Source: a virus
Reading direction: 5' to 3' (one strand)
IMG/VR virus record: IMGVR_UViG_3300013117_000371
DNA: 64,000 nucleotides
Shown here: one piece after another, positions 1 through 64,000 of the stretch
Numbering within the stretch: position 1 is the stretch's first letter
How the letters are laid out: each line of letters starts with the position of its first letter
The notes under the pieces: generated by a model
What the model was told of the DNA's origin: nothing
The model's input: the letters and a program-made list of their open reading frames with translations, nothing else
Databases searched by the model: none
Program-made: the position numbers and the translations under genes

Positions 1-891
1 TTGCGGGAGGCGCAGCGGACGTACGGCAAGGACTTCAAGGGCCTGTTCCTGTCTTTGGGACTGCCGTTGGACCGCCCCTACGCTCGCATACACCGGTTGA
101 AGATCCCGTTCAACAAGGAAGAGAAAGAAGAGTTCATCGCGCTGTACCAGGGATACCATGGGCAACCCCCCACGCCCCAGGAGATCAAAGAAGCAGGAGC
201 GACCATGGGGCAGCTGGACTTCCTCTTCGCCGACTACAGCAGCCCCCGGGCCCTGGAGCGGGTACTGGAGGGGTTCCTGACTCTGGTGAGCACCCGGACG
301 TACCAGCTTGCGGTGGTGGATGACTTAGGCGCTCTGCCGCCCAGGGAAATCGCCGAGAAGAAGCTGGGGGACGACCCCCGCCGGGGGGCTTTCGCCCGCC
401 TGTTCGGGGAGTTCACGCAGAAGCTCAACCTGTTCCTCCAGTACCACCAGGGGAAGTTCAACCCCACTTCAGTGCTGGTGACCTCCCAGGCTCGCAAGTC
501 GATGATGCCCGGGGACAACTTCACCCTCCCGTTCGGGGAGGCGCTGAAGCACAACACCGCCGCCGTCATCCGAGTGCGGAAGGACGTTGACAAGGAAGGC
601 GGGCAGAAAATCGTCTGGAAAATTGCCCGGGGCAAGTACGGGCACGGCGACGGAGCTCGAGGAGTGCTGCTGTTCAACCCTTACTCCGGCATCGACCGGA
701 CCATGGACCTGGTGACTACGGCCGTCATGTACGAGGTCATTCACAGGGCTGGGACTTCCCACTTCTCATATGGAGAGTTCGGGGGTATTGGCTACGACCC
801 CCTCTGCAACTACGTGGAGGAGCACGGGCTGTACGACGAGATCTGGGAAAAGGTCCTGCGGAAGAAGGGTATCCTCATGAGGACGTCTTGA
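1..891 (+). CDS. recA: RecA/UvsX-like recombinase, 5'-truncated by window edge
   Basis: AQR..G....F.....LD..YAR, Walker B-like VVDDLGAL, TSQAR (NQIR), GEALKHNTAAVIRVRK (GNALKFYASVRLDIRR) and GIDRTMDLV (GINFYGELV) follow RecA motif order. Walker A lies upstream of the window. Confidence 0.85.
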   Translation: MREAQRTYGKDFKGLFLSLGLPLDRPYARIHRLKIPFNKEEKEEFIALYQGYHGQPPTPQEIKEAGATMGQLDFLFADYSSPRALERVLEGFLTLVSTRTYQLAVVDDLGALPPREIAEKKLGDDPRRGAFARLFGEFTQKLNLFLQYHQGKFNPTSVLVTSQARKSMMPGDNFTLPFGEALKHNTAAVIRVRKDVDKEGGQKIVWKIARGKYGHGDGARGVLLFNPYSGIDRTMDLVTTAVMYEVIHRAGTSHFSYGEFGGIGYDPLCNYVEEHGLYDEIWEKVLRKKGILMRTS

Positions 892-916
892 CAACTCCCC
901 TAACTACTACCAAAGT
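888..916 (+). promoter_or_regulatory. possible sigma70-type promoter
   Basis: TTGACA (888-893), 17-nt spacer, CAAAGT (911-916); the -10 is weak. Confidence 0.3.
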
Positions 917-946
917 AGCGGCTGGGGGCACGCGTACCAAGCCCAC

Positions 947-968
947 CAGGCAGTTCCTCAACTGCCTG
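947..968. other. perfect 9-bp inverted repeat in intergenic leader
   Basis: CAGGCAGTT-cctc-AACTGCCTG. Confidence 0.7.
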
Positions 969-1024
969 AAGGCGAAGGTGTCCGCTGCCAACGAAAGCAC
1001 ATCTAATATGGAGGCATGGCGGAC

Positions 1025-1393
1025 ATGACTTGGCAGGAAGCAGAAGCAGCGGTTGCCCGCCTGTACGAGGGGGAGCTTCAGAAAGGATCGGGGTGCTCCC
1101 GCAACCCAGCCCGGAAACAAGACGTAATCTCGGCCACTCACTTGGTGGAAGTGAAGCACACCTGCGCCACGGGGCACCGGGTCAACAAGGACCTCCTATT
1201 GGCCATCCGCCAACGGGCGGCTCGCCTGGGGCTGGCGCCGGCGTTTGCCGTCGTCTTCGACCATCGGCAGTATGCGGTAGTTGTGCACGCCGACGTCGAC
1301 GCCGTCCTGGAGGAGCATAAGGACGACGGTCGCAAAACCGTCACTATCTACCCTGGCGGCATGAAGCCACTTTGGAAAACGGAGTACATATGA
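1025..1393 (+). CDS. Hjc-like Holliday junction resolvase (PD-(D/E)XK)
   Basis: E..VA.....GSG....K.DV.....LVEVK.T motif order. ATG at 1025 is better spaced from GGAGG than the track start at 1016. Confidence 0.7.
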   Translation: MTWQEAEAAVARLYEGELQKGSGCSRNPARKQDVISATHLVEVKHTCATGHRVNKDLLLAIRQRAARLGLAPAFAVVFDHRQYAVVVHADVDAVLEEHKDDGRKTVTIYPGGMKPLWKTEYI

Positions 1394-2136
1394 TTGAAGC
1401 GCGCCACGAGCAGGCGGTCGAGCAGCTGAACGGCATCCTGCAAGAACTGCGGATCGACCCGCCGGAAGTGAAGAACCAGACCTTGACCCCGTCGCAGGCC
1501 GACCTTGGTTGGTGCCCTCGGAAACTGTATTTCAAGTTGACCGGTGAAACGGCGAAGCGCCGAACTACGCTCCAGGCTCAGCTGAGGATGGAGATGGGGA
1601 ACTGCATTCACGAAGTTATCCAAACCTGGATAAAACGCAAGCTCCCGGAGACACTGATTGAGTTCGTAGTGCCGGACACTGAGATGTTGGGGATTACCTC
1701 CCGGGCCCGGGTCGATCTGATCATTGCTGAGTTGCTCAAGGGAGAGTACGACTTCCTGGGGGAGATCAAGTCTTGTGGGGATGCCTACTTCAAGAAATAC
1801 GTGAAGAACACCCCCCAGTCACACTATTTCCAAATGCTGATGACGGCGGCGCTGCTGAAGCTGTGGCAGCCCGGTATCCTAATCCTTGTCAATCGGAACA
1901 CAGGGACGCCCCACGCCAAATTGGTGGACCTCACCGAGGAAGCATGGGCAAAAGAACTGGCCGAGTTGGCCAAGTTCAAGGAGACCTATGTTGACTCCGG
2001 GATCTTACCGCCTTTGCCGGTAGGGAAAAGTTCTTTTCTTTGCAGCACTTGTGACTACTACCATAAGTGCTTTGGCCGCAGACAGCCCAAGACCGGGGCA
2101 CTCGCCCGCAGTAAGGTATTCAAAAGGAGGAGTTGA
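1390..2136 (+). CDS. Cas4-like/RecB-family PD-(D/E)XK exonuclease with Fe-S cysteines
   Basis: CPRKLY, GNCIH, RVD, EIK, HYFQ, C-terminal CSTCDYYHKC; ATGA overlap with the upstream gene. Confidence 0.85.
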   Translation: MIEARHEQAVEQLNGILQELRIDPPEVKNQTLTPSQADLGWCPRKLYFKLTGETAKRRTTLQAQLRMEMGNCIHEVIQTWIKRKLPETLIEFVVPDTEMLGITSRARVDLIIAELLKGEYDFLGEIKSCGDAYFKKYVKNTPQSHYFQMLMTAALLKLWQPGILILVNRNTGTPHAKLVDLTEEAWAKELAELAKFKETYVDSGILPPLPVGKSSFLCSTCDYYHKCFGRRQPKTGALARSKVFKRRS

Positions 2137-2699
2137 TGGCAATAGGGTTCAAGTCAACCGAAGAGCTACGAGCTATCCGGGAACGCAAGAAGGCTGCAGT
2201 GGACAGGGCCTTCGGCGACTGGGAGGCCCGGAAGTTACCGCTATTCCAGTTGCCTGAAAGGGAGTATCCCCAAATCCCGGAGAACATCACTGATTGGCCC
2301 AACCCTGAATTAGAGCAACTCATGGCGATAATGAGGATTTGGGACGCCTACATTGCGGAGCGGATGGTGGAGGCGAAGACGATCAAGAACACATGGGAGG
2401 CCACTAAGAGAGCGGTTGAGTCCCGGGTCATTCACGAGCTCAGGTTGGCCTACGGAGAGTCCCTGGAGAAGCGACGAGTAGCGGTGAGAGCCAACGTCGA
2501 CTATATGGAAGCGGACGAGCGGTACGAAAGTGCTTGTCACGCCTTCAGCATGCTGGAGATGCGGCACAAGCAAATCTCCCGGGACCTGGCGGTGGTGTCT
2601 CGCATTGTGGAGTTGCGAAAGTTGGAGCAGCGAGGTAGGGGGTCCGGGGAGGACTACCCTTCCGACATTAACGAAGGCGACCGGTATGCGGAGGACTGA
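2133..2699 (+). CDS. coiled-coil protein, possible UvsY-like recombination mediator
   Basis: 188-aa helical ORF, translationally coupled, inside the recombination module; function inferred from position only. Confidence 0.55.
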   Translation: MMAIGFKSTEELRAIRERKKAAVDRAFGDWEARKLPLFQLPEREYPQIPENITDWPNPELEQLMAIMRIWDAYIAERMVEAKTIKNTWEATKRAVESRVIHELRLAYGESLEKRRVAVRANVDYMEADERYESACHAFSMLEMRHKQISRDLAVVSRIVELRKLEQRGRGSGEDYPSDINEGDRYAED

Positions 2700-3790
2700 T
2701 GAGACGCGTAACCACTCACTCTGAACTGGTGTGTGTTGCCCGTGCTCGGGGGTACTGTGTCGATTTGGATATGAGCCCCTTCGACTTAACGGAGCTCATT
2801 GAGGGCACTGGCGCCGACCCGCCCATGTCGGTTCTTGACCAACGAAGGATGCGCATTTTCCGGGTCATTCGGACCTTCAAGGACCGGGTAGAGCTCGACT
2901 GCCCCGGCGATTGCTATCGTTGTCCAGCGGCGCAACTGGTGCGGTGTTGGATTTTGAGTAGGGAGACAGTAGAGACGTTTGAAAGCCATTTAACGACGGA
3001 GGAATGGGAGATGGCAGAACACCAGCTGTATACGCGAAAAGAACTGGAAGCACTGGAGCAGGGGGATCTCTACCGCATCGGCGCCGTGGAGGCGAAGATC
3101 CCCCGGTTCGACGTCTACTCCATGCCCAAGGAGGAGATCATCCTGAAAATTCTGGAGGCGCGGGGCGCCCCCGGTGAAGTCGACAAGGCCCCTGAAGAGC
3201 CCAAAGGCAAAAAGGGCGGCCCCAAGAAGAAAGCTCCGCCCAAGAAGAAGAAGGGGGGGGAGCCCGCAGCTACGGGGGAGCCAGCAGACGCAGAGGAGTC
3301 GGCCGGAGCGCCCAAGAAGGCAACACGGAAACAGAAGTCTGCGGGCAAGAAGGCCCCGCCCAAGAAGAAAGCTCCCCCCTCAGCGCCCCCCACTGCCGAA
3401 GGCACGGAGGGGGGAGAGCAGCCGGAGAGCGAAGCGCCTACGCCGAAGTACGACAAGGGCGATCCTCTGCATGCCTTTGAGGACGCTGAGCCCGCTGCGC
3501 TGATTCACGCAGCCTTGCTCAAGATGGTGGCCAAAATGGGCGGCACCGCTGGGGCAGCCGAAGAAGTAGCCTTCCTGCGGGAGCAGGTCATGCAGCTCGT
3601 CGCCCGGGTACAGGCCTTGGAGGAAGCTGAAAGGAAGGCAGTCGCAGCGATCGACTTGTTGGTCGACAAGGTGATGGCGGGCTTTGTCGATGTCCAGACC
3701 ATCCTAGAGAATTACCTGGACTTGGACGACGTCGAGGGGGAGGGCCCTTTCGCCCGCCTGAAGGACGTCGCCGACCGGTACCGGGAGTAA
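2699..3790 (+). CDS. multidomain protein: Cys-rich N-terminus, Rho-N/HeH-like motif, Lys/Pro-rich linker, coiled coil; probable DNA binder
   Basis: CPGDCYRC...VRC; YTRKELEAL...MPKEEIILKIL; KKAPPKKK twice; internal GGAGG-8nt-ATG at 3011. Confidence 0.7.
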   Translation: MRRVTTHSELVCVARARGYCVDLDMSPFDLTELIEGTGADPPMSVLDQRRMRIFRVIRTFKDRVELDCPGDCYRCPAAQLVRCWILSRETVETFESHLTTEEWEMAEHQLYTRKELEALEQGDLYRIGAVEAKIPRFDVYSMPKEEIILKILEARGAPGEVDKAPEEPKGKKGGPKKKAPPKKKKGGEPAATGEPADAEESAGAPKKATRKQKSAGKKAPPKKKAPPSAPPTAEGTEGGEQPESEAPTPKYDKGDPLHAFEDAEPAALIHAALLKMVAKMGGTAGAAEEVAFLREQVMQLVARVQALEEAERKAVAAIDLLVDKVMAGFVDVQTILENYLDLDDVEGEGPFARLKDVADRYRE

Positions 3791-3915
3791 CTCCCACGGT
3801 ACTTATCGAAGAGCCGGAAGACATCATCGCCCACATGCGGGAGTTGGGGTTTTCCGGCTCTCCTACTGACTTGATCGAGATTGCCGCTGAGCTGTCAATT
3901 ACGGAGGACGAATGA
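3751..3915 (+). other. start-less reading frame in the -1 frame of the 363-aa gene, ending in an ATGA overlap with the AAA gene
   Basis: Reads ...VLIEEPEDIIAHMRELGFSGSPTDLIEIAAELSITEDE*; in-phase C CCT TTC heptamer at 3745-3751. Confidence 0.45.
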
Positions 3916-5339
3916 GTTACCCGTTTGACTTGAAACTTGAGGACTACATCAGGGCATCCTACCCCATTATTGTGGTTGAGACATTCGACCCTCTGTATAC
4001 AGAGGACCGAATTACCCGAATTGCTGACAGGTTGGGGAAGGGGGCCACCGTGGAAGTGCAGGACTTGATAGGCCTCAAGGGCCAGGTGGTGAAGTACGTG
4101 GATACACTTCCGGACACGAAAGGGAAGTGGAGCATTATTGTTCTGCGGAATATGCACTTCTTCCTCCAGGACAAGTCGTTCCTGCAAGCGCTCCACAACT
4201 TCGTCCGGAAAGTGCGTGAGAAGGACAAGCCCTGCATTCTCATTGGGACTTGCCCTACCATTGAGGAATTGCCGGCGGAGATCGGCCGTGAAGCTGTCGT
4301 CGTCCGGGACAGACTCCCCGAAGAGGAGGACCTTTTGGGCTTTGCCGGGGCCCTGGCCCTCGAGTACGGAGGCAAGGTGGAGATCCCCCAGTCGGCGCTG
4401 CCCGAAGTGGCCAAGGTTGGCCGAGGTATGACCTTCAGCGAGTTCAAGCGGGCATTCAAGCTCTCCCTGGTCAAGACCAAGGGGCTGGACCCAGCTTTGT
4501 TTGCCGAGGTCAAGAAGCAGATCCTCCGGCAGTCTGCAGCGTTGTCTTTGTACCAACCGTTGCCGACGGACAAAATGGATGACCTGGCCGGCATGGAGAG
4601 TCTGAAGTTCTTCATGGTCAGAACGGAAGGGAAGATCCGGGGCGTGCTGATTATGGGGCCTCCAGGTACCGGCAAGACGCACTTCGCCAAATCCCTGGCT
4701 CGAAAGTTGGGCATTCCACTCATCATCCTGGACGTGGGCAGCCTGTTCCACGGAATTGTCGGGTCCTCCGAGGCCCGAATGCGCCGCATGGTGGCCATTG
4801 TGGAGGCCTTTGGGCGCTGTTTGCTGTTGGTAGACGAAATCGAGAAGGGTTTCTCCGGCCTCGGTGGAAGTGGCTCTACTGATGGGGGTACCACGCAGAG
4901 GACCTTGTCCAAGTTCCTCACCTGGTTGTCCGACCGGAGGAGCCTGGACGCATGCGTGATTGCTACGTGCAACGCCATGAGTTTACCCCCCGAGTACATT
5001 CGGGCCGGCAGGTTCTCCACCATCTTCTACCTGGGCTTGCCCAACCAGAAGGTGAGGGACAAGGCGTGGGAGATTCACAAGCGCAACTTCGGTATCGAGG
5101 AGGAGGGGCACCCGCCTGATGAGGGGTGGAGTGGTGCAGAAATCTTTCAATGCTGTGAGAATGCCAAGGCCATGAATGTGTCTTTGGCCGAAGCAGCAGG
5201 CTACACAGTGAGGGTTTCCCGAGTCTCCAAGGCACAGCTTGAAGAGCTCAGGCGCTTCGCTGACGAGGCAGGACTGGTCCCGGCCGACGACCCGGACGAG
5301 GATGACGAGGACACCTCCTCCATAGTGGTGGACGCATGA
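3912..5339 (+). CDS. Ycf46-like AAA+ ATPase
   Basis: IRASYPIIVVET N-terminus, Walker A GPPGTGKT, Walker B LLVDEIEKG, VIATCN, PPEYIRAGRF arginine finger. Confidence 0.9.
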   Translation: MSYPFDLKLEDYIRASYPIIVVETFDPLYTEDRITRIADRLGKGATVEVQDLIGLKGQVVKYVDTLPDTKGKWSIIVLRNMHFFLQDKSFLQALHNFVRKVREKDKPCILIGTCPTIEELPAEIGREAVVVRDRLPEEEDLLGFAGALALEYGGKVEIPQSALPEVAKVGRGMTFSEFKRAFKLSLVKTKGLDPALFAEVKKQILRQSAALSLYQPLPTDKMDDLAGMESLKFFMVRTEGKIRGVLIMGPPGTGKTHFAKSLARKLGIPLIILDVGSLFHGIVGSSEARMRRMVAIVEAFGRCLLLVDEIEKGFSGLGGSGSTDGGTTQRTLSKFLTWLSDRRSLDACVIATCNAMSLPPEYIRAGRFSTIFYLGLPNQKVRDKAWEIHKRNFGIEEEGHPPDEGWSGAEIFQCCENAKAMNVSLAEAAGYTVRVSRVSKAQLEELRRFADEAGLVPADDPDEDDEDTSSIVVDA

Positions 5340-5719
5340 GCCACGCCGTGGAGATGGAGTTCAAACCGGAAAGCCTCGAGTTGCTGGAGAGGGCTTGCCA
5401 GAAGGTAGGGTTCACATACTGCCAAGGCAAGTCTACCATCCGCACGCTGCACAACGACACTGCCGCCGAGCGGGGCTTCAAGCATGACCAGGTGGCAGTC
5501 ATCGAAGTCCCCGGTGTCCCTTGGGACATAGGCGTCCAAGAAGTGGAGGGGAAGCATCGACTCGTCGGTGATGAGTACATGACCAAGTGGGTCAATCAAG
5601 TCGCCGACCAGTACCACGTGGAGGCCGCCCTGGTGTACGCTGAGGAGATGGGGTATGAGGCAACAATCGAAACCCAACCCGACGGCGCCATCGAGGTGGT
5701 CATGGTGCAGTACGAATGA
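5336..5719 (+). CDS. DUF1257 (Ycf35)-like protein
   Basis: MSH start, L..AC..VGF, DIG, C-terminal GYE.....QPDGAIEVVM; typical neighbour of Ycf46-type ATPases. Confidence 0.7.
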   Translation: MSHAVEMEFKPESLELLERACQKVGFTYCQGKSTIRTLHNDTAAERGFKHDQVAVIEVPGVPWDIGVQEVEGKHRLVGDEYMTKWVNQVADQYHVEAALVYAEEMGYEATIETQPDGAIEVVMVQYE

Positions 5720-5910
5720 AAACCATCAAGATGAGGATCAAGAATGGGCGATGCCACATTGAAACTGACGGTTTCACCAGGGGCGAGTGCCTCGAAGCGA
5801 CGGCCCCGCTCAAGCAGCTCATCGGCGAAGAAGCCGAGGAGCCCAAACTCAAAGATGAGTACTTCCAGGAAGAGGTTACTGAGGACGCTCTCGAATACGA
5901 GGAGTTCTGA
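5716..5910 (+). CDS. DUF2997-like small protein
   Basis: I..G...IETDGFTRGECLEAT..L...IG......K.EYFQ pattern; coupled to the DUF1257-like gene. Confidence 0.75.
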   Translation: MKTIKMRIKNGRCHIETDGFTRGECLEATAPLKQLIGEEAEEPKLKDEYFQEEVTEDALEYEEF

Positions 5911-6046
5911 CTTTCGCTTCACCCTCCGAGGCGGCAGGGTGGTATCCTCATGGTGGACCCCCGGGCTAGACAGGTTTTTGGCCTACCTGGGGGTCCCCGA
6001 AGGGGACGTCAACCGCAACCCTTGGTGCGGGTAACGGAGGTAAGAG
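5911..6046 (+). other. densely structured intergenic leader
   Basis: Hairpins CACCCT/AGGGTG, GACCCC..CAGGT/ACCTG..GGGGTC, GTCCCC-GAA-GGGGAC, CCGCA/TGCGG, followed by a GGAGG RBS. Confidence 0.5.
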
Positions 6047-6904
6047 ATGGAACCAGCAACAAGATTCAACGTCGAGGCGTTGTTCTCAAGCGCCACACTT
6101 GTGTGGCTCAGGATCAGCGTATGGACAGCAAAAAAGGATCTCCCGAAAGGAGGAGACAAACGACGCGGGAAGCACGTCTTCCTGGTCGACAAGAAATGGC
6201 TCAAGGGGATAACCCGCGTGGAGCGGGCGGCCCGGGACTTCCTGCAAGAGAAAGGGGGACGGTCCCCCACCGGGTCCGGGTACCTCATAGATAACGAGAT
6301 CCTTCCGGAGGTGATGCAGCGACTGGAGGACTTCCAAGAGGAGTTCTTGGACGCTGTCGACGACTTTGTCGAGGAGGAATTCGACAGCGCCCTGGTGGAA
6401 TCCCGAGAGGAGCTGACAGCCGAAGAGCTCGAGCTCATGCCGGCTAAGACAGCCCTCCCTCGAAAATTCGGGTTCCGTTACGGGCGTATCATCTTCGCTC
6501 TCCCCTCCATGGGTGCTGCCGAAACGCAGGCCAGTATCGACAATATGGAGGAGTGGGCAACCAACAACACCAATGGGCTCCTGTTGAGGGGGTACGAGCG
6601 ACTGCGCCACGCCGAGAGCATTTTCGGCAACACCAAACGGAGGCTTTATGCTTCCGTGATTGGTCAAGTTCTGGCCTGGTGCGAGGAGTACGCAACGAAG
6701 CGGAGTATCCTGTGGGGAATTCCCCCGGGCTTGTTGTCCATTGTAAACGACACTGACCAGAAGTTCCGGGGCCTCAATTTGGCGGCCCTACGGAAAGACG
6801 AGGGAAAGCGTCTCGACGCTTCTCAGCTCGTCAAATCTCTGGCCGACAGATTGGAGCCCCTGTTGCCCTCCGGCGACGACGTGGCTCTCGAGGAGGAACG
6901 GTGA
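6047..6904 (+). CDS. DUF3150-like helical protein
   Basis: LRISVWTAKK.L N-terminus, GYLI....L.EV...LEDFQEEF..AVDDF pattern seen in phage/MGE proteins; strong RBS. Confidence 0.55.
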   Translation: MEPATRFNVEALFSSATLVWLRISVWTAKKDLPKGGDKRRGKHVFLVDKKWLKGITRVERAARDFLQEKGGRSPTGSGYLIDNEILPEVMQRLEDFQEEFLDAVDDFVEEEFDSALVESREELTAEELELMPAKTALPRKFGFRYGRIIFALPSMGAAETQASIDNMEEWATNNTNGLLLRGYERLRHAESIFGNTKRRLYASVIGQVLAWCEEYATKRSILWGIPPGLLSIVNDTDQKFRGLNLAALRKDEGKRLDASQLVKSLADRLEPLLPSGDDVALEEER

Positions 6905-7410
6905 GCGCATTGAAACCTGAAGAACTGAAACAGATCCGTGAGGAGGTATTGCAGATCACGGTGACTGCTATGGCGGGGCTCCTCGGAGTACCCCGGGCTA
7001 CCTACCGGAAGTACGAAAAGGGGGACTTCCCCATCCCTGACGACTTGGCGGAGCGCATCGACCAGATCGTAGCCGAGGAGAAGGCGGGCGGGGGGCTTGA
7101 CTCCCCCACCGACTCACCCCCCCGGAAGCCCGCTCCCAAGAGGAAGAAGGCGAAGACGCCTTCACCGCCCGAACCGCAGGCGCCGGAACCGGAAAAGGAA
7201 GAGGAAGCGCCTGCCAAGTCGGCGGAGTCCCCCCGGAAAAAGCCGGAACCCGCTCCCGTGAGTGAGGAGCCGTCCCTGCTGGTAAAGGAATCTGCCCTGA
7301 GCATCCGGGAGCTCATACAAACAACGGAGACACAAACAGGGCTGGCCCAGCTCGTGCGGCTGCTTTCTTCGGGGAAGAAGGTCCGCATTGAAATCTCCCT
7401 GGTGGATTGA
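6901..7410 (+). CDS. XRE/Cro-like HTH regulator with Pro/Lys-rich linker
   Basis: LKQIRE..LQIT...MAGLLGVPRATYRKYEKG..P. Confidence 0.8.
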   Translation: MSALKPEELKQIREEVLQITVTAMAGLLGVPRATYRKYEKGDFPIPDDLAERIDQIVAEEKAGGGLDSPTDSPPRKPAPKRKKAKTPSPPEPQAPEPEKEEEAPAKSAESPRKKPEPAPVSEEPSLLVKESALSIRELIQTTETQTGLAQLVRLLSSGKKVRIEISLVD

Positions 7411-7793
7411 TGGGAGTCACCGTCGTCGACATCTGCTTTGACCAAGTGGACATCTACTCAATTCAGAAAGGGACCACCCGAAAAGCGGAGCTCCCGGCAA
7501 GGTTCGACTCCCCGGAGCGGGCGGTGGACTTCGCTGAGGCGGTGGGGCAAGCCATGGAGGCGGCTATAGAGCACGTTGGGGACACCGGGCTGATCGCAAT
7601 CGACGTGACCCACCCGTGGAACCGCGGAGCGATCTGCGCTGCCGTAGCTGCCGCCCCCAGCCTCTGGTCAGAGGTCGGCTACCTGTACTACAACGCCCGG
7701 GAGGACCCGGACAAAGTGACGGAGGAAGGAGATGAACGCGGGAAAAGACTCCACGACCACTACCTCAGGACCCTTGCTGAGCAAAACGGCTGA
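7407..7793 (+). CDS. hypothetical protein
   Basis: 128-aa ORF with TGATG coupling and coding-like codon usage. Confidence 0.65.
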   Translation: MMGVTVVDICFDQVDIYSIQKGTTRKAELPARFDSPERAVDFAEAVGQAMEAAIEHVGDTGLIAIDVTHPWNRGAICAAVAAAPSLWSEVGYLYYNAREDPDKVTEEGDERGKRLHDHYLRTLAEQNG

Positions 7794-8787
7794 GGTTTTG
7801 GCGGAAATGCTGAAGGAGGATACGGGGACACCCTTCTTGGACTCCGGAGGCACCCAGCAACCCGACGGGACATTCCTGCACGGCTATGGCCGCCATTGGC
7901 AACGCAACCAGGGGCGGGACTTCGAGCAGGAGCGGTGGGCGGGGGTCCACTTCAGGTATGGTGAAGTCAACTTCACCTACTCCATCTACCACTGGCTTAA
8001 GGAGCGGCTCGTGTTCAATGAGGAACTGGACGCAAACTTCCACGCCTTCTGCGAGCTCAGGGAGAACCAGCACCACGTCCCGAGCGGGGGTTTCCGACAG
8101 CAGCCGGTGACCTGGTTGGAGTGCATGAGGAGGTACATGCCCCACCTTGCCGAGTCCCGCCCGGAGGACCCCCCGCAGGGCATCTACGGGGACGGGGAGC
8201 CCATGCTCATCTACACCTACAACCATGAGAACCTCCTCTCCCAGGACATCCAGTTCATGTACTGGGAGGACGATGATGGGGGGCACGTTCTACTGCAAGT
8301 GCACGGAGGGTGTGACGCTAGAGGGGGCTTGACCAAGCCCCGGGCGTTCGACATCACCCTGTGCGACGCAGTGAGCTTCCTCGACTACGCCGACGCCCGC
8401 ATCGGGTGTAGCCACGACTGGAACCACCACTGGTACTCAGAGAGTGGGTACTACTGGACCGGGGACGATGTCTTCGACCTCAGCGGGTACGGGCGGGACG
8501 ACGAAGATGTCCCCATTGTCAACATCGAGGAGCTCTTGGAGGGCGAGCACGGATGGGCGAAATTCGCCGGTGACCACCCCCTGAAGAGTTCCGCAGAGGC
8601 GCTGTTCGGTATCTACCGTGAACGGGCGGTCCCTCCCGAAGGCGCCTGCAGGGACGGGCAAGCCTTCATGGCTGCTTTCCTGGGGCTGGTGGAGGTCTTG
8701 TTGGTCATCCAACCGAAAACCATCTACACAACTGCCGAAGGCATGGGCGCCTGCCCGGTTTGCGGCAAAGGAATCCTCACTCCCTGA
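7732..8787 (+). CDS. conserved phage hypothetical protein (ML.E.TG..FLDSGG..YGR.W.RNQ type) with C-terminal zinc ribbon
   Basis: N-terminal motif recalled from phage proteins of unknown function; CPVCG at the C-terminus; start uncertain (7732 or 7807). Confidence 0.7.
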   Translation: MNAGKDSTTTTSGPLLSKTAEVLAEMLKEDTGTPFLDSGGTQQPDGTFLHGYGRHWQRNQGRDFEQERWAGVHFRYGEVNFTYSIYHWLKERLVFNEELDANFHAFCELRENQHHVPSGGFRQQPVTWLECMRRYMPHLAESRPEDPPQGIYGDGEPMLIYTYNHENLLSQDIQFMYWEDDDGGHVLLQVHGGCDARGGLTKPRAFDITLCDAVSFLDYADARIGCSHDWNHHWYSESGYYWTGDDVFDLSGYGRDDEDVPIVNIEELLEGEHGWAKFAGDHPLKSSAEALFGIYRERAVPPEGACRDGQAFMAAFLGLVEVLLVIQPKTIYTTAEGMGACPVCGKGILTP

Positions 8788-8819
8788 CTCGCTATTGCTC
8801 AGGGTGGGTTTGAGGACCC

Positions 8820-8861
8820 GGGAGGGGGGGTTTTGGCATGGCCCCCCTCCCCTTTTCCTTT
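8820..8861. terminator. intrinsic terminator at the convergence of early and late regions
   Basis: 10-bp stem GGGAGGGGGG (8820-8829) / CCCCCCTCCC (8842-8851), 12-nt loop, followed by CTTTTCCTTT. Confidence 0.7.
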
Positions 8862-8870
8862 AGCTTCGAC

Positions 8871-11800
8871 TTACGGGAAGTCTACATCTTCTTCATGGTA
8901 CCAGTCTGCGTAGGACGTCGTCAGGGGGATCGGGAGGGAGAACCGCTGAGAGACTTCGATAGCTTCGTACTCGGCGTGGTGGAGCCACACAATCATATCC
9001 GGTGAGACCACCCCGCAGTACGACTCCAGCCAGATCTTGAGGCGGGTGCTCCCCAGGAGGGCTGGGACGGCAGCGCTCACGACCCCCACTGCGGGTATGA
9101 CGCCGTTGGGGTCAAACACTACAACAGCGCTATTACCCGCTCCTGGGTAGGTGGCTTTGGCTTCCCCCAAAATGGGGAACGTTCCTAATTTTCTGTCCCC
9201 TGTGCCGATTTCGTCGTACCACACGTACAGGAAGTCTCCCTTCGGGATCTGTGATCGGCGCAGAGAAAGAAGTGGATAGGTCCCACCAAGGGGGACGTTA
9301 CCCCACACGGCGAAAGGATTGGCAATGACCCCCAAGGAAGTAAGGGTCGGATCAAAGGCCAAGTTGAACACGACGACCCTCGCTCCCTCGTAGTTGTTCC
9401 AAAAGGCGTCTATATGGTCCCCTACTGCACGAATAGTAGTGGAGGGGAACCACACAGGGTACGAAGGACCAGCGTCACGGCCCAACCGGCTGTGGGGGAG
9501 GGTGAGGCCGGCCAGGCAATCCCGACCACCTGGGTTGTTGACGTCAGTCACCGCCCACGTTGCCTCAGCCGCAGTCAGGAGACTTCCCGAAGCTGCGTCG
9601 TACAAGTTGTACATCCAGGGCAACGCTGGGTCTTCCGGGTTCACCCCCGCCCAATCGTCCGGGTAGTGGCACACTAAAGTTTTTTCGGTCTTCAGGTCGT
9701 CATACCCTGACCGTTTCGTGAGCCCTCGGGCCACCCCGAACACGCCAATGTGCCGCATAGGGGAGGTCTCGACAAAGCCCTCCCGTTCAATGAATACTCG
9801 AAAAGTGGCTGAGGTCAGGTTCTCAGTGGGTGGGGGGACTACATTTACCGGGTCGTCTCTGGCGGAAAACTCCCACCACACGTTCTGCAATAAGGAACCC
9901 GGCACCGGGCGCTCGAAGGGCAAACGGATTACGCTTGTTCCCGTCGACGTATGAGTGTAAGACCACACTTCCTTTGTAGCCATCATGAAGAGGGCGGCCC
10001 CATCGGAAGTAGCGGGCTGCAAAGTGAACTGACCGAACCCATGCCCGGCAAAGTTGGGTTGATTGGCGAAGTACACCAGGGGTTTGACGTAAGACGTCCT
10101 GCGAGCACCGTCCGGCGCTGCTCGGTTGTCCTCCTCGTACGAACCTGGGAGGTTGGCTTTGAGGTCACCGGTAGTCCAAGGCCACACCAAAGTGTTCTCC
10201 GCCCCTGCCGCCAACAGGCCAAGCTCGATTGGGTGCGATCCCGCAATAGTGCCGTCCCAAAAGTCTGGGTGGCCGTACCCCACTACGGAAAAGCTGTCGC
10301 TGAAACCTACATCGGCATGGTGGACGTGGTTGGTATACAGCCTCAGGAAGAAGTCGCCCCGGTCTGTAGGCACGTAGGGGGAGCCTCCTGCCGAGAAGAG
10401 CCCCATGTACGCAGCGGGCCACAGGATTGCTTCTTCCATAGCCTTAGTCAGGTCGATGCTGCCGGCTGGGAAGTCCCGGGCGAAGTGCAAGTCCGTCACC
10501 CCGTCCATGACTTTGGCCCAGTCTCGGGTTACCGGGACGTAGACAACCCAACCATAGGCACCGAGCAGAGCTCCCAGCAAGTCGTAACCCCCCCGGATGT
10601 CCAAAGCTGCGTTGCCGTAGTAGTAGGAAGCGTGGGCATTGTTGTCCGGCGTAGTGAGCGAAGACAGAAAAGACAGGAAGTACCGGTGCGCTCCGTCCTG
10701 CCCCCGAAGGGGGGTGTCCAGCCAGTGCTCCGCCGCCATGTTGAAAATGAGGGGGGAGGAGATCGTCAAGTGGGGGACACCCGCAGCGTTTTCCTCCCAC
10801 TCGAACCAAGCCCCTGCGACAGTGTCGGTGATTGTCAGCATAGGTATGACAGCGCCGCCGGCGACGGGAGTGTGCAAAATATAGCCCAAACCGGCGCCGG
10901 CAGCCAACTCCATGTTCATCCAGTTGACCTGCCCCGAAAGGGCAGCGATGTGCACGGAGAAGTAGCGATCATCCGGAGGCGCTGAAGCGCTGTAGGTGTA
11001 CGCTGTGCTGATGTCCTTCCCGATCACTGACCAGTGGTACAAGGACCCCAGTTCCACTCCCAGCGACTCATACCCGGCGATAGGAACACCCTCGGTAAGG
11101 TCGGCTATGATGGTGCGGACTTGCCCAGAGGCCATCACATCGGCAGTGCGGATATACTCTCCTCCTCGCCGTAGCTGAGTAGCGTCCTGGACGTAGTTCC
11201 AATGGATGACATACATCTCATCGCCCGTCGCCTGCGCCCCAACGATGTTCTCAAAGTTGATCGTGATCGTCCCTGCAACTACAGCCACCGAAGTGACCAT
11301 GGAGTACATGTTCCGAGTGTTGTTGAAGAACATCCACTCCGTAGGGGTGGCCATCAAGCGAATCAGGTCGTCGTAGTCACCGCTTTGGGTGAACGACACC
11401 GACATTGGCCCTACGACGGTCACTCTCTGCAACGGGAAGCGAATCAAGGGGGACGGGATATTTTGGACTTCGCTGCGCTTGTGGTACCCCGTCATGGCCA
11501 GGTTGGGGATGAGCCCATCATTCATGATGGTGTGCGTCCACAGATAGCCTTTGGCCTCGTCCCCGGGGGTGAAAGACTCAGATAGGGTAGTACCGCGAGA
11601 GATCGTAATCGCCCCAGTTGCCGGGACGATGTTGTCGACGTGGTACGTTCCTATTTTGTCCACATCGGTGCATTGGGTAATGGTCAGTAGGACGCACCCA
11701 TTGTGCCGTTCGAACTCCCCTTCCCGGAAGACGGTGAGCTCCGGCGCAGTCAAGTTGGTAATGAGGAGCACCCCCCCACCTCCCGCCGTCATCTCCAGGG

Positions 11801-14432
11801 CAACTCCGGAAGAGAAGAGGCCGGCGTCGTCGTATAGCGGGTACCCGGAGGCGGCCGTGTAGAACAACGGGTCGGGAACAGCAGCGGCCAGGGAGGCCTT
11901 CATGTCCGACACTGCCGAGTCCCAGGTAACCAAGCGTCCATGCCGCCCACCAAGGAAGGCACCGTGGAACAGGTCCCCGGGAGTCGTGTCGTCCTCGTAG
12001 AAGGGCAGCCCCAACATGAGAGTGTCCGACTCTCCTCGAGTGTCGTCGTGGACGCTGTCGGCGTAGTGCCGTAACGTCATCACCGGCGCCAAGGCGTAGC
12101 TCCACCACCCGGTGAAGCTCTGCCAGGGGCGAATGGTGACGTCAGCGTAGTCCTTGTTATCCTCCTGGAAGATGAGGTTGTCCTGCTCCTGCCCGAAGTC
12201 CGCCCCCTCCCAACTGATCCGGGCGATGCGGGTGAAGTCGTCAGCAGTGGGCCCAGTGGGTGGGCTGGCCGGGTCGTAGATGCGGGCGTGGAGGAAGTCG
12301 ACAATTGGCGTCCCCACCCCTGCAGTATGCCCACTCCACCCCAAGAAGGCTGCTGCAGCATTGTCCGGGTGGTACTGCACACCCCCGGAATTGGCGTCCA
12401 GCGGCGGCGCGGAGAAAGTATGGTAGGCCTGGTGGCCATAGTTACCGGCCGTTATCAATTCCGCCGGAGGAGTCCCCACTGTGTATAGAGGCTGGAAGAC
12501 AACCAGGGTGTACCCGGTGTCCCAGTCCTGCACGTCCGTCTGGAAGTAGACGTCCAAAGACTCAGCAGCGCCGCCCGGTCCCCAATCACGGAGCTGCACG
12601 TAACCAATCTGGTAGTCGTCGGAGCCGGTCCGTTTCATCAACACGACGGAACCTCGACCATCGTGAGCGTTGTCCCTGAGCGCCAGGGGGAACAATTCCC
12701 CCGCAAGACCTCGGCTCAACAGCGCCCGTCGAGCGGCCATTACGGTCATATCCAAGCTGGACGTGACCTCGCCCACAAAGATGGCTGACAAGTAGGTAAG
12801 CGGGGCGTACCCGGTTGCCGGCGCCAGAGAGTAGCCGAGGGGGGTGTTCTCTTGCAGCAGCTCGCCCAGGTTGGGGACGTTACCGTCACCCGTGTCCCGG
12901 GCGTAGATGCGAAGCATGGTCCGGTTGACGTCGCCGGTATCTTCGGCTGCCCCCTCTTCCGTGTACAGTTCTACTGCGCCCCCGTCGATGTGGATAACCC
13001 GCCCCTTCCCGGGCGTACCGGTAGTAGGCTGCTCGTACGAAGCGCCAAAGGGATAATCCCGTTCCGGGTCCATACGGTAGATCCCGTCAAGGTCGGCAGT
13101 GTTGAGGCGTCGGTGAATACTCTCGATGCTGTCCGAAGGCGGGTACCTCCAATCGTACTCCTGGAGGTCTGCCACCCCCCACCCAGTGGTGAAGCCCTTG
13201 AGCTCCTTGATATGGCGCACAACTTGGGAGTCGGTGAGCACGGTGAGTTGGTCAGCGCCGAACAGAGTGATGGACTTGTCCAGTAGGCGGGTCAGGTCCA
13301 TCACCCGCACCCCTGCGCCGATGATTTGACCGTTGGTCACTGGGTTGACTGGGAAGTTGTCAGTCAAGGTGACCATGGGGTTGACGGCGCACTTCCCCAG
13401 GGTGCGGAATTGGATGGTCCCCAAGTTGGTGTCGTTCTCCACCATGACCGTGGGGGCCGCCTCCTTCCAAGCGTTTTCGATGGACCACTCAGGTAAACTC
13501 CCAGCCAGGTACAGGTCAGTGGACATGAGGGCGAGAACAACGTCATTGTCGGCAACTTCCACTACCAGGTAGGTGCCGTTGTTGTTGTCTGACCCTGAAA
13601 TGGTAGCGAAGATACCTGGCATGACGTGGTTGGGGCCTTGAACTTCATAGTCATCCAAGTTGCCGCAGGTCTCGCCCCCAATCATCCCACCGGCAAAGGT
13701 GAGCTGGTTAGCGATCACCCCCGTTACGATGCCGTAGTCGTCGGTTCGCTTGTTCCATACCACCCAACCGGCGACGACTGCGTCGGCGACAAAGTCGGCG
13801 GTGGCGTCCACCAAGGTAGTGGCGCTCCCCCCCGAAGCCGTCCCGGTGACCCGCTCTTCCACTGAAGAGGGGACGGACACCCCCCACTTGAACACACCGG
13901 TGATAGCGAAGGAGTTGATGACGTAGTCTTCAACATCTCCCCCGCCGTCGTACGCGGCAGTACCGTCCAAATGCTCAAGGTCGGAGATGAAGCAACGCAC
14001 CCCCACGAACTCTCCCACTTCGGGAATGACGATCTCCGCCCCGTCCTGGTCAAGCAAGTCCATGGTCGTTTCCAGTCCTGCCTGGGTGCCGGGGATGGCG
14101 ATGGGCCGATTGCTATACAGAGGCAACTCCGTAACGCCGATCCCCGCCACCACCAAGTGAGCGGCGTCGAACATGACCGTCCGCATGTAGAGGGCGGGCT
14201 CCTCCATTTGCAGGAGGATACGCTCCGTCTGGGCGCACATGGCCACAGCAAGGCGGTTCACTACGTCTGACGTTATATCCTCCCCATCGGCGACAAGGCG
14301 AGTGCCCACCGGCTGCGCTTCGGAGGGAATCCACTTATTTCGTTCGGAATCGACATTGGCCAATACAACCGAAGGGACCGTGTTCCCGATCAGCATGGAC
14401 AGGCGGACAAATTCAGCGAGGGGATCGAACAT
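8871..14432 (-). CDS. long tail fibre / distal tail appendage protein (1853 aa)
   Basis: Last gene of the tail operon, follows a collar-like gene; N-terminal GEDITSDVVNRL anchor-type motif; beta-rich D/T/G/V composition. Confidence 0.65.
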   Translation of the reverse strand: MFDPLAEFVRLSMLIGNTVPSVVLANVDSERNKWIPSEAQPVGTRLVADGEDITSDVVNRLAVAMCAQTERILLQMEEPALYMRTVMFDAAHLVVAGIGVTELPLYSNRPIAIPGTQAGLETTMDLLDQDGAEIVIPEVGEFVGVRCFISDLEHLDGTAAYDGGGDVEDYVINSFAITGVFKWGVSVPSSVEERVTGTASGGSATTLVDATADFVADAVVAGWVVWNKRTDDYGIVTGVIANQLTFAGGMIGGETCGNLDDYEVQGPNHVMPGIFATISGSDNNNGTYLVVEVADNDVVLALMSTDLYLAGSLPEWSIENAWKEAAPTVMVENDTNLGTIQFRTLGKCAVNPMVTLTDNFPVNPVTNGQIIGAGVRVMDLTRLLDKSITLFGADQLTVLTDSQVVRHIKELKGFTTGWGVADLQEYDWRYPPSDSIESIHRRLNTADLDGIYRMDPERDYPFGASYEQPTTGTPGKGRVIHIDGGAVELYTEEGAAEDTGDVNRTMLRIYARDTGDGNVPNLGELLQENTPLGYSLAPATGYAPLTYLSAIFVGEVTSSLDMTVMAARRALLSRGLAGELFPLALRDNAHDGRGSVVLMKRTGSDDYQIGYVQLRDWGPGGAAESLDVYFQTDVQDWDTGYTLVVFQPLYTVGTPPAELITAGNYGHQAYHTFSAPPLDANSGGVQYHPDNAAAAFLGWSGHTAGVGTPIVDFLHARIYDPASPPTGPTADDFTRIARISWEGADFGQEQDNLIFQEDNKDYADVTIRPWQSFTGWWSYALAPVMTLRHYADSVHDDTRGESDTLMLGLPFYEDDTTPGDLFHGAFLGGRHGRLVTWDSAVSDMKASLAAAVPDPLFYTAASGYPLYDDAGLFSSGVALEMTAGGGGVLLITNLTAPELTVFREGEFERHNGCVLLTITQCTDVDKIGTYHVDNIVPATGAITISRGTTLSESFTPGDEAKGYLWTHTIMNDGLIPNLAMTGYHKRSEVQNIPSPLIRFPLQRVTVVGPMSVSFTQSGDYDDLIRLMATPTEWMFFNNTRNMYSMVTSVAVVAGTITINFENIVGAQATGDEMYVIHWNYVQDATQLRRGGEYIRTADVMASGQVRTIIADLTEGVPIAGYESLGVELGSLYHWSVIGKDISTAYTYSASAPPDDRYFSVHIAALSGQVNWMNMELAAGAGLGYILHTPVAGGAVIPMLTITDTVAGAWFEWEENAAGVPHLTISSPLIFNMAAEHWLDTPLRGQDGAHRYFLSFLSSLTTPDNNAHASYYYGNAALDIRGGYDLLGALLGAYGWVVYVPVTRDWAKVMDGVTDLHFARDFPAGSIDLTKAMEEAILWPAAYMGLFSAGGSPYVPTDRGDFFLRLYTNHVHHADVGFSDSFSVVGYGHPDFWDGTIAGSHPIELGLLAAGAENTLVWPWTTGDLKANLPGSYEEDNRAAPDGARRTSYVKPLVYFANQPNFAGHGFGQFTLQPATSDGAALFMMATKEVWSYTHTSTGTSVIRLPFERPVPGSLLQNVWWEFSARDDPVNVVPPPTENLTSATFRVFIEREGFVETSPMRHIGVFGVARGLTKRSGYDDLKTEKTLVCHYPDDWAGVNPEDPALPWMYNLYDAASGSLLTAAEATWAVTDVNNPGGRDCLAGLTLPHSRLGRDAGPSYPVWFPSTTIRAVGDHIDAFWNNYEGARVVVFNLAFDPTLTSLGVIANPFAVWGNVPLGGTYPLLSLRRSQIPKGDFLYVWYDEIGTGDRKLGTFPILGEAKATYPGAGNSAVVVFDPNGVIPAVGVVSAAVPALLGSTRLKIWLESYCGVVSPDMIVWLHHAEYEAIEVSQRFSLPIPLTTSYADWYHEEDVDFP

Positions 14433-15100
14433 TAGTGCCTCCAGTACCAGAGGACCTCGAAGATGTGGTCGATGCCCTTCGGGAACGGCTCGAGGATGTT
14501 GTAGGCGATGCCTCCCGGCACGGACAGCCCGGAGTACTCGTCAACCGATGGCGGCCGGTAGGGATTGGCCAGAGAAGTCAAAGCCAGGATCTCACTGACC
14601 TCTACTGCCCCGGTGAGGCTCAACTCCGCCTTCTGCACCACGAAACGCAAGCAGAGCTCGGTAGCGGAAGGGAAGATGTACGGGTCGCTGGCGTCCGGTT
14701 GTGGGAGGGCCTGGGTCACGTACCTGTGGGTATACCCAGGTACGGCCGTAGCTGCTACGGGAAGGGGGGATTCCAAACCCCCTACGTTCTGATGCTCAGT
14801 ATAGGCCCCGCCGTTGAGTAATCCCCCGCTGCCGAAGGCACAGTAGCGCAGCACGTGGGGGTCCAAGGCGTCATCAATCGACCACGACCCGTCCCCCGGG
14901 TACTCAGCAAAGGGGTTGCTGCCGGTTCCCGCCACTGTAGGAATGGCCGGGTAAGAGGCAGCCCCCAAGCGGTTACGGAGGTAGGTTCTGCCCGGGAGGG
15001 TGACGATGTTGTGGCTCTCCCGTCTGGCGATGATCTTACCCCGTTCCCGGATGATTATCTTGACGTTCGATTCAACCTGTACTTCTTCTACGATTCGCAT
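14432..15100 (-). CDS. tail collar / fibre-attachment protein
   Basis: I.ERGK......SHNIVT..GR.YL motif typical of the gene preceding fibres; ends WYWRH. Confidence 0.55.
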   Translation of the reverse strand: MRIVEEVQVESNVKIIIRERGKIIARRESHNIVTLPGRTYLRNRLGAASYPAIPTVAGTGSNPFAEYPGDGSWSIDDALDPHVLRYCAFGSGGLLNGGAYTEHQNVGGLESPLPVAATAVPGYTHRYVTQALPQPDASDPYIFPSATELCLRFVVQKAELSLTGAVEVSEILALTSLANPYRPPSVDEYSGLSVPGGIAYNILEPFPKGIDHIFEVLWYWRH

Positions 15101-15117
15101 TAGAACCTCGCTTCCTT

Positions 15118-15146
15118 AGGCTAGCGCAACAACCCCTACCAGTCAA
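15118..15146 (-). promoter_or_regulatory. sigma70-type promoter for collar/fibre genes
   Basis: TTGACT-17nt-TAGCCT in a 46-bp intergenic gap. Confidence 0.5.
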
Positions 15147-18100
15147 CTATACAGAAAACGCCGCCGGCCAAGTAAAGCCGTTTCCGGCGCCGTCCTCCAC
15201 CCGTACGTCAACCTCCCCCGTAAGTCCGGGAGGAAGTTGGGCGGTCGCCTCCGACAACGAAACCACTACGACCAGGGGGGAGGGCGTACCATTGAAAGTC
15301 ACCACCAACCCAGCCAGGTAGAAGTACCCCCACAAGGTACACACCCCCGCTGCCACGGTCGGCCGCAGGGAGATGGTTGGCCTTGGGTCTTCCAGGGAGT
15401 AAGGGTGCACCGGGTAGTTCGGGGGGATCACTGACGCCGGGTTCACAAACTGGGCATGGGCCTGCGCTGCCGCTACAACCAAGAAGCCGCCTGGAACCTC
15501 CTCCGACACTCGGTAGTCGGCGTGAACCATCGGCCCCAGGTACTTTATGTCGTCAGCGTGATGTCCCGGCATCCCCGAGGGGGGATAGAGTTGGAACTCG
15601 TCGCCCGCCGCGTTGGGAGCAAACGCCGCCGGCGGCACCGGCTCCATGTTTGCCGTAAAGACAAGGATGTCCCCAACCAAGCTCGCTACCAACCCCCAGG
15701 AGTCCTTGGTCAAGTTGTGGACTCGCCAACCTACACCAACGTGTAGTCTGAGCAACTCTGCGGCGTCCCACACCAACCTGTCCGGGCCCCCGCCGGTAGC
15801 TGTATGCGTCATCAACTGGTCGAAGGGGAAGTCGAAGATGCTCCCGTACCCGGGAATGAAGTAGACTTCGTCCTCGTCGGCAGGGGTGCCTCCCCCGTGC
15901 ATGCCGTAGGCGAAGGTTACCCCCGTACCGTCCACTGCTGTTATCCAAGCGTAGTCACCCAAGGTGATGTCCACCATGACCCACCCTTTGTGCACCCCTG
16001 CCGCCTCTACGTCCACGGAGAGGGTGGCGGCAGTAGCCGCCCCGGCCCCGACAACGCCGGCGTCCACCTGCTCCCCCACCAACCAGTGGGAGGGGTCATC
16101 GAACATGAAGGCCGTGCCCAGAATCACCGGGTGGTCGGGGTCCTCAAACGAAGTGGGCACATCCGCCACCAACTGCTGTGTGCGGAACTCAGGCCATTCA
16201 GTAGGGAGGACGTCGTCGCTCACTTCCAGCTGGGAAACCAACACGGCGTCTTGCCAGGCGGGTTTCATTCGCCTGAGTATGGCCGCCGCCATATCTTGAG
16301 ACCCCACTTCGATGGCCTTCAACGTAGCCATGAAGGCGTGGTACTTGTCGAGATTGCCCACCAGCCCTGAGTAGGTCATCAAGAAGATAGCGTCGTCCCC
16401 GTCCAAATAGTCGCACAGCTCCGTCGTGGTCTGGAGGAGGTGATGCCTCTCGTACACGTCCCCTACCGCAAAGTCGTCAGGAGTAGACGTCTCTACGGCG
16501 TGGGTCCTGCCCCAGATGTCCAGCAAAGAGAGGAAGTCCCCGGACTTCTCCATGATTACCGAAGTTTCCACAGCGAAGGGGGAGCCGGCAATGACCCCAA
16601 GGCTACGCTCCAAGACGTCCTTCACCGGCCCGGTAACGGCACCGCTGATCAAAGCCTTGACGATGGGCACCAACGACAGCTGACTCGGGTGCTCGTCCAG
16701 GTTGGGCAGTCCTACAAAGGGCCCGTAGAGGCGGGCGGCTTCGTAATTGTAGAGCAGGGCATGCTCCGCCCACAAGTTCTTGGTCGGCAAGTTGGTGAGG
16801 CTGAACGGGGTCTGGAATACAATGCTGGTCCCAGAGATCGTGTAGTCCTCGTTGAGGACGTAGCACAACTCCGTGAACAACAATGAGCGGCGCAGAACTG
16901 GGACTTCGAACACCCGCTCCGGCAGCGGCACCTGAGACGTCCGGTAGGCCCCAACACATTTCACTGTGGCCCCATTGAAGTACCAGGTCACGGGCGGGTA
17001 GAAGGCAAACAGGTCGCCCACTTCCGAAACCACGCCGAGGTCGTCCTTCAACACTGCTATGTCATCGACGTAGAGGGGGCCGCTATCATCGGTGTACTGC
17101 ACCCTGGCGAAGTCGCTGTTCCTGGTGACGTTGCGCACTACCCAGTCCTCAGTCACTTGGTACAAAGTGTTCAGGTTCTTGTTGGCGAAAGTGATGGCCG
17201 GCCCGTCCACTGCCGTGGCTGTTTCCGTGCCTACTACCAGGGACGTCAAGGCGTCGTAGATGGAGAAGTAGAACCACCCCCCCTCCTTGGCGAAGATACG
17301 GGACAGGGCTGTCCCCCGAGACACCGCCGACGTCACCGGGTCGGTATAGGTCAAGTCCAACTCGAGGATGTCCCCGATAGCGAAGTCACTAAGGGAAGTG
17401 CCCAGGTTGACGTAGGAGAGGGCGTGCCACTCCAAAGGGGCGGTGACGTCCCGAAGTACCTTCCAGGGTGCTGCGTACGGCGCCGCCAGGGCGTCGCCGA
17501 GCACCAAGCTGTTAGTACTGGGGGTATCGACCTCCTTATACAGCCCCAGGGCATAGAGGTAATCCCCTGCCTCGATTTGGGCGCTGAACTGGGCGTACTT
17601 CGTAAGGAAAGCAGTGGAGGACTCCCCCTTCTCAGTGTACCCATAGAGCCCTTCGTCTATCAAAGTCTTGGCAACGAGGGCGTCATCGCAAGTGATGGTG
17701 CCCTCGTCCACTTTGGCGATAGTTGCGATGAAGTTCGGGCTCATCACGCCGATTTTCACCCCGGCGTAGTTGGCGGGGACAGCGCAAGTCGCTCGTGGAG
17801 TGGTGACGTCGCCGTCGTTGTCGTCCAACGGGGTGAGGTCGCCCACGATAACCCCCATGGGCACGACCCACTCGGCCTCAATGGGGGTGTCCAACTCCTC
17901 GTACATTTTGAACTGCATCCATTTGTGACGCAGGTACGTGGGCGCCCTATCCATGTGGATGTTCATGCGGTGCTGCACCGCCTGGAGCAGTTCGTTCGAG
18001 GTAAGGTGCGCCAATGCCCGCCAGGAGGCCTCCACAATGTCGCTGTTCGTCATCATGTTGAAGAAGGGCTGCGCTACCTGCTTCCTGATTGGGGAAACGT

Positions 18101-19352
18101 CTGGCTCAGCTCCGTACACGAGAGTGGCCTGGCCGACCCCCACGCCGTGGGACACGGACTCGCTCTCCATGCCCTCGGCGGAGACTATCAAGGCCGCTGA
18201 GTAGTACCCAGGCACGTCCGGAACGAAGATAGGGGACGCCTGTGTGGAGTCCACACCCCCGGATAAGTACGTCAACGCCAAGGCGTCGGGGGCGTCGTCG
18301 CCGGCGCCGCTGGGGGTCACCAGAGCAACCAGGGCGGCACTATAGTCGGCATTCAGGGAATCGGTCAAGATCCCCACCAACTCGCTGATCGTCGTGTACG
18401 TCCCGCCCCCGTCGTGGGCCAGTTGGATTTGAATGTCGCTGTCTGCGACGCTGACGACCAGGTCGGCAACCCCCACCGGCTTCGTGATGCCTACTCTGAT
18501 GAGGTTCCCGCCCAATCCGGAGTCCACCGCTGTGAAAACGAGGGCGCCGTGGGTCAACGACGCCCGCGCCGACCCGGAGAGTACCGATAAGGACCCCTGC
18601 GGCGGGGAGAACGTCCAGGCGTAGGTCAAGTCCGCATCTGTAGGGTTCAAACTGCCCGAGCCGTCCAGTCGCACCAGCTCCTTCACCCGGGCACTGGTAG
18701 CCCCGGAGATAACGGCGGTGGGGGGGATGCTGGTCTCTACGGCAACGCCCATCCGCAGAGAGGAGAACCCAGACAGCAGCGGCTCTTCCTTGGTCCCGTA
18801 CACGTCGAGGTACACGAAGTCCTCGGTATCCCCAATGCTGTAAGGGAACCAGGAAGCAACTTCTTCGAAGCCCCCACCAGTTTGGCGAATATAGACCTTG
18901 ACCAGCTCCGCCGAGAACACTATCCGCATAGTGAAGTTGGCGGCCATGATGGAGTCGGTAGCGGGGACCTTCTCGAAGGAGACCACCCCCTCGTTGCCCG
19001 CTGTGATCAACCCCAGCCCCTCCTGAGCCAAAAGCACCCCTCCGGACGGGCCAGAGACGTTGTAGAGCATGATGCCGACGTAGTTGGCTTTGGAGAGCAC
19101 GGCCGGCAGCGCTGCCGGCACCACCGCCATTTCCAGGGTGGCCTGGTTCCCTACGGTAATGGGAATGGTCAAGGCCGCCCGTGAACCGGCACTGGACATG
19201 AGCCAGCGACTGTTGGTATTATCATAGTAAATCTGGGTGGGGCCGACCACTATGATCGGGTCGGAGAAGCTGTCCACGAGGGAGTTCAAAGTGTCAGGGG
19301 GACCCAATGACCAATCAAAAAGATCAAAGTTCACCGAAGTCGGATACGCCAT
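15147..19352 (-). CDS. large baseplate/tail protein with PKD-like and C-terminal IPT/TIG-like domains (1401 aa)
   Basis: PTAVI...VRLDGSGS.....LTYAWT and PGYYSAALIV (PKD-like); PTISLRPTVAAGV...VTFNG...ATAQLPP (IPT-like); follows baseplate J. Confidence 0.65.
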   Translation of the reverse strand: MAYPTSVNFDLFDWSLGPPDTLNSLVDSFSDPIIVVGPTQIYYDNTNSRWLMSSAGSRAALTIPITVGNQATLEMAVVPAALPAVLSKANYVGIMLYNVSGPSGGVLLAQEGLGLITAGNEGVVSFEKVPATDSIMAANFTMRIVFSAELVKVYIRQTGGGFEEVASWFPYSIGDTEDFVYLDVYGTKEEPLLSGFSSLRMGVAVETSIPPTAVISGATSARVKELVRLDGSGSLNPTDADLTYAWTFSPPQGSLSVLSGSARASLTHGALVFTAVDSGLGGNLIRVGITKPVGVADLVVSVADSDIQIQLAHDGGGTYTTISELVGILTDSLNADYSAALVALVTPSGAGDDAPDALALTYLSGGVDSTQASPIFVPDVPGYYSAALIVSAEGMESESVSHGVGVGQATLVYGAEPDVSPIRKQVAQPFFNMMTNSDIVEASWRALAHLTSNELLQAVQHRMNIHMDRAPTYLRHKWMQFKMYEELDTPIEAEWVVPMGVIVGDLTPLDDNDGDVTTPRATCAVPANYAGVKIGVMSPNFIATIAKVDEGTITCDDALVAKTLIDEGLYGYTEKGESSTAFLTKYAQFSAQIEAGDYLYALGLYKEVDTPSTNSLVLGDALAAPYAAPWKVLRDVTAPLEWHALSYVNLGTSLSDFAIGDILELDLTYTDPVTSAVSRGTALSRIFAKEGGWFYFSIYDALTSLVVGTETATAVDGPAITFANKNLNTLYQVTEDWVVRNVTRNSDFARVQYTDDSGPLYVDDIAVLKDDLGVVSEVGDLFAFYPPVTWYFNGATVKCVGAYRTSQVPLPERVFEVPVLRRSLLFTELCYVLNEDYTISGTSIVFQTPFSLTNLPTKNLWAEHALLYNYEAARLYGPFVGLPNLDEHPSQLSLVPIVKALISGAVTGPVKDVLERSLGVIAGSPFAVETSVIMEKSGDFLSLLDIWGRTHAVETSTPDDFAVGDVYERHHLLQTTTELCDYLDGDDAIFLMTYSGLVGNLDKYHAFMATLKAIEVGSQDMAAAILRRMKPAWQDAVLVSQLEVSDDVLPTEWPEFRTQQLVADVPTSFEDPDHPVILGTAFMFDDPSHWLVGEQVDAGVVGAGAATAATLSVDVEAAGVHKGWVMVDITLGDYAWITAVDGTGVTFAYGMHGGGTPADEDEVYFIPGYGSIFDFPFDQLMTHTATGGGPDRLVWDAAELLRLHVGVGWRVHNLTKDSWGLVASLVGDILVFTANMEPVPPAAFAPNAAGDEFQLYPPSGMPGHHADDIKYLGPMVHADYRVSEEVPGGFLVVAAAQAHAQFVNPASVIPPNYPVHPYSLEDPRPTISLRPTVAAGVCTLWGYFYLAGLVVTFNGTPSPLVVVVSLSEATAQLPPGLTGEVDVRVEDGAGNGFTWPAAFSV

Positions 19353-19570
19353 TGGTCACCATGCCAACATCAATAAAAGAGGAGCTCCTCGAGGGCGTCC
19401 CCAACTTGCTCACTGACGCCCCCCATATCCACACCCGCTGCTCAAAATGCGGGCGTACGGACTCCACCTACCGGTTCTCCGCCGGGGAGGTAGGTGAGCT
19501 CCTTGAAGTTGAGGTATGCCTCCACTGCGGAAACGAGAAGGGGGCTGCCCCTATGATCCCGCAAAGATAA
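19307..19570 (+). CDS. small zinc-ribbon protein antisense to the tail operon
   Basis: CSKC...CLHC; fills the only ~200-bp gap in the - strand operon; start 19307 or 19361. Confidence 0.5.
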   Translation: MTNQKDQSSPKSDTPLVTMPTSIKEELLEGVPNLLTDAPHIHTRCSKCGRTDSTYRFSAGEVGELLEVEVCLHCGNEKGAAPMIPQR

Positions 19571-22500
19571 TCATCGAGGAGGGCACCTCTACCCGCCAAG
19601 TACGGTCCACCGTCAGCTCATCGCCAAACCGCAAGTGGCGGTTCCTCTCAAGGTCCTCATAGTACCAGAAAATCATCGTATCGGCATCGTAGTCGATACC
19701 CAACGGCGTGAGCACCCCCAGGATGTCTGAGAGCCGCACCGGCCGCCCGCTAGTTACCAGTTCAATAACCCGCTCCCTGATCCTCGCCTGCGCCGACGGG
19801 ATCACGGCGTCGGTGTCCCCCGTGTAGATGACCGGGCCCACCCCTACTTGCAGCAGCGGCTTTTGCTTCCCCATCATGTTGTCGGCCGTGGCTCGCACGG
19901 AGGAGGAGGACAGGACCGCCTGTACGCTCTCAACGACCGGCGCCTCATAATAGTGGATGTCGAAGGCGTAGCGAGCCACAATGATGTCGTTCCCGTTCTC
20001 GTCTACCACGTAGGGGGACAGGTACATGTGTGGGTCCTCGTTGGCCCCAAACGAGTACTCCTTGTCGGTGGAGAGGCTGAAACCCGCCATGTAGTAGAAG
20101 TCCTGAATGCCGAGGTATGTGTTCCCCGCCAGAAAGGAGGAGGGGGCGTCCTGCATGGATTGCACCTCCACGTCCATGTAGTAGAACCCGTACTCCGTGT
20201 TGAGGGCCATCTCTGCCGGCGTCAGTGACACCACCCCGGTCCGTATGAAGACGCCGACCATCGCTTGGTCACCGGTGGCCCCACTGGAGAATACTGTGTC
20301 CACCGTGAACGAGGTCTCGTCTATGCTGATGATGGTGTGGTTCCCTTTGAGTTCCTCATTGAGGGTGTCGTTGGTCATGTTGGCCAACAGCCCCAAGTCG
20401 GTGACGGCGGTGCCCCCGGTTACGGTCACCTTCTGCGTGGAGACCAGGTACATACGGAACAGGTCCCCTTGGGCCCGCACGATGACGTCGATGCCGAACC
20501 CGTCCTCAATTTGCCCGGAGATGCCGTCGGCGTCATCCAACGTGAGTGGGTCAGTGCCTACGAAGTAGATAGTCTTGGCGTTCCCGCCCACTGCCAACGT
20601 CAGCGACTTCCCGGCTACGTCACAAGTCGAAGCGAGGGAGGAGCTGATGATAGCTGAGTACTTCAGCAGCACTATGTCCCCCGGCTTCAGGCGCAGCTCC
20701 CCAAAGTCAAGGGTAGCGGAGTTGGTACTGATGGTGCTGGTCGCCCCCCCACTGACGTCGATGACGAGCTCCGTATGCGCGTCCTCCAGGGTGTACAGCT
20801 CCTTGTGATCCATGTGGGGGCTGTAGGTGTAGGCCCCCAAGTAGAAGATTGTTGTCAGGGCGGGTGTGAACCACCCGACCATGGCCTCCAGCGGGTGCTC
20901 AAAGTAGAGTCGGACGGTGGCCACTTGCGCAGCGTGGATCTCGAAGGGGACGTCGTCCTCGTCCACTGTGGCGTACCCGTAGGGGGAGTACAGGATGTAC
21001 GACTGCTCGTCGTCTACGCTGTACTCCGCCAGGAGGATGCGGGCGGAGTAGTTGTTGCCGGCCCCGTGGAGGATGAGTACGTCCCCCTCCTTGACCCCCA
21101 TTTCCTCGACGTCTCCCGACCAGGCGAATAACCCCAAGCTATTACTGAACGCCCCGGCCGGCGGAGGCACCAGGTGAGCAACGCTGCCCAGGTAGTCCCC
21201 CAATGACCCCTCCTCTTCATCCGGCGGGATGATGACATTGGGGCCGTCGGTGACACTGTCGCCCATTACTCGGCAGGCTAGGGGGTCCCGGTAGTACAGG
21301 TTGATAGCGGTAGTCCCGGTGGCCGCCCGTAACTCGACGTGGTCGATACGGGAGATAGGAGCGTTCACCCCCGCGTCAGTGGAATAAATCTCGTACTCTA
21401 CGTCCGTGTCGAACCCGCTCACAGTAGTGGTCAATAGGACGATGAGCCCTCCGCTGTGGAGGGACTGAATTTCGTAGGCCCCCTTCCCTATGTCCGACAA
21501 GATTTCGAGGGTGTCCCCCGGTACCGTAGACGCGGGGGCAGCCGTCCCCAGGATGACGTACTTGGAGAACCCCACGGTCCCGTCCGTCCCCGCCTTCTTC
21601 AAGTTCTTGACGGAGAGCAAGTCCACTTCGTGGTTGACGTACAAGGTGACCGGCTGGTTGGTGCCGGAGTCCCCCATGTCCTCACTCAGGCGGGCCCCGG
21701 TTTCGGACAGCGCCAGCACCCGGTACACCTGGCGGGGGTCACGATCGTCGATCTCCAACGTAATGATGCTGGGGATCATCGCTGAGTAGTCTTCAGTGGG
21801 GTCCGGGTAGCCCGCTGCCAGGTCCGAATTGAAAACGACGGATGCCAACGTCATCGTGTCGTTCCCTGAGGTCCACGTGGCCAACGCTGTGGCGTAGGGA
21901 ACCAAGTCGTACACTCCGTCGAAGGCGCCCACCGAGGCTTCCTCTGTCGTGTGCATGTAGACATCTGTGCAGCCGCCCAAATGGAGGGTGCCGCTCTCCG
22001 TGGACTGTGCAGTCCCATCCGGGAGCATGGCAGTGATGAGGAAGTCGTTGGCGGTGGCCACTCGTCGAGCTTGCCAGTACCCTGTGGTGCCCCCTGCCAA
22101 GCTCAGCAAATTGGAGGGGTCGACCAGAATAACCCAATCCAAGTTGTCCTGAGGGGTGAGGTCGTCATCGTACTCCCCGTCGGCTCGACGGTAGACTACC
22201 CAGTCGGTGAACAGGAGGGCGTTCCCCGGGCCGTAGATGGTGTAGTCATTCCCGGCGGCAAACAGCCCGCTCCACTCGGCGCTTTCCAGAATAAGAGCGG
22301 ACACCGTGAAGGTATCCACTGTGGCGAATCGGTCAACGTCAGCGTCGAAATAAAGGTCCCCTTGCTGCACCCCATTCGCTACGAAGTTCCCATCGGCGTC
22401 TGTGATTGCGTAAGATGCGGGGGTAACCGTGTCCGCTACTCCTGAACAACGCACTGTCGGAGAAGCCGGTGCCGACGCTGGGTCGACCTTAGTCAAGTAG

Positions 22501-24035
22501 AGGCGGCCGGAGGATACGTAGGATACATTGAACTCCACGGGAAGCCCCGCCACCATCCCCACCAGGCGGTCCCCTACCTGTACGGGTTTTGTGGCAGTGA
22601 AGTCGATTTGGTTCGCTCCAATGGCGGCAGTAAACTCAATGGCCCCGCCCCTATGCAGAGCTAAGTAATTAGTCTCCGACGGGTCCGCATTGGTAGGGCT
22701 CATCTTGATGATTTCGATGGGGCCCTTTATCACCGCCATGTAATTCCCGCCAATGATGGGGACGTCGAGGATAGTATGCTCGTCGTAGGTCACCCCATTG
22801 TAGATAAGAAGGAGATCCCCCGCTTCAACCAGGGACATATTCTCCCCAGCTTCCATCAGCCCCACGTAGTGGGGGATGACGCAGCCGTTAGGGGCCGTGT
22901 ACTCCACCGAGGTGGAGCCTGCTTCCCCCCAGGGACAGTCGGCGGGGGTGTAGCTATCGAAGTCCGCCGACCCGGCGCCCAACGTAGTTATGGTGTACTC
23001 GAACCCGTTGATGACTATCTTGGTAGGAGCGTAGCCTTCACTGATGTTGGGCGGCATAACGGCGGAGAAGTCCCCCGTGATCTGGTAGGCGTAGGGGATG
23101 GTCGCCAGGGTCCCGCTGCCGGGGGCCCACGCCACCAATGTCCCCGTCCCGTTGCCTACTGGCAAGGTCGCCAAAGTCGTAGCCGTGTACGTCAGGATGT
23201 CCCGGTACATGAGGATGTCGCCGTTGCCCACCACGAAAATCTCGGAGATGGCCGGGAACAACTCCATAACTCGGGAGATGATGCCGGAAGAGGTAATAGG
23301 GGCATGCTCTGACACCCAATCCGTGAGGCGGTCCACGTACTCGTCAATGGTCTCCCGGTTGGTGCCGGGCGTCGCCGAGGAGGGGTTCGACGCCCACACG
23401 GCGCCTACCACGCCGCTGACTCCGATGATCTGAGTCGGGCCGATATTGTAGGCCTCCCCCTCTTCCACGGCTTCGAACGTGGCTTCGACGTAGTAGTAGT
23501 TCCTATCCCGGTTCTGCGCCACCTGCTCGGGGGTGAACTTGTAGAACTCAATGGGCATATAGCTGAGCCCCCCCGCAGTGTAGGCGGAGGCGCCGAAGTT
23601 CACCTCGATGACCCGGGGGGCGCGGGCATACAGACGGACAGTAACCCGAGCTTTTGAGCCCTGCTGCCGCATGACTTGGAAGACGCTGGCCAGCCCCTCT
23701 ATCTCCTCCTCCGTGAGGTAGTCCTTGTAGTAGAGGCTCTGCGCCATTTTCAACCGGAGGATCTCCCGGCGCAGGGGGTCGATGATCACCTTGAAAGGGG
23801 TGACCACGATGTCGGAGTAGGCGCTGAGCTCCGTGAAGTCCATCTCCGGGAACTCCGACTGGAGCAAGTCCACTACAAAGTCCTTGACGTCGGGAGTGTA
23901 TGGATCGTCCCCGAACCGTTCCACCAGGGGGGCGATGACCTTGGTGTAAACGGCCGACCCCTCGGCGGTGGGGATGGACTCGTCGTACTCTGTGTAGAGC
24001 TCCTGTACGAATTGTATGAGTTTGTCCCTCTCCAT
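19551..24035 (-). CDS. baseplate J/gp6-like wedge protein with large insertion (1494 aa)
   Basis: N-terminal A.V.VRLY, VEATFEAVEEGEAYNI, PG.NRET..EY..RL and V.GNGD.LM.RD baseplate-J-like motifs. Confidence 0.75.
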   Translation of the reverse strand: MERDKLIQFVQELYTEYDESIPTAEGSAVYTKVIAPLVERFGDDPYTPDVKDFVVDLLQSEFPEMDFTELSAYSDIVVTPFKVIIDPLRREILRLKMAQSLYYKDYLTEEEIEGLASVFQVMRQQGSKARVTVRLYARAPRVIEVNFGASAYTAGGLSYMPIEFYKFTPEQVAQNRDRNYYYVEATFEAVEEGEAYNIGPTQIIGVSGVVGAVWASNPSSATPGTNRETIDEYVDRLTDWVSEHAPITSSGIISRVMELFPAISEIFVVGNGDILMYRDILTYTATTLATLPVGNGTGTLVAWAPGSGTLATIPYAYQITGDFSAVMPPNISEGYAPTKIVINGFEYTITTLGAGSADFDSYTPADCPWGEAGSTSVEYTAPNGCVIPHYVGLMEAGENMSLVEAGDLLLIYNGVTYDEHTILDVPIIGGNYMAVIKGPIEIIKMSPTNADPSETNYLALHRGGAIEFTAAIGANQIDFTATKPVQVGDRLVGMVAGLPVEFNVSYVSSGRLYLTKVDPASAPASPTVRCSGVADTVTPASYAITDADGNFVANGVQQGDLYFDADVDRFATVDTFTVSALILESAEWSGLFAAGNDYTIYGPGNALLFTDWVVYRRADGEYDDDLTPQDNLDWVILVDPSNLLSLAGGTTGYWQARRVATANDFLITAMLPDGTAQSTESGTLHLGGCTDVYMHTTEEASVGAFDGVYDLVPYATALATWTSGNDTMTLASVVFNSDLAAGYPDPTEDYSAMIPSIITLEIDDRDPRQVYRVLALSETGARLSEDMGDSGTNQPVTLYVNHEVDLLSVKNLKKAGTDGTVGFSKYVILGTAAPASTVPGDTLEILSDIGKGAYEIQSLHSGGLIVLLTTTVSGFDTDVEYEIYSTDAGVNAPISRIDHVELRAATGTTAINLYYRDPLACRVMGDSVTDGPNVIIPPDEEEGSLGDYLGSVAHLVPPPAGAFSNSLGLFAWSGDVEEMGVKEGDVLILHGAGNNYSARILLAEYSVDDEQSYILYSPYGYATVDEDDVPFEIHAAQVATVRLYFEHPLEAMVGWFTPALTTIFYLGAYTYSPHMDHKELYTLEDAHTELVIDVSGGATSTISTNSATLDFGELRLKPGDIVLLKYSAIISSSLASTCDVAGKSLTLAVGGNAKTIYFVGTDPLTLDDADGISGQIEDGFGIDVIVRAQGDLFRMYLVSTQKVTVTGGTAVTDLGLLANMTNDTLNEELKGNHTIISIDETSFTVDTVFSSGATGDQAMVGVFIRTGVVSLTPAEMALNTEYGFYYMDVEVQSMQDAPSSFLAGNTYLGIQDFYYMAGFSLSTDKEYSFGANEDPHMYLSPYVVDENGNDIIVARYAFDIHYYEAPVVESVQAVLSSSSVRATADNMMGKQKPLLQVGVGPVIYTGDTDAVIPSAQARIRERVIELVTSGRPVRLSDILGVLTPLGIDYDADTMIFWYYEDLERNRHLRFGDELTVDRTWRVEVPSSMIIFAGS

Positions 24036-24038
24036 CCC

Positions 24039-24668
24039 TTATACCTCCGTCGAAAGGTGCACCAGCAAGCTCCCGGCTCGAGTAATAGCCCGCATGTACA
24101 CGGCGACGGACAACGTCCCCGGCAAAGTGAGAAGTGTCAACACCTCCAAGGACTCGAGGGTTTCATTGTTCATGAGGTTTTCCTGGCCCCGCTGAGTGGT
24201 CAAGATGGTTTCTTCCATCCTTTTTACCCGCTCCGTAATGAGGTAAGGGAGGCCCTCCAGCCCCACTTCGTTCATGTCCGTCTGCGTTACCAGTATCCCC
24301 ACCCCGCTATGGTCCATAATGGAGCCAACTTCCGTCAACCACAAGCGGCAGATCAGCTGCAACAGTCGGTCCGGCCCAGCGAGGAACTGGCTGGGCTCCA
24401 GGGTAACCTGCACCCCTGCCGAATGTAAGGAGTAAGGCTCTACGTACACGGAGATGCGTCCGAAGTCGGGGACTGGGGGGAGGGCCCGAATCTTATTGGG
24501 ACCCATCAGTACCCAAGTGGTGACGGAAATACCATCCAGGTAGATGGCAGTGACGTCCTTGATCTCATCCCGAACGTATATGTCCAATGAAGGCGGGGTC
24601 ATGCTGACCCACTGCAACTTCAAAATGGTGGCTTTCGCTACTGGCCGAGTGGCTCGCAGGTCATGCAC
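24039..24668 (-). CDS. baseplate wedge gp25/W-like protein
   Basis: G.DRLLQ.....WLTE.GS....GVG motif; immediately upstream of baseplate J. Confidence 0.6.
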   Translation of the reverse strand: MHDLRATRPVAKATILKLQWVSMTPPSLDIYVRDEIKDVTAIYLDGISVTTWVLMGPNKIRALPPVPDFGRISVYVEPYSLHSAGVQVTLEPSQFLAGPDRLLQLICRLWLTEVGSIMDHSGVGILVTQTDMNEVGLEGLPYLITERVKRMEETILTTQRGQENLMNNETLESLEVLTLLTLPGTLSVAVYMRAITRAGSLLVHLSTEV

Positions 24669-24855
24669 CGAGCACCTCGTCGCACACCTGAATGATCATC
24701 ACCAGCTCCTCCTCCGCCCGCAGGAGGTCCTGATACCTCCGCAGGGCGGCTTGGAAGGGAGACTGCCGCACAGTAGCCGCCCGACTGCGCAAAGAAGGAG
24801 CTAAGCTCAAGATGAGCTGAACTTTCCCCGCAAGGTCGTCCGCAACTGCCGTCAT
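24661..24855 (-). CDS. small helical hypothetical protein
   Basis: 64 aa, overlap-coupled on both sides. Confidence 0.6.
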   Translation of the reverse strand: MTAVADDLAGKVQLILSLAPSLRSRAATVRQSPFQAALRRYQDLLRAEEELVMIIQVCDEVLGA

Positions 24856-27509
24856 TTCACGTACTCCGTCTCATCTTCCAAGGAATACTCTACACCATCT
24901 GCGTTAGGATTCAACCTTTGCGTGGTCGCATCGTCCGGATCGTCCCCTTCATATCCGAAAAGCTGCTCAAAAGAGCCCCCCGGCATGGGGGATGCCGCAA
25001 CTATCTCCGCATCCCCCTCATTGGCAATGAAGAACCGGTCGAACCACGCCCGGTCCAGGGCGCCTCCCAGCACCTTTTTGCTCTGGTCCTCCAGGTACTC
25101 TCTAACTCCGGTAGCGGCCCCCACGGGGGCGTAGAGGAAGTCGTTGTCTACGAATTGGTCGAGCAAAGCTATGTAGGCCATAAGGGCCGCAGCCAAAGCA
25201 GCCTGCGCCATTGCTGGGGAGGGCGTCGTCGCGCCAAAAGGGGCAGAGGTGCGGTAGGCGTCCAGGTCCTGAAGGTAGGGGATGCCTTGCGCAGCGAAGC
25301 CGCCGTAAGCCTGGTACGTTCCCGGCGTTGCCAACAGGTCGAACATGGCAAGGGGAACGTCGTCAGCCATCTCCATGAAGGTGTCAGTGAGGGCCGCCAC
25401 GTAGGTCAACACAGGCCAAGTCGCCCCCAACGTGAACAGGTACTGCACATCCTCGTATTTGGGCGGGGTACTGCCAGTTGGGTCCCACCCACTGGGGAAC
25501 TCAGCCGTAGCGGGAATGGTGAACGCTTCGTAGTAAGGCTGGGGGTACACTGAGGGTGTGAACGCTTCCTCCCCAGGTAACGGGAGAGGAACGTTCAGCA
25601 GCCAGTCCCCCTTCCTCACGGAGGACTTCCCCAGCACTGTCGTAACCAGGGAGAACCGGCGGGTGGTGGCGTAGGCATACCCCCCGTCGAACCCGTAAAC
25701 ATCCGCCCCGGAACCCCCCCACTCCATGTACAGGACATTGGGGAGATCGTCGGTGATCAGGCGAACCTTAACCCGGTCTCGGCGGGCCTTGACTTCAAAG
25801 GTTCCCGGGCCGCCCCCGACGGTGGGGTCACGGAGCAAAGTGACGCTGGTGTCCCCTACTGAAAGTATCGGGTAAGCCCGCCATTGCTTCTCTCCGAGCT
25901 CCCTCAGGAGAACTACCCAGTCCAGGGCGATGCTGGTGAAAGCATAGGGGACTATGGCGCTGTTCAGGGTGAGCGTCTGCATAGCAGACTCGGTCGACTG
26001 GTCCGAACGGATGAAATCCAGAATGGGGGTGTCCTCCAAGTAAATGGACTCTCCCCAAGCTACTTCAGGCAAGTCAAAGGGATTAGAGGACACGCGCAGG
26101 AAGGCCCAATCTCCATAGTCGTCGACATAGGCATGGAGGTTGCTCCCGAGCACCTCCCCATGGAAGGGCGCCCCCAACGCCTCAATGGCCGCCGCTAGCT
26201 GCGTCGGGGTGTACGTCCCCGGGACCAACGACAGGTCTGCGCTTGACGTATACGTAGTAAACGTGGTGACCTGGTTATCATCCGTCCCGTACTGAATGGC
26301 CTCCTCCGGGTCGATATTCAAGTAGTCGTAACTACGGGGGTACCCATTGACCGTCCCATACCAGGACAGGTAGTCTTCGGAGGATTCTCCCAACGTAGTC
26401 ACCGTCACTACCGTCCCCGCTGAGGTCACCACTACTCCGTCGTCGCCGGCGGCCGGCAGAAAGCCCTGCAACGCCGCCACGATGTTTGCCACCGTCACTG
26501 CTGCCCCCAAAGGAGTGGTGCCGGAGTAGGTGCTCCCATTGATGATCATGGAGAAGTCGGAACCGAAGTGGATTGTCCCCAGGATGGCCCCAACGAACGT
26601 CATGGTTGGGCAGTAGATGAACGCCTCCCCCACTGATTCGACCAGGTGCCATTGGTCGCCCGGGGGGAGGGCGGGGACATTGAGCCAATCCCCCGCCGAG
26701 ATACTTGCGGCATCAGCTACTTGCACGAAGCCGCCAGCTACAGCGTTCATCGCCACCGGGCCGTACCGAATGGTGTTGACGGGGTCTGCAAGCACGTCGA
26801 ACGAAAGGATTGCCGCCCCCGCTTCGGTGATGGTGACATCGCTACTGGTCCCGAACATAGCCGGGGGGGATGCTGTCGGCATTGCCCAAGTCGTCAGTGT
26901 CCCCCAGTTCACCGCTACCGAGAACTGGTCCCCCGGCGCCGACGGGAAGGGGCCGGTACGCCCGACGATCTCCCCTTTGGTGATGGGCCCAAGGGGAACC
27001 AGCGCCCCGGTGTACTTGGGTTGCAAATACGAGTCGTTCCAGGACAGCCCCAGCAGGTTCCTGTAAACGTTGAAGTGCTCCTCGAGCCCCTCCTCTTTGC
27101 AGTACTCAAGCAGGGGAGCCAGAGTGATAGCGTCCGCCCCATTCAGGATGCCCGAAGTTTGAAAGATAGTGCCCCAATTGCTCAACTTCTGATGGTTGCG
27201 GTTGAACTCGTCCCAAACGATGGCCTTGTACCTTGTGCTCTCCTCCAAGGTAGCGGCGGCCTGGTTCAGGGCGCTCTCCAGGTCTTCGGCGGTCACTTCC
27301 GCTGTGTAATGAACGTAAGTGGGGGAGTTCAGAACGTCCAGGAGCGACTCGGCTGCAATCTTCTGGTCGGCGGCTACCCGGCAAGCCCAGGAGAAGGATT
27401 GCGCTTGAACATGGAGGATACTGTCAGGGTCAAGGAGAAAATTGACCAGCAATGAGCACCTGGCGGCCGCCACCGGGCCGAACTTGTCTAATTGTTCCGG
27501 GCGGATCAC
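24852..27509 (-). CDS. virion tail/baseplate-associated protein (885 aa)
   Basis: Helical termini with a central beta-rich region; inside the tail operon. Confidence 0.6.
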   Translation of the reverse strand: MIRPEQLDKFGPVAAARCSLLVNFLLDPDSILHVQAQSFSWACRVAADQKIAAESLLDVLNSPTYVHYTAEVTAEDLESALNQAAATLEESTRYKAIVWDEFNRNHQKLSNWGTIFQTSGILNGADAITLAPLLEYCKEEGLEEHFNVYRNLLGLSWNDSYLQPKYTGALVPLGPITKGEIVGRTGPFPSAPGDQFSVAVNWGTLTTWAMPTASPPAMFGTSSDVTITEAGAAILSFDVLADPVNTIRYGPVAMNAVAGGFVQVADAASISAGDWLNVPALPPGDQWHLVESVGEAFIYCPTMTFVGAILGTIHFGSDFSMIINGSTYSGTTPLGAAVTVANIVAALQGFLPAAGDDGVVVTSAGTVVTVTTLGESSEDYLSWYGTVNGYPRSYDYLNIDPEEAIQYGTDDNQVTTFTTYTSSADLSLVPGTYTPTQLAAAIEALGAPFHGEVLGSNLHAYVDDYGDWAFLRVSSNPFDLPEVAWGESIYLEDTPILDFIRSDQSTESAMQTLTLNSAIVPYAFTSIALDWVVLLRELGEKQWRAYPILSVGDTSVTLLRDPTVGGGPGTFEVKARRDRVKVRLITDDLPNVLYMEWGGSGADVYGFDGGYAYATTRRFSLVTTVLGKSSVRKGDWLLNVPLPLPGEEAFTPSVYPQPYYEAFTIPATAEFPSGWDPTGSTPPKYEDVQYLFTLGATWPVLTYVAALTDTFMEMADDVPLAMFDLLATPGTYQAYGGFAAQGIPYLQDLDAYRTSAPFGATTPSPAMAQAALAAALMAYIALLDQFVDNDFLYAPVGAATGVREYLEDQSKKVLGGALDRAWFDRFFIANEGDAEIVAASPMPGGSFEQLFGYEGDDPDDATTQRLNPNADGVEYSLEDETEYVK

Positions 27510-28405
27510 GTGACCTCCACGGTTACCAAGGAGGCTACTTCGTCAATGGCGCCTTCCACCCCGAACAGCTGGGCGATGTTGGCGGAGATGACCGCCGTCC
27601 CCGCCCCCACCCCCTTGATGGTGATTATCCCGGCCCCCTTGGTCACGGTAGCCACCGAGTCGTCGCTGCTGACAAACTCCACACCTATGGTTTCCGCCGC
27701 TTCCGACAGTACCTGGTCAATCAAGGAGGAGTCCTCCGCTGGGTCGAGGACCAACCCACTCAAGTAGCGCTCCGTGTAGGCTACCTCTTCTTCATCCCCC
27801 ACCTCCAGGGACAACGTCGACGAGGCCATCAGGAGGGTATCCAATAACGGGAACAGGACGTCCTGCAAGGCTGCAGAGGCGGCGTCCGGAACTATGATTT
27901 CCCAGGAGGGGAGGCGATGCACGACCACCCGGTAACGCACCCCCCGAGGCAACTCCGCTATGGTTGGGACCGACGACTCGCAGCGAAGGACGGTGGAGAC
28001 CGGGAAGTGAATGTCGGTCAAGCTCGACTCCCGAAACCCGAACTCGTCGCCCTGCTGAAGCTCGAACACCATCTGGTCGCTGGACTGGTAAGTGACGTAC
28101 CCCCCGCAGAGGCACAGGTGAGGGTTGCTCACGGCGGGGAACACCACCTTGGTCACCGTTATCTCAAAATCATTGACGTCGGCGCCCACAGTCATAGCGT
28201 AGGGGGTGCTGGCTTCGTAGGCCCCGGTAGTAAGGAGGATACGTACGACGTAGTCCCCCTCCTCCAGCAGGAAGTCCGCCACGCCCAAGGCATCGGTGTC
28301 CTGGAAGGTGACCAATGCCCCACCTTGGAACACCGCCACTCGGGCAATCAACGCTATGAGGGCATCAAATTGGTCTTTTACGGTTACGGTTACGGCTTTG
28401 CTCAT
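27506..28405 (-). CDS. structural protein with C-terminal Ig-like (Big_2) domain
   Basis: FVSSDDSVATVTKGAGIITIKGVGAGTAVISA. Confidence 0.7.
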   Translation of the reverse strand: MSKAVTVTVKDQFDALIALIARVAVFQGGALVTFQDTDALGVADFLLEEGDYVVRILLTTGAYEASTPYAMTVGADVNDFEITVTKVVFPAVSNPHLCLCGGYVTYQSSDQMVFELQQGDEFGFRESSLTDIHFPVSTVLRCESSVPTIAELPRGVRYRVVVHRLPSWEIIVPDAASAALQDVLFPLLDTLLMASSTLSLEVGDEEEVAYTERYLSGLVLDPAEDSSLIDQVLSEAAETIGVEFVSSDDSVATVTKGAGIITIKGVGAGTAVISANIAQLFGVEGAIDEVASLVTVEVT

Positions 28406-29307
28406 GAAGTCCTCTCTGCGTCTGGGTAGACAGTGTCCTGGACGTCGAAGTAGTCGTTCTCCCCCAGGTAGTCGGAGAGGTTGAAATCCTCCGCTGGAAC
28501 AGTGAACCGACGCACGATGGAAGTGTTCTCCACCGAGACCTCCACTTCAATCCCAGGGACCAAGGCGATGGACGCCTCCCCTGTGGCCGACGTCTTGATC
28601 ACCGTCCGCCCCTCCAAAGCGATAAATTGCGCTGCCTCCACATGCTCAATGGGGGTCAAACAAGTGATGGCAATGTTCCGGAAAGCCACCGGGTCACCCC
28701 CCATGTCAACCAGGAAGGCGGACAGGGTAACCAAGCTCACCGGGGGGATGTAGCCTATGTTCGGGACCTCGATGTACGACCCGGTCACCTCGGACAGGTA
28801 CTCATCCTGGGTGCCGTCAATGTCAAGCTCGTGGTTGTTGGTGTCGAAAGTGGCGCCGCTCTTGTACAAGCTGAATCGGTACTGCCCGTCCTCCAACTGG
28901 AAGGTGACCTGCCCATCAGCGTTGGTAACGGCGTACGTGATCAACTCCCGCCCCCCGTCCACCCATTGGGAAATGATGACTGTAATGTCGGCCATCTCAA
29001 GCCCGTCCTCGTCGACCACTGAAATGATGACGTCGTGGAGATAATCCGCCGACTCGTAAATGTAGATCGACTGGGTGTCCGTAGCCACCGTCTCCCCACC
29101 CAGTTGCACGTTCCAGGTGGCTGCGTAGCTGCCGGCTTCATCGAGGATGAGGGACCGCAAATATACCCCTTGCAACGTTGGGTGTTCGGTGCACGCATAC
29201 TCCACCCCATCGACTGTCACCGTAACGGCCAACCCCGTGCGGTACTCGGGGTCCACGTAGGTCAAGGAGAGGGCTTTACCCATAATGCCTATTGTGGGAG
29301 CCAGCAT
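28402..29307 (-). CDS. structural protein with prealbumin/carboxypeptidase-regulatory-like beta-sandwich
   Basis: ISVVDEDG....DITV......TNADGQVTFQLEDGQYRFSLYKSG. Confidence 0.65.
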   Translation of the reverse strand: MLAPTIGIMGKALSLTYVDPEYRTGLAVTVTVDGVEYACTEHPTLQGVYLRSLILDEAGSYAATWNVQLGGETVATDTQSIYIYESADYLHDVIISVVDEDGLEMADITVIISQWVDGGRELITYAVTNADGQVTFQLEDGQYRFSLYKSGATFDTNNHELDIDGTQDEYLSEVTGSYIEVPNIGYIPPVSLVTLSAFLVDMGGDPVAFRNIAITCLTPIEHVEAAQFIALEGRTVIKTSATGEASIALVPGIEVEVSVENTSIVRRFTVPAEDFNLSDYLGENDYFDVQDTVYPDAERTS

Positions 29308-29481
29308 CTACTCCTCCGCTGTCTGCGCCTGGTCAATGAGGCCCTGCACTTCATCGTACTTATCCTCCCGGGCCAAAATGTGGTCAAGGGCGTCCTTCTC
29401 CGCCCGGACCCGTTCGAGCTCCAGCTCGGCCCACTCTTTCACCGCTGTAGCTACCGCTTTGGCCTCCTCAAGGCTTGGCAT
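29308..29481 (-). CDS. 57-aa acidic coiled-coil protein (below the ORF-track cutoff)
   Basis: MPSLEEAKAVATAVKEWAELELERVRAEKDALDHILAREDKYDEVQGLIDQAQTAEE*; AGGAGG upstream; abuts the next gene. Confidence 0.65.
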   Translation of the reverse strand: MPSLEEAKAVATAVKEWAELELERVRAEKDALDHILAREDKYDEVQGLIDQAQTAEE

Positions 29482-30421
29482 GTGCCTCTACCCTCCTGCG
29501 CAGCTTCTGCCGGTACCGGGAGACCTGGGAAGACGAAATCCCCAACCGCTGCGCTATGGCCGTGTTCTTGGCGTTTGGGTTTTTGTCCAGAAAGCGGTAC
29601 ACTGCCAGTTCGGTCCCTGTCAATTCCGGGGGCAGGAGGGACCAAACCTCCTTGACTCGGCTAGCCCGAGTCCCGTGTGGTACCTCTTCCTTGGTCTGCA
29701 TATGGACAGGCTTCACCTCCTTTTGGAGGAGGACCACATCCGTCTCCTTCACACGAGCTTGGCTGGCTATTTCTGCCGTTGTCGGCGCCCGCCCCAACCG
29801 ATTCTCAAGCACCCGCTCGGCTCTCCGAACTTTGCCTACTTGCTGGAGGCGTTGCTCCGGGACCCGCACCGGGGTAGCTCGCCGCAGCAGGGGGCGATGC
29901 GCTCCCTTGAGGGAGCCAACCACGAAAGTGGAAGCCCGCACTCCCCGACTGGGGTCGTACTTACGCAACGCTTTCAGTCCTGCCTTCATGAACTCGGCCT
30001 GGGGGATAACGGGCCCCCCTCTACTGGCGAAGTCCTGCGCCCTGCCGGCGACGACCTTACGCAGCTCGGCAATTACCGGGGGGAGGTAGCGCTTGTTGTG
30101 CTTCTTCTGTTGCCAGTTTGTGGTAGCCACAGTCAAAGGGTCCAAGGCCGCCGCCACCTTCTCCAAGGAGTCCTGAAAGCCAATCAGGACCGGGTCCACT
30201 AATTGGCCGCGTTCGCCGTCCCCGGCGATGACGAAGAGGGGTGTTTCCTGGTGCAGTGCCTGGAACCTGGCCAACTTCTGGAGTTCCTCACCCGCAACTG
30301 CGCAAGGAACTTCCCCCACTACTCTACCGTACCGGGTGTGCGCTACCATCAGGGTGGGGGAATCGCTCTCCTCGTCCCGTACACGGACTATGAACACTTG
30401 GCGCTTCTTCCTAACTCCCAT
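29468..30421 (-). CDS. phage sigma-70-family factor (regions 2-4) with ~90-aa N-terminal extension
   Basis: KYDPSRGVRASTF (2.3), PVRVP...LENRLGRAPTTAEIA (3.0), AIAQRLGISSSQVSR (4.2 HTH, SigF/SigB-like). Confidence 0.85.
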   Translation of the reverse strand: MGVRKKRQVFIVRVRDEESDSPTLMVAHTRYGRVVGEVPCAVAGEELQKLARFQALHQETPLFVIAGDGERGQLVDPVLIGFQDSLEKVAAALDPLTVATTNWQQKKHNKRYLPPVIAELRKVVAGRAQDFASRGGPVIPQAEFMKAGLKALRKYDPSRGVRASTFVVGSLKGAHRPLLRRATPVRVPEQRLQQVGKVRRAERVLENRLGRAPTTAEIASQARVKETDVVLLQKEVKPVHMQTKEEVPHGTRASRVKEVWSLLPPELTGTELAVYRFLDKNPNAKNTAIAQRLGISSSQVSRYRQKLRRRVEAHAKP

Positions 30422-30430
30422 GGCTTCCTC

Positions 30431-33400
30431 CTATCCGGTCAGGGCGCCTGTGTCGTCGCCCGTAGCGTGCAGGTCCTCTGCATCCACAGCAAACAAGTAG
30501 TTGTAGTGCTCCCTGGCGTGCGGTACATTCTCCACCATCCGCTTGATCGCTGTGAAGACCCGTGCCGCCCGAGGACCGCGGGGGTCAATGTCGCTGGTGT
30601 TGATCGTAGTCACCCCTTCAGGAATGAACACCTCCTCCTCCAATTGAAGCACACCGCCCAGCGCCGTCTCGTTAAGAGCAGCGTTGACCGCCGCTGCTAC
30701 GGCGCTCTTCTTGAACTTCCCGGTTATCCAGGAGTCCTCCTCAAGGGGGGAGTGTAGCACGTATGCGCTTGGGACGAAATTCACTTGCTCCGGGGGCTTG
30801 ATTATCGCCCGACGTTCCAAAGTAGGATTACGTAAGGCTTCGTCTTGCGCCATGAAGAAGGTCAAGATAATATCCATCTGTGAGTAGTCGGCCACGGCTT
30901 CGGCGCCCAGCCTCCTCGCTACTACATCGTACATGCTGTCCACGCCCCACAGGGGCTGGTACACCCTCTCCCCGATGGAGTCGTTGTTGTACATCGGGTC
31001 CAACCAAGGCGGCCGGCACAGCTGGTCCAGGGACATCTGGTGCTCACTCTGGGACACAGGAGAACCCGTGGGGGTGTCCATCAACGCCACCACTTCCTCA
31101 ACATTCGTCCTGAACAGGGCTGTTTGGGTCTCGTAAATGCGCTTCCTAAGGTCGGCGGCCCGTTCCAGCGACGAAGCGGCAGCAGCTTGCTCACGGGCGC
31201 CTTCTTCCGCACTGGTGCCGAAAATATCTATGCTGTACTTCTTCTTTATTTGGCTCAGCGGCCCCCCCTCAGGGTCGCCCCCCGTCCCAGCAACGCTGAT
31301 CTCAGTCAGGGCTTCTTGCGCCCGGACCGTGGCTGTCCCAGCTACTTGCGCCTGGTGCGCTTTGTTCCCCAAGGCAACCAATCGATCTTTCTTTTTTCTG
31401 TCCGTCTCTACCGCAGCTTTGGCTGTGGCCTCAGCATAAATGTCCTGAAGGACCGACAACGTCTCTTGCTGCGTATCGGGAGCCAACACCGTTCCTTTCT
31501 CAATGGACGCCACCAGCTTGTTACGACTCCCCCGCCACTTCGCCGCAGCAGAGGCGTACGGGTCCCGCTTGTACATCCTCAGGTAGACCCCGATGTCCCG
31601 CCACTCCTCGTATGAGCGTACGTGTGTCACGTGCGTGGTCATCCCTATTGTCTTGGGGGTGATTGCCAAGTCAATCTGCCTAATCTGCCCCACTACCAAG
31701 GAGTTGGTGACCTTGTCGTCGCTGACTGTGTTGCGGATTTCAATAGCCACCGGCAGTCCAGCAATGAAGCGGGGATAGAAGTCCCCCACCAAGGAAGCAG
31801 TGCGGATGCCGAAGTACTGAGTCATGAACGAGGCATGGGCCACTCGTTGGAGGAAGGGGAAGCCTCGAGAGAGGGGGGACTTATCCAACAACTCCTGCAA
31901 ATCCGGGGGGGCACCCAATCCGATACCTTCATACTTATCGTTCGTCGAAGTTCCGCTGCTGGCTTCGAACTCAGCCAACCCCAACGCCTGGGTAATGGGC
32001 AAAGCCACCGGCTGCGGGCCCATGAAAATCTCATGGGGGAGTAAAGTGTACTTCCCCTTCAAGGTATCCTCGAGAATTCTCTTGCCCTGGTTGCCTTGAA
32101 GGTTGGGAGCCACCACCATGGTTTTCCCCTGGGAGCGGATGTACACTCCTTCAAACCCCACCTTCGGGCCGATGAGGAGCAACCGGGTAGGCTCGGCAGA
32201 GTAGTTCCTCCCGGAGGTAAACGAGGTGTACATGGACTCCATGAACAGATTGCACGCCGGAGGGATTCCGAACCACAAGTCGGGGAGGAGGATCTCCTCG
32301 TGGTACCTGTCAACGAGCTCCACTGTCCTTTTGAACGTCCCGGAGGGGGCGCCATGCCCAATGAACGACAGCCACTTCTTGAGGTCGGCAATGGCCTTCT
32401 TGACCCGCCCCAGGGTTAAGTTCCATGCCGCTCGGTTGTCCTTTGCGAAAAGCACCTTGTCCGTACCCGAATAAGGCAGGGACTCATTCCACCTATGCAG
32501 GTCAGTAACGACGTGGGACAAGCTGCTCCTGACTTCCGCCGTCAGCGAGTGCAACCGGTCTGTTTGGGACTTCCGTTGGGCCTTCAACTTGGCGTCGTAG
32601 GTCTCCCCCGCCGGCGTCGTGGGATTTAACGCTACCATCCCGGAGAGGTACTGAGCAGTCAAGGTGTGGAGGGCGGTGTAAAGGAACACCTGTATGTCTG
32701 AAACTGTGGACATCTTCCCGCTGAGGTCCCACGCCAGGAAGATGTCGTGGGCCCTCTGCTTGATCATTTCCTTGCGTAAGGCCTCAAGGAAAGCCACGAA
32801 GTCCTGGTACTTCTGGAGGCCCTTCAGTCCTTTGTAGGCAGTTACGGTCTTTTGGACCTCACGAGCGGGGGTATACTTTGAGGCGCAGGAGACCACTGAT
32901 TGGTAATGGAGCCGCCGCAACAACGCCTGCTTGAGGGCGGCGTACGACAACGGCTGCTCCCCCCGAAACCCTTTCAGAAGTTTCTTCAAGAACTTCTTGG
33001 TGGACGGTAGGCGCATCAGCCTCTCTATTGTAGTGTCTCCTTCCGGAGCCACAATGCGCTGAAGTAAGTTCAACCGGTACTCAGCCATGCCGATGAAGTT
33101 GTCCATAGGTCGCAGGCGCTTTTTCCCCTTCTGGATGCCGGTGAACAACTCCATCAAGTGGATGAGGCCGCCCAACACCCCGTCCAAGTTTTGCGTAATC
33201 GGCCGGGTGAACAGCGCCTGCTGCACCGTCTCGTACTCGGGGATGGTGATGCCTCCGGAGAACGAGGCATACTTCTCCCCGACCTTGGTAGCAGTTTGTT
33301 TGAGCTCTGTGTCGTTCTCCTCCCGGTAGTCCCGGGACCGCTGAGAGAGGATATTCAGTAGCATCTTGGCCTGGTAGGACTGAGACGACGCACAACTGAG

Positions 33401-33679
33401 CACGGAAGAGCCTGCCCCCTGCGTGGCGTAGAACCGGTAGCCCATCATCTCCCCTTCGAAGGCCACAATGCCGTCCGGGTATTCCAGGGAGTCGTAGTAG
33501 TACAGCTGAATGTACGACCGGCCCAGGAAGCGGGGGTCTCCCCCAGTCACCAACTGGATCTGCATGGCCAAGGGGGCGCCAGTGGCGGTGGCGTATACCC
33601 CTCGGGCTGAGACCATGGGGAACTCCACGCCCTCTACAAAACATTTGACTTCTTGCCGTTTTGCTGCATGCAGTGCCAT
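30431..33679 (-). CDS. baseplate hub / tail-associated protein (about 1082 aa)
   Basis: Two genes downstream of the tape measure region; KCFVEGVEFP N-terminus; FIAGLPVAI...GQIRQI....T hub-like C-terminal motif; ATG at 33679 follows GGGAAAG (track start 33862 overlaps the upstream gene). Confidence 0.55.
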   Translation of the reverse strand: MALHAAKRQEVKCFVEGVEFPMVSARGVYATATGAPLAMQIQLVTGGDPRFLGRSYIQLYYYDSLEYPDGIVAFEGEMMGYRFYATQGAGSSVLSCASSQSYQAKMLLNILSQRSRDYREENDTELKQTATKVGEKYASFSGGITIPEYETVQQALFTRPITQNLDGVLGGLIHLMELFTGIQKGKKRLRPMDNFIGMAEYRLNLLQRIVAPEGDTTIERLMRLPSTKKFLKKLLKGFRGEQPLSYAALKQALLRRLHYQSVVSCASKYTPAREVQKTVTAYKGLKGLQKYQDFVAFLEALRKEMIKQRAHDIFLAWDLSGKMSTVSDIQVFLYTALHTLTAQYLSGMVALNPTTPAGETYDAKLKAQRKSQTDRLHSLTAEVRSSLSHVVTDLHRWNESLPYSGTDKVLFAKDNRAAWNLTLGRVKKAIADLKKWLSFIGHGAPSGTFKRTVELVDRYHEEILLPDLWFGIPPACNLFMESMYTSFTSGRNYSAEPTRLLLIGPKVGFEGVYIRSQGKTMVVAPNLQGNQGKRILEDTLKGKYTLLPHEIFMGPQPVALPITQALGLAEFEASSGTSTNDKYEGIGLGAPPDLQELLDKSPLSRGFPFLQRVAHASFMTQYFGIRTASLVGDFYPRFIAGLPVAIEIRNTVSDDKVTNSLVVGQIRQIDLAITPKTIGMTTHVTHVRSYEEWRDIGVYLRMYKRDPYASAAAKWRGSRNKLVASIEKGTVLAPDTQQETLSVLQDIYAEATAKAAVETDRKKKDRLVALGNKAHQAQVAGTATVRAQEALTEISVAGTGGDPEGGPLSQIKKKYSIDIFGTSAEEGAREQAAAASSLERAADLRKRIYETQTALFRTNVEEVVALMDTPTGSPVSQSEHQMSLDQLCRPPWLDPMYNNDSIGERVYQPLWGVDSMYDVVARRLGAEAVADYSQMDIILTFFMAQDEALRNPTLERRAIIKPPEQVNFVPSAYVLHSPLEEDSWITGKFKKSAVAAAVNAALNETALGGVLQLEEEVFIPEGVTTINTSDIDPRGPRAARVFTAIKRMVENVPHAREHYNYLFAVDAEDLHATGDDTGALTG

Positions 33680-33686
33680 CTTTCCC

Positions 33687-35153
33687 CTACGCAGGAGCTG
33701 ACGGAGTGTTCTGAGTTGCTCCCCAAGCCGGGCCGGAAGCCCCACTGGTGCTCGCTTGGGTAGTGCTGGCCCCACTCCCCCACCCAGCGGCGGTCTTGTT
33801 TTTCCGCTTCGCCCCGTAGTACTGCCGTTGGCTCCAGGCCCCCATGCCGATAGTGGCCCCACCCCATGACTTCACCGCCTTCCCTGACATCAACTTGTTG
33901 TCCAGTGTCACCGCAGAGGTACTTTGAAGCACGTTCTGCGACATGCCCGTGAAGGTGTAAAGGGCAGTCCCCCAGTCCTCTCGGAACAAACTGGTCACCA
34001 TTTTCTTGGCCATGCCGTTTTCCAGCATGGCATTCACCATGCCCGAAAAGGGCGTGCCCTGCGCCCCTGAGAGCAGCCCAGCCTCGAGCGCCCCGGACCC
34101 CAGATTGCCTAATGCCGAAGCGATGACTCCCCCGTCCCCACTGGCAAGGGCTTGCACGAGCACCATGGCTTTCTGTGGGTCCGCAACGTAGTCCTTGATG
34201 CCCTTCCAGAACTTCTTCAAGAAGGTCTCCTCTTCCGCCTTTTTCAAGTCCTTGTCGTCTTGAACCCACCCCACGTAGTTCCGCCAGTAAGCTCGGTATT
34301 CCGGTGGGAGATCCTTTTGCACCTCCGCCGAGGTCAGGTACCTGGTTGTGAACTGGCGAAAGTCGGCGTCCACGTAGTAGGACTCGGTCAAGTTCAGCTG
34401 GCTGATGTTCTGCTCGTACATCACTGCGGCATGGTAGAACTGCAAACACAGGAATTGGAACGTGAGTGAGGGGCCCCCCTCCATTTCTATGGTTTTCTGG
34501 ATCGAGTCCGAGATGATGTAACCCACGTAGATCAACCCGTCCACGCGAATCTCGAGAATTTTGCTGTTGGCTGCCAACCATCGGGGATTGAGGTACCGCC
34601 CGTTCCGGTAGTTGTTCCAAGCCTTCTCCCACTCGAAGTCCAAGGCATTGAGAATTTTGCAGGAGAAGGCCACCATGATGGGTGCTGAAGAACGGAAATT
34701 GGCGAAGACGTTGGCTGGGAAGGTTGAGTACACCTCGTGCAGGTCTGTTCGTTGGTACGCGATCCCCTGTACGGAGAAGTCCCGGGAGAGGAACTCTCGT
34801 TCGAACTTCCCGTCCGTGGCAAACATACTCCGTATGTAGATGGCCGCTATATCCTGCACGGGGCGGATACGGGTGCCGTACCGGGGTCGGATATACAGCG
34901 ACGACTGTGAAAACGGGGAGGTGATCCCCATGTTCTTCCGGGAGGCCCCGTCGCCTCCATATTGAGAAATTGCGGCTGCTCCTTTGGCTTTAGCGGCGCC
35001 GGGCTTGGGAACTACATCCCCGGTGAGCTTGGCGCCCACCGGCCCTCGCCCCAACCCCCCGTACCGGGGACCCTGAAAAGAGGCAGCGTCCGCATCAGTC
35101 TGCACTGAGGACTCGTACATCGTTACGCCGTAGTCCAGCTTCTTCAGGGCCAT
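33687..35153 (-). CDS. tail tube-initiator / distal-tail-like protein
   Basis: FSVQGIAYQR....EVYSTF...F.....P....FS.KILN..DFEW pattern; downstream of the tape measure. Confidence 0.5.
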   Translation of the reverse strand: MALKKLDYGVTMYESSVQTDADAASFQGPRYGGLGRGPVGAKLTGDVVPKPGAAKAKGAAAISQYGGDGASRKNMGITSPFSQSSLYIRPRYGTRIRPVQDIAAIYIRSMFATDGKFEREFLSRDFSVQGIAYQRTDLHEVYSTFPANVFANFRSSAPIMVAFSCKILNALDFEWEKAWNNYRNGRYLNPRWLAANSKILEIRVDGLIYVGYIISDSIQKTIEMEGGPSLTFQFLCLQFYHAAVMYEQNISQLNLTESYYVDADFRQFTTRYLTSAEVQKDLPPEYRAYWRNYVGWVQDDKDLKKAEEETFLKKFWKGIKDYVADPQKAMVLVQALASGDGGVIASALGNLGSGALEAGLLSGAQGTPFSGMVNAMLENGMAKKMVTSLFREDWGTALYTFTGMSQNVLQSTSAVTLDNKLMSGKAVKSWGGATIGMGAWSQRQYYGAKRKNKTAAGWGSGASTTQASTSGASGPAWGATQNTPSAPA

Positions 35154-35155
35154 AT

Positions 35156-35362
35156 TCAGTACTCCATCATCACTTCCCAGGTTGCCTCTTCCAGTAGAGG
35201 ATACCCGATTTCACCTGTTCTTCGCTCAAAGATGACAGCCTTCATCAGGAGGGTAAGAAAATCTTCCGGTTCCATGTAGGCCTTGTCGGTGAACGTCATC
35301 GTCACCCCGAAATTTTGCAGGGCGAAAGAGCTGGGAGCACCGGCTGTGTTCATCACCTGCAT
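35156..35362 (-). CDS. small hypothetical protein
   Basis: 68 aa, TGATG-coupled to the tape measure stop. Confidence 0.55.
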   Translation of the reverse strand: MQVMNTAGAPSSFALQNFGVTMTFTDKAYMEPEDFLTLLMKAVIFERRTGEIGYPLLEEATWEVMMEY

Positions 35363-38300
35363 CAGTGGCCGGCCCCCTCTGCGTCTTGGTTGTCTTTACT
35401 GGGAGCTCCCCCCAAAGAGATGTGGAGACCCCCGCCTCTGCCCCCCGCCTTCAACGCTGCGGCCAACTCCTTCCCCAGCGATTCCATCCCCGCCTGGGAC
35501 ATGGTGAATTGAGCAGTCCCGTCCTTGAAGAGGTCGATGAGCTTCCCCTTCTCAGCTTCGGAGCTCTCCAACATAGCAATCAACTTGCCGAGGTCCCCCA
35601 CTTCCCCCTGCTCTCCGGCCACCCCCGCACCCATGGGGTGCCGAGTGAACTTGCGCAAGGCGGCCGCCACCGAACGAGCCTGCTTGCGCTGCTCATCGCT
35701 GGTCTTGGCCCCCATGGCCTTGATCATCATCCCGGCAATTTCGTGGGCCTTTGTAAGGCCCTCTCCGCGGGACCCCTCGAAGCGGTATGACTTCTGTAAC
35801 TCCTCAGCGATCTTCGCCTGGACCGTCCAAAGCCTCCCTCCGCCCTTCATGACGTCCCGTTCCCACTTCTTGAGGTCACCCCATACAGCCATACCGGCCA
35901 TCCCCTCAAACCTCTCCAGCACGGCCTTTGGTTTCCGTCGCCGAGTCCACCCGGTCTCAATGGCGAGCATCTGGTTGGTGTACCTCCCAAACTGAGCACT
36001 GAGCAGGGGGTCGGACGCGAAGATCCGGGAGAGCTCCTCCAACTCCGACGCTCCCGCTTGGTCAATTTGCGCCAGGACGTCCTGGGACAAGCTCTTCGTC
36101 AGGGCCTCTTTTCCCGCGCTGAGAGCAGCGGGGAACTCATCTATGTACTTCTCCAGGGCGCCCCGGATGTTCCCGGCCGGGAGGATGTATCGCAGCTGAT
36201 CCCTCATCTTATTTTTCTTCCACCTCTCCTTGATGGTCCCTGCCTGCTCATACCAGCGGTCTTCCACCTTGTAGTACTCAGCGACCTTCCCCAGTTCGGC
36301 CAGCCCGTGCAATCGCGAAGCTCTCAGGCCGGCAGTTCCCCGAACCATGCCCCCGTACTGGGGGTCCCCCTCGAACAGGGGGCTCATCACCCCCCGGGTG
36401 ACCTCTTTAGTAGTGTACATCGCCATCTCTTTCATCATTGCCCGATAGGTGCGGTCGTCCACCGGCTTCCCAGCTACTTCGGCCCCCTTCATCCGCATGA
36501 TCTCGTCACCCAGGGCCGACAGTTTACGCCGGAACCCGGAACGGGAGATAGCCAACGGGTCCCACGCCTTTTTGATTTGCTGCTCCAGGGCATGCTCGCC
36601 AACACTGCCTCGGCTCCCCCGACGGGCTTTGCTGGGGTCGACAACGAGAGACATTTCCTGCAACATCCCCCGAGCGAGGGCCTCCCGGGTGAATCCCCGG
36701 GCACCCACTATCTCTTCAGCAGTTATCCCTTCCGGGGCTCCCAGCTTGCGCATCGTGGCGTGGTAGGTGTCGGCTTTGGTGGGGGGAGCGCCGGTCCCAC
36801 GCCTGAAGCCCTGCCCGAACTGAGCGGCCGCATGTCCCTTAAGGCTCTGCGCCCATCTAGGCAAGTCCGGAATGTCCGTGAGGTCCTGGGCGGGGGCGTA
36901 CCCCGAGGGGGCCTGTAGCTTGCCTCCGGAGAGGAGTTCCAGCTTCTCAAAAGCCTCCCAGTGCGCTGCTTTCCAGTCGGGGGTGCCTGCCAACGTCTGT
37001 GCTAACTTGATCATCTGAGGAGACCCTTCCAAGTACCCCTTCATTCGAGACATTGCGCCCGCATTGCCCGCTCGAGCGTCGACCAGGAACTGCTTGATGA
37101 CGTCATGATCACTGCGAGACATAGCGATGTCCTGGTACAGTATCACCTCAGCGGAAGAATGGTATACATCCACACCCAAATCTCGCGAAGTACGGGCCAG
37201 TTCTTGGTCGCTGACCCGTCGGTGAGATATGGCAACTTCCTGATCAACCGCTGCCGTTCTTGCTGCAACTCCGGCCTCCTTGGTGAATCCCCCCAACCAC
37301 CACGGCGGCTTCCCCGCTGTAGCGGGGGGCGCTATGGTGCCCATTCCCCGCACTGCGTTCTTGACTTTCTGGAATGAGTCGTCGTCGTCAGAGAAAGCGT
37401 AGTAGGTTTCGCCTCCTACCGCGAACTTCTGCATTCCCTCCATCTCCCCCGGGCGTGCTATGTCCAAACCCTGCATAAGCGTTTCCCTGAAATCCTGCCC
37501 CCCTATCAACTCGCCGGGGGACAACAACGCCGAGTAGGCAGCCATCTTGGCATAGTCGGTAAACCCGGCCCGCCGCAATCCCACCTTTCTCCCGGATAGG
37601 TTGAACTGGCCCAAGAAGCCCGAAACATCTTCGTCCGCCTGCCTGAGGTTATACCCAGTCCTTGACATTTGGGCGATGACCGCCTCCATTCCGGACCTGG
37701 AGCCGAGGGCCTCCTCAAATGCAGCGTGCCGCTGGTGGTAGGCGTACAGATCCGCAGCCGTCGTGAGCCCCACGGCGGCGACGCCTCCCCACTTGAGCAA
37801 CCCCCGCCCAAGGGCCATAGCTCCGCCACCTACTCCCATCCCCGCCTTCCCCATGCCGAGGCCCATCTTCCCGACGTCCAATGCCGTACCCACTACGGGG
37901 AGCTTCCCCGCCCCCCTGAGCACTGCCCTACCCCCTCGGTACGCCCCAGTCCCCTTTGCCCACTTCCCGACTTCTCCCATCCCACCACGAAGGCTGGCCC
38001 CGATACCGCCTCCTCCGTACCTGGAGCCTTGCAGGAAGGGGGCCAAAATTCCCCGCTCGCCCGCCAACCCTCGGAAGGCCCATTGCCCACCTTTAGCTGC
38101 CCGAGCGCCTCCGCCCATGAACCGACCGCCTTTGAAGTAACGCATGGGCGTAAGCCCCCGACCGACAACTGCCCCTGCCCGCCCAAAGGCGCCCCGTACC
38201 GCCCTCCCGTACACAGGATGAGCCCCTAGTGCCCCCACTCGCCCCAACCCCGACCCGGCCCACTCTCCCACGTCCCCCCCGACCGCGCCCCCGGCAAAGC

Positions 38301-40542
38301 CCCCAATAGCCGCCCCAGCCTCAGTCATTCCTTCCCACAGCTTCCCCCCGAATGAGTACTGCGGTTCGGCCATGCCTCCCACGGCAGCGTACTCAGAGGG
38401 AGTAGCGGCAAATGCGAACATGGGATCGACCGACGTAGCAAACTGCCCACCGGCAACCAGACCCCCTCCGCCGCCGCCCAGCCCAAACTCGCCCATGAGG
38501 GCCGTACTCATAGTAGACTGCGCTCCTGTCATCGTGGGGCCGCCGAAAGCTCCCGCTAAGGCATCCGGAGGGAGCAAGGACCCCATCAGACCGCCACTCC
38601 CGAACTCACCACTTAAAGAAGGCAGCCCCATCGGTGAGGCGAAAGCAGCAGCAGCGGCAGGGCTGCCGCTAATGGTTGCCTGCATCCCCCGCCAGAAGTT
38701 CCCAGTGGGTAAGCCCCGCATGGCCCGATTCATGACGTCGTCGAAGGACTTAGAGACGTAGGACGTCTGAGTGTTGATCATCTGGTCGAGGTACTTGTTA
38801 ATGTAACCCGTCACTCGCTGGTTGAGCTGTGCCCCGAAGTCCTGAAGTCTCTTTTCGAGGGGGCCCAGTAACTGCTTACGTATCCGCCCCACGATCATCC
38901 CCGGGCTCATCACCTGGCCGCGAACCTGCTCTTTGAGCTGCCCCATTTGGCGCACCAGGCCCTCCTGGAGGCTTGACCGTCCCAGCTCCCCAAGGTTGGT
39001 GGTGACCTGGCGCAGCATGGATACTTCCTCTTGCCCGAGACCGGTGAGGGCACGCATCCCAGTGACCGGGTCGGTTCCTGCCTGCTGGGCGTACACACCC
39101 CCCATCCGCTGGACCAGCTCGGACGGGTCCATGGAGCCCATCATCTGCCCCATCAAGTTTGACTGGTTGGCAGCGAAGGAGGACAAGAAACCCTTTCGAG
39201 ACAAGTTCTTTCGGGCCATTTTTCGGAGGTCTTTCCAGTTCAGCCCGCCGCTGCGAAACTGCGCCATGCGGGCAGTGTCCAGGCCCCCACTGCGATCCAT
39301 CAAGGCAGCCATGACGGTCTGCCCCAGCTCGCTTTGCAGCGCCAAGGGGGCGGCCTGCATCATCCGCATGGCCAGGTTGGGGGCGCCCTGCGAGACGGAC
39401 ATGCCCGTGATTTCCTGAACTCGTTCCCCCGAGATCAGCCCGGAACGAGCTGCTTGGGCTATTCCGGTAGCTAACTGCGTCGCTTGCAGCGCCCCTGTCG
39501 CTCGGCGAGTACCGAACATGGAGGCCTGTTGGCTGCCGGCCAACCCCACCTGCATGAGAGTGGCCGAGTCTATCCCGGTCCCCGCCGCTCGAAAGTGAGT
39601 ACCGGTGACATACGCCGCCTGGTCGCCGGTCTTGAAGAAGCCCATCCCCGCAGTTTGCTTCATCGTAGCGTAGGCATCGGCCAAACTGGTACGGAGTACG
39701 CCCGCTACGGTTTTTGTCTCGTCCAACAACTTCCGGAACTTAGCTGAGAATTCCTTAGCAGTCCCAGCGCCTCGATACTCCTGCCCGATCCCTGTGGCGT
39801 ACAGGAGTTGAGAAGCGTCCCGGAACCTCCCGGACGTGTCCTGACCCCTGTGAGCATAGTCCATCATGACATTACGGACGCCGCCGAAGTCTTGCGCCCC
39901 GAACGAACCGCGCATGCCGATATGGGGGCGAATGGCCTGGATAATGTCTGCTGTGTGCCCGTACTGCCCGGCGCCCACGCCGATCTGCTGCCCGGCCCAG
40001 TTCACCCCGGCTAAGCCGGCAATGGTCGGAGCGGCAAACGCTGCGGCACCTATAGCTCCGCCCAGGACCCCACGGGCGATGCCCATGGGGCCTCGACGAG
40101 CATACAGGCTGGGGAGGTCCCTGATCGTGTTCCAGAAACCGGCCTTGACCGGCATCCCGGCGCCCCGCATGACCCCCTGTAACCCCCTAGTCCAACCGTG
40201 CAGTCCCATAGTCAGGGGGTCGAAAACGCTGGCGGCGATCCTCGGCGCCGTCCCCATACGGTGCATCCCCATGGCCATGGAGGCCCACCCCAGCATCCCT
40301 ACGCCGGCAGCACCGGCAGCTCCTGCCGCAACTCCTGCGGTGGTGCCTACATTGGCCGGGGTGGGAGCCAGCGGGTTGACCATCTCACCAGCAGGCATAC
40401 CCCCCGGGTAGGACCCGGCGTAAGGGCCCATCTGCCCCCCATACCGGGCCTGGCCGGCCGCCATCATATTGAACTGGCGGGCCTGCATCATCGCTGCCCG
40501 TTGGGCCGCTATTACCTGTTGCTGAGTGAGGATGTCTACCAT
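35362..40542 (-). CDS. tail tape measure protein (1726 aa)
   Basis: Long G/A/M-rich helical protein with hydrophobic glycine-rich stretches, between chaperone genes and hub/baseplate. Confidence 0.8.
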   Translation of the reverse strand: MVDILTQQQVIAAQRAAMMQARQFNMMAAGQARYGGQMGPYAGSYPGGMPAGEMVNPLAPTPANVGTTAGVAAGAAGAAGVGMLGWASMAMGMHRMGTAPRIAASVFDPLTMGLHGWTRGLQGVMRGAGMPVKAGFWNTIRDLPSLYARRGPMGIARGVLGGAIGAAAFAAPTIAGLAGVNWAGQQIGVGAGQYGHTADIIQAIRPHIGMRGSFGAQDFGGVRNVMMDYAHRGQDTSGRFRDASQLLYATGIGQEYRGAGTAKEFSAKFRKLLDETKTVAGVLRTSLADAYATMKQTAGMGFFKTGDQAAYVTGTHFRAAGTGIDSATLMQVGLAGSQQASMFGTRRATGALQATQLATGIAQAARSGLISGERVQEITGMSVSQGAPNLAMRMMQAAPLALQSELGQTVMAALMDRSGGLDTARMAQFRSGGLNWKDLRKMARKNLSRKGFLSSFAANQSNLMGQMMGSMDPSELVQRMGGVYAQQAGTDPVTGMRALTGLGQEEVSMLRQVTTNLGELGRSSLQEGLVRQMGQLKEQVRGQVMSPGMIVGRIRKQLLGPLEKRLQDFGAQLNQRVTGYINKYLDQMINTQTSYVSKSFDDVMNRAMRGLPTGNFWRGMQATISGSPAAAAAFASPMGLPSLSGEFGSGGLMGSLLPPDALAGAFGGPTMTGAQSTMSTALMGEFGLGGGGGGLVAGGQFATSVDPMFAFAATPSEYAAVGGMAEPQYSFGGKLWEGMTEAGAAIGGFAGGAVGGDVGEWAGSGLGRVGALGAHPVYGRAVRGAFGRAGAVVGRGLTPMRYFKGGRFMGGGARAAKGGQWAFRGLAGERGILAPFLQGSRYGGGGIGASLRGGMGEVGKWAKGTGAYRGGRAVLRGAGKLPVVGTALDVGKMGLGMGKAGMGVGGGAMALGRGLLKWGGVAAVGLTTAADLYAYHQRHAAFEEALGSRSGMEAVIAQMSRTGYNLRQADEDVSGFLGQFNLSGRKVGLRRAGFTDYAKMAAYSALLSPGELIGGQDFRETLMQGLDIARPGEMEGMQKFAVGGETYYAFSDDDDSFQKVKNAVRGMGTIAPPATAGKPPWWLGGFTKEAGVAARTAAVDQEVAISHRRVSDQELARTSRDLGVDVYHSSAEVILYQDIAMSRSDHDVIKQFLVDARAGNAGAMSRMKGYLEGSPQMIKLAQTLAGTPDWKAAHWEAFEKLELLSGGKLQAPSGYAPAQDLTDIPDLPRWAQSLKGHAAAQFGQGFRRGTGAPPTKADTYHATMRKLGAPEGITAEEIVGARGFTREALARGMLQEMSLVVDPSKARRGSRGSVGEHALEQQIKKAWDPLAISRSGFRRKLSALGDEIMRMKGAEVAGKPVDDRTYRAMMKEMAMYTTKEVTRGVMSPLFEGDPQYGGMVRGTAGLRASRLHGLAELGKVAEYYKVEDRWYEQAGTIKERWKKNKMRDQLRYILPAGNIRGALEKYIDEFPAALSAGKEALTKSLSQDVLAQIDQAGASELEELSRIFASDPLLSAQFGRYTNQMLAIETGWTRRRKPKAVLERFEGMAGMAVWGDLKKWERDVMKGGGRLWTVQAKIAEELQKSYRFEGSRGEGLTKAHEIAGMMIKAMGAKTSDEQRKQARSVAAALRKFTRHPMGAGVAGEQGEVGDLGKLIAMLESSEAEKGKLIDLFKDGTAQFTMSQAGMESLGKELAAALKAGGRGGGLHISLGGAPSKDNQDAEGAGH

Positions 40543-40574
40543 GCCTTCTCCCCGGCGGGCGCACTCTTAGGCTA

Positions 40575-40603
40575 AGTGTAGCGGAAATAGGGAGGGGTGT
40601 CCA
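40575..40603 (-). promoter_or_regulatory. sigma70-type promoter for the tape measure/baseplate operon
   Basis: TGGACA-17nt-TACACT in a 72-bp gap. Confidence 0.55.
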
Positions 40604-40614
40604 TCTTCTTGGGC

Positions 40615-40929
40615 TTACTTCTTGGGGGGAGGTTTTCTGCCCCCTTCCGGAGGTTTCTTGGGGGGAGACTTCGCCGCCCTCCTACGGGGGGTTTTACGGC
40701 GAGGCTCGGACCCGGAAAGTGCCACCTCAGCGAGGAGCTCTTTGCGGTCCCGCAACTCCAGGATGACCTCTTGGATGACTTCCCGGCCAAGGAAGGAAGC
40801 CTCCGCCTCGGGCCCCCCCATCCCATCAGACAGCTCCCCCAGGTAGTTGATCAGCAGCTGATACAGCTGAGCCTTCTCCTGAGCTTTCTGAACTTCGGCC
40901 AGCAAAGTCCGTAATTGGCGGCGATCCAC
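40615..40929 (-). CDS. hypothetical protein with basic Pro/Lys tail
   Basis: 104 aa; ends KSPPKKPPEGGRKPPPKK. Confidence 0.65.
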   Translation of the reverse strand: MDRRQLRTLLAEVQKAQEKAQLYQLLINYLGELSDGMGGPEAEASFLGREVIQEVILELRDRKELLAEVALSGSEPRRKTPRRRAAKSPPKKPPEGGRKPPPKK

Positions 40930-41444
40930 TAAAGCTCCAAGAACATTTCGAACAGAGAAGAAAGGGACCGCCCCTGCAAGTCCCGCTCGATCTGGTCCGC
41001 TTCGTACACCCGATATGACCCCATCTCCATGAGCTCGTCCGGGTGCCGGCGGGCCGCCTCCATCATCTCCTCTTCTTCCCTGACGTTGAACGGCAAGTAC
41101 ATAGAGGAGACGTCGGACGCCCTTCCGGTCTTTTCAGCGATGGTCTCCCAGATGCGGGCGAGCTCGGAGGCTACATACCGCTTGCCCCCGGTAATCAACA
41201 ACCCCTCCCACGCCTCTTCTTCATCCGTCGCCGGGTGGAAGGTCTCGTAGCAGCATACGCAAACGTAGTCAACCACGGCACCGTGGCACTTGGTGCACAC
41301 CCCGTAGCTGCTGGTGGTAAGCTCCGTTTGCTGCATGACGTCGTGCCCGCTCCAAAAGGTCAAATCCACCAACGGGTAGGCCCGGTCCTCATCCCTCCCG
41401 AATACCAGCTGTATCATAACTCGAGGAATTGGCGAAACCATCAC
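40929..41444 (-). CDS. zinc-finger protein
   Basis: CTKC...CVCC; coupled to neighbours. Confidence 0.7.
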   Translation of the reverse strand: MMVSPIPRVMIQLVFGRDEDRAYPLVDLTFWSGHDVMQQTELTTSSYGVCTKCHGAVVDYVCVCCYETFHPATDEEEAWEGLLITGGKRYVASELARIWETIAEKTGRASDVSSMYLPFNVREEEEMMEAARRHPDELMEMGSYRVYEADQIERDLQGRSLSSLFEMFLEL

Positions 41445-41851
41445 ACCTCCCCTTCTTTGATGGGCACGGTGCCGGCCACTCGGGTGGCTCCGTCGGCAGT
41501 CAAGTAGTCCAGGGTAAAGCAGCCTTCGACTTCGACGCCGACTGTCCTCAGCTCAACAAACTCGCCCAGGACGAAGCGGCCCCCACCCATGTCGATTCGG
41601 CGGGTGCGGTACTTCCCGGGGGGGCGGGCCGTCCCTTGGATAGCCAGGTCCAACCGGTCAAAGGGGATGACAATCATCAGCTTTTTCCCTTTTCGGGACA
41701 TGGTGCCGGCCATTACCACGCCGCCGGGTATCCGGTCGATCCGGTCCATTTCCAACTTGACAATTCTGCGCTTCTCATTGTAGAGCACCCGCAAACCGCT
41801 CACGTTGAGCTTCTTCAGCGCTCTACGCAATGTTGCCACTTTATCCCTCAT
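41441..41851 (-). CDS. hypothetical basic protein
   Basis: 136 aa, overlap-coupled. Confidence 0.65.
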   Translation of the reverse strand: MRDKVATLRRALKKLNVSGLRVLYNEKRRIVKLEMDRIDRIPGGVVMAGTMSRKGKKLMIVIPFDRLDLAIQGTARPPGKYRTRRIDMGGGRFVLGEFVELRTVGVEVEGCFTLDYLTADGATRVAGTVPIKEGEV

Positions 41852-42305
41852 AGTACTCCCCCTTCAATAGGAAATTCACCGTACTGAGCGGGCCGTACGG
41901 GACCTTGGACAAAGCGAAAACGATGCTCCCCCTTTCCAACTGGTCAGAGGGGGCAACGGGAACACCCATCAAGGTAGCCGCCGGGCGGAGCCCCGCCCAT
42001 TGGAACAAGCTGGGCACATTGCGCACATAGATCCGGACGAGGAAGTAGCCGCGGTCGGCGCAAAAGGCAAATACTCCCTGTAGGTCCTCGACCGCCTCCT
42101 TGGTGAGGCGGACGGCGGTGATCTCCCGCAGCCCCAAGAGGTCCTCCAAGGAACGCACAGTGTCCTTCGCAGGCGTTGCTCTCAACTCAAGTTGAAACTT
42201 ATCCGGCAGGACATGGATTTCGGTAGCGCCCCAAGCAAAAGCAGCGGCGACTACCCCCAGAACCTCATGGATTCCCCGCCCCCGCCTCTTTTTGTCGACG
42301 CGCAT
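41841..42305 (-). CDS. hypothetical protein
   Basis: 154 aa, overlap-coupled. Confidence 0.65.
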   Translation of the reverse strand: MRVDKKRRGRGIHEVLGVVAAAFAWGATEIHVLPDKFQLELRATPAKDTVRSLEDLLGLREITAVRLTKEAVEDLQGVFAFCADRGYFLVRIYVRNVPSLFQWAGLRPAATLMGVPVAPSDQLERGSIVFALSKVPYGPLSTVNFLLKGEYYEG

Positions 42306-42489
42306 GGGCTCTCCGCAGCAGTACTCCCATCACTCCCTTGATCAACCCTCGGATAGCACCCGACTTGGATGTACCTGCCCGAGTGGCGATCTCTTTGAGG
42401 AACCTGTCGGTGTCCGCCGTAACGCGCAGCCCGACAAAGACGGCCTTTTTACACTTCCTCGTCGCCTTCTTCGGAGAGGGCTTCGACAT
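42265..42489 (-). CDS. ribbon-helix-helix (CopG/Arc-like) DNA-binding protein
   Basis: VFVGLRV-TADTDRFLKEIAT-RAGTSKSGAIRGLI. Confidence 0.75.
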   Translation of the reverse strand: MSKPSPKKATRKCKKAVFVGLRVTADTDRFLKEIATRAGTSKSGAIRGLIKGVMGVLLRRAHARRQKEAGAGNP

Positions 42490-42697
42490 GGGCCTTCACT
42501 CCTTCAACGATGAATTCAGGGGTGGCGCGGCGGTCGATAACCAACTGATCATCCTTGAACTTCGCCACTTCGCCGTCAATAACGGCCACCGGCATCACCT
42601 GCATCTTCCCAACGCCGTCAACATAGCTCGCGGAGTAAATACGGACCTCCGTGACGCTGACTACGTTAAATCCGTCTCTCTCGGTGCGATCAACCAT
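42449..42697 (-). CDS. hypothetical protein
   Basis: 82 aa with RBS, overlap-coupled. Confidence 0.6.
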   Translation of the reverse strand: MVDRTERDGFNVVSVTEVRIYSASYVDGVGKMQVMPVAVIDGEVAKFKDDQLVIDRRATPEFIVEGVKAHVEALSEEGDEEV

Positions 42698-43016
42698 CTT
42701 TCTCCTCCTCGGAAATTATCCACTCCTCGCCATCTTCCCGCCCTTCGTCTTCCTGGGCCAAAGAACCCAAATCAGGGATGGACAGGTCGGAGCCGGGTAG
42801 TTCTCCTACTTCCGGTTTAGCTGGGCGTTGGCGGTCGTTGGCTGGATTGGATATATTGCCCATCCCTTCCCGGAACGTAACCATTACGTGCTCAAAGACA
42901 TCATCTGCAACAGGAACGTCCACCTCTGTCTCCCCGTCGGAAATAACCAAAATGTTCAGGTACCTCCCAGTCTCAAGCTCCAGCTCATTCCTGATTCTGC
43001 TAACGAAAAGTCTCAT
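42690..43016 (-). CDS. hypothetical acidic protein
   Basis: 108 aa with GGAGG RBS. Confidence 0.6.
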   Translation of the reverse strand: MRLFVSRIRNELELETGRYLNILVISDGETEVDVPVADDVFEHVMVTFREGMGNISNPANDRQRPAKPEVGELPGSDLSIPDLGSLAQEDEGREDGEEWIISEEEKDG

Positions 43017-43438
43017 ATCCCCTCCGGGAGCATTGAGTCCTTTAATCCCTTAAGTTTGCCGCCGTAGCGACTTCGTTGAGCCCGTTCCCGTTGACGAGCT
43101 GCCCGCATTAGTTCATCCAATGTCGGCAACTTATGTACTTCAAATGGGTCTTGTTCGGTCCAAGCACCGAAAAGTTTCCGTTGCTGCCTCAACTTAGCTC
43201 CAATCTCCTTTTCGTCCACAAGGTGGAGGACCTCATCAATGTGGTCCCCCAACCCACGAGCTCTATCCTTCCCTCCTAGCAGCGAGGCAAACATGAACAA
43301 CAACCTGCGGTAGATGTTGTTCCGCTCCATCACGTACAGGAGCATGGGTAGTTCCGCCTCACTCCCATGGGCAGGCAACGACGTCTTCTCAAAGAAGAGT
43401 TGGAGCCTGGCCCATCCCATGGGAGTGTTTACCCATTT
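43013..43438 (-). CDS. tail assembly chaperone T segment (C-terminal part of the G-T frameshift product)
   Basis: -1 frame of the upstream gene, entered at T TTA AAA; reads KWVNTPMGWARLQLFFEK...; no RBS before its ATG. Confidence 0.75.
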   Translation of the reverse strand, partial: KWVNTPMGWARLQLFFEKTSLPAHGSEAELPMLLYVMERNNIYRRLLFMFASLLGGKDRARGLGDHIDEVLHLVDEKEIGAKLRQQRKLFGAWTEQDPFEVHKLPTLDELMRAARQRERAQRSRYGGKLKGLKDSMLPEGI

Positions 43439-44031
43439 TTTAAAGCCTCCAAAGTCAATGTCTCCTGCACACGAACTTCGAACCAGGTGAAGTTGAACCA
43501 CACCAGCCAGAAGACCGGGTCCGGCAAGGACAAAATAGCCTTGATGTTTCCGTCCAGAACGTTCTTGCTGAACTGCTGCTTGAGCTTGTCCGGCAATGGG
43601 TCGGGGAGTTCCCCCTCCGCAATTGCAGCCAAGCCACAACAGAGGCGGAAGATTTGCTGGTGGAATGCTCCCTCCGGAGACATAACACCGGCATGCCCGA
43701 ACTTCTCCTGCATGGCGGTCACGATGGCCCCTCGATGCCCGGTAGAAGACATTCGGTAGGTGACGTCCAACTTGCCGGGAACGATAGCGACTACCTGAGT
43801 GGCCGCCCCGGTCAGGACGTCGCCGAAGTCTAGGGGCTCCAACCGGGACTCCACTGCCTGCTTCAACCCGCCCAACTCCCGCCAATTGAAACCAGTCTCC
43901 GCCTGCAAGGAGAACCCGGAGATTGCCGCCTCCCCTTCAGCAAACGGCTCCTCCTCCTCTTCCTCGGCAGCCAACTGGTTCAATTGTTCCTGCTCGTCCG
44001 GCCCGGGGAAAATTCCTTGGTCGTCTGGCAT
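43429..44031 (-). CDS. tail assembly chaperone G
   Basis: 200-aa acidic protein ending EALKNG* just after an in-phase slippery site. Confidence 0.75.
   Translation of the reverse strand: MPDDQGIFPGPDEQEQLNQLAAEEEEEEPFAEGEAAISGFSLQAETGFNWRELGGLKQAVESRLEPLDFGDVLTGAATQVVAIVPGKLDVTYRMSSTGHRGAIVTAMQEKFGHAGVMSPEGAFHQQIFRLCCGLAAIAEGELPDPLPDKLKQQFSKNVLDGNIKAILSLPDPVFWLVWFNFTWFEVRVQETLTLEALKNG
43435..43444 (-). other. programmed -1 ribosomal frameshift site
   Basis: gcT TTA AAA AAT: two overlapping in-phase XXXYYYZ heptamers (TTTAAAA, AAAAAAT), followed by an ATGGG-8nt-CCCAT hairpin. Confidence 0.8.
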
Positions 44032-44033
44032 GG

Positions 44034-44555
44034 TTACTCCTTCTTTTCCTTTGGTTCCTCAGGCACCTCAGGCGCTTTCTGCGGCGGAGGCTTGGGGATC
44101 TTGGACTCGTCAATGATGTCCTTACGAGTGAAGGTCAACGTCACCCGCTCAGCGGTCCTCCCGACAACTTCGACAAGGTAGTACATCCCCGTCCGCCCGG
44201 GCACGTCCAGAAGAGGCAATGGGAGGAATGTCTCAAGTACCGACCAGGGAATGTTCGTCTGCTGGTTGAGCCCCTCCTCCGCCGGCGTCGCTTGGAGGAG
44301 GCCCATCACCGCCAACGGGTTGGTGTCTACCGGCAGGAAGTACAGGGGCTTGCCCTCAAACTCCCGAGCCAAGTTACGCAGCGCCAGCATCTTCAGCGTG
44401 CGCGCTTCCCGCGATTCCTGCACAGGTGCTCCCGGAGGGCCTCCAGGGGGCCCTGCCCTCCCTCCCGGGAGCACCCTCATCTTGGTGGGATCGACGCTGG
44501 GGGTTTTTCTCTTCTTCCTTTTCGGCTTCTTCGGTACTTTGTGTTTTTCAGCCAT
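44034..44555 (-). CDS. hypothetical protein with basic N-terminus
   Basis: 173 aa, GGAGGAGG RBS, first gene after the divergent promoter. Confidence 0.7.
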   Translation of the reverse strand: MAEKHKVPKKPKRKKRKTPSVDPTKMRVLPGGRAGPPGGPPGAPVQESREARTLKMLALRNLAREFEGKPLYFLPVDTNPLAVMGLLQATPAEEGLNQQTNIPWSVLETFLPLPLLDVPGRTGMYYLVEVVGRTAERVTLTFTRKDIIDESKIPKPPPQKAPEVPEEPKEKKE

Positions 44556-44588
44556 TTACGCCTCCTCCTTAAGGTCTGTCACGGGGGT

Positions 44589-44617
44589 AATATAGCTTGC
44601 TTGGAACTTCCTGTAAA
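44589..44617 (-). promoter_or_regulatory. sigma70-type promoter (leftward)
   Basis: TTTACA-17nt-TATATT. Confidence 0.65.
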
Positions 44618-44638
44618 GGGAAATGTTTAACAACTTTC

Positions 44639-44668
44639 TTGACATTCGTACGTGGCAGTTGTTATATG
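44639..44668 (+). promoter_or_regulatory. sigma70-type promoter for groES-groEL
   Basis: Perfect TTGACA, 18 nt, TGn-TATATG; GGAGG RBS downstream. Confidence 0.55.
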
Positions 44669-44687
44669 AGTGGACAAGGGAGGAAGG

Positions 44688-44993
44688 ATGCAAGCTCTCT
44701 ACGATTGGGTCATTGTCGAACGGTACATTCCTCAGGCTGGAATCACCCTGGAAATGCCGGATGAGACGAAGTTCATGGAGGCCCTTGCCGTCACCATGAG
44801 GGTGGTCTCCGCCGGCAAAATCTTCGGGCCGGAGGGTTGGGAGGAGCTGCCGGTCTCCGCCGGAGATGTTGTGTTGGCCTCCCTGGTAGGAGGAATCCGC
44901 ATCCGCAGCCGAGAAGGGGAGACACGTTTCGCTATTCGCTACAGTTACTTGATTGCCAAACTCGAGGAGGTCGCAAGCACCCATGAAGATTGA
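44688..44993 (+). CDS. groES: GroES-like co-chaperonin (101 aa)
   Basis: ALYDWVIVER (PLHDRVIVKR), AGITL (GGIVL mobile loop), VVSAG...LPVSAGDVVL (VLAVG...LDVKVGDIVI); directly upstream of groEL. Confidence 0.8.
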   Translation: MQALYDWVIVERYIPQAGITLEMPDETKFMEALAVTMRVVSAGKIFGPEGWEELPVSAGDVVLASLVGGIRIRSREGETRFAIRYSYLIAKLEEVASTHED

Positions 44994-46620
44994 AAAGCTT
45001 ACCGATGTCGCTGTCGTTCTCGAACCGAAAGACCGCATGGTTGCAGGCCTGGACCTGCTGTCCCGCACGGTGCAAACCACACTCGGCCCCGCCGGTCAGT
45101 TTGTCGGTCTGCAAATGAAGCTTGGGCAACCCACCTACACCAAGGATGGTGTTAACGTAGCCCGCCATGTGTGGTCGGAAGACCCCGTCGAAAACTCGGC
45201 CATTCAAACCGTAGTCGGAGCGGCTATGGAAATGAACAACCTCATCGGGGATGGGACCACCACTACAGTCATCCTGGCAGTGGAGTTAGCTCGGCAGCTG
45301 CTCCAATTGACAGGGCGGGACTACAGGGAAACTCTAGCGCACCTGCGTAGGTACTTTAATGTAGCCACGGACGCGGTGAAGGAGCGCATCGTCACTATCG
45401 AGAACAAACTGGGCACCCTGAAAGCGGTCGCGACTATCGCCTGCAACGGTGACGAGGTCCTCAGCACGCTTGTGGCCGAAGCGGTTCATGCCGTGGGGAG
45501 GGATGGTGTGGTAGCCTTCCAAGACTCCCCTTCCGGCGAGCCGTACTACGAAGTCACCCAAGGGATGATATTCGACCGGGGGTACGCCTCCTCGCATTTC
45601 CTGGTCCAGGATGACCAGGCCGGCAAGATTGACTTTGGGGGCCAACCAGATGAGGCGTGCCTGGTGTTTGTCAGCGCCGACACCCTGGCTGAAGCGGAGG
45701 AAGTCTTACCCATCCTGCAAACCGTAGACCACATCGGCCAACCCCTATTGCTGATTGCGCCCGATATAGTCGGCAACGCCCTGGGGATGATGATCATTAA
45801 CCGAAAGCAGGGCCGGGTCCACTCCTGCGCCATCCGGGCGCCGGGGTCGGGAGAGCGCCGCTTGCGCATGCTGGAGGACATCGCCCTCGCCACCGGCGGG
45901 AGGCTGTTCGCCACCAATCACGGCAAGGACATCCGGGAGTTTACCCCCAACGACGTCATGGAGCACCTGGGGAAAGCCGGACGGGTCCTCATCTCGGACA
46001 AACGCACGGTGCTCTTCGACGCTGGCGGAGAAGAGGAAGTAGTGGAGGCCCACATCGCCAGCCTCAAACAGGCGGCAGAAGACAACCCCCACGAGCGTAA
46101 GAGGTACCAAGAACGAATTGCGCAACTAGCGGGCGGCGTAGGGTCGGTATTCGTACCTGGGTACAACAACGCAGAGAAGGCAGCCCACCGCTTCTTGGTC
46201 GAGGATGGTATCTCCGCCTGCATGGCGGCCCTACGGGGGGGCATCCTCCCCGGCGGGTGCTGCGCCTTCAAAGTCATGCTTCAGGCAGTCAGGGGCATCG
46301 AACCCAAAGGGCTGAACGACGTACGGGCCAAGGAAATCTTTTTGAAGACCGTAACCCGCCCAGTGGAGTTGCTCATCGCCAACGCCTTGGAAGGCGGGGA
46401 ACCCGGACACGACACCTTTGATATGATGGGGCGCTTCCTACGCGAAAAGCGGCCCAATTGGGGCGTCGACATCAGCACCATGCAGTTCGCGAACTTAGAC
46501 AAAACGAAGATTTGGGAACCGGCCCTGGTCCCCCTGACGGCGCTGCGCATTGCGTTCAGTTGTGCCACCACTTTGGGCAACACTAAGGCCATGATTGTGC
46601 AACGTGGAAACAAAAAATGA
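44983..46620 (+). CDS. groEL: GroEL-like group I chaperonin (545 aa), no GGM tail
   Basis: TLGP, TKDGV.VA, GDGTTT, GMIFDRGY, QERIAQLAGGV, VEDG, GILPGG; ATG at 44983 with GAGGAGG. Confidence 0.95.
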   Translation: MKIEKLTDVAVVLEPKDRMVAGLDLLSRTVQTTLGPAGQFVGLQMKLGQPTYTKDGVNVARHVWSEDPVENSAIQTVVGAAMEMNNLIGDGTTTTVILAVELARQLLQLTGRDYRETLAHLRRYFNVATDAVKERIVTIENKLGTLKAVATIACNGDEVLSTLVAEAVHAVGRDGVVAFQDSPSGEPYYEVTQGMIFDRGYASSHFLVQDDQAGKIDFGGQPDEACLVFVSADTLAEAEEVLPILQTVDHIGQPLLLIAPDIVGNALGMMIINRKQGRVHSCAIRAPGSGERRLRMLEDIALATGGRLFATNHGKDIREFTPNDVMEHLGKAGRVLISDKRTVLFDAGGEEEVVEAHIASLKQAAEDNPHERKRYQERIAQLAGGVGSVFVPGYNNAEKAAHRFLVEDGISACMAALRGGILPGGCCAFKVMLQAVRGIEPKGLNDVRAKEIFLKTVTRPVELLIANALEGGEPGHDTFDMMGRFLREKRPNWGVDISTMQFANLDKTKIWEPALVPLTALRIAFSCATTLGNTKAMIVQRGNKK

Positions 46621-47141
46621 TCCCCCTGCTTCAAGCCCTCAAGTCCGGTACTTTACTGAAGTTCTACCAGGAAGACGACCATAACGTCGTCGCCCTTATA
46701 TACTTCCTGGAGCACTGGGGGTTCGTCACTCTCACCATTGAAGACGGCTTGCTGACCGTGGAGATGCCGCCGGAGAAGCGGGAAGCCTTCTCCCCCCAGC
46801 GAGTATTGGCGCTATTCCAGAAGGAGAACGTTCATGCCAACACTGTGGTACTGAAGACCCCCTCCCGGTTCTCCTCCGAGGTATTTGAGGATGTGCCCCA
46901 ACCTTCACTGGCTGCTATTCCCGGGGCTTTTTACGGGGCTGCTTTCGGGCTGCCTAAGGGGCTGACTTTTACCTGCCGAGGTAGGGACGTTGCAGTCACT
47001 GAGAAGGGAAGAAGAGGCGACACTACCCACTACCTGGCGGTAGGGCCGGAAGAGTTTATCATTTGGTTGGAGCACAAGGGGAGCGCTGTTGCCGCGATGT
47101 ACGGAGTTCCTACTATTTCCTCAATGCTGCGGGGGCCCTAG
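46617..47141 (+). CDS. hypothetical protein, third gene of the chaperonin operon
   Basis: ATGA overlap with groEL; stop overlaps the tube gene stop. Confidence 0.7.
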   Translation: MIPLLQALKSGTLLKFYQEDDHNVVALIYFLEHWGFVTLTIEDGLLTVEMPPEKREAFSPQRVLALFQKENVHANTVVLKTPSRFSSEVFEDVPQPSLAAIPGAFYGAAFGLPKGLTFTCRGRDVAVTEKGRRGDTTHYLAVGPEEFIIWLEHKGSAVAAMYGVPTISSMLRGP

Positions 47142-47818
47142 TAGGGAGTGTCCAGGATACCCTGCATCAAGTCTTCGTAGTCAACTCCATCCACCGGCAT
47201 CACCCGCTCATAGTCGATAGTCACCGACTCCTGAATGATGACGCCCTGGGCATTGAAACCCAAGTTGTAGGACGGTGTCACGGCCTCCTCGAAGTAGGAC
47301 TTCACCAGCAGGTTCCCTAGGTTGTCATAGATTTGCATGAACAACCCGAAGCACCGATCGAAGAAGTCCGACTCGAGATTGTAGAGGTAGTTGTTGTACC
47401 CCGGGGCGATAGTCGGTAACCCGTACGCCGGATTCGGCTCCGCCGTCTGTGAAGTGGTGGTGAACAGTTGCTGACTGTCCTTATCTTGCCACACGGCGAA
47501 CAGCTTCCTCATGATATTGGGTCCGGAGTAGTACACATCCGTGAGAGTCACCCCTCCGGCCGTGTGGCCGAAAACTACGTAGCTGCGCTTCGAGCCGATC
47601 TCGTAGAAGCGGGCCACCCCCTTCGTTTGCCCCCAGGAGAAGTCCTGCGCCAGCCCAATGGGGAACACGGAGTCGGCAATATTGCTGTTGTCCGTGATGT
47701 CCGCCAAGTGCGGTGGCCCGGAGCCCAGCAACGTGAACGTTGCCGAGGCGTGCTTGCCTTCTTTCATCCCGCCTTGCACCGTCTTGGTCAGCGGGTTCCA
47801 GCTATCCTGTCGCGCCAT
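47138..47818 (-). CDS. tail tube protein
   Basis: IGLAQDFS..Q.......YEIGS.R.Y motif; directly follows the sheath. Confidence 0.75.
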   Translation of the reverse strand: MARQDSWNPLTKTVQGGMKEGKHASATFTLLGSGPPHLADITDNSNIADSVFPIGLAQDFSWGQTKGVARFYEIGSKRSYVVFGHTAGGVTLTDVYYSGPNIMRKLFAVWQDKDSQQLFTTTSQTAEPNPAYGLPTIAPGYNNYLYNLESDFFDRCFGLFMQIYDNLGNLLVKSYFEEAVTPSYNLGFNAQGVIIQESVTIDYERVMPVDGVDYEDLMQGILDTPY

Positions 47819-47830
47819 GTTGTGTCCTCC

Positions 47831-50800
47831 CTATGCAATGATGTACACGAACACTCCGCCCAGCGGAATGAACACGTTCGCCTCTAGAATAATGTTGTGC
47901 ACGTTGATGAGGGTGGCGTGGTTGCTCAAGTCCTCAATCCTCCCCGATACCCCCTCCCTGGCGGTCGCCCACGCTTCAATGGCCGCTGCGACCTCCGTAT
48001 TCTGCGCACCCAGGGTAGCGTCCCCCGTGTTCTTCTTACGCCAGTTGCGCAGGGCGCTCCTGACCCGGAGGGCCAAAGAGTCCAACTGCGAAGTGACTGA
48101 GAACTCGGAGTTCTTCACCGCCGAAGTGTCCGTGGTGAACTGTCGACAGACCTCCACCGTCCCCTCTGCGTCCCCATTCATAAGGAAGAACAGCCCGGTA
48201 ATGCGGTCCAGGTCGGGGAACAGGTCGTCCGTCCCGTACGCGTGCAACAAGCCGGGGATGGTGTACCCCGAGAACGGGAACTCAACCTTGTGGGCCAATG
48301 CGTAGCCACCCACTGCGGCGGCGCCGTAGTAGTTGGCTACGTTGGTGGTCACCCCGTTGACATCCACGTCTACGGACTCGGAAGGCAAGAGGCAGATACG
48401 CCGACTGGCGAACGTTGCCGCTTCGGCCTGGAGCGCCTCCAACATGGCGTCCGTGTCGTCGGCGTCAATTGCATCCCCTCGTTGGTACAGAGAGACATCC
48501 GCACCGGAAACTACCGGCGGGGTCTCCGTGCTGTAGAACGCATCGGTGTTCTCCGTGGCCCCAAACACAAGGATGACCAGGGCCGTGTTGGCATCGGTGT
48601 CCACCGAACTGACCAGGTACTTGTGCAGCGCCTCCGCCGAGGAGGCCCCGCCCCCTGAAACCTGGAGGTACACCCCATCCGCCGTGGTCAGCGTCTCCGG
48701 GTCGATGCCGCCGGCCGTGAGGACCGCTGCCAAGGAGAAGAGGGACTGGTCGAAGATCAGGGTGGTCTCCGCCCCCAACTCGTTGTCCAGGCAGTTGGCC
48801 CCGCTCCCCAGCGTGGTCGAGTACTCCTCGTCCGGAATGTCCGACGTCAGCAAGGTCACGGCTTCACGCCGGCTCTCCGGCAGCGCCATGGTGCTGATGA
48901 AAGACCCAAGGACTTGATTGATGACGCTGTCGTCCGTCAGCGGCACGATGATCCAGTCCGGGTACTTCTCCATGATGGGGACACAGGCCAAGTACCCCGC
49001 CACGTCGTCGGAGGGCACACCCAGCACGTAGAATTCGTACAGCCCGCCGGAGGCGAGCATGGCCATGTAGGCTGCCCAACCCAGGGGGTTCTCCAAGGGG
49101 GCAATCGGGTCGAGTTTGTCTAGCAAATCGGCCGCCCCCGAGATCTTGGTGCGGTCCCGGGCGTACGTCGGTGAGATGTCCAAGCGCAACGCTGAGTAGC
49201 TGGCGTAGAGGTTGTACGACGGGTTGACCGGGGATCGGCCGTAGCTGTCCACGATGACGTCGTTGTACAACGTGATGAGGTCCTCGGTGGAGTCGATGAG
49301 GATGCTCGGGAAGGGCTTGGTGGCCCCCGTTGAGTCCTCACAGCCCCGAGCTTCGAGGTACCAATACACGAAGGTGTCCGTCAACCCGAAGATGCTCCCC
49401 GTCTCCAGGGCAGCGAAGGTGAACGACTGCTGCGCCGCTACTACGTCCCCGACCGTGGTAATGGTGGTGTTGGAAGACAGCAGGACGCTTTGCACCGTGC
49501 CCTGCGCCCACAGGCGGTCGTCCACCTGTGCCATGTACGGGGCGCCGTGGTGACGATGGCCGGTGAAATTGGAAGCGGCCAACTGCGAAATGATGTCGAT
49601 GTCGCGGTAGGTGATACCCTCCCCGATGATGGGCAGGAAGGAAGTGGTAGGTTGGTCCAGGTGGAGCACCAAGTCTGTGCCGTCCACCACTATCCTGAGA
49701 ATGGTGGCAGTGGCAGTGCCGCCGTTCAAACGGACGGTGTCTCCTTCCACTACGCCGCCTGCATCAGCGGCGGCGACTACCAAGGTAGTGGCCGTAGTGC
49801 CCAACTTGGTGGCAACGGCCAGGATGGTGTCCTTGATGAACAACTTGTTCAAGCAGTTCGAGCCATAAATGACCAAGCTCGACTTGAACCCGAGCAGGTC
49901 CACTGCCGTGGTCGGGCCGGTCAGCACCAGGAAGTTCCCAGTCCCGTCCTTGGCGGCAATGGTGATGCCCGGGAAGGCGGCATTGATGGCCGTAATCACA
50001 TCGTCGATGTCGTCTGCATCCTGGAAGGTTACCCGAGTGCGGATGCCTCCCTCTACGGCCAGGTCGATGTAATCGCCGGTGGCCATAGCAATAGGCGCAA
50101 TGCTGTTGCTATGGTCCCCAATGACCAGGAACTCACCACCGGGCTCGTTGGTGCCGTCCGCTCCAGCGAAGGAGAGGGGGTCTTCTCCACCTCCCAGGTA
50201 AAGCTCCACAGTGCCGTCCCACAAGGTTACGGCGGTAGTCCCGGCAGCCCCAGTGAGGAGCTCCACGTAGACCATGTCGCTGGCCACGGCGTGCGCCTCG
50301 ATGGCAGCAATGACGTCGGCCAGGGTCTGCGTCCCGGTGATGGTGATCGTAATCTGATTTCCAACTACCGCCACCACGGTGGCGTCCGGCCCGGCCCCTA
50401 CAGTCACGACGAGGTTGACGTTGTTGCCCGCGGCGCCGTGGTAATCACCGATCTGACCGGTCAGGTAGCTCCCGTCCACAGCGTCCAGGACACCCTTGGC
50501 TTGCACCTTGAAGCCATTGACGGCATCGACAGGAGTCGCCAGGACGTAGCCGATGGCGTCATCCCCCGGCCCCCAGAACTTGGTGACAAAGCCCCCCTCG
50601 GGGTCCCAGGGGCGCAGAGTGGTTGCAGACCACGAGTATGGGGAGTACCCACCCACCACCACTGCCACGGCGTTTTCGTCGAGCAGGCGCTTGGAGCTGG
50701 GGCGGTAGTACCCGTTGCGTTCGAAGGCGGTGTCCTCGTCGAAAGTGAACGTCGTCCCTGCCATATTGGCATAGACGGAGATGGACGACTCATCCAGTAC

Positions 50801-51337
50801 GCATTGGTCCAGGATGCCCCTGGGGTCCGGCAAGGTGGTGAACGGGGCTTCTATGCGCTGTTCTGTGTAAGACCCGTACCCGTACGTCATCTCCCCCGCC
50901 GTGAGGCCGAAGTCGGCAGCAATGCCCCCCGTCACCCGCAGGGAGGCCGAAGCCCCGGTCCGGGTGGTGCGGATGCCCAGGAAGGTCGTGTTGACGATGA
51001 ACGCTGTAATGCCAGTGACATCAGCGTTCAGTTTGGCCACCACCTGGCCGATAGACCAAGTTCCGGCAGCGAAGGAGACCTGTGTCTCCGCCCCATTCAC
51101 AAAGATGCTGCCGGTATGCCCTCCCGGGTTCTCCATGGCCGTACTACCGATCAAGGTGGCCGGTCCGGACAACAAAGCGTCTACGTCGAAGGCCCCGTCA
51201 CTGTCGAATGCCTCCACCACGTAGTAGGCTGGGCCTACCAGGAGGAGATTCTTCCTGGGGGCGGTAATCACGGGCGTCGCCGCCTGGATACCAAAAGTGA
51301 TTTGTACGCCACCGTAAGTCAGTTTGTTCACAGCCAT
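47831..51337 (-). CDS. contractile tail sheath protein with inserted domains (1168 aa)
   Basis: LLLVGP N-terminus; C-terminal sheath core (IIVPLT, RQFTTD....EFSV...LD.L...VR, V.IPLGGVFVYI). Confidence 0.8.
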   Translation of the reverse strand: MAVNKLTYGGVQITFGIQAATPVITAPRKNLLLVGPAYYVVEAFDSDGAFDVDALLSGPATLIGSTAMENPGGHTGSIFVNGAETQVSFAAGTWSIGQVVAKLNADVTGITAFIVNTTFLGIRTTRTGASASLRVTGGIAADFGLTAGEMTYGYGSYTEQRIEAPFTTLPDPRGILDQCVLDESSISVYANMAGTTFTFDEDTAFERNGYYRPSSKRLLDENAVAVVVGGYSPYSWSATTLRPWDPEGGFVTKFWGPGDDAIGYVLATPVDAVNGFKVQAKGVLDAVDGSYLTGQIGDYHGAAGNNVNLVVTVGAGPDATVVAVVGNQITITITGTQTLADVIAAIEAHAVASDMVYVELLTGAAGTTAVTLWDGTVELYLGGGEDPLSFAGADGTNEPGGEFLVIGDHSNSIAPIAMATGDYIDLAVEGGIRTRVTFQDADDIDDVITAINAAFPGITIAAKDGTGNFLVLTGPTTAVDLLGFKSSLVIYGSNCLNKLFIKDTILAVATKLGTTATTLVVAAADAGGVVEGDTVRLNGGTATATILRIVVDGTDLVLHLDQPTTSFLPIIGEGITYRDIDIISQLAASNFTGHRHHGAPYMAQVDDRLWAQGTVQSVLLSSNTTITTVGDVVAAQQSFTFAALETGSIFGLTDTFVYWYLEARGCEDSTGATKPFPSILIDSTEDLITLYNDVIVDSYGRSPVNPSYNLYASYSALRLDISPTYARDRTKISGAADLLDKLDPIAPLENPLGWAAYMAMLASGGLYEFYVLGVPSDDVAGYLACVPIMEKYPDWIIVPLTDDSVINQVLGSFISTMALPESRREAVTLLTSDIPDEEYSTTLGSGANCLDNELGAETTLIFDQSLFSLAAVLTAGGIDPETLTTADGVYLQVSGGGASSAEALHKYLVSSVDTDANTALVILVFGATENTDAFYSTETPPVVSGADVSLYQRGDAIDADDTDAMLEALQAEAATFASRRICLLPSESVDVDVNGVTTNVANYYGAAAVGGYALAHKVEFPFSGYTIPGLLHAYGTDDLFPDLDRITGLFFLMNGDAEGTVEVCRQFTTDTSAVKNSEFSVTSQLDSLALRVRSALRNWRKKNTGDATLGAQNTEVAAAIEAWATAREGVSGRIEDLSNHATLINVHNIILEANVFIPLGGVFVYIIA

Positions 51338-51340
51338 GGT

Positions 51341-52144
51341 TTATTCCTCCGTCAACTCGGTTTGCTGTTCCAAGCAACCCTCTTCGGCTTCCTCGTCCGC
51401 CAACGGGTCGTCTACAAGGACATTCCCCCGGTAGCGTCTCTGGTGGACCACAACATCAAGCATGTCTTTCGGGGTGTTGCCAAGGATGAAGCGGTTGGTT
51501 CTGCGGGTTTCGGGTTCGGGCAACGCCGCTGTAATCGTCATTGTAACATTCTTCAGCAGCGTGTCAAAGAGTGATCCCTTTTCTCGCGAAACATCTAGCC
51601 CTACCATGACGGAGCAAGGCAAATTAATTATCCCAGTGGGGTAGGCCGAGCCGCTCTTCGCCTGCGTCAAGCCGTACGCCCTTACAGGGGACCCGGGAAA
51701 AGAAATCCCTGTCCTTTTCCCGATCAGGGAAGGGAACGTCGGGATCATGGTGAACACCGTCGCCGTGATGTCCTTCATTTCGTCCACGTCCTCGGCCACT
51801 ACCTGCGCTACCAACGTGAAAGTTTCCGGTGACTTCAGCTGCTTGTGCCCCCGAGTCCTCTCCCACAAGGCGATGGCGGCGGCGTTCATACTCTGCCACT
51901 GAGCTGGCCCCTCATGGACGAAAATCGCCGGCAGTTTTTCCACATCTTCCGGGTCGATTGACCCATCCACGTTCCCTTCAGCGATGATAATGTCCGTGTT
52001 GTTCCTGTCCTCCACCCACTTGTACCCAAAGAACCCCTCCTTGAACACGCCTTGGAGGAAGGCGAGGAGCCCCTTCAGGGCCAACGCGGAGGAGTCCCTA
52101 CCTAAGACGTTCAAGCGATTCAGGTTCTTGCCGGTACGTTCCAC
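51341..52144 (-). CDS. tail terminator / completion protein
   Basis: L.FLQG.F, IIIAE, KLPAIFV.EGP.QW; between neck and sheath. Confidence 0.55.
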   Translation of the reverse strand: MERTGKNLNRLNVLGRDSSALALKGLLAFLQGVFKEGFFGYKWVEDRNNTDIIIAEGNVDGSIDPEDVEKLPAIFVHEGPAQWQSMNAAAIALWERTRGHKQLKSPETFTLVAQVVAEDVDEMKDITATVFTMIPTFPSLIGKRTGISFPGSPVRAYGLTQAKSGSAYPTGIINLPCSVMVGLDVSREKGSLFDTLLKNVTMTITAALPEPETRRTNRFILGNTPKDMLDVVVHQRRYRGNVLVDDPLADEEAEEGCLEQQTELTEE

Positions 52145-52327
52145 TTACTTCCCCAACAATGGGAGCTTGGCCCCTTCTTTCAGGCGCTTCCGCACCAGGA
52201 TCTTGAGCCGTCGCAGGCCCAAACTCCTGTACTTAAGGTGTAGAAGAGCAACCGGAAGCGCCACTGCCACTCCTGCCGCCCCCGCCAGTTGCCCACGAGT
52301 AAAAGGCGCCCTTTTCCTCTCCTTCAT
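52145..52327 (-). CDS. small basic protein with a hydrophobic glycine/alanine segment
   Basis: GQLAGAAGVAVALPVALL flanked by K/R. Confidence 0.55.
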   Translation of the reverse strand: MKERKRAPFTRGQLAGAAGVAVALPVALLHLKYRSLGLRRLKILVRKRLKEGAKLPLLGK

Positions 52328-53094
52328 GATACTCGCTCCACCATCAACTTTGCCGGTTTCTCCAACAGGCCGAGGTCCGCCGGGAGTTGGTGCAAGATGT
52401 TGTCCGCTGGCACCGGAGACGCCGTAATAGCGTGTTTCACCAACGCCCCCTCGAACCGGAGCATCTCCACCCCCGCCACAATGAACCTGTCATTCGTGGA
52501 ATCAACGAAGACGTCCCCCTTACGCAGGGGAAAAATACCAGGGAGCATTGCCCGCAGACTTCGCCCGGTAGCCCTGGAGGTCTCTGGGCCTTCGTCCTGC
52601 TTGGGGGTGTGCTTGATGGGTAGCACTATCGGGTTGAAGAAACCCCCAACGAAGCCCTTGCCGAAACAAGCGAGGCACTTCGTATTCTTCCTGCCCCGAG
52701 TGGCGTCATAACAGGAGCACCGCTGACCAAATGTCTTCACCGGGTAGTACAAGACGAACGCCTTCCCATAGTAGAGGTCCATATAGAGGAGCCGCCGCAC
52801 TTCGGCAATCGCCAACGTCTCTTCCGGAGCAATCGACACTCCTCCCGAAGTTGGGTAGTACGTGTCGGTCCCGTCAACCACCTCACGGAGCCGGTAGTAG
52901 TAGCGGGCCCCTCTCTTAATCGCAGTGTCCTGGTAGTTGTTGCGGTCCGTGAGGGGGCCGGCCAGTTCTGTGAAGGGCCCCGTGTACGACCCGGCCCGTT
53001 CCACGTACACCTCTATCGGCCGGTGGGAGCTCTGCAAGCCTTCCCACTGGAGGGTAACCATTGCCGGTCCTGTCCGTACCACCTTGATGCCCAC
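52324..53094 (-). CDS. head closure / neck protein with FN3-like N-terminus
   Basis: LQWE...YYYRL (FN3-like); CSCYD...CLACFG.GFVGGF; GDVFVD...RF.V head-closure-type motif. Confidence 0.65.
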   Translation of the reverse strand: MGIKVVRTGPAMVTLQWEGLQSSHRPIEVYVERAGSYTGPFTELAGPLTDRNNYQDTAIKRGARYYYRLREVVDGTDTYYPTSGGVSIAPEETLAIAEVRRLLYMDLYYGKAFVLYYPVKTFGQRCSCYDATRGRKNTKCLACFGKGFVGGFFNPIVLPIKHTPKQDEGPETSRATGRSLRAMLPGIFPLRKGDVFVDSTNDRFIVAGVEMLRFEGALVKHAITASPVPADNILHQLPADLGLLEKPAKLMVERVS

Positions 53095-53098
53095 TTCA

Positions 53099-53554
53099 TC
53101 ACCAATTGTTTCCGTAGTACGAGCTGCCCACTGAGCCCGAGTACGCGATGGAGTCCATCAATGCTCGTGCCTTCTTCGCCTCTTTCAGCTCCGGGAGGAC
53201 CTCGGCCCGCAGTTCCTGAATGGTCCTCCGAATGTAGTCCCGCTGCGTCTTAGTCGCCGCCACTCCCCCAGGGTCTGACACCTCTAGGGCGTTCCGCTCC
53301 AACAAGTACAACAGGCTGCGCAAAAGACGGATGATGCTTAAATCGATGAGGTACCTACGGAACGGGCAGTCCACGAAAGTATACTCGGTAAGCGGGGGGG
53401 TGCTGTTCAACCAGTCGAGTGCCTCTTCCAGTGCTTTTACGCGGTCTTCATCCTTGTGCTCCTCCCCCTCAATAAGGGCGTTCAGATCGGGCCGGTCCCG
53501 CATTGTCGCCTTGACGGCTTCAACGTAGCTCTGGAGGGGGCTATCCGTGGACAT
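53099..53554 (-). CDS. head-tail adaptor (neck) protein
   Basis: VKA.MRD.P.LN.LIEGEE...AL..AL..LN.TPP helical bundle; third gene downstream of the capsid gene. Confidence 0.6.
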   Translation of the reverse strand: MSTDSPLQSYVEAVKATMRDRPDLNALIEGEEHKDEDRVKALEEALDWLNSTPPLTEYTFVDCPFRRYLIDLSIIRLLRSLLYLLERNALEVSDPGGVAATKTQRDYIRRTIQELRAEVLPELKEAKKARALMDSIAYSGSVGSSYYGNNW

Positions 53555-53857
53555 TTACCCCTCCTCGGGAACCTTCTTTTTCGCCGGGGGCTTTTTTCTC
53601 TTTCGGGGTTTGCTTTGTCTGGAGGGGGCTTTCTTTCCAGGCTCTTCCGCTTCGGGGAGGGGGGTCGATTTTTTCCGTGCAGGCGCTTCAACAACTTCAG
53701 CAGCCGGAGGGTGCGGTTGCAGCTTCTTGGTGGTGTACCGGGCAGCTTCGCCCCTGGTTGTCCAAAAGGACCCACCAGGGGGGATCATCCCCCCCTTCAC
53801 CATGAGAGGAAAATTGCCATGGTTCCACAACTGGATAGGTTCGTCCCGCTTAGCCAT
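53555..53857 (-). CDS. small head-associated protein with basic tail
   Basis: 100 aa; K/P-rich C-terminus. Confidence 0.65.
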   Translation of the reverse strand: MAKRDEPIQLWNHGNFPLMVKGGMIPPGGSFWTTRGEAARYTTKKLQPHPPAAEVVEAPARKKSTPLPEAEEPGKKAPSRQSKPRKRKKPPAKKKVPEEG

Positions 53858-54689
53858 CTTTCTGCATCAGCCTCCTACCAAACTTGACTAGTTCGTTGCG
53901 CCGCATCGCCTCCAAATCCTCCCGCTCATAACCGCATTGGTCAAGCCAGTCGACCAAGTCGGCCTTGTTCATCCGATGCGGCGGCTTGGGCGGAGCGACG
54001 ATAGGGGTCTCCTCATCCGCCTGCTCCTCGGAGGATTCCACCCACGCCTCGTTCACATCAGGCGTTTCCGGGTCGTCTCCTGCGTATCTCCCCTCCTCGT
54101 CCCGAGCTCGCTTTCCCTTCTTCCCCTTTTTGCCCTTGCCTGGTTCAGATTCAGGTTTGGGCTCAGGCTTGGCCTCAGGCTTGGCCTCAGGCTTGGGCTC
54201 AGGCTTGGGCTCAGGCTTGGCCTCAGGCTTGGCCTCAGGTTTGGGCTCAGGTTTGGGCTTGGGTTTGGGCTTGGGTTTGGGAGGGGTAGGCGCCACCGGC
54301 TCTGGCACGGGGGCAGGAACCGACTCCGACTTCGCCGGTGGAGGTGAGTCTTCTGGAGGTTCCTTGGCGGGGACCTCCTCCAGTTCGAGTTTTGGGGCTG
54401 CCCCCCGACTCAACGTGGGCACCAAACTCGACACTTCCCGCACCAAATGGAGTAACTGCCGGGGCTGTGCCTCCTCCCCTTTGTACTCAACGCGGATGGC
54501 GTCAGCCCGAATCAACGTGTTGATGATTGTGACGTTGTCCGCTATGAAGATCGACGTAACGGAGACACCTCGTGTGGGAATCAGAATACCCCCGACCCGT
54601 GGGCGCAAGGGGCTGCCGGGAAGGGTAAGCAAGCGCTTCCACTTACCCTTCCCAGGCTTTGGGTTTCCGGTTTTGAATAGACGAAACAT
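53850..54689 (-). CDS. head-associated protein with PK/EAKP repeats, RARDEEG..GDDPETPDVNEAW motif and C-terminal HeH/Rho-N-like domain
   Basis: Gene right after the MCP; C-terminal MNKADLVDWLDQCG.....MRRNELV. Confidence 0.7.
   Translation of the reverse strand: MFRLFKTGNPKPGKGKWKRLLTLPGSPLRPRVGGILIPTRGVSVTSIFIADNVTIINTLIRADAIRVEYKGEEAQPRQLLHLVREVSSLVPTLSRGAAPKLELEEVPAKEPPEDSPPPAKSESVPAPVPEPVAPTPPKPKPKPKPKPEPKPEAKPEAKPEPKPEPKPEAKPEAKPEPKPESEPGKGKKGKKGKRARDEEGRYAGDDPETPDVNEAWVESSEEQADEETPIVAPPKPPHRMNKADLVDWLDQCGYEREDLEAMRRNELVKFGRRLMQKDG
54151..54281. repeat. 12-bp coding tandem repeat with 48-bp higher-order unit
   Basis: ctcaggcttgg[g/c] units encoding (PK)n then (EPKP EAKP EAKP EPKP)x2. 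Confidence 0.9.
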
Positions 54690-54703
54690 GTCACCCCCTT
54701 CGT

Positions 54704-55861
54704 CTATGAGGCGGTGAACCTCGGCAGCCAGTCTCCGGTGTCGACTCGGTTGTTCCGGATGACATCGTCCTCAACCTTTGGGCGGACCACGGCGAAGCCG
54801 GTGTCCTCGTAGGTCGGGGTACTCGAAGCAGAGTAGCACTCCATCTTCTTCAACCCAGCCAGATTGCCGAAGCCGAGCCCGATGTACATCCAGGCAAACA
54901 TCTCGACCCGGGTGCCTCTCTTGTCCTGGTAGGTCTTGACGCCTTCCAGTTGGAAGTAACGACCCAGGTGCGACCACGGCGAGAAGCCGTAGACGTTGCC
55001 CAGACGGAGCCAGCGGTGCTTGCCCGTACGAACCACCCGCATGTCCTTGAACTTGCGGTAGCCCTTGGTGGTCTCCACCGTGTTCTTGACCGTGACATCC
55101 CCCACTTCCTCAATCGTCCAGTCGCTGGCACGATTGAAGTCGTGGTTGGTCATGAGCACAATGGCCCCAACCAACTGCTCCCCCTCATTCGTGTTGAACG
55201 AGTTCTGGAAGTCGGTGAAGTCGGTCTTCCGCAAGGGCGTCACTTCCCAGGTGTCAGCAACTGCGCCTGCTGCGTCCACCACCTCCTTCGCTGCGGCACT
55301 CTTGTAGACTGAGTACTCGGTCACGGTGCCGTCGTCGATGTTGGTGTTGTTCAGACCGTTGGCGGCGTTCCCCGCCGTGTAGTCCTTGAACAGGAACCAC
55401 ACCGCCGTCTCGATGTTGATCACGAAGGAGCGGTCTTTGGCGTCCGCCAACGCATCGCCCAGGTCCCTTTTCAGGTGCTTGGTGATGGGTCGCCGGGACA
55501 TCCGGATCTCGTCCGTGTCGTACACCGCAGTTGCCGTCTGAATCTTCTGGATCGTGATGGCATACTTCGGCTGCCGCACGGCCTCATTCCGAGTGCTGCC
55601 GGTGAAGTCCACCGGCATGCCCCACTGGCCATCCGTGATCTCGTCGATGATGATCGGCGAGGTGGTATTGACGGACCTTTCACAGTCCTCGTTGGTGATC
55701 GGCTCCGGCTCCTTGACAGCGTCCAGGAATGAACCTTCCCGAATGTGGTCTTCGATGTACTGCCTGTTCAGCGCAGCCACCTTGGCAAGACCCTCCCCTG
55801 GTTCGTCGAAGGAGTCGGCCCAGCGCTCATTCATCTCACGAATTTCGTGATCTCTCAGCAT
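54704..55861 (-). CDS. major capsid protein (HK97 fold probable, 385 aa)
   Basis: IREGSF...KEPEPI, P..F.G, I.K.QT....D.DE, L..A.D..F pattern; position after scaffold/decoration genes and before neck genes. Confidence 0.75.
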   Translation of the reverse strand: MLRDHEIREMNERWADSFDEPGEGLAKVAALNRQYIEDHIREGSFLDAVKEPEPITNEDCERSVNTTSPIIIDEITDGQWGMPVDFTGSTRNEAVRQPKYAITIQKIQTATAVYDTDEIRMSRRPITKHLKRDLGDALADAKDRSFVINIETAVWFLFKDYTAGNAANGLNNTNIDDGTVTEYSVYKSAAAKEVVDAAGAVADTWEVTPLRKTDFTDFQNSFNTNEGEQLVGAIVLMTNHDFNRASDWTIEEVGDVTVKNTVETTKGYRKFKDMRVVRTGKHRWLRLGNVYGFSPWSHLGRYFQLEGVKTYQDKRGTRVEMFAWMYIGLGFGNLAGLKKMECYSASSTPTYEDTGFAVVRPKVEDDVIRNNRVDTGDWLPRFTAS

Positions 55862-55870
55862 GGTCCCCTC

Positions 55871-56431
55871 CTATGTCAACTGGACACGGACAAAGCCGTT
55901 GTTGTTGGCGGCGTTCTTGATGAGTGTGCCTATGGCAAGGCCGCTTGTACCACCGTCACCCGTGGCGTCGGTGGACAGTACTGCACGGGCGTTTCCATCC
56001 CCGTCCAGCATGCTCACTACGTACACGGCTACTCCAACGGTTGCCCACGTTGCCACGGCATCCGGGTCGTAGATCTTCGAGTCGACCTCGACCGGCTCAT
56101 GGCCCTTGTACACCGGAAGGTACCCTTCCTGTGTCGTGGAGCTGGAATCTTCCACCTCCCGGGTCATCGCCTGTCGGGGCGGCTCGGCAGTCTTGCCCGT
56201 GACGAAGTACAGGGTCTTGGCGGCCAAGTCGACTGCCGCCGGAACGGCGCCGGCCCCCGGGACCTTGTACTTGTCGAGAGTTGCGTCGAGCTCCACCCAT
56301 TCACCATCCGAAATGTACGCCCAACTGTACGGCTCCACCGCCACGGTGTCGATGAACGCCGTGAGGTGATGGGCGGTCCGAACGATTACGTTCGGGAACT
56401 GGTTGCTCAGGGTGGGAAGTGTTACTGGCAT
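55871..56431 (-). CDS. head decoration / cement protein
   Basis: Beta-rich 186 aa immediately upstream of the MCP; GEWV.L. Confidence 0.55.
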   Translation of the reverse strand: MPVTLPTLSNQFPNVIVRTAHHLTAFIDTVAVEPYSWAYISDGEWVELDATLDKYKVPGAGAVPAAVDLAAKTLYFVTGKTAEPPRQAMTREVEDSSSTTQEGYLPVYKGHEPVEVDSKIYDPDAVATWATVGVAVYVVSMLDGDGNARAVLSTDATGDGGTSGLAIGTLIKNAANNNGFVRVQLT

Positions 56432-56442
56432 GATTTACCTCC

Positions 56443-56763
56443 CTATTGTAATGTTCTCAAGTTCTCAAGAAAGTCCACGTCACTCGTGGTCCGATCGGGC
56501 GAGCTTGCCTCCTCGCTGGCCTCACCCAGTGTGCTTCTCGGCGCCAACCTGTCAGCTAACTTCTCGATGGCCTCCCTCGGAAGTTCGGACAGGATGTCCT
56601 CGTCTGTTGACGAGGAATCAGAGAAGGTGGCTTTCACCCGAGCCACCGCTGCAGTCTTCTCCAGCTTGGTCCGGGCGGTCCGACCTTCTCGAATCTCAGC
56701 GGCTGCCGAACGGAGCAGCTCAGGGACCCCCTCCAGGGCGCCGGTCAATTCTGAAATCTTCAT
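56443..56763 (-). CDS. scaffold-like head protein with EKxA motifs
   Basis: LEKTAA, IEKLAD. Confidence 0.65.
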   Translation of the reverse strand: MKISELTGALEGVPELLRSAAAEIREGRTARTKLEKTAAVARVKATFSDSSSTDEDILSELPREAIEKLADRLAPRSTLGEASEEASSPDRTTSDVDFLENLRTLQ

Positions 56764-57173
56764 GACTGCCTCCTCCCCAGGTGAGCCCTGATCCGCTCCT
56801 TCAGCGCAGGGGTGATTCTGCGGGATGCCTGCTTCTCGAAGGGGCTGTCTTCCAACTGCGGAATCTCGCGCCCTTCCAGAAGCCGTTTTCCCTCAACCGA
56901 CAAGATGTCCTCCAGCTCAACGTCCGGACGAACAAAGGAAAGGGCGCCCACCACCCGTTCGACTGCCGAAGCAACCTTCTCCAGGTGCTCAGGGTCAAGG
57001 CCACTCTCGGACCCGCCCAAATCAGCCTCGATTCCCAGGGTGGAAAGAGCATCGTCTATGGTCGCGTTCTTTTCGATGCCTTCTTCCCTGTCCTCACGAG
57101 AGGCGCCAACTATGGCATCAGCCACCTCCACCGGGTTACGGTCGAGGAGCAATTCTGTCAGCGTCTTCCTCAT
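56760..57173 (-). CDS. scaffold-like head protein with three EKxA motifs
   Basis: IEKNAT, LEKVAS, FEKQAS. Confidence 0.65.
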   Translation of the reverse strand: MRKTLTELLLDRNPVEVADAIVGASREDREEGIEKNATIDDALSTLGIEADLGGSESGLDPEHLEKVASAVERVVGALSFVRPDVELEDILSVEGKRLLEGREIPQLEDSPFEKQASRRITPALKERIRAHLGRRQS

Positions 57174-57185
57174 GGGACTACCCTC

Positions 57186-57452
57186 CTATGCTGCCCGTTT
57201 CTTGCCGAGTCCGCGGCCGCCTACTGCGGCCGCTAGGAGCGCCCCCAGCCCGCCGACCTTGCGGCCGGCGCTGAGGTCTTTGAAGCCTACCTTGGCGCCC
57301 TTCTTCTTCGCCAGCGCCAGGAGGCCTTTGGCTCGCTTCGCTTTCAGGGTCTTCAGCCACCCCGCCTGCGCTTCGATGCCTTCGTCCTCTGCCTCAGCGA
57401 CTTTTTCCAGGCCGTCTTGGAAGCCTTGCTGGTACAGTTCTTCCAGGGTCAT
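57186..57452 (-). CDS. small head protein: acidic leader + polybasic glycine-zipper tail (88 aa)
   Basis: ATG 57452 with GGAGGAG; GFQDGLEKVA; VGGLGALLAAAVGG. Confidence 0.7.
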   Translation of the reverse strand: MTLEELYQQGFQDGLEKVAEAEDEGIEAQAGWLKTLKAKRAKGLLALAKKKGAKVGFKDLSAGRKVGGLGALLAAAVGGRGLGKKRAA

Positions 57453-57530
57453 CGGGGCTCCTCCTTCTCCGTGGACAGAGGGGGCCCTAAGGCCCCCATC
57501 CGTCACGTGAGTTTCTGCAACAGGCGCCTG

Positions 57531-58163
57531 CTACTTGCCGGCAGCGTAGCCGCCGGTGCCTGCCAACGCCGCCAGGAGGGCGCCGATGCCAATCTTGCCT
57601 TTGTGCTTCAGGCCGAGCTTCCCGGCCGCTCCGAGCTTGCTCTTGGCCTTGCCGAGCAGGGCGGAGGCCTTGCCTTTCAGCGCCTGCCGCCTCGCCATCC
57701 GGGCCTTGTACTTACCCAGCTTGCCCTTCTGCTTCTCACCGAAGAGCTGCGCCTTGAGGGCCTGAACCCGTGCGCTGGCGGCCTGCTTCTCCACGCCTTC
57801 GTCGGCCGCAGCACCCTCGTCGAGCGCTGCCTGGAAGCCCTTGCCATAGGCGTAGCCCATGCCAAACATCTCTTCCTGAGCCGCCTCCTTGTCAACGCCC
57901 TCTTCCGCCTCGCCCTCACCCAGGATTTCCATCAGGGCCTCGACCAGCTCCATGGCTTCCTCTTCCGGGATGCCGGCAGCGGCAAGGGCCTCGAGGGCTT
58001 CCTCGTCGTCCAGGTCGGCCAGGGACATATCGTCCTCACCCAGCACTTCCTGGACGCTTGCTACCTTCTCCAGGGTGCCTTCGAGCCCTGTTTCCTCGTC
58101 GGCCGCGGGCTCGGTGTCCGCCGCCTGAAGGGCCTCAATGATGTCCTTCTCTGTGATTTTCAT
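57531..58163 (-). CDS. scaffold/core head protein: acidic N-part, polybasic C-part (210 aa)
   Basis: ATG 58163 with AGGAGG; LEKVAS, VDKEAA, VEKQAA; IGIGALLAALAGTGG. Confidence 0.7.
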   Translation of the reverse strand: MKITEKDIIEALQAADTEPAADEETGLEGTLEKVASVQEVLGEDDMSLADLDDEEALEALAAAGIPEEEAMELVEALMEILGEGEAEEGVDKEAAQEEMFGMGYAYGKGFQAALDEGAAADEGVEKQAASARVQALKAQLFGEKQKGKLGKYKARMARRQALKGKASALLGKAKSKLGAAGKLGLKHKGKIGIGALLAALAGTGGYAAGK

Positions 58164-58240
58164 CTTCACTCCTCCTGACATGTTCTGTTGGTTTGACCAA
58201 GGTGGGTCTTAGCATCCGTAAATGCTCGCCTTACTCCTAA

Positions 58241-58269
58241 TGTATAACCTGCTGAGGAAGTCAGCGCAA
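58241..58269 (-). promoter_or_regulatory. possible sigma70-type promoter for the scaffold/capsid operon
   Basis: TTGCGC-17nt-TATACA, AT-rich UP-like tract upstream, GCTGA-5nt-TCAGC inverted repeat in the spacer. Confidence 0.45.
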
Positions 58270-58420
58270 GGAAAAACTTGCAAAAAAGTAAACGGGGGGA
58301 GAATTACTTAGCTCGCAGGCGCACTTTCTGGAACGCGGACGTCACCCACGGATGCGGGCGCCCGCGTACTCTTTTAAGGATCTTGGCAAACTCGCTCCCG
58401 GCCCAAATTCTCGTAGGCGC

Positions 58421-58741
58421 TTATTGCCCCATCTTTGGTTTTGCAGTCAACCCCATCCTTTCGGCTTTGGCCTTAGGGTTGAGCCCGGTTTGCTGCGTAG
58501 TTCCGCGACGAATATTGCTCAAGAGGCCCCCTGCCGGCTTCTGAACTCGTGGCCTGAGCACTTTCGGGCCGGCTCGAGTGCCTGCTATGATGGAAGGTAT
58601 TCGGGCGCCTCCGGCGCCCATCCGCTCTTTGCCCATAGCTACCGCCCGCAGCCCCGGAGTTTGAGCTACCATGCGGGCCATGCCCTCCTTATCCAACCCG
58701 TCTTCCAGGGCAGCCATGAAGCCGGCGACGAAAGGGTCCAC
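58421..58741 (-). CDS. small basic head protein with leader motif
   Basis: MDPFVAGFMAALEDGLDKEG then an R/K-rich body. Confidence 0.65.
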   Translation of the reverse strand: MDPFVAGFMAALEDGLDKEGMARMVAQTPGLRAVAMGKERMGAGGARIPSIIAGTRAGPKVLRPRVQKPAGGLLSNIRRGTTQQTGLNPKAKAERMGLTAKPKMGQ

Positions 58742-58742
58742 G

Positions 58743-60461
58743 TTACTCCCCCTCTTCCCGCAATTCCGGGTCGTTGGCCAGGCTGTGGAGCAAGGCGTAA
58801 GGCAGGGCCGTCGGCCGCAGGTCAGGCATAGGTGGGGGATTGATGACTGTCACTCGGGGGCCTTTGCTTCGTGCCCCCGCCAATGCCGCCAAGAGCGCCA
58901 ACTGCTCAGCGTTCGCTTCCTGGTTCTTGCTCGCTGTTCGAGCCATAAGCCACAGGGGGATGGTGAGACTGGGAGCAATCAGCAAAGTCGTCAAACCAGC
59001 TTGCTTCTCGATCCCCAACACTTCCCGGTCGCTGGCCAGGGCGTAGGGGGAGTCCCCCATCAAAGGAACAGCTACATCGGGCGCGGTCATGATCATGCCC
59101 AGGTAGTTCCGGTAGGCCCCCTCCAATTCAGCGTTCTTCTCAATCCCCCACTCCTCCAGCTCCGTTCGGGTATTGGAGAGAGTCTCCTCCGCCAGCGCCA
59201 AGCGGTCCAACAGACGTCGGAGGCGGGCACGTAGAATCTTGGGAAGGATAGAACGGTGCGGCGCCAGTTTGCGCTGCACGTGCCTGTCCGCAGAAACCCC
59301 CGGCTTGTCGGTACCGTCAACTTCTACAGGAGTGACCCCGTCAGGAAACGGAATCATGACTTGCTTCTTGATTATCAGGAGTCCTTGCTTCCTCTTCCCC
59401 TGCGCTCCAAGGAAAGCCGCTGTAAACTCCCGAGGGTCAAGCAGAACCTTGTTGCGTATGAGGGAGAGGATCAGCCCTGGGCCATGCTTGTCCCCCGCTG
59501 CCAGCAAAGCGCCGGGGTCGATGCTGGCTTCCTTGCTGAACATCTCCGCCATCTTCCTGATGAGGAAGCGCTTCTCCAACTGCGCCGGAGACGAACTGCG
59601 AAGGGCCGGAACTTTCCCAGCTTTGGCAATGGCGCCCTTGCGCACCAGTTCCCGCAACGCCGCCGTCACCCGAGCTTTGGGGATGCGGGAAGCAGGTACT
59701 CCCGAAGACATAGAGCCGTCTTTGGCCGCCACCTTCAGCAGCCCATGCGCTAAGGTGTCCGCCCCCTCGTCCACTGCCGAGATGTCATGGAACTTGGGGT
59801 AGAGATTGACCATGCAGGCCACTCGGCCGTTGGGCATGATGGTGCCAATGAACCGCCTATTGATGTGCAAACACGCCGGGTCCTCGTGGTGGCGCCGAGT
59901 ATTCCCACAAATCGGGCAGACGTCAGCAACAGCGTACATCCCCATGGACACGTCGAAGGGATGACCGCTGTCAATCCAATTCAAGATGTCCGGGTGGTCC
60001 TTGGCCAGCGGCTCTCGGAAGACTTTGACCAGCAGCTCAATCCAGTGCATCCCCCAGTTGTAGTTGGTGAAAATGACGTCGCCGTAGACCGGATGCCCCT
60101 TTTGCGGCTTGTTCTTGTGGTGGGCAAAAAACTTCCCATTGAGGAACGTACGGTACCCATAGGGGCGCTTAGCATATACTTTACAGGTCTGCCAGTTGGT
60201 CGGAGCCAGATGCTCCTCCAGGACAGCGTCGCCCCGGGAGTTGGGGCCCCAGTACTCGAATGCTCCAATGGGAATGATCACCATGTACGAGTAGGCAGGG
60301 TGCGGTTTGATCAACTTGATCTGGCTCTGTAACGCCGCCGAGAAATGAGACTTAGCTCCAGCTGGGAGGGCTGCCGCCGTCTTTTCCAAACCGGTCAGGG
60401 TGAACACTCGCTGGTGGTGGTGATCGTCAAAGGCGGGGACGTCGAGTGCTTTGTGGAGCAT
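58743..60461 (-). CDS. prohead maturation serine protease (HK97/assemblin-like fold probable) with C-terminal extension
   Basis: His (AHHKN), Ser in DVSMG, CxxC...CxH, FHDISAV..GAD resembling the EVS.V..PA motif of prohead proteases. Confidence 0.7.
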   Translation of the reverse strand: MLHKALDVPAFDDHHHQRVFTLTGLEKTAAALPAGAKSHFSAALQSQIKLIKPHPAYSYMVIIPIGAFEYWGPNSRGDAVLEEHLAPTNWQTCKVYAKRPYGYRTFLNGKFFAHHKNKPQKGHPVYGDVIFTNYNWGMHWIELLVKVFREPLAKDHPDILNWIDSGHPFDVSMGMYAVADVCPICGNTRRHHEDPACLHINRRFIGTIMPNGRVACMVNLYPKFHDISAVDEGADTLAHGLLKVAAKDGSMSSGVPASRIPKARVTAALRELVRKGAIAKAGKVPALRSSSPAQLEKRFLIRKMAEMFSKEASIDPGALLAAGDKHGPGLILSLIRNKVLLDPREFTAAFLGAQGKRKQGLLIIKKQVMIPFPDGVTPVEVDGTDKPGVSADRHVQRKLAPHRSILPKILRARLRRLLDRLALAEETLSNTRTELEEWGIEKNAELEGAYRNYLGMIMTAPDVAVPLMGDSPYALASDREVLGIEKQAGLTTLLIAPSLTIPLWLMARTASKNQEANAEQLALLAALAGARSKGPRVTVINPPPMPDLRPTALPYALLHSLANDPELREEGE

Positions 60462-60464
60462 TTG

Positions 60465-60926
60465 TCAGACCTCCCCCATCATCTTCTGATGGAGAGTCGC
60501 CGCCTTCATGGGGTCAAACACTCCTTTGTCCGCTGGCTGCGCCAACGCCAGGACTACGGAGGGATCAATTCCCTCCTGCTCAAAGGCCATCCCCTTGTTC
60601 ATGTACCCAGCTGCCGCCAGCGGGTCCCGGGAAAGGGTTGGGTTCATCCGACGCAAGGACATGAAGTGCTTGTATGCCCGTACTTGCTTCCTCCGCAAGC
60701 TGGGGGACTCACCAAGTGCTCTCTGGAAATCCCCGTCCCGAGTAAGGCGCTCATGCGCAGCCACCCCACCGGCTATCGCAGCCGCCGCAGCCAAGGACGT
60801 ACCCAGAAGGACCCCAGTGGGGCCGGCCGCACTAGCGATTCGAGCGAGGGTCTTCCTCTTTTTCGGGGTGCGCCGCCACGCCTTGCTGGCCTTGGCGAGT
60901 AGCTTGCCTATCCTTCCTCCTGGCAT
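60465..60926 (-). CDS. basic head-module protein with hydrophobic G/A segment (153 aa)
   Basis: ATG 60926 with GGAGGAG; GVLLGTSLAAAAAIAGGVAA; F.SL...NP.LS.DP.AA. Confidence 0.7.
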   Translation of the reverse strand: MPGGRIGKLLAKASKAWRRTPKKRKTLARIASAAGPTGVLLGTSLAAAAAIAGGVAAHERLTRDGDFQRALGESPSLRRKQVRAYKHFMSLRRMNPTLSRDPLAAAGYMNKGMAFEQEGIDPSVVLALAQPADKGVFDPMKAATLHQKMMGEV

Positions 60927-60937
60927 GTTGGCTCCTC

Positions 60938-61423
60938 CTAATAGTTGGCGGGCACGTACGACGGGCGCTGGCCCCTGCTGGCCATGTAGGCGCCCCCTGC
61001 GACCAATGCGCCGCCTGCGCCTACTGCCGGCCACAGCCACTTACGCGCTGGTGCGGCTGGTTGCTCCTTGGCGGCCCGCTGGAAAAGCCCAGCAAAGCGA
61101 CCCTGGCCACTCTGAATGCGCTTCATCCGGGCAGCGTGTCGAGCTTCTCTGATTTCTGCTTTGCGGGCGTACTTGCCGGTGACTGCCTCTACTCGAGCTG
61201 TGCCCTTGGCGGCCACTTCCTTCCTCCGCATTGCCCTTTTTGTTCTGGCCATAGTTGCCTTCCCCCGAACCTTCGCTGCTACTACTTTTTTACGGGCGGC
61301 CGCCCCTGCTGCTCGGCGAGCTGCCCAGGCACTACGAAAGCCCTTCATGAAGGCGTCCTTCTCAAGGCCGTCTTCGCTGCGGTCTGCTATGAACTGTGCA
61401 AGTACTGCTTTGTCAATGGCCAT
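60938..61423 (-). CDS. polybasic head-module protein with leader motif (161 aa)
   Basis: TGATG coupling at 61423; EDGLEKDA; R/K/A-rich; WLWPAVGAGGALVAGG. Confidence 0.7.
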   Translation of the reverse strand: MAIDKAVLAQFIADRSEDGLEKDAFMKGFRSAWAARRAAGAAARKKVVAAKVRGKATMARTKRAMRRKEVAAKGTARVEAVTGKYARKAEIREARHAARMKRIQSGQGRFAGLFQRAAKEQPAAPARKWLWPAVGAGGALVAGGAYMASRGQRPSYVPANY

Positions 61424-61764
61424 CACGTCCCCCAAATTTGCATGGCTTTCCGGCTGGCGGCCATGTTCGCCCGCATCCCAGTGATAAATTCATGGGCAAA
61501 GAGCCCCGCAATACCCAACCGCATCGCTCTCCCCGCGGTTGCCCCTATCCCACCCCGTAACGCCTTTCGTACGGCCGACTGCGCCGGGCGAGTAGCGATT
61601 GTGTACGGGTTGACCGGGGAGGAAGTTACCTTGCGCAGATACCCCGCTACCCGGTCATACCGAGTCTGTGGTTTGAAAAGGCGCACCACAGCGACCTTCT
61701 CCAGCTCCTTCCGGCGTTGGTATTCCGCAACCGCAGCCGCAAGCAATGGCCCTACTTGACCCAT
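61423..61764 (-). CDS. basic head-module protein with leader motif
   Basis: ELEKVA at residues 20-25; GGIGATAG..LGIAGL. Confidence 0.65.
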   Translation of the reverse strand: MGQVGPLLAAAVAEYQRRKELEKVAVVRLFKPQTRYDRVAGYLRKVTSSPVNPYTIATRPAQSAVRKALRGGIGATAGRAMRLGIAGLFAHEFITGMRANMAASRKAMQIWGT

Positions 61765-62492
61765 GCCCCCTCCAACTTGGCGGAGGCGTCGGTATACGCA
61801 GCCACAGCCGTCAAAAATGATGTCATCGACGCCACCACCGGGTGCTCTGCTGACGGGGTCATTCCAGTATACTGGGCCACCTTGTCGAAGTCTATGTCGG
61901 CTGTCTTCTCCAAGGCCCCCTGCATAACTCGGGTAAGGACGGTGGACCCGTGCCCCCGGTCCAAGACTACCGCCAGCCCCATGAGTTCCTCAGGAGGCAA
62001 CTTCCGCAGCGCTGCGTTGACCGTTCCGGTCAGATCCCCCAAGCTCTCACTGAGAACCTCGGCGGCTGCCGTCTTCTTCAAATGGCGGTGCCCTGGGAGC
62101 TTGTCCCGCAGAGGGATTTTCGGCTTCCTCTTGGCCTTTTTCGCCTTGGAGGTGTGCGACACCGGCCCTACTCGGCGCAACTCCGGGAGGGTGAGGGGTG
62201 GGCCCTTCGCTTCCTTCCTCGCCCTCCCCCCCAGCCGTACCTTGGCCAAGGAGGCCAATTTGAAGCGGACCAAGCGATGCTTCTTGAACGCGTTCTTGTG
62301 GACTGCCCGATTGACCATTTGACAAAGGGTGCGGACGTGAGTATCCGTCAAAGCTTTCCCCTTGTGTATTCGCGCGAACCGGGCAACATTTTCCGCAACC
62401 AACGTTGACAGGTCCTTCTTCCCTTCATTGTGGAAAAACGCCTTGACTATGGTGATTGCCATTTCGGTGAGAAGTTCAGGATACACTTCCAT
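61752..62492 (-). CDS. head-module protein with three KxA motifs
   Basis: LKKTAA, LEKTAD, FDKVAQ; GGAGG RBS. Confidence 0.7.
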   Translation of the reverse strand: MEVYPELLTEMAITIVKAFFHNEGKKDLSTLVAENVARFARIHKGKALTDTHVRTLCQMVNRAVHKNAFKKHRLVRFKLASLAKVRLGGRARKEAKGPPLTLPELRRVGPVSHTSKAKKAKRKPKIPLRDKLPGHRHLKKTAAAEVLSESLGDLTGTVNAALRKLPPEELMGLAVVLDRGHGSTVLTRVMQGALEKTADIDFDKVAQYTGMTPSAEHPVVASMTSFLTAVAAYTDASAKLEGAWVK

Positions 62493-62515
62493 CGCCGACC
62501 TCCATACACATTACT

Positions 62516-62543
62516 ATGGTAACAAAGAAACAGCTCATGACAA
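62516..62543 (-). promoter_or_regulatory. sigma70-type promoter with extended -10
   Basis: TTGTCA-16nt-TACCAT with TG at -15/-14. Confidence 0.5.
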
Positions 62544-62567
62544 GGAAAAGGTGAATTCCGCAGGACT

Positions 62568-63341
62568 CTACTTCTTAGAATCCCGCAACACCCGCTCCGT
62601 CACGGCTCCCAAAATCCCAGCTCCAAAAGCCCCGGCAACCCCCCGGCCGACCACTCTCGGCAGCCACAACTTGGGACGGCGCAGGACTTTTCTGTACGTG
62701 CGCAACTTCAGAGGTGATCCTTTGGCCTTGAAGAACACCGTTTCCGGTACTTGCTTAGCCGCCGCAGTCAACCCCCCTACCCCCGCTACCAGGGGAATAA
62801 TCGAGCCTCCCTTTTTTTTCTTGCGTTTCAGGCCGTAGCCAATGCTCCCCGCTGTCACAGCTGCCGCCGCCAATCCCGGTACCGCCCTGGCAGCAAACGC
62901 CCGGCCAAACACCTTACGCATCCCCGCAGCGGTCAATTTCTTCCCCGACTGGGCCCGCTCAAGGGCGTACTCCACGCCCCCTTTGCCTCCCGAGTAGACA
63001 ATGCCGCTGGCCAGGATCTTGGTCATCCCCCGAGCTCTTCGGCCGGGGTCGCCGGACTTCAAGTCTTTCACGCCGCTAACGAATATCGGAAAAGTCGCTG
63101 CCCCTACCGCTACTCCGCCAGCCGCCCGGGGAAGTCCTCGCCTGCGGAAGGAGGCAAGGAGCCGCTTCATTCGGAAGGCTTCCCGCACCCGTTTCCGCTG
63201 CATGCGGCGGAGGACCCCTCCCTCTACAGCGTGCTCAATAGTTCCCTTGGGGAGGTCGGCCATGACAGCTTTGAGGCCCCCCGCACCGATGAGGGCAGCC
63301 ATGGACTTGCTTTGCCTGTCCTTCACCGAGCTGACCTCCAA
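62568..63341 (-). CDS. polybasic protein with four glycine-zipper-like hydrophobic segments
   Basis: GGVAVGAATF, GLAAAAVTAGSIGYG, LVAGVGGLTAAA, GVAGAFGAGILGAV; start uncertain. Confidence 0.65.
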   Translation of the reverse strand: MEVSSVKDRQSKSMAALIGAGGLKAVMADLPKGTIEHAVEGGVLRRMQRKRVREAFRMKRLLASFRRRGLPRAAGGVAVGAATFPIFVSGVKDLKSGDPGRRARGMTKILASGIVYSGGKGGVEYALERAQSGKKLTAAGMRKVFGRAFAARAVPGLAAAAVTAGSIGYGLKRKKKKGGSIIPLVAGVGGLTAAAKQVPETVFFKAKGSPLKLRTYRKVLRRPKLWLPRVVGRGVAGAFGAGILGAVTERVLRDSKK

Positions 63342-63429
63342 ACGCAGCTCTCCCCACGCTTGCGGGGAGAAGCCGTGCGAGATAGGGCCGTTTGGCCTGA
63401 TACTCCTTTCATTACCTCATCCACCTCCC

Positions 63430-64000
63430 TTATGTCAACTGGAAAGATGCCGCCGGGAACATGTCGCTGCGCGGATACACCAAATGCGACGCCAGGAGAC
63501 AGTTGAACATAGCATGGAAGTAGTCATCCGTCTCATTCTCACTGTGAATGTACCGCACCTTTCCCTTTCTGTCCACTTCCGCCTTCACCGCCTTCAAGTC
63601 CTGGTACCAATGGTGCGCCCGCAAATCCGCCATCCGGGGGAGCTTGAAACGGGAGGGGGTCATCTTCATCGCCGTCACCACATTGGTGAGCATCTCGTCT
63701 CGGCTGACCTTCACAATGAGGTCGTGGGGGGCAAACTTGATAGGGGCGTTCTGGTTGACATACTGGACCTGCACGAACCGCTCCGCCCCGAATATGCTGA
63801 CAAGCATCCGGTTACGCACGTACCCCATTCCAGCGTCCGCTCCCAGCTTGGCGATGCGCACTTGCCGCAGCAACGGCAGGAAGGGAAGGTAGGCGTCCAC
63901 TTCAGTCCCCACCCGGTACTCCTCCAGGTCCGGGAGCCCTAACTCGAAGTAACGGAAGCCCCCTACGAACGTAAAGATGTCTTTGATGTACGCCCCGAAC
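63430..64000 (-). CDS. terL: terminase large subunit, C-terminal nuclease domain (5'-truncated by window edge)
   Basis: Frame is open to the window end; ADAGMG, RDEML, YIH...TDDYFHA.FNC. Confidence 0.75.
   Translation of the reverse strand, partial: FGAYIKDIFTFVGGFRYFELGLPDLEEYRVGTEVDAYLPFLPLLRQVRIAKLGADAGMGYVRNRMLVSIFGAERFVQVQYVNQNAPIKFAPHDLIVKVSRDEMLTNVVTAMKMTPSRFKLPRMADLRAHHWYQDLKAVKAEVDRKGKVRYIHSENETDDYFHAMFNCLLASHLVYPRSDMFPAASFQLT

What the first reader, a model, noticed from the sequence alone, without database searches (positions are those of the whole stretch)
29468..30421. Phage sigma factor carries the head-protein leader/cleavage motif: candidate virion-packaged, protease-matured sigma
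Seen: the sigma-70-family ORF sits inside the baseplate operon and has an ~90-aa N-terminal extension. The extension ends in DPVLIGFQDSLEKVA (residues 76-90; GFQDSLEKVA at 30152-30181). This nearly duplicates GFQDGLEKVA (57396-57425) in a head-module protein 27 kb away and resembles MDPFVAGF..LEDGLDKEG of another. Cleavage after A90 would release a 227-aa regions 2-4 protein, about the size of SigF/FliA. Established: T4 gp21 and phiKZ gp175 cleave packaged, later injected proteins (T4 Alt/IPs, phiKZ vRNAP subunits), and Bacillus pro-sigmaE/K are activated by N-terminal proteolysis. Inference: this sigma is made late, encapsidated, matured by the prohead protease and injected to redirect host RNA polymerase immediately after infection. 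I know of no described virion-packaged sigma factor.
Basis: partly seen in the sequence, partly recalled or inferred. Interest (0 to 1): 0.92.

Follow-up and report, generated by a model that had tools for sequence, protein, structure and literature searches.

The report
Phage sigma factor with head-protein leader
A large uncultured phage encodes its only sigma factor inside its tail/baseplate genes, and the protein carries the short leader motif that marks the phage's protease-processed head proteins, so it is probably loaded into the capsid, trimmed and injected; a cultured distant relative (Salmonella phage Arash) already has its sigma in purified virions.

Summary
ORF 29468-30421(-) is a sigma-70-family protein. 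Its first ~90 residues have no counterpart in other sigmas and end in GFQDSLEKVA, a 9/10 copy of the leader of a small head-module protein 27 kb away.

[LIVM][ED]KxA occurs 24 times in six frames of the 145-kb record, 14 of them in the 5.4-kb head module. That includes three sites in the putative maturation protease. The sigma site ranks 14th of ~42,000 proteome positions (0.095 expected by chance outside the head module). It is kept in four orthologues (one has LLK). Similar leaders are about 12-fold enriched at the N-termini of distant sigma homologues.

- A virion sigma is already on record: phage Arash, a distant relative with the same gene order, protease, capsid protein and motif, has sigma Gp10 and RNAP beta/beta' in its virion proteome (PMC10585845).
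- The likely partner is therefore the phage's own packaged RNA polymerase, not the host's. I did not verify that enzyme here.

Packaging and cleavage in this phage are inferred, not shown, and the cut position is unknown. Earlier follow-ups in this scan reported this lineage's RNAP plus sigma on other genomes. I found no mention of a leader on the sigma in their summaries or in my paper searches.

The parts
29468..30421 (-). Sigma-70-family gene, 317 aa; the only sigma found in the 145-kb record
30197..30421 (-). N-terminal add-on domain (res 1-75), beta-rich and found only in close orthologues. It holds a second motif-like site, L47-Q-K-L-A51, at 30269-30283.
   Evidence: AF2 strands 5-15, 23-27, 36-39, 62-68, 74-82 at pLDDT ~70-78. 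No homologue covers it beyond the 54-62% identical orthologues. Second site is LEKLA/LEKFA/LQKTA in 3 of the 4 orthologues.
30152..30196 (-). Internal leader DPVLIGFQDSLEKVA (res 76-90), with core LEKVA at 30152-30166. Candidate capsid-targeting and protease site.
   Evidence: PSSM 15.6 bits, rank 14 of ~42,000 positions. D76, P77, G81 and K88 invariant in 5 orthologues. Residues 84-91 have pLDDT <50.
29471..30151 (-). Predicted mature sigma (res 91-317, or 88-317 if cut after E87). Region 2 is about res 110-187, region 3 res 195-238, region 4 HTH res 269-309.
58743..60461 (-). Putative head maturation protease, 572 aa. Invariant H114, H115, S172. Own motif sites at res 25 (GLEKTA), 241 (GLLKVA), 440 (GIEKNA) and 484 (GIEKQA).
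   Evidence: PHROG 18299 matched by 5 of 8 family members, best E 5.8e-13. 34% identical to Arash virion protein gp222, E 2e-25. Alignment; sites.
57186..57506 (-). Small basic head-module protein whose leader ...LYQQGFQDGLEKVA (57396-57425) is the 9/10 match to the sigma leader
56443..62492 (-). Head-module block of small proteins plus the protease carrying 15 [LIVM][ED]Kx[AG] sites
   Evidence: same pattern in relatives L008, L009, L010
54704..55861 (-). Major capsid protein, with variant site GEGLAKVA at res 22-29
   Evidence: Homologous to Arash MCP gp226, E 2e-8; site scores 14.7 bits
30431..33655 (-). ~1074-aa virion protein directly upstream of sigma; weak collinear similarity to Arash gp8 ('cell wall hydrolase, structural protein')
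   Evidence: synteny
29308..29481 (-). 57-aa acidic ORF overlapping the sigma stop, conserved in position in relatives (57/61/57/53 aa)
19551..24035 (-). Baseplate wedge (Baseplate_J-like) protein, 1494 aa, in the same co-oriented gene block
   Evidence: PHROG 6, 1.9e-13; Pfam Baseplate_J, 2.3e-5; similar to Arash gp13

Best explanation
This is the lineage-specific sigma factor of a large, mostly uncultured group of ~180-kb myophages, of which Salmonella phage Arash is the only cultured member I compared.

Proposed mechanism (all steps inferred unless marked):
1. The gene is made late, as part of the tail/baseplate operon.
2. Residues 76-90 are an internal copy of the short leader (aromatic/GF ... 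[LIVM]-E-K-x-A) that marks the capsid protein, the protease itself and a dozen small basic head proteins.
3. The leader takes the pro-sigma into the prohead. The maturation protease then cuts at or next to LEKVA, and perhaps also at LQKLA (res 47-51). This leaves a 227-230-aa regions 2-4 sigma, the same extent as Arash Gp10.
4. The trimmed sigma is ejected with the DNA. It gives promoter specificity to the co-packaged phage RNA polymerase, or less likely to host core enzyme, at the start of the next infection.

Shown here: sigma identity, the motif and its statistics, conservation, synteny, and homology to the Arash system.
For: - Motif distribution: 14 of 24 six-frame hits in 145 kb lie in the 5.4-kb head module. 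There are 60 sites in four related head modules and 17 in Arash gp218-225.
- Self-sites in the protease at its N-terminus, domain end and C-terminus, with the motif Lys invariant even in 27%-identical family members.
- The sigma site scores 15.6 bits. Only 3 non-head proteins reach that score, against 0.095 expected from shuffles.
- The site is kept as LEK/LEK/MEK/LEK/LLK in 5 orthologues, despite a 9-aa insertion next to it in one of them.
- Distant sigma homologues carry N-terminal leaders such as NPVEDFLSFCSLEKVA. Strict PSSM hits: 8 against 0.89 expected, about 12 times the rate in sigma cores.
- In the nearest outgroup, a LigD-like ligase is fused to sigma with WEKSAS exactly at the junction, in the same gene neighbourhood.
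- AF2 places the site in a pLDDT<50 linker between a beta-rich domain and the sigma core.
- Arash: same gene order, homologous protease, MCP and sigma. Sigma Gp10, RNAP beta and beta' are in the virion proteome (PMC10585845).
- There is no room for an own promoter (9-nt gap), and promoter-like and terminator-like sites are at chance level.
- Precedent: the 201phi2-1 vRNAP beta loses a 275-aa propeptide to the prohead protease, while its SPN3US homologue is unprocessed (PMC5694885).
Against: - There are no protein data for this phage; packaging and cleavage are inferred.
- Arash Gp10 has no leader and shows 100% coverage, so sigma can enter virions without one.
- One orthologue has LLK instead of LEK. 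If Glu is the P1 residue that site would not be cut, although the protease's own mid-site shows the same LLK/IEK alternation.
- AF2 puts DPVLIGF in the last strand of the N-domain, so part of the resemblance could be structural.
- The protease assignment is indirect. AF2 failed (pLDDT 47), there is no Pfam hit, hhalign to T4 gp21 gave probability 0.2%, and the Atlas lead to S77/S80 is only 0.90-0.91.
- The ligase-sigma fusion is a single 6.4-kb contig.
- I could not read the phage RNAP: it is not in the 145-kb record.
Confidence: 0.55

Rival explanations
1. The leader works on sigma, but not as a cleaved cargo tag. Either it docks sigma to scaffold, portal or RNAP without cleavage, or the phage protease activates a pro-sigma in the cytoplasm to time late transcription, as with Bacillus pro-sigmaE/K.
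For: The invariant positions are K and A rather than the Glu, and E can be L, A, T or V. Arash sigma is packaged without a leader. The N-domain could be auto-inhibitory.
Against: - The same motif sits at the N-termini of the MCP, the protease and many small head proteins, where removal of a propeptide is the usual reading.
- The short 15-25-aa leaders of relatives are unlikely inhibitory domains.
- A sigma encoded mid-operon among late structural genes cannot easily be the trigger for late transcription.
Confidence: 0.2
2. Sigma is a normal intracellular phage sigma for middle or late genes and is not packaged. The leader is an evolutionary relic or a by-product of shared ancestry with head proteins.
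For: Many phage sigmas act only inside the cell (PMC7824862). About three quarters of distant homologues lack a clear motif.
Against: - The site is conserved across orthologues that are only ~35-40% identical in the extension.
- It is enriched over shuffles and over sigma cores.
- The Arash virion proteome contains the homologous sigma at high spectral count.
Confidence: 0.15
3. The resemblance is chance or structural. DPVLIGF... would be the sigma region 1.2 element (DPVRMYL-like), which lies ~40 residues before region 2.1, and LEKVA an accidental match.
For: D76 lies 40 residues upstream of the region 2.1 start, the same spacing I recall for primary sigmas (own knowledge, not tested). A single LEKxA is expected ~0.5 times in the non-head proteome by composition.
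Against: - A 9/10 identity over 10 residues is not reached by shuffled sigma.
- The PSSM site is expected 0.095 times.
- AF2 models res 74-82 as a beta-strand of a separate domain, not a helix on region 2.
- Homology to every other sigma starts only at res ~98-103.
- Leaders recur in distant relatives.
Confidence: 0.08

Closest known systems
Salmonella phage Arash sigma Gp10 with virion RNAP Gp206/Gp216 (OQ632216; PMC10585845)
   Same: - Homologous sigma: 28% identity over res 109-220, E 8e-13.
- Same gene order: large protein, ~68 aa, ~470 aa, ~1100 aa, sigma.
- Homologous protease (gp222) and MCP.
- Same x-E-K-x-A motif in head genes.
- Sigma detected in purified virions.
   Different: - Arash Gp10 is 234 aa and starts at about our residue 88, so it has no N-domain and no leader.
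- The Arash RNAP is split into gp206 + gp216.
- The paper does not discuss how sigma gets into the particle.
T4 capsid-targeting sequence of internal proteins/Alt, removed by gp21; phiKZ-group head and ejection proteins processed by gp175/gp245 (PMC9026906, PMC5694885)
   Same: - A short shared leader on unrelated proteins.
- Protease self-processing.
- Cargo enzymes, including vRNAP subunits in one member, lose N-terminal propeptides.
- S-L-E in sigma fits the phiKZ S/A/G-x-E rule (cites SLE-13).
   Different: - The motif here has invariant K-x-A after the Glu, and the Glu is replaceable.
- The protease shows no profile similarity to T4 gp21 and has no Pfam family.
- The cargo is a sigma-70-family factor, which the jumbo-phage review I read reports as absent from phiKZ-like (group 1) phages.
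Bacillus pro-sigmaE / pro-sigmaK
   Same: A sigma made with an N-terminal pro-sequence that must be removed (own knowledge).
   Different: - Their pro-sequences are 20-27 aa and are cut by SpoIIGA/SpoIVFB at membranes.
- There is no homology of the pro-region or the protease.
- There is no link to a capsid.

Membership tests
Sigma-70 family | Region 3 and region 4 HTH | tested here: met
   Sigma70_r3 36.2 bits (cut-off 25.3); HTH_24 30 bits over res 269-309; PHROG 351, 7.7e-12
Sigma-70 family | Region 2 (core binding, -10 recognition) | tested here: inconclusive
   Sigma70_r2 scores only 16.1 bits, below the cut-off of 24. However, the model aligns over ~250 columns to sigmaS/A/32/B chains at Foldseek prob 1.0.
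Arash-type phage sigma (Gp10 lineage) | Sequence homology plus position after the ~1100-aa virion protein | tested here: met
Arash-type phage sigma (Gp10 lineage) | Presence in purified virions | not testable with these tools
   Shown only for Arash itself
Prohead-protease substrates with a capsid-targeting leader (T4 IP/Alt, phiKZ type) | Leader/cleavage motif shared with head proteins of the same phage | tested here: met
Prohead-protease substrates with a capsid-targeting leader (T4 IP/Alt, phiKZ type) | Actual cleavage by the prohead protease inside proheads | not testable with these tools
   Needs proteomics or co-expression
T4 gp21 / phiKZ gp175 protease families (S77/S80), for ORF 58743-60461 | Sequence or profile similarity | tested here: not met
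   hhalign against T4 gp21 gives prob 0.2% and there is no Pfam hit at E<=10. Only an Atlas feature lead at 0.90-0.91. I therefore file it only under PHROG 18299 'head maturation protease'.
Bacillus-type pro-sigma | Homologous pro-sequence and a SpoIIGA/SpoIVFB-type protease | not tested
   The extension matched nothing outside the close orthologues. No search for such proteases was run. This is an analogy only.

The most novel reading that the evidence does not exclude
This phage lineage injects a complete transcription holoenzyme: its own beta-beta' RNA polymerase plus a sigma loaded as a pro-protein. The x-E-K-x-A leader would be a modular cargo code. Anything fused upstream of the sigma leader (the 75-aa domain here, a LigD-type ligase in a relative) would be carried into the capsid and released by the maturation protease.
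Probability: 0.35. Interest if true: 0.85.

Novelty: new variant of a known kind. Interest (0 to 1): 0.68.

Why it matters
Packaged RNA polymerases are known (N4, phiKZ group, crAss-like), but none of those is described as using a sigma. If a sigma-70-family factor is delivered in the particle together with a bacterial-type core, early phage transcription would not depend on host RNA polymerase or host sigma factors. It would also use a promoter code that can be read from the genome.

The shared leader gives a sequence-level way to predict the injected proteome of a very large, almost unstudied phage group. It also suggests a natural tag for loading foreign proteins into capsids.

The idea is directly testable in phage Arash and its relatives.

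Tried and rejected
- Relatives in IMG/VR: none found for sigma, the sigma alignment or the protease.
Walking in the window's own genome failed because no gene with that exact product was on record.
- Pfam RNAP models and a DFDGD scan found nothing in the 145-kb record.
- A search with Arash Gp206 returned only Arash-like enzymes in its top 120 and did not identify this phage's RNAP.
- The AF2 model of the protease was too poor to search (pLDDT 47). A PDB profile search gave only chance hits.
- N-domain: no sequence relatives. Atlas structural neighbours (ROK, Ppx/GppA, transposase fragments; TM 0.47-0.61 by query over ~70 residues) are too weak to name a fold.
- Promoter hunt by intergenic 9-mers gave only RBS-like and G-rich words.
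- Region 1.2 reading considered and rejected.
- An apparently missing 441-aa gene upstream of sigma was an artefact of my greedy ORF choice. The gene is at about 33687-35150(-).

Full report
**What is there**

The window is bases 12380-76379 of a 145,296-bp IMG/VR phage record judged 79% complete. A fuller ~184-kb assembly carries the same sigma protein.

ORF 29468-30421(-) encodes 317 aa.
- It matches Pfam Sigma70_r3 above threshold and a C-terminal winged HTH.
- It matches PHROG 351 'RNA polymerase sigma factor'.
- Sigma70_r2 matches only weakly, at 16 bits.
- An AlphaFold model (mean pLDDT 72) hits sigmaS, sigmaA, sigma32, sigmaB and WhiG chains at Foldseek probability 1.0.
- It is the only sigma-like gene in the record.

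**The extension and the motif**

A full HMMER scan of 1.84 billion representatives gave 2845 hits. Apart from the close orthologues, they align only from residue ~98-103 onward, where an invariant Trp lies. Residues 1-90 are therefore an add-on.

The add-on ends in DPVLIGFQDSLEKVA (res 76-90). GFQDSLEKVA (30152-30181) matches GFQDGLEKVA (57396-57425) of a 106-aa head-module protein at 9 of 10 residues. Seven of the nine shared residues use different codons, so selection acts on the peptide and this is not a recent DNA copy. It is the best 10-mer match between sigma and the whole proteome, and none of 20 shuffled sigmas reached it.

**The motif is a head-module signal**

- [LIVM][ED]KxA occurs 24 times in all six frames of the 145 kb. 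Fourteen of these lie in window 56554-61913.
- Sites sit near the N-termini of the small basic proteins. The capsid protein has a variant, GEGLAKVA, at res 22-29. The 572-aa protease has four sites (res 25, 241 as LLK, 440, 484).
- Head modules of three related phages show the same pattern, giving 60 sites in all.
- In the protease family the Lys of the N- and C-terminal sites is invariant down to 27% identity.
- A PSSM built from the 60 sites scores the sigma site at 15.6 bits, rank 14 of ~42,000 positions. Only two other non-head proteins reach that score, both small and both outside the window. Shuffled non-head proteomes give 0.095 such sites.

**Conservation**

Four orthologues (54-62% identity) keep the site as LEK, MEK, LEK and LLK, followed by x-A. 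One of them has a 9-residue insertion right next to it. D76, P77, G81 and K88 are invariant. The LLK variant also occurs at the protease's own mid-site, where another relative has IEK.

A second motif-like site (LQKLA, res 47-51) is LEKLA, LEKFA or LQKTA in three of the four orthologues. The sigma core has none.

Gene order is conserved: ~1700 aa, 68 aa, ~450 aa, ~1050 aa, sigma, 57 aa, 300 aa, 300 aa, ~890 aa, 64 aa, 209 aa, ~1495-aa baseplate-J protein.

**Wider family**

Among 110 more distant sigma homologues with an N-terminal region:
- Many begin with leaders such as NPVEDFLSFCSLEKVA, NPVDEFLDALEGVEKEA or GFDKQA, placed 14-27 residues before the conserved Trp.
- Strict PSSM hits number 8 in N-regions, against 0.89 expected from shuffles. 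That is about 12 times the rate in the sigma cores.
- One of these relatives shows the same synteny.

The nearest outgroup (43% identity) is a 704-aa fusion of a LigD phosphoesterase and an ATP-dependent ligase to sigma, with WEKSAS exactly at the junction and the same downstream genes. It is a single 6.4-kb contig.

**Structure**

AF2 gives a beta-rich domain (res 5-82, pLDDT ~70-78), a pLDDT<50 stretch at 84-91 covering SLEKVAAA, and then the helical sigma core. This fits an exposed linker. It argues against my rival idea that DPVLIGF is sigma region 1.2.

**The protease**

ORF 58743-60461 has invariant His114, His115 and Ser172. Evidence for the assignment:
- PHROG 18299 'head maturation protease' is matched by 5 of 8 family members, best E 5.8e-13.
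- It is 34% identical to Arash virion protein gp222, E 2e-25.

Evidence that is missing or negative:
- Its AF2 model failed.
- Pfam found nothing.
- hhalign to T4 gp21 was negative.
- The ESM Atlas named S77/S80 clusters only as weak leads.

I therefore call it a head maturation protease of unassigned clan. The cut position is open: after Glu, as in phiKZ-type S/A/G-x-E sites (PMC5694885), or after the Ala.

**The experimental anchor**

- Arash is a 180.8-kb myophage whose purified particles contain RNAP beta Gp206 (the most abundant protein by spectral count), beta' Gp216, and 'RNA polymerase sigma factor' Gp010 with 100% coverage, 24 peptides and 467 spectra.
- Arash shares the gene order around sigma and has a homologous sigma, ~470-aa protein, protease and MCP.
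- It has 17 x-E/D-K-x-A/G sites in its head genes gp218-225.
- Arash Gp10 starts at about our residue 88 and has no leader. The predicted mature form here therefore equals a natural full-length sigma, but a leader is not needed for packaging in Arash.
- Such variation has a precedent: the 201phi2-1 vRNAP beta loses a 275-aa propeptide while the SPN3US homologue does not.

**Which polymerase**

The 145-kb record has homologues of Arash TerL, protease, MCP, helicase gp217, gp13 and gp236. It has none of the portal or of Gp206/Gp216. Since a portal is indispensable, the missing ~21% must hold it. Earlier notes of this scan place a 2012-aa single-chain beta-beta' gene beside the portal there. I could not read that DNA, so the partnership with a phage RNAP is inferred from Arash and from those notes.

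**Verdict**

The best reading (confidence about 0.55) is that sigma is a late-made capsid cargo carrying the lineage's head leader, trimmed by the maturation protease and ejected to serve the co-packaged phage polymerase.

Rivals are a leader used without cleavage or for cytoplasmic activation (0.2), a non-packaged sigma with a relic leader (0.15), and chance or structural coincidence (0.08).

A virion-associated sigma is already on record for Arash. What I found described nowhere is the leader on sigma, its spread through the family, and the passenger domains fused upstream of it. My paper searches returned no description of a packaged, leader-bearing sigma (for the one review I read).

Noticed in passing
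window 44953-46620 (+): A GroEL-type chaperonin gene (PHROG 5725, E 7e-94) sits on the opposite strand in the middle of the structural region.
   Followed up: no
window 29308-29481 (-): A 57-aa acidic, helix-prone ORF overlaps the sigma stop codon and keeps this position in all relatives (57/61/57/53 aa). It could be a sigma partner or anti-sigma. It has no family hits.
   Followed up: partly
P0016 (ENA contig of 6.4 kb, no DNA available): A LigD 3'-phosphoesterase plus ATP-dependent DNA ligase is fused in frame to the sigma orthologue, with WEKSAS at the junction. It is a single observation, so a possible assembly artefact.
   Followed up: partly
G000 108364-110169 (window coordinate 95985-97790, outside the window): A 601-aa helicase homologous to Arash virion helicase Gp217 (E 1.5e-42) has a leader-like GLGKLAEA near residue 30.
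   Followed up: no
G000 121308-122063, 107235-107549, 143922-144476 (outside the window): Three small proteins without family hits carry strong leader sites (GEGLEKEAG at res 21, EGMEKSAG at res 66, EDLEKVG at res 28). They are candidates for further capsid cargo.
   Followed up: partly
P0019, P0023, P0025, P0046, P0049, P0069 and others: Another set of distant sigma homologues has 60-170-aa basic N-extensions with a recurring V-x-V/R-x-H-x-R element instead of the EKxA leader.
   Followed up: no
L009 3935-6988: A relative's 1017-aa gene in the position of this phage's terminase carries intein and LAGLIDADG hits. The terminase homologue here (window ~63430-65184, 584 aa) is about 430 aa shorter, so probably has no intein.
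   Followed up: no
L002 1-133: The 179-kb relative has an IS605 OrfB/TnpB (Cas12f-like) gene next to the 1738-aa virion gene.
   Followed up: no
window 30431-33862 and 33687-35150 (-): The longest-ORF call of 1143 aa is over-extended. By homology the ~1074-aa gene starts near 33655, and a ~487-aa gene (Arash gp6-like) fills 33687-35150.
   Followed up: yes
window 47831-51337 (-): A 1168-aa protein has a Flagellin_IN motif just below the Pfam cut-off (21.9 against 22.7 bits) and is similar to Arash structural protein gp236.
   Followed up: no

Follow-up and report, generated by a model that had tools for sequence, protein, structure and literature searches.

A Leu-Glu-Lys-x-Ala signal recurs in the proteins that a large uncultured phage encodes in its head-assembly module, and its distribution suggests it is most likely the recognition and cut point of the phage's own head-maturation protease. 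The window analysed here, a 64,000-nucleotide stretch of a 145,296-bp contig, contains this module. The process is of a known kind, phage head maturation, with an apparently undescribed signal; we found no published description of a Lys-x-Ala head-protein signal. To the reading as a whole, in which a 572-residue serine protease would cut hydrophobic-x-Lys-x-Ala sites in the head proteins, we assign a probability of about 0.7.

The module runs from the terminase through small basic proteins, the protease with its C-terminal extension and small acidic or basic proteins to the capsid protein, and every gene between positions 54704 and 62492 lies on the minus strand. A heuristic gene call gave 165 ORFs (41782 residues) for the contig, with 11 ORFs and 2338 residues (5.6%) in this span; the per-ORF tally uses 12 ORFs, adding 60465–61040 to the 11, and start codons, like the gene calls, are heuristic. 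The 584-residue terminase large subunit (63430–64000, minus strand, extending beyond the window end) matches phrog_675 (E=9.4e-41) and, under the 25.6-bit cut-off, Pfam GpA_ATPase (E=2.4e-5, 24.5 bits). It forms the upstream boundary of the module.

Within the span [LIVF]EK.A occurs 14 times, against a mean of 0.39 in residue shuffles inside each protein (n=2000), none of which reached 14. The genome holds 19 such sites, and the five in the remaining genome are not a significant excess (3.06 expected; 385 of 2000 shuffles). The initial annotation had held that the motif marks the head module and had proposed a comparison with shuffled sequence; that comparison bears it out, with the span enriched and the rest of the genome not. 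Preceded by Gly, G[LIVF][ED]K.[AG] is found 9 times (0.11 expected), and in an unbiased scan LEK.A ranks first among all four-residue patterns in the span (8 against 0.17 expected). The raw K.A count, 38 in 12 ORFs and not the approximately 20 first counted by eye, is only in modest excess (25.6 expected; 14 of 2000 shuffles reach 38). [LIVF]EK.A is present in 8 of the 12 ORFs; the variant reported for a further ORF is LDKEG in 58421–58741, the capsid protein has LAKVA, and two ORFs have no motif. Two sites, where one had been reported, lie in the window beyond the span: LEKVA at residue 86 of ORF 29468–30421 and LEKPA at residue 244 of ORF 52324–53094. A strict N-terminal match is found in 20 of 165 proteins genome-wide, several of which look like chance, so the suggestion that it predicts the whole packaged proteome does not hold for the motif taken alone.

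The small head-module proteins share a charge pattern, with acidic leaders in front of basic bodies and the motif at the leader end; further features shared by the leaders are a Gly at −3 and, upstream, aromatic and acidic residues. In the 165-residue protein encoded at 60938–61435 a 28-residue acidic leader (net charge −4) runs to LEKDA and is followed by a very basic body (+28), and in the 113-residue protein at 61423–61764 a 25-residue leader to LEKVA precedes a basic body (+13). The numbers 61423 and 61764 had been taken for two ORFs, and are the two ends of this one; KELEKVA does belong to it, while EDGLEKDA lies in its neighbour, 60938–61435. The 106-residue protein at 58421–58741, which has homologs in the two closest loci only, carries a 20-residue acidic leader (−4) to LDKEG (16–20) and a basic body (+15). 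A second 106-residue protein (57186–57506) has a leader to LEKVA and a basic body (+10); its leader is 37 residues long from a GTG start and 19 from an internal ATG, so although the motif ends leaders as first described, their proposed length of 19–29 residues hinges on the choice of start codon. The motif also punctuates acidic scaffold-like proteins at a spacing of 20–60 residues. The 216-residue protein at 57531–58181 (LEKVA 37, VDKEA 96, VEKQA 130) would be divided into acidic pieces (−6, −21, −5) and a basic 82-residue tail (+19), and the 137-residue acidic scaffold-like protein at 56760–57173 (IEKNA 33, LEKVA 64, FEKQA 112) into predicted pieces of 37, 31, 48 and 21 residues. Further sites are found in a third 106-residue protein (56443–56763; LEKTA 34, IEKLA 66) and, close to the C-terminus, in a 246-residue basic protein (61752–62492; LEKTA 194, FDKVA 202). 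The two ORFs without the motif are a 186-residue acidic protein directly upstream of the capsid gene (55871–56431) and a 191-residue basic one (+25; 60465–61040). The latter has a homolog in 18 loci; its longest start gives a 103-nt overlap with the upstream gene, so the true start is probably later.

The major capsid protein (385 residues; 54704–55861) was identified through its family. A profile built from 31 of its members hits Gp27, the capsid protein of phage G (PDB 6wkk_A; E=2.5e-19), and 22 of the 31 match phrog_2522 'major head protein', while neither PHROG nor Pfam yields a match for the window protein itself. A predicted 29-residue acidic leader (net charge −4) ends in LAKVA (residues 25–29; 55775–55789), and each of the 56 capsid-protein rows has K-x-[AG] at the equivalent leader end (47 of 47 located with an anchor pattern, the other 9 of 9 by visual inspection after that pattern had failed), the motif being kept while its flanks vary.

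The 572-residue candidate head-maturation protease with its C-terminal extension (58743–60461) matches phrog_18299 'head maturation protease' at E=0.004, as do 9 of 10 scanned relatives, down to 8.8e-17. Its family comprises 1783 clusters at E<=1e-3, and in RefSeq more distant relatives, from phages of Erwinia, Dickeya and Gordonia, carry the annotation of head or capsid maturation protease; the nearest named ESM Atlas clusters, Peptidase_S77 (0.91) and S80/S77 (0.90), serve as leads only. The protein itself has no Pfam family match and no PDB sequence match. Neither this genome nor Salmonella phage Arash nor a relative of 100% completeness has a match to the Pfam S77, S80, S78 or ClpP models, leaving no other protease candidate in this genome. 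The protease domain (residues 30–245; 59727–60374), defined from conserved columns of a 121-row and an 8-row alignment, contains the candidate catalytic residues His115, Ser172 and Asp226. The His and Ser are invariant in the 121 rows (28–65% identity) and the Asp is kept in at least 90%. The domain also has a Cys/His insertion with C182, C185, C197 and H199, the last of these invariant in the 8-row alignment. Homolog matches stop at query residues ~240–300, many near 246–251. The motif occurs on both flanks of this domain. At the N-terminal site, LEKTA (25–29; 60375–60389), K27 and A29 are each conserved in 110 of 121 rows and position 25 is L, M, F, I or V in 106; at the domain end, LLKVA (241–245; 59727–59741), K243 and A245 are each conserved in 114 and position 241 is L, M, I or V in 117. 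Ser follows A245 directly in 73 of the 121 rows, giving a family consensus of [LM]-x-K-[VIL]-A-S. The C-terminal extension has two more sites (58998–59144), IEKNA (440–444), kept in just 2 of the 7 other rows of the 8-row alignment, and IEKQA (484–488), in which E485 and K486 are invariant in that alignment and after which come a hydrophobic stretch and then a conserved tail.

The signal extends to related phages. [LIVMF].K.[AG] is enriched in 80 of 80 related loci (2971 against 1148 expected), by 3.0–3.5-fold upstream of the protease gene (<=4 kb), within it, and between it and the capsid gene, and by 1.47-fold downstream of the capsid gene. Among two-residue patterns K.A ranks first in the relatives' head-side ORFs (1869 against 848.5, z=35); the leading patterns downstream of the capsid gene do not include it. 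The Glu of LEKxA is present at 14 of 19 sites in this phage and at 9–47% of K.A sites in relatives, suggesting it is a habit of this lineage while the core K-x-A is family-wide; the proposal of K-x-A as a lineage's protease signal is partly supported, as regards conservation and linkage to the head module, with Glu as the lineage-specific part. Together the alignments and counts support selection for K-x-A in the proteins themselves and its association with the head module and the protease family. Site preferences among the relatives show no co-variation at −1 (0.26 against 0.26) and weak co-variation at −2 (0.65 against 0.54; Mann-Whitney p=0.0008, uncorrected for relatedness).

Among cultured phages, homologs of the 572-residue protein are found in Salmonella phage Arash (OQ632216; gp222, 34% identity), Vibrio phages D69, D148 and D181 (31%) and Bacillus phage G (gp19; 31%). 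Arash is also motif-enriched, with 10, 2, 7, 8, 3, 6 and 2 sites in gp220 to gp226, and as in the present phage these include the capsid protein (LVKEA at 25–29) and the protease homolog (LTKQA at 28–32), although in Arash the residue ahead of Lys is variable. The domain-end site is LEKVA at 246 in phage G gp19 and at 216 in Arash gp222; in phage G the protease retains its sites, but the capsid protein lacks the Lys. Of the seven Arash motif carriers six, gp220 to gp224 and gp226, clearly appear in the Arash paper as virion proteins; its table has both Gp225 and Gp225.1, either of which may correspond to the record's gp225. That paper labels the virion protein gp222 simply a 'structural protein' and at no point refers to a protease or to cleavage; its 'coverage' column is not true sequence coverage, because 100% is listed with 2 unique peptides.

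In our proposed mechanism the 572-residue protein would be a head-maturation serine protease that recognises and cuts the hydrophobic-x-Lys-x-Ala(-Ser) signal inside the prohead, with G-[LIV]-E-K-x-A as the lineage form of this family-wide signal. Self-cuts at residues 25–29 and 241–245 would release the protease domain, and ~29 residues would be trimmed off the capsid protein. The acidic scaffold-like proteins would be chopped into ~20–60-residue pieces able to exit the shell, while 20–40-residue acidic leaders would be removed from the very basic small proteins, which would remain with the DNA. We infer from sequence that the protein is an active protease and that the motif is cut at all; K-x-A beside the protease domain and in the capsid N-arm could instead be structural. 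Like the capsid targeting sequence of T4, the leader may also load or target proteins into the prohead. As for the scissile bond, we lean slightly towards the one after Ala, where herpesvirus assemblin cuts; a cut after Lys, in the T4 L-x-E register, is a tentative second choice, and one anywhere else seems improbable. The mature capsid N-terminus predicted initially, ALNRQYI, presupposes a cut after Ala29, the alternative being a cut after Lys27.

The layout resembles that of T4, in which the protease (gp21, MEROPS S77) is likewise encoded among small core or scaffold genes beside the capsid gene, and a single short motif both ends the leaders of capsid and basic internal proteins and recurs within acidic core proteins, where it has the same statistical signature. 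The candidate His and Ser also align with T4 gp21 at the same spacing (hhalign, H115 on H85 and S172 on S140), a match that is not significant (E=0.16, probability <1%). The two systems differ in that Lys and Ala here take the place of the P1 Glu, [LI].E not being enriched in the span (30 against 23.7 expected; 159 of 2000 shuffles reach 30), in the failure of Peptidase_S77 to match, in the Cys/His insertion and ~325-residue C-terminal extension of the protease, and in leaders of 20–40 residues compared to ~10 for the T4 capsid targeting sequence. PMC5694885 describes T4 maturation at [Leu/Ile]-x-Glu sites, with core proteins gp22, gp67 and gp68, and IPI-III and Alt bearing the targeting sequence; leader-bearing cargo genes lie elsewhere in the genome too, both there and here. 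For the S80 proteases phiKZ gp175 and SPN3US gp245, PMC5694885 and PMC10052503 give [Ala/Ser/Gly]-x-Glu sites, propeptides on many head and ejection proteins, the long ones with several sites, and removal by the protease of its own C-terminal propeptide. Those phages are also large, and RNA polymerase subunits in the virion are shared by a relative of the present phage (Arash paper, Table 2); however, all S80 enzymes described there cut after Glu, whereas [AGS].E is not enriched in the span (41 against 46.5 expected) and Peptidase_S80 has no match. Herpesvirus assemblin (pUL26; MEROPS S21) has a comparable N-terminal protease domain of ~225–245 residues and a scaffold-like extension, with self-cleavage sites where the domain ends and close to the C-terminus, as predicted here. 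Assemblin cuts after Ala, often before Ser or Thr (YLQA-T and VQA-S in pseudorabies virus; PMC4498786), which the [LM]-x-K-[VIL]-A-S consensus resembles. Unlike assemblin, where P3 is hydrophobic, a cut after Ala would here put Lys in P3, with the hydrophobic residue in P5, and the Ser-His-His triad contrasts with a single invariant His; PDB sequence and profile searches found no similarity between the two proteins.

The motif might instead be a docking or targeting signal, bound but uncut, for example tethering core proteins to scaffold, portal, capsid protein or the 572-residue protein, a reading we consider unlikely. The evidence for cutting is all conservation and enrichment, and the shared aromatic and acidic residues with Gly at −3 would fit a binding peptide, but the repeats in acidic scaffold-like proteins and on both flanks of the protease domain are arranged like the known cleavage sites of T4, SPN3US and herpesviruses (PMC5694885, PMC10052503 and PMC4498786). 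As a positive control the same scans were run on T4 gp67, gp68, gp21 and gp22, where I.E and L.E were the two top patterns ([LI].E 31 against 12.9 expected, reached in 0 of 2000 shuffles); recovery of this known cleavage motif counts against docking alone. Docking and cutting are not mutually exclusive.

There is a slimmer chance that another enzyme, either a host protease or a Lys-modifying one, reads the motif, and that the 572-residue protein is structural or scaffold, its activity lost or never present. Its assignment by phrog_18299 and hhalign is weak, and the strict preference for Lys over Arg would suit Lys-directed modification; against this, His115 and Ser172 stay invariant across divergent rows and the motif flanks the protein's own domain. 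The motif travels with this family across Salmonella, Vibrio and Bacillus hosts, which argues against a host enzyme.

Very unlikely, and largely refuted, is that the motif is a by-product of helical scaffold sequence rich in Glu, Lys, Ala and Leu, with no specific reader. Shuffles preserve composition and not helical periodicity, designed coiled coils in the PDB are weak hits of the 572-residue family profile, and [LIVFM].K.[AG] is in mild excess in the genome's other proteins (116 against 87). However, [LIVF]ER.A is absent from the span, which has 186 Arg and 178 Lys, as are [LIVF]EK.L, LEKxL, LEKxE, LKExA and LEExA; the reversed pattern occurs once, and x-A follows 14 of 15 [LIVF]EK triplets. 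Relatives show the same Lys and direction specificity (1089 [LIVMF].K.A against 142 [LIVMF].R.A and 221 reversed), typical coiled-coil residue pairs are not among the top patterns in their head-side ORFs, and the motif is kept at homologous leader ends with variable flanks. Selection on the DNA or RNA itself, as for a regulatory or methylation site, or recent duplication of the small genes, which are neighbours of similar size, has a negligible probability and is refuted: the unrelated capsid protein and protease are among the carriers, which lack strong paralogy (best blastp E=3e-6, within a basic tail), the most frequent 9-mer has just 9 genome occurrences, and site codons vary synonymously (Leu CTG, TTG or CTT, two Ile codons, Ala GCT, GCC, GCA or GCG), with 14 kinds of codon at x.

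A count of the strict motif [LIVF]EK.A, the local form of a more general hydrophobic-x-Lys-x-Ala pattern, places 14 of the genome's 19 sites inside the head module span 54704-62492, where every gene lies on the - strand. Gene calls and starts are heuristic (165 ORFs on a 145,296-bp contig, estimated 79% complete), and by these calls the span contains 11 ORFs and 2338 of 41782 residues; the window differs from its genome record (G000:C1:12380-76379) at 1 of 64000 bases. Only 0.39 sites are expected in the span, and 0/2000 within-protein residue shuffles reach 14, while the 5 sites in the rest of the genome, with 3.06 expected, represent no enrichment. The initial annotation had picked out this motif by eye as a mark of nearly every head-module protein; its site counts prove essentially right, with small corrections only, and comparison with shuffled sequence bears out the enrichment. 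It had also named the sigma factor as the only carrier of [LIVF]EK.A that it found outside the module, overlooking an LEKPA in 52324-53094. This LEKPA occupies residues 244-248 of a 256-aa protein (- strand, downstream of the capsid gene), 9 residues short of its C-terminus, and with Pro at the x position may not be a real site.

Chance is rejected as the source of the excess by the shuffles, and cherry-picking by unbiased scans: LEK.A ranks first among all 4-residue patterns in the span (8 versus 0.17 expected), and K.A comes first in the relatives. A DNA-level repeat or recent duplication is rejected by the codons, which across the 19 sites comprise three for Leu, two for Ile, all four for Ala and 14 kinds at x, and by the finding of no strong paralogy among the motif carriers. 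Controls that put Arg in place of Lys, reverse the pattern or use neighbouring patterns likewise rule against a generic helix or coiled-coil bias. While 14 of the 15 [LIVF]EK triplets in the span continue with x-Ala, there is no [LIVF]ER.A despite the presence of 186 Arg and 178 Lys; LEKxL, LEKxE, LKExA and LEExA are each absent from the span, and the reversed pattern occurs once. The motif is therefore a directional signal, specific to Lys and under selection as protein rather than DNA sequence.

Head-maturation proteases that recognise a short consensus site, together with cleavable cargo leaders, are well known from T4 and phiKZ-like phages. In the available portions of the published accounts, the enzymes of T4, phiKZ, 201phi2-1 and SPN3US all cut after Glu (PMC5694885, PMC10052503). 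Neither of these codes is enriched in the window head module, with T4-type [LI].E found 30 times (23.7 expected; 159/2000 shuffles reach 30) and phiKZ-type [AGS].E 41 times (46.5 expected). As a positive control, the same two scans were applied to the T4 proteins gp67, gp68, gp21 and gp22; I.E and L.E, T4's known cleavage motif, come out as the two highest-ranking patterns, with 31 [LI].E sites versus 12.9 expected (0/2000 shuffles reach 31). Thus, where the T4 S77 protease cuts [L/I]-x-E, the window head module is, by sequence alone, enriched for [LIVF]EK.A instead (14 versus ~0.4).

Transcription runs from the terminase large subunit (63430 onward, - strand; phrog_675, E=9.4e-41) through proteins of 257, 246, 113, 165, 191, 572, 106, 216, 106, 137, 106 and 186 aa to the 385-aa capsid protein (54704-55861, - strand), so ordered that the gene for the 572-aa candidate protease (58743-60461, - strand) is placed between the packaging genes and the capsid gene, as expected for a head-maturation protease. 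No Pfam family was found among the ten module proteins scanned. The motif carriers are of three anatomical kinds. The acidic multi-site proteins, comprising the 137-aa protein, the 106-aa one at 56443 and residues 1-134 of the 216-aa one, would, if the sites are taken as boundaries, be divided into pieces of 21-59 aa. A second kind has a leader and a very basic body (+13, +28, +15 and +10, in addition to the +19 tail of the 216-aa protein). The capsid protein, whose 29-aa leader carries LAKVA, and the 572-aa protein form the third. In nine head-module proteins altogether, the first site ends between residues 20 and 41, with leader charges from -6 to +1, negative in 7/9. Short N-terminal leaders ending at the motif, on carriers without strong paralogy, reproduce the layout of a T4-like capsid targeting sequence, and a role for the leader in capsid targeting is suggested only by this analogy. 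Five further proteins encoded elsewhere in the genome carry a comparable leader, with body charges from +12 to +31; by the strict N-terminal match, 20/165 proteins of the genome qualify, several of them probably by chance. Three extremely basic proteins between terminase and protease are without the N-terminal motif: the 257-aa protein (62568-63341, - strand; net +41), the 246-aa protein (61752-62492, - strand; +23 over residues 1-198 and +20 overall) and the 191-aa protein (60465-61040, - strand; net +25). If these are packaged with the DNA, they would have to enter by a different route.

A search of viral contigs with the single protease sequence found no relatives; an 8-row alignment used to scan IMG/VR confirmed 205, and the analysis went on with the best 80 loci. 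Among these best 80 of 205, [LIVMF].K.[AG] is enriched in every locus (80/80; 2971 sites versus 1148 expected in total) and the [ED] form in 79, the exception being locus L041 (2 versus 2.3). Within the same best 80, a protease ORF is present in 78, and 68 of these have a same-strand capsid-protein gene 2-8 kb downstream; the small head-module proteins have homologs in 1-3 loci only; the motif has therefore been kept while its surroundings turn over. In the 56 of 65 non-identical loci that hold both genes, ORFs up to 4 kb upstream of the protease show a motif excess of 3.15x, the protease itself 3.04x and the stretch from protease to capsid gene 3.54x; the figure drops to 1.64x for the capsid protein and to 1.47x for what lies downstream of the capsid gene. 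Once the two closest loci are set aside, K.A leads the two-residue patterns of head-side ORFs by a wide margin (1869 versus 848.5 expected, z=35) and is missing from the top patterns downstream of the capsid gene. The family logo reads [ED]-[EG]-[LM]-E-K-[TV]-A-[S], and site preference shows no co-variation with lineage at position -1 and weak co-variation at -2.

The 572-aa protein itself matches phrog_18299 ('head maturation protease', a family name that is annotation only) weakly, over residues 62-202 (E=0.0042), and nine of the ten relatives scanned hit this family as well, the best at 8.8e-17. The Pfam models for S77, S80, S78 and ClpP have no match in the genome (79% complete), a 100%-complete relative or the cultured Salmonella phage Arash (OQ632216), which leaves the 572-aa family as the only protease candidate; hmmscan of the 572-aa protein and 9 relatives returned no protease family, and PDB chains gave no sequence match to it. 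In RefSeq, the label head or capsid maturation protease is given to more distant relatives from phages of Erwinia, Dickeya and Gordonia. In an ESM Atlas feature search, which we treat as a lead only, the nearest named clusters are S77 (0.91) and S80/S77 (0.90), the Atlas's own model of the 572-aa protein being poor (pLDDT 0.49).

An exhaustive HMMER search with residues 1-300 matched 1783 clusters at E<=1e-3 (996 at E<=1e-10), and the matches stop at query residues ~240-300, many near 246-251. In an alignment of 121 family members (28-65% identity), N74, D78, H115, G127, S172, G212 and S228 are invariant, and D226, C182, C185 and C197 are conserved in 90% of rows or more. K27 and A29 of the N-terminal site (residues 25-29) are kept in 110/121 rows, and K243 and A245 of the domain-end site (residues 241-245) in 114/121, with a hydrophobic residue two places before the Lys in 106 and 117 rows, respectively, and Ser directly after A245 in 73. 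Across the family, then, copies of the motif lie on both sides of the conserved domain; in a second alignment, of the 8 closer homologs, one more site (E485-K486) is invariant. A K-x-A conserved beside a protease domain could be structural rather than a cut site. A Cys-x-x-Cys ... Cys-x-His cluster (window 59850-59920, residues 182-199) lies between the candidate catalytic Ser172 and Asp226, and several relatives give weak zinc-ribbon Pfam matches, below cut-off. A metal-binding insertion is not a known feature of T4-type head proteases.

The capsid identity of the 385-aa protein rests on matches of its family, not of the window protein itself. A profile of 31 capsid-family members hits PDB 6wkk_A, the major capsid protein of phage G, with E=2.5e-19; 22/31 members match phrog_2522, 'major head protein'; tblastn with the window capsid protein found no cultured-phage relatives, which came through the family profile instead. 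A K-x-[AG] stands 8-16 residues ahead of a conserved Arg-Glu motif in 56/56 capsid-protein rows. Phage G gp27 (16153-17001 of locus L083) has Arg-Val-Ala-Leu-Ala in place of its relatives' x-x-Lys-x-Ala, and chain 6wkk_A comprises 280 of the 282 residues encoded by the gene. It may be that gp27 is a natural case of an uncut capsid protein. The phage G protease homolog, gp19 (9704-10606 of the same locus), keeps motif sites at residues 41, 246 and 272; among the open-access papers listed on phage G, none concerned this protease.

By tblastn, the 572-aa protein shares 34% identity with its homolog in Arash and 31% with those in Vibrio phages D69, D148 and D181 and Bacillus phage G (gp19). The Arash head module is covered by hydrophobic-x-K-x-A, with 10 sites in gp220, 2 in gp221, 8 in gp223, 6 in gp225 and 7 in gp222, the homolog of the 572-aa protein, where the first is at residue 28; LVKEA occupies residues 25-29 of gp226, the capsid protein. 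Table 2 of the Arash paper includes Gp220 to Gp224, Gp225/Gp225.1 and Gp226 among the virion proteins (PMC10585845), the gp225 of the sequence record being either of the rows Gp225 and Gp225.1. The accessible text of that paper makes no mention of a protease or of cleavage. We rejected its proteome table as a test of leader loss, its coverage values not being credible: 'coverage' there is not sequence coverage, because 100% is given with 2 unique peptides. The same table lists 116 'structural' proteins, ribonucleotide reductases and ligases among them. The displayed N-terminal residues of a capsid protein on an IMG/VR contig (locus L066, 12869-13792) are identical to those of Arash gp226, so that Arash-like phages are present in metagenomes. 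Open-access text offered no publication linking the Arash capsid and protease and no description of K-X-A as a prohead signal.

These features are best explained by a putative T4-style maturation system that uses a different code. The 572-aa candidate protease would be taken into the prohead and free its own domain, then trim the capsid protein, degrade the acidic core proteins and cut the acidic leaders off the basic internal proteins. A sequence link to T4 gp21 was considered and is not significant (E=0.21 with one sequence, E=0.16 with 19 close homologs of gp21, a shallow profile because none is less than 66% identical to T4). In the latter, non-significant hhalign alignment (probability 0.4%), H115 falls on H85 and S172 on S140, which we take to be catalytic residues of gp21. 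The available text on the T4-type protease names a His-Ser-Asp triad, giving no positions (PMC5694885). PF03420 (Peptidase_S77) has no match at E<=10 in the genome, Arash, phage G, Stormageddon or two relatives 91-100% complete; PF20034 (Peptidase_S80) has none in 5/5 records, a weak search in which 14 control genomes are likewise unmatched.

The i, i+2, i+4 spacing of the motif fits an extended substrate in either of two registers. With Lys at P1, the hydrophobic residue would sit at P3, which is the T4 register. With Ala at P1 and Ser at P1', the arrangement would be that of herpesvirus assemblin, with all specificity on the non-prime side. Of the two, we tend to favour cleavage after Ala, given the conserved Ser on its C-terminal side and this non-prime logic. 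The assemblin sites in pseudorabies virus, YLQA-T and VQA-S, are cut after Ala, and the portion of the source available describes an assemblin-scaffold fusion (S21) with an N-terminal protease, a C-terminal scaffold and release and maturation sites cut after Ala (PMC4498786). The layout of the 572-aa protein, with its domain, site 241-245, extension and site 484-488 of 572, resembles such a fusion, though only by analogy.

On the most far-reaching interpretation, hydrophobic-x-Lys-x-Ala(-Ser) would be the code by which an as yet undescribed and very large family of phage head proteases (1783 clusters at 50% identity) cuts its substrates and by which cargo is loaded. Cleavage would fall after Ala, like that of herpesvirus assemblins, and not after Glu as in T4 and phiKZ, and a transferable acidic leader, 20-40 aa long and closed by the motif, would suffice to bring unrelated proteins (DNA-condensing basic proteins, possibly the sigma factor and polymerase subunits) into the capsid. 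We hold this full reading tentatively, at a probability of about 0.3; were it true, the proteome that these phages inject could be deduced from sequence, and the leader could serve as a cargo tag. Lys-x-Ala is a different code, marking the head proteins of a family abundant in metagenomes, and in its cultured members (Arash and the Vibrio D69-like phages) the proteins are otherwise almost wholly unannotated. If confirmed, the code would identify the protease, the scaffold-like proteins and the basic internal proteins across hundreds of genomes of large phages, predict mature protein ends for structural work and supply a candidate leader for loading foreign proteins into capsids; a cut after Ala would bring the proteases of phages and herpesviruses closer together in specificity. 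The claim is directly testable, because Arash grows on a Salmonella strain kept in the laboratory.

Within the otherwise tightly packed module there is a 240-nt gap at 58182-58420, in which the coding strand has no ORF of at least 50 aa; a promoter and terminator scan of the module, including the - strand of this gap, found nothing above shuffles. Directly downstream of the capsid gene, a 279-aa protein (53850-54689, - strand) with a homolog in 9 related loci contains a ~50-residue run of Pro-Lys/Pro-Glu-Ala repeats (KPKPKPEPKPEAKPEA...). Past the window end, upstream of the terminase, genome positions 77671-88174 (2772-13275 of locus L085) encode a QueC-like-ended protein, a UDP-glucose dehydrogenase, methyltransferases, a radical SAM/SPASM protein and an asparagine synthase-like protein.
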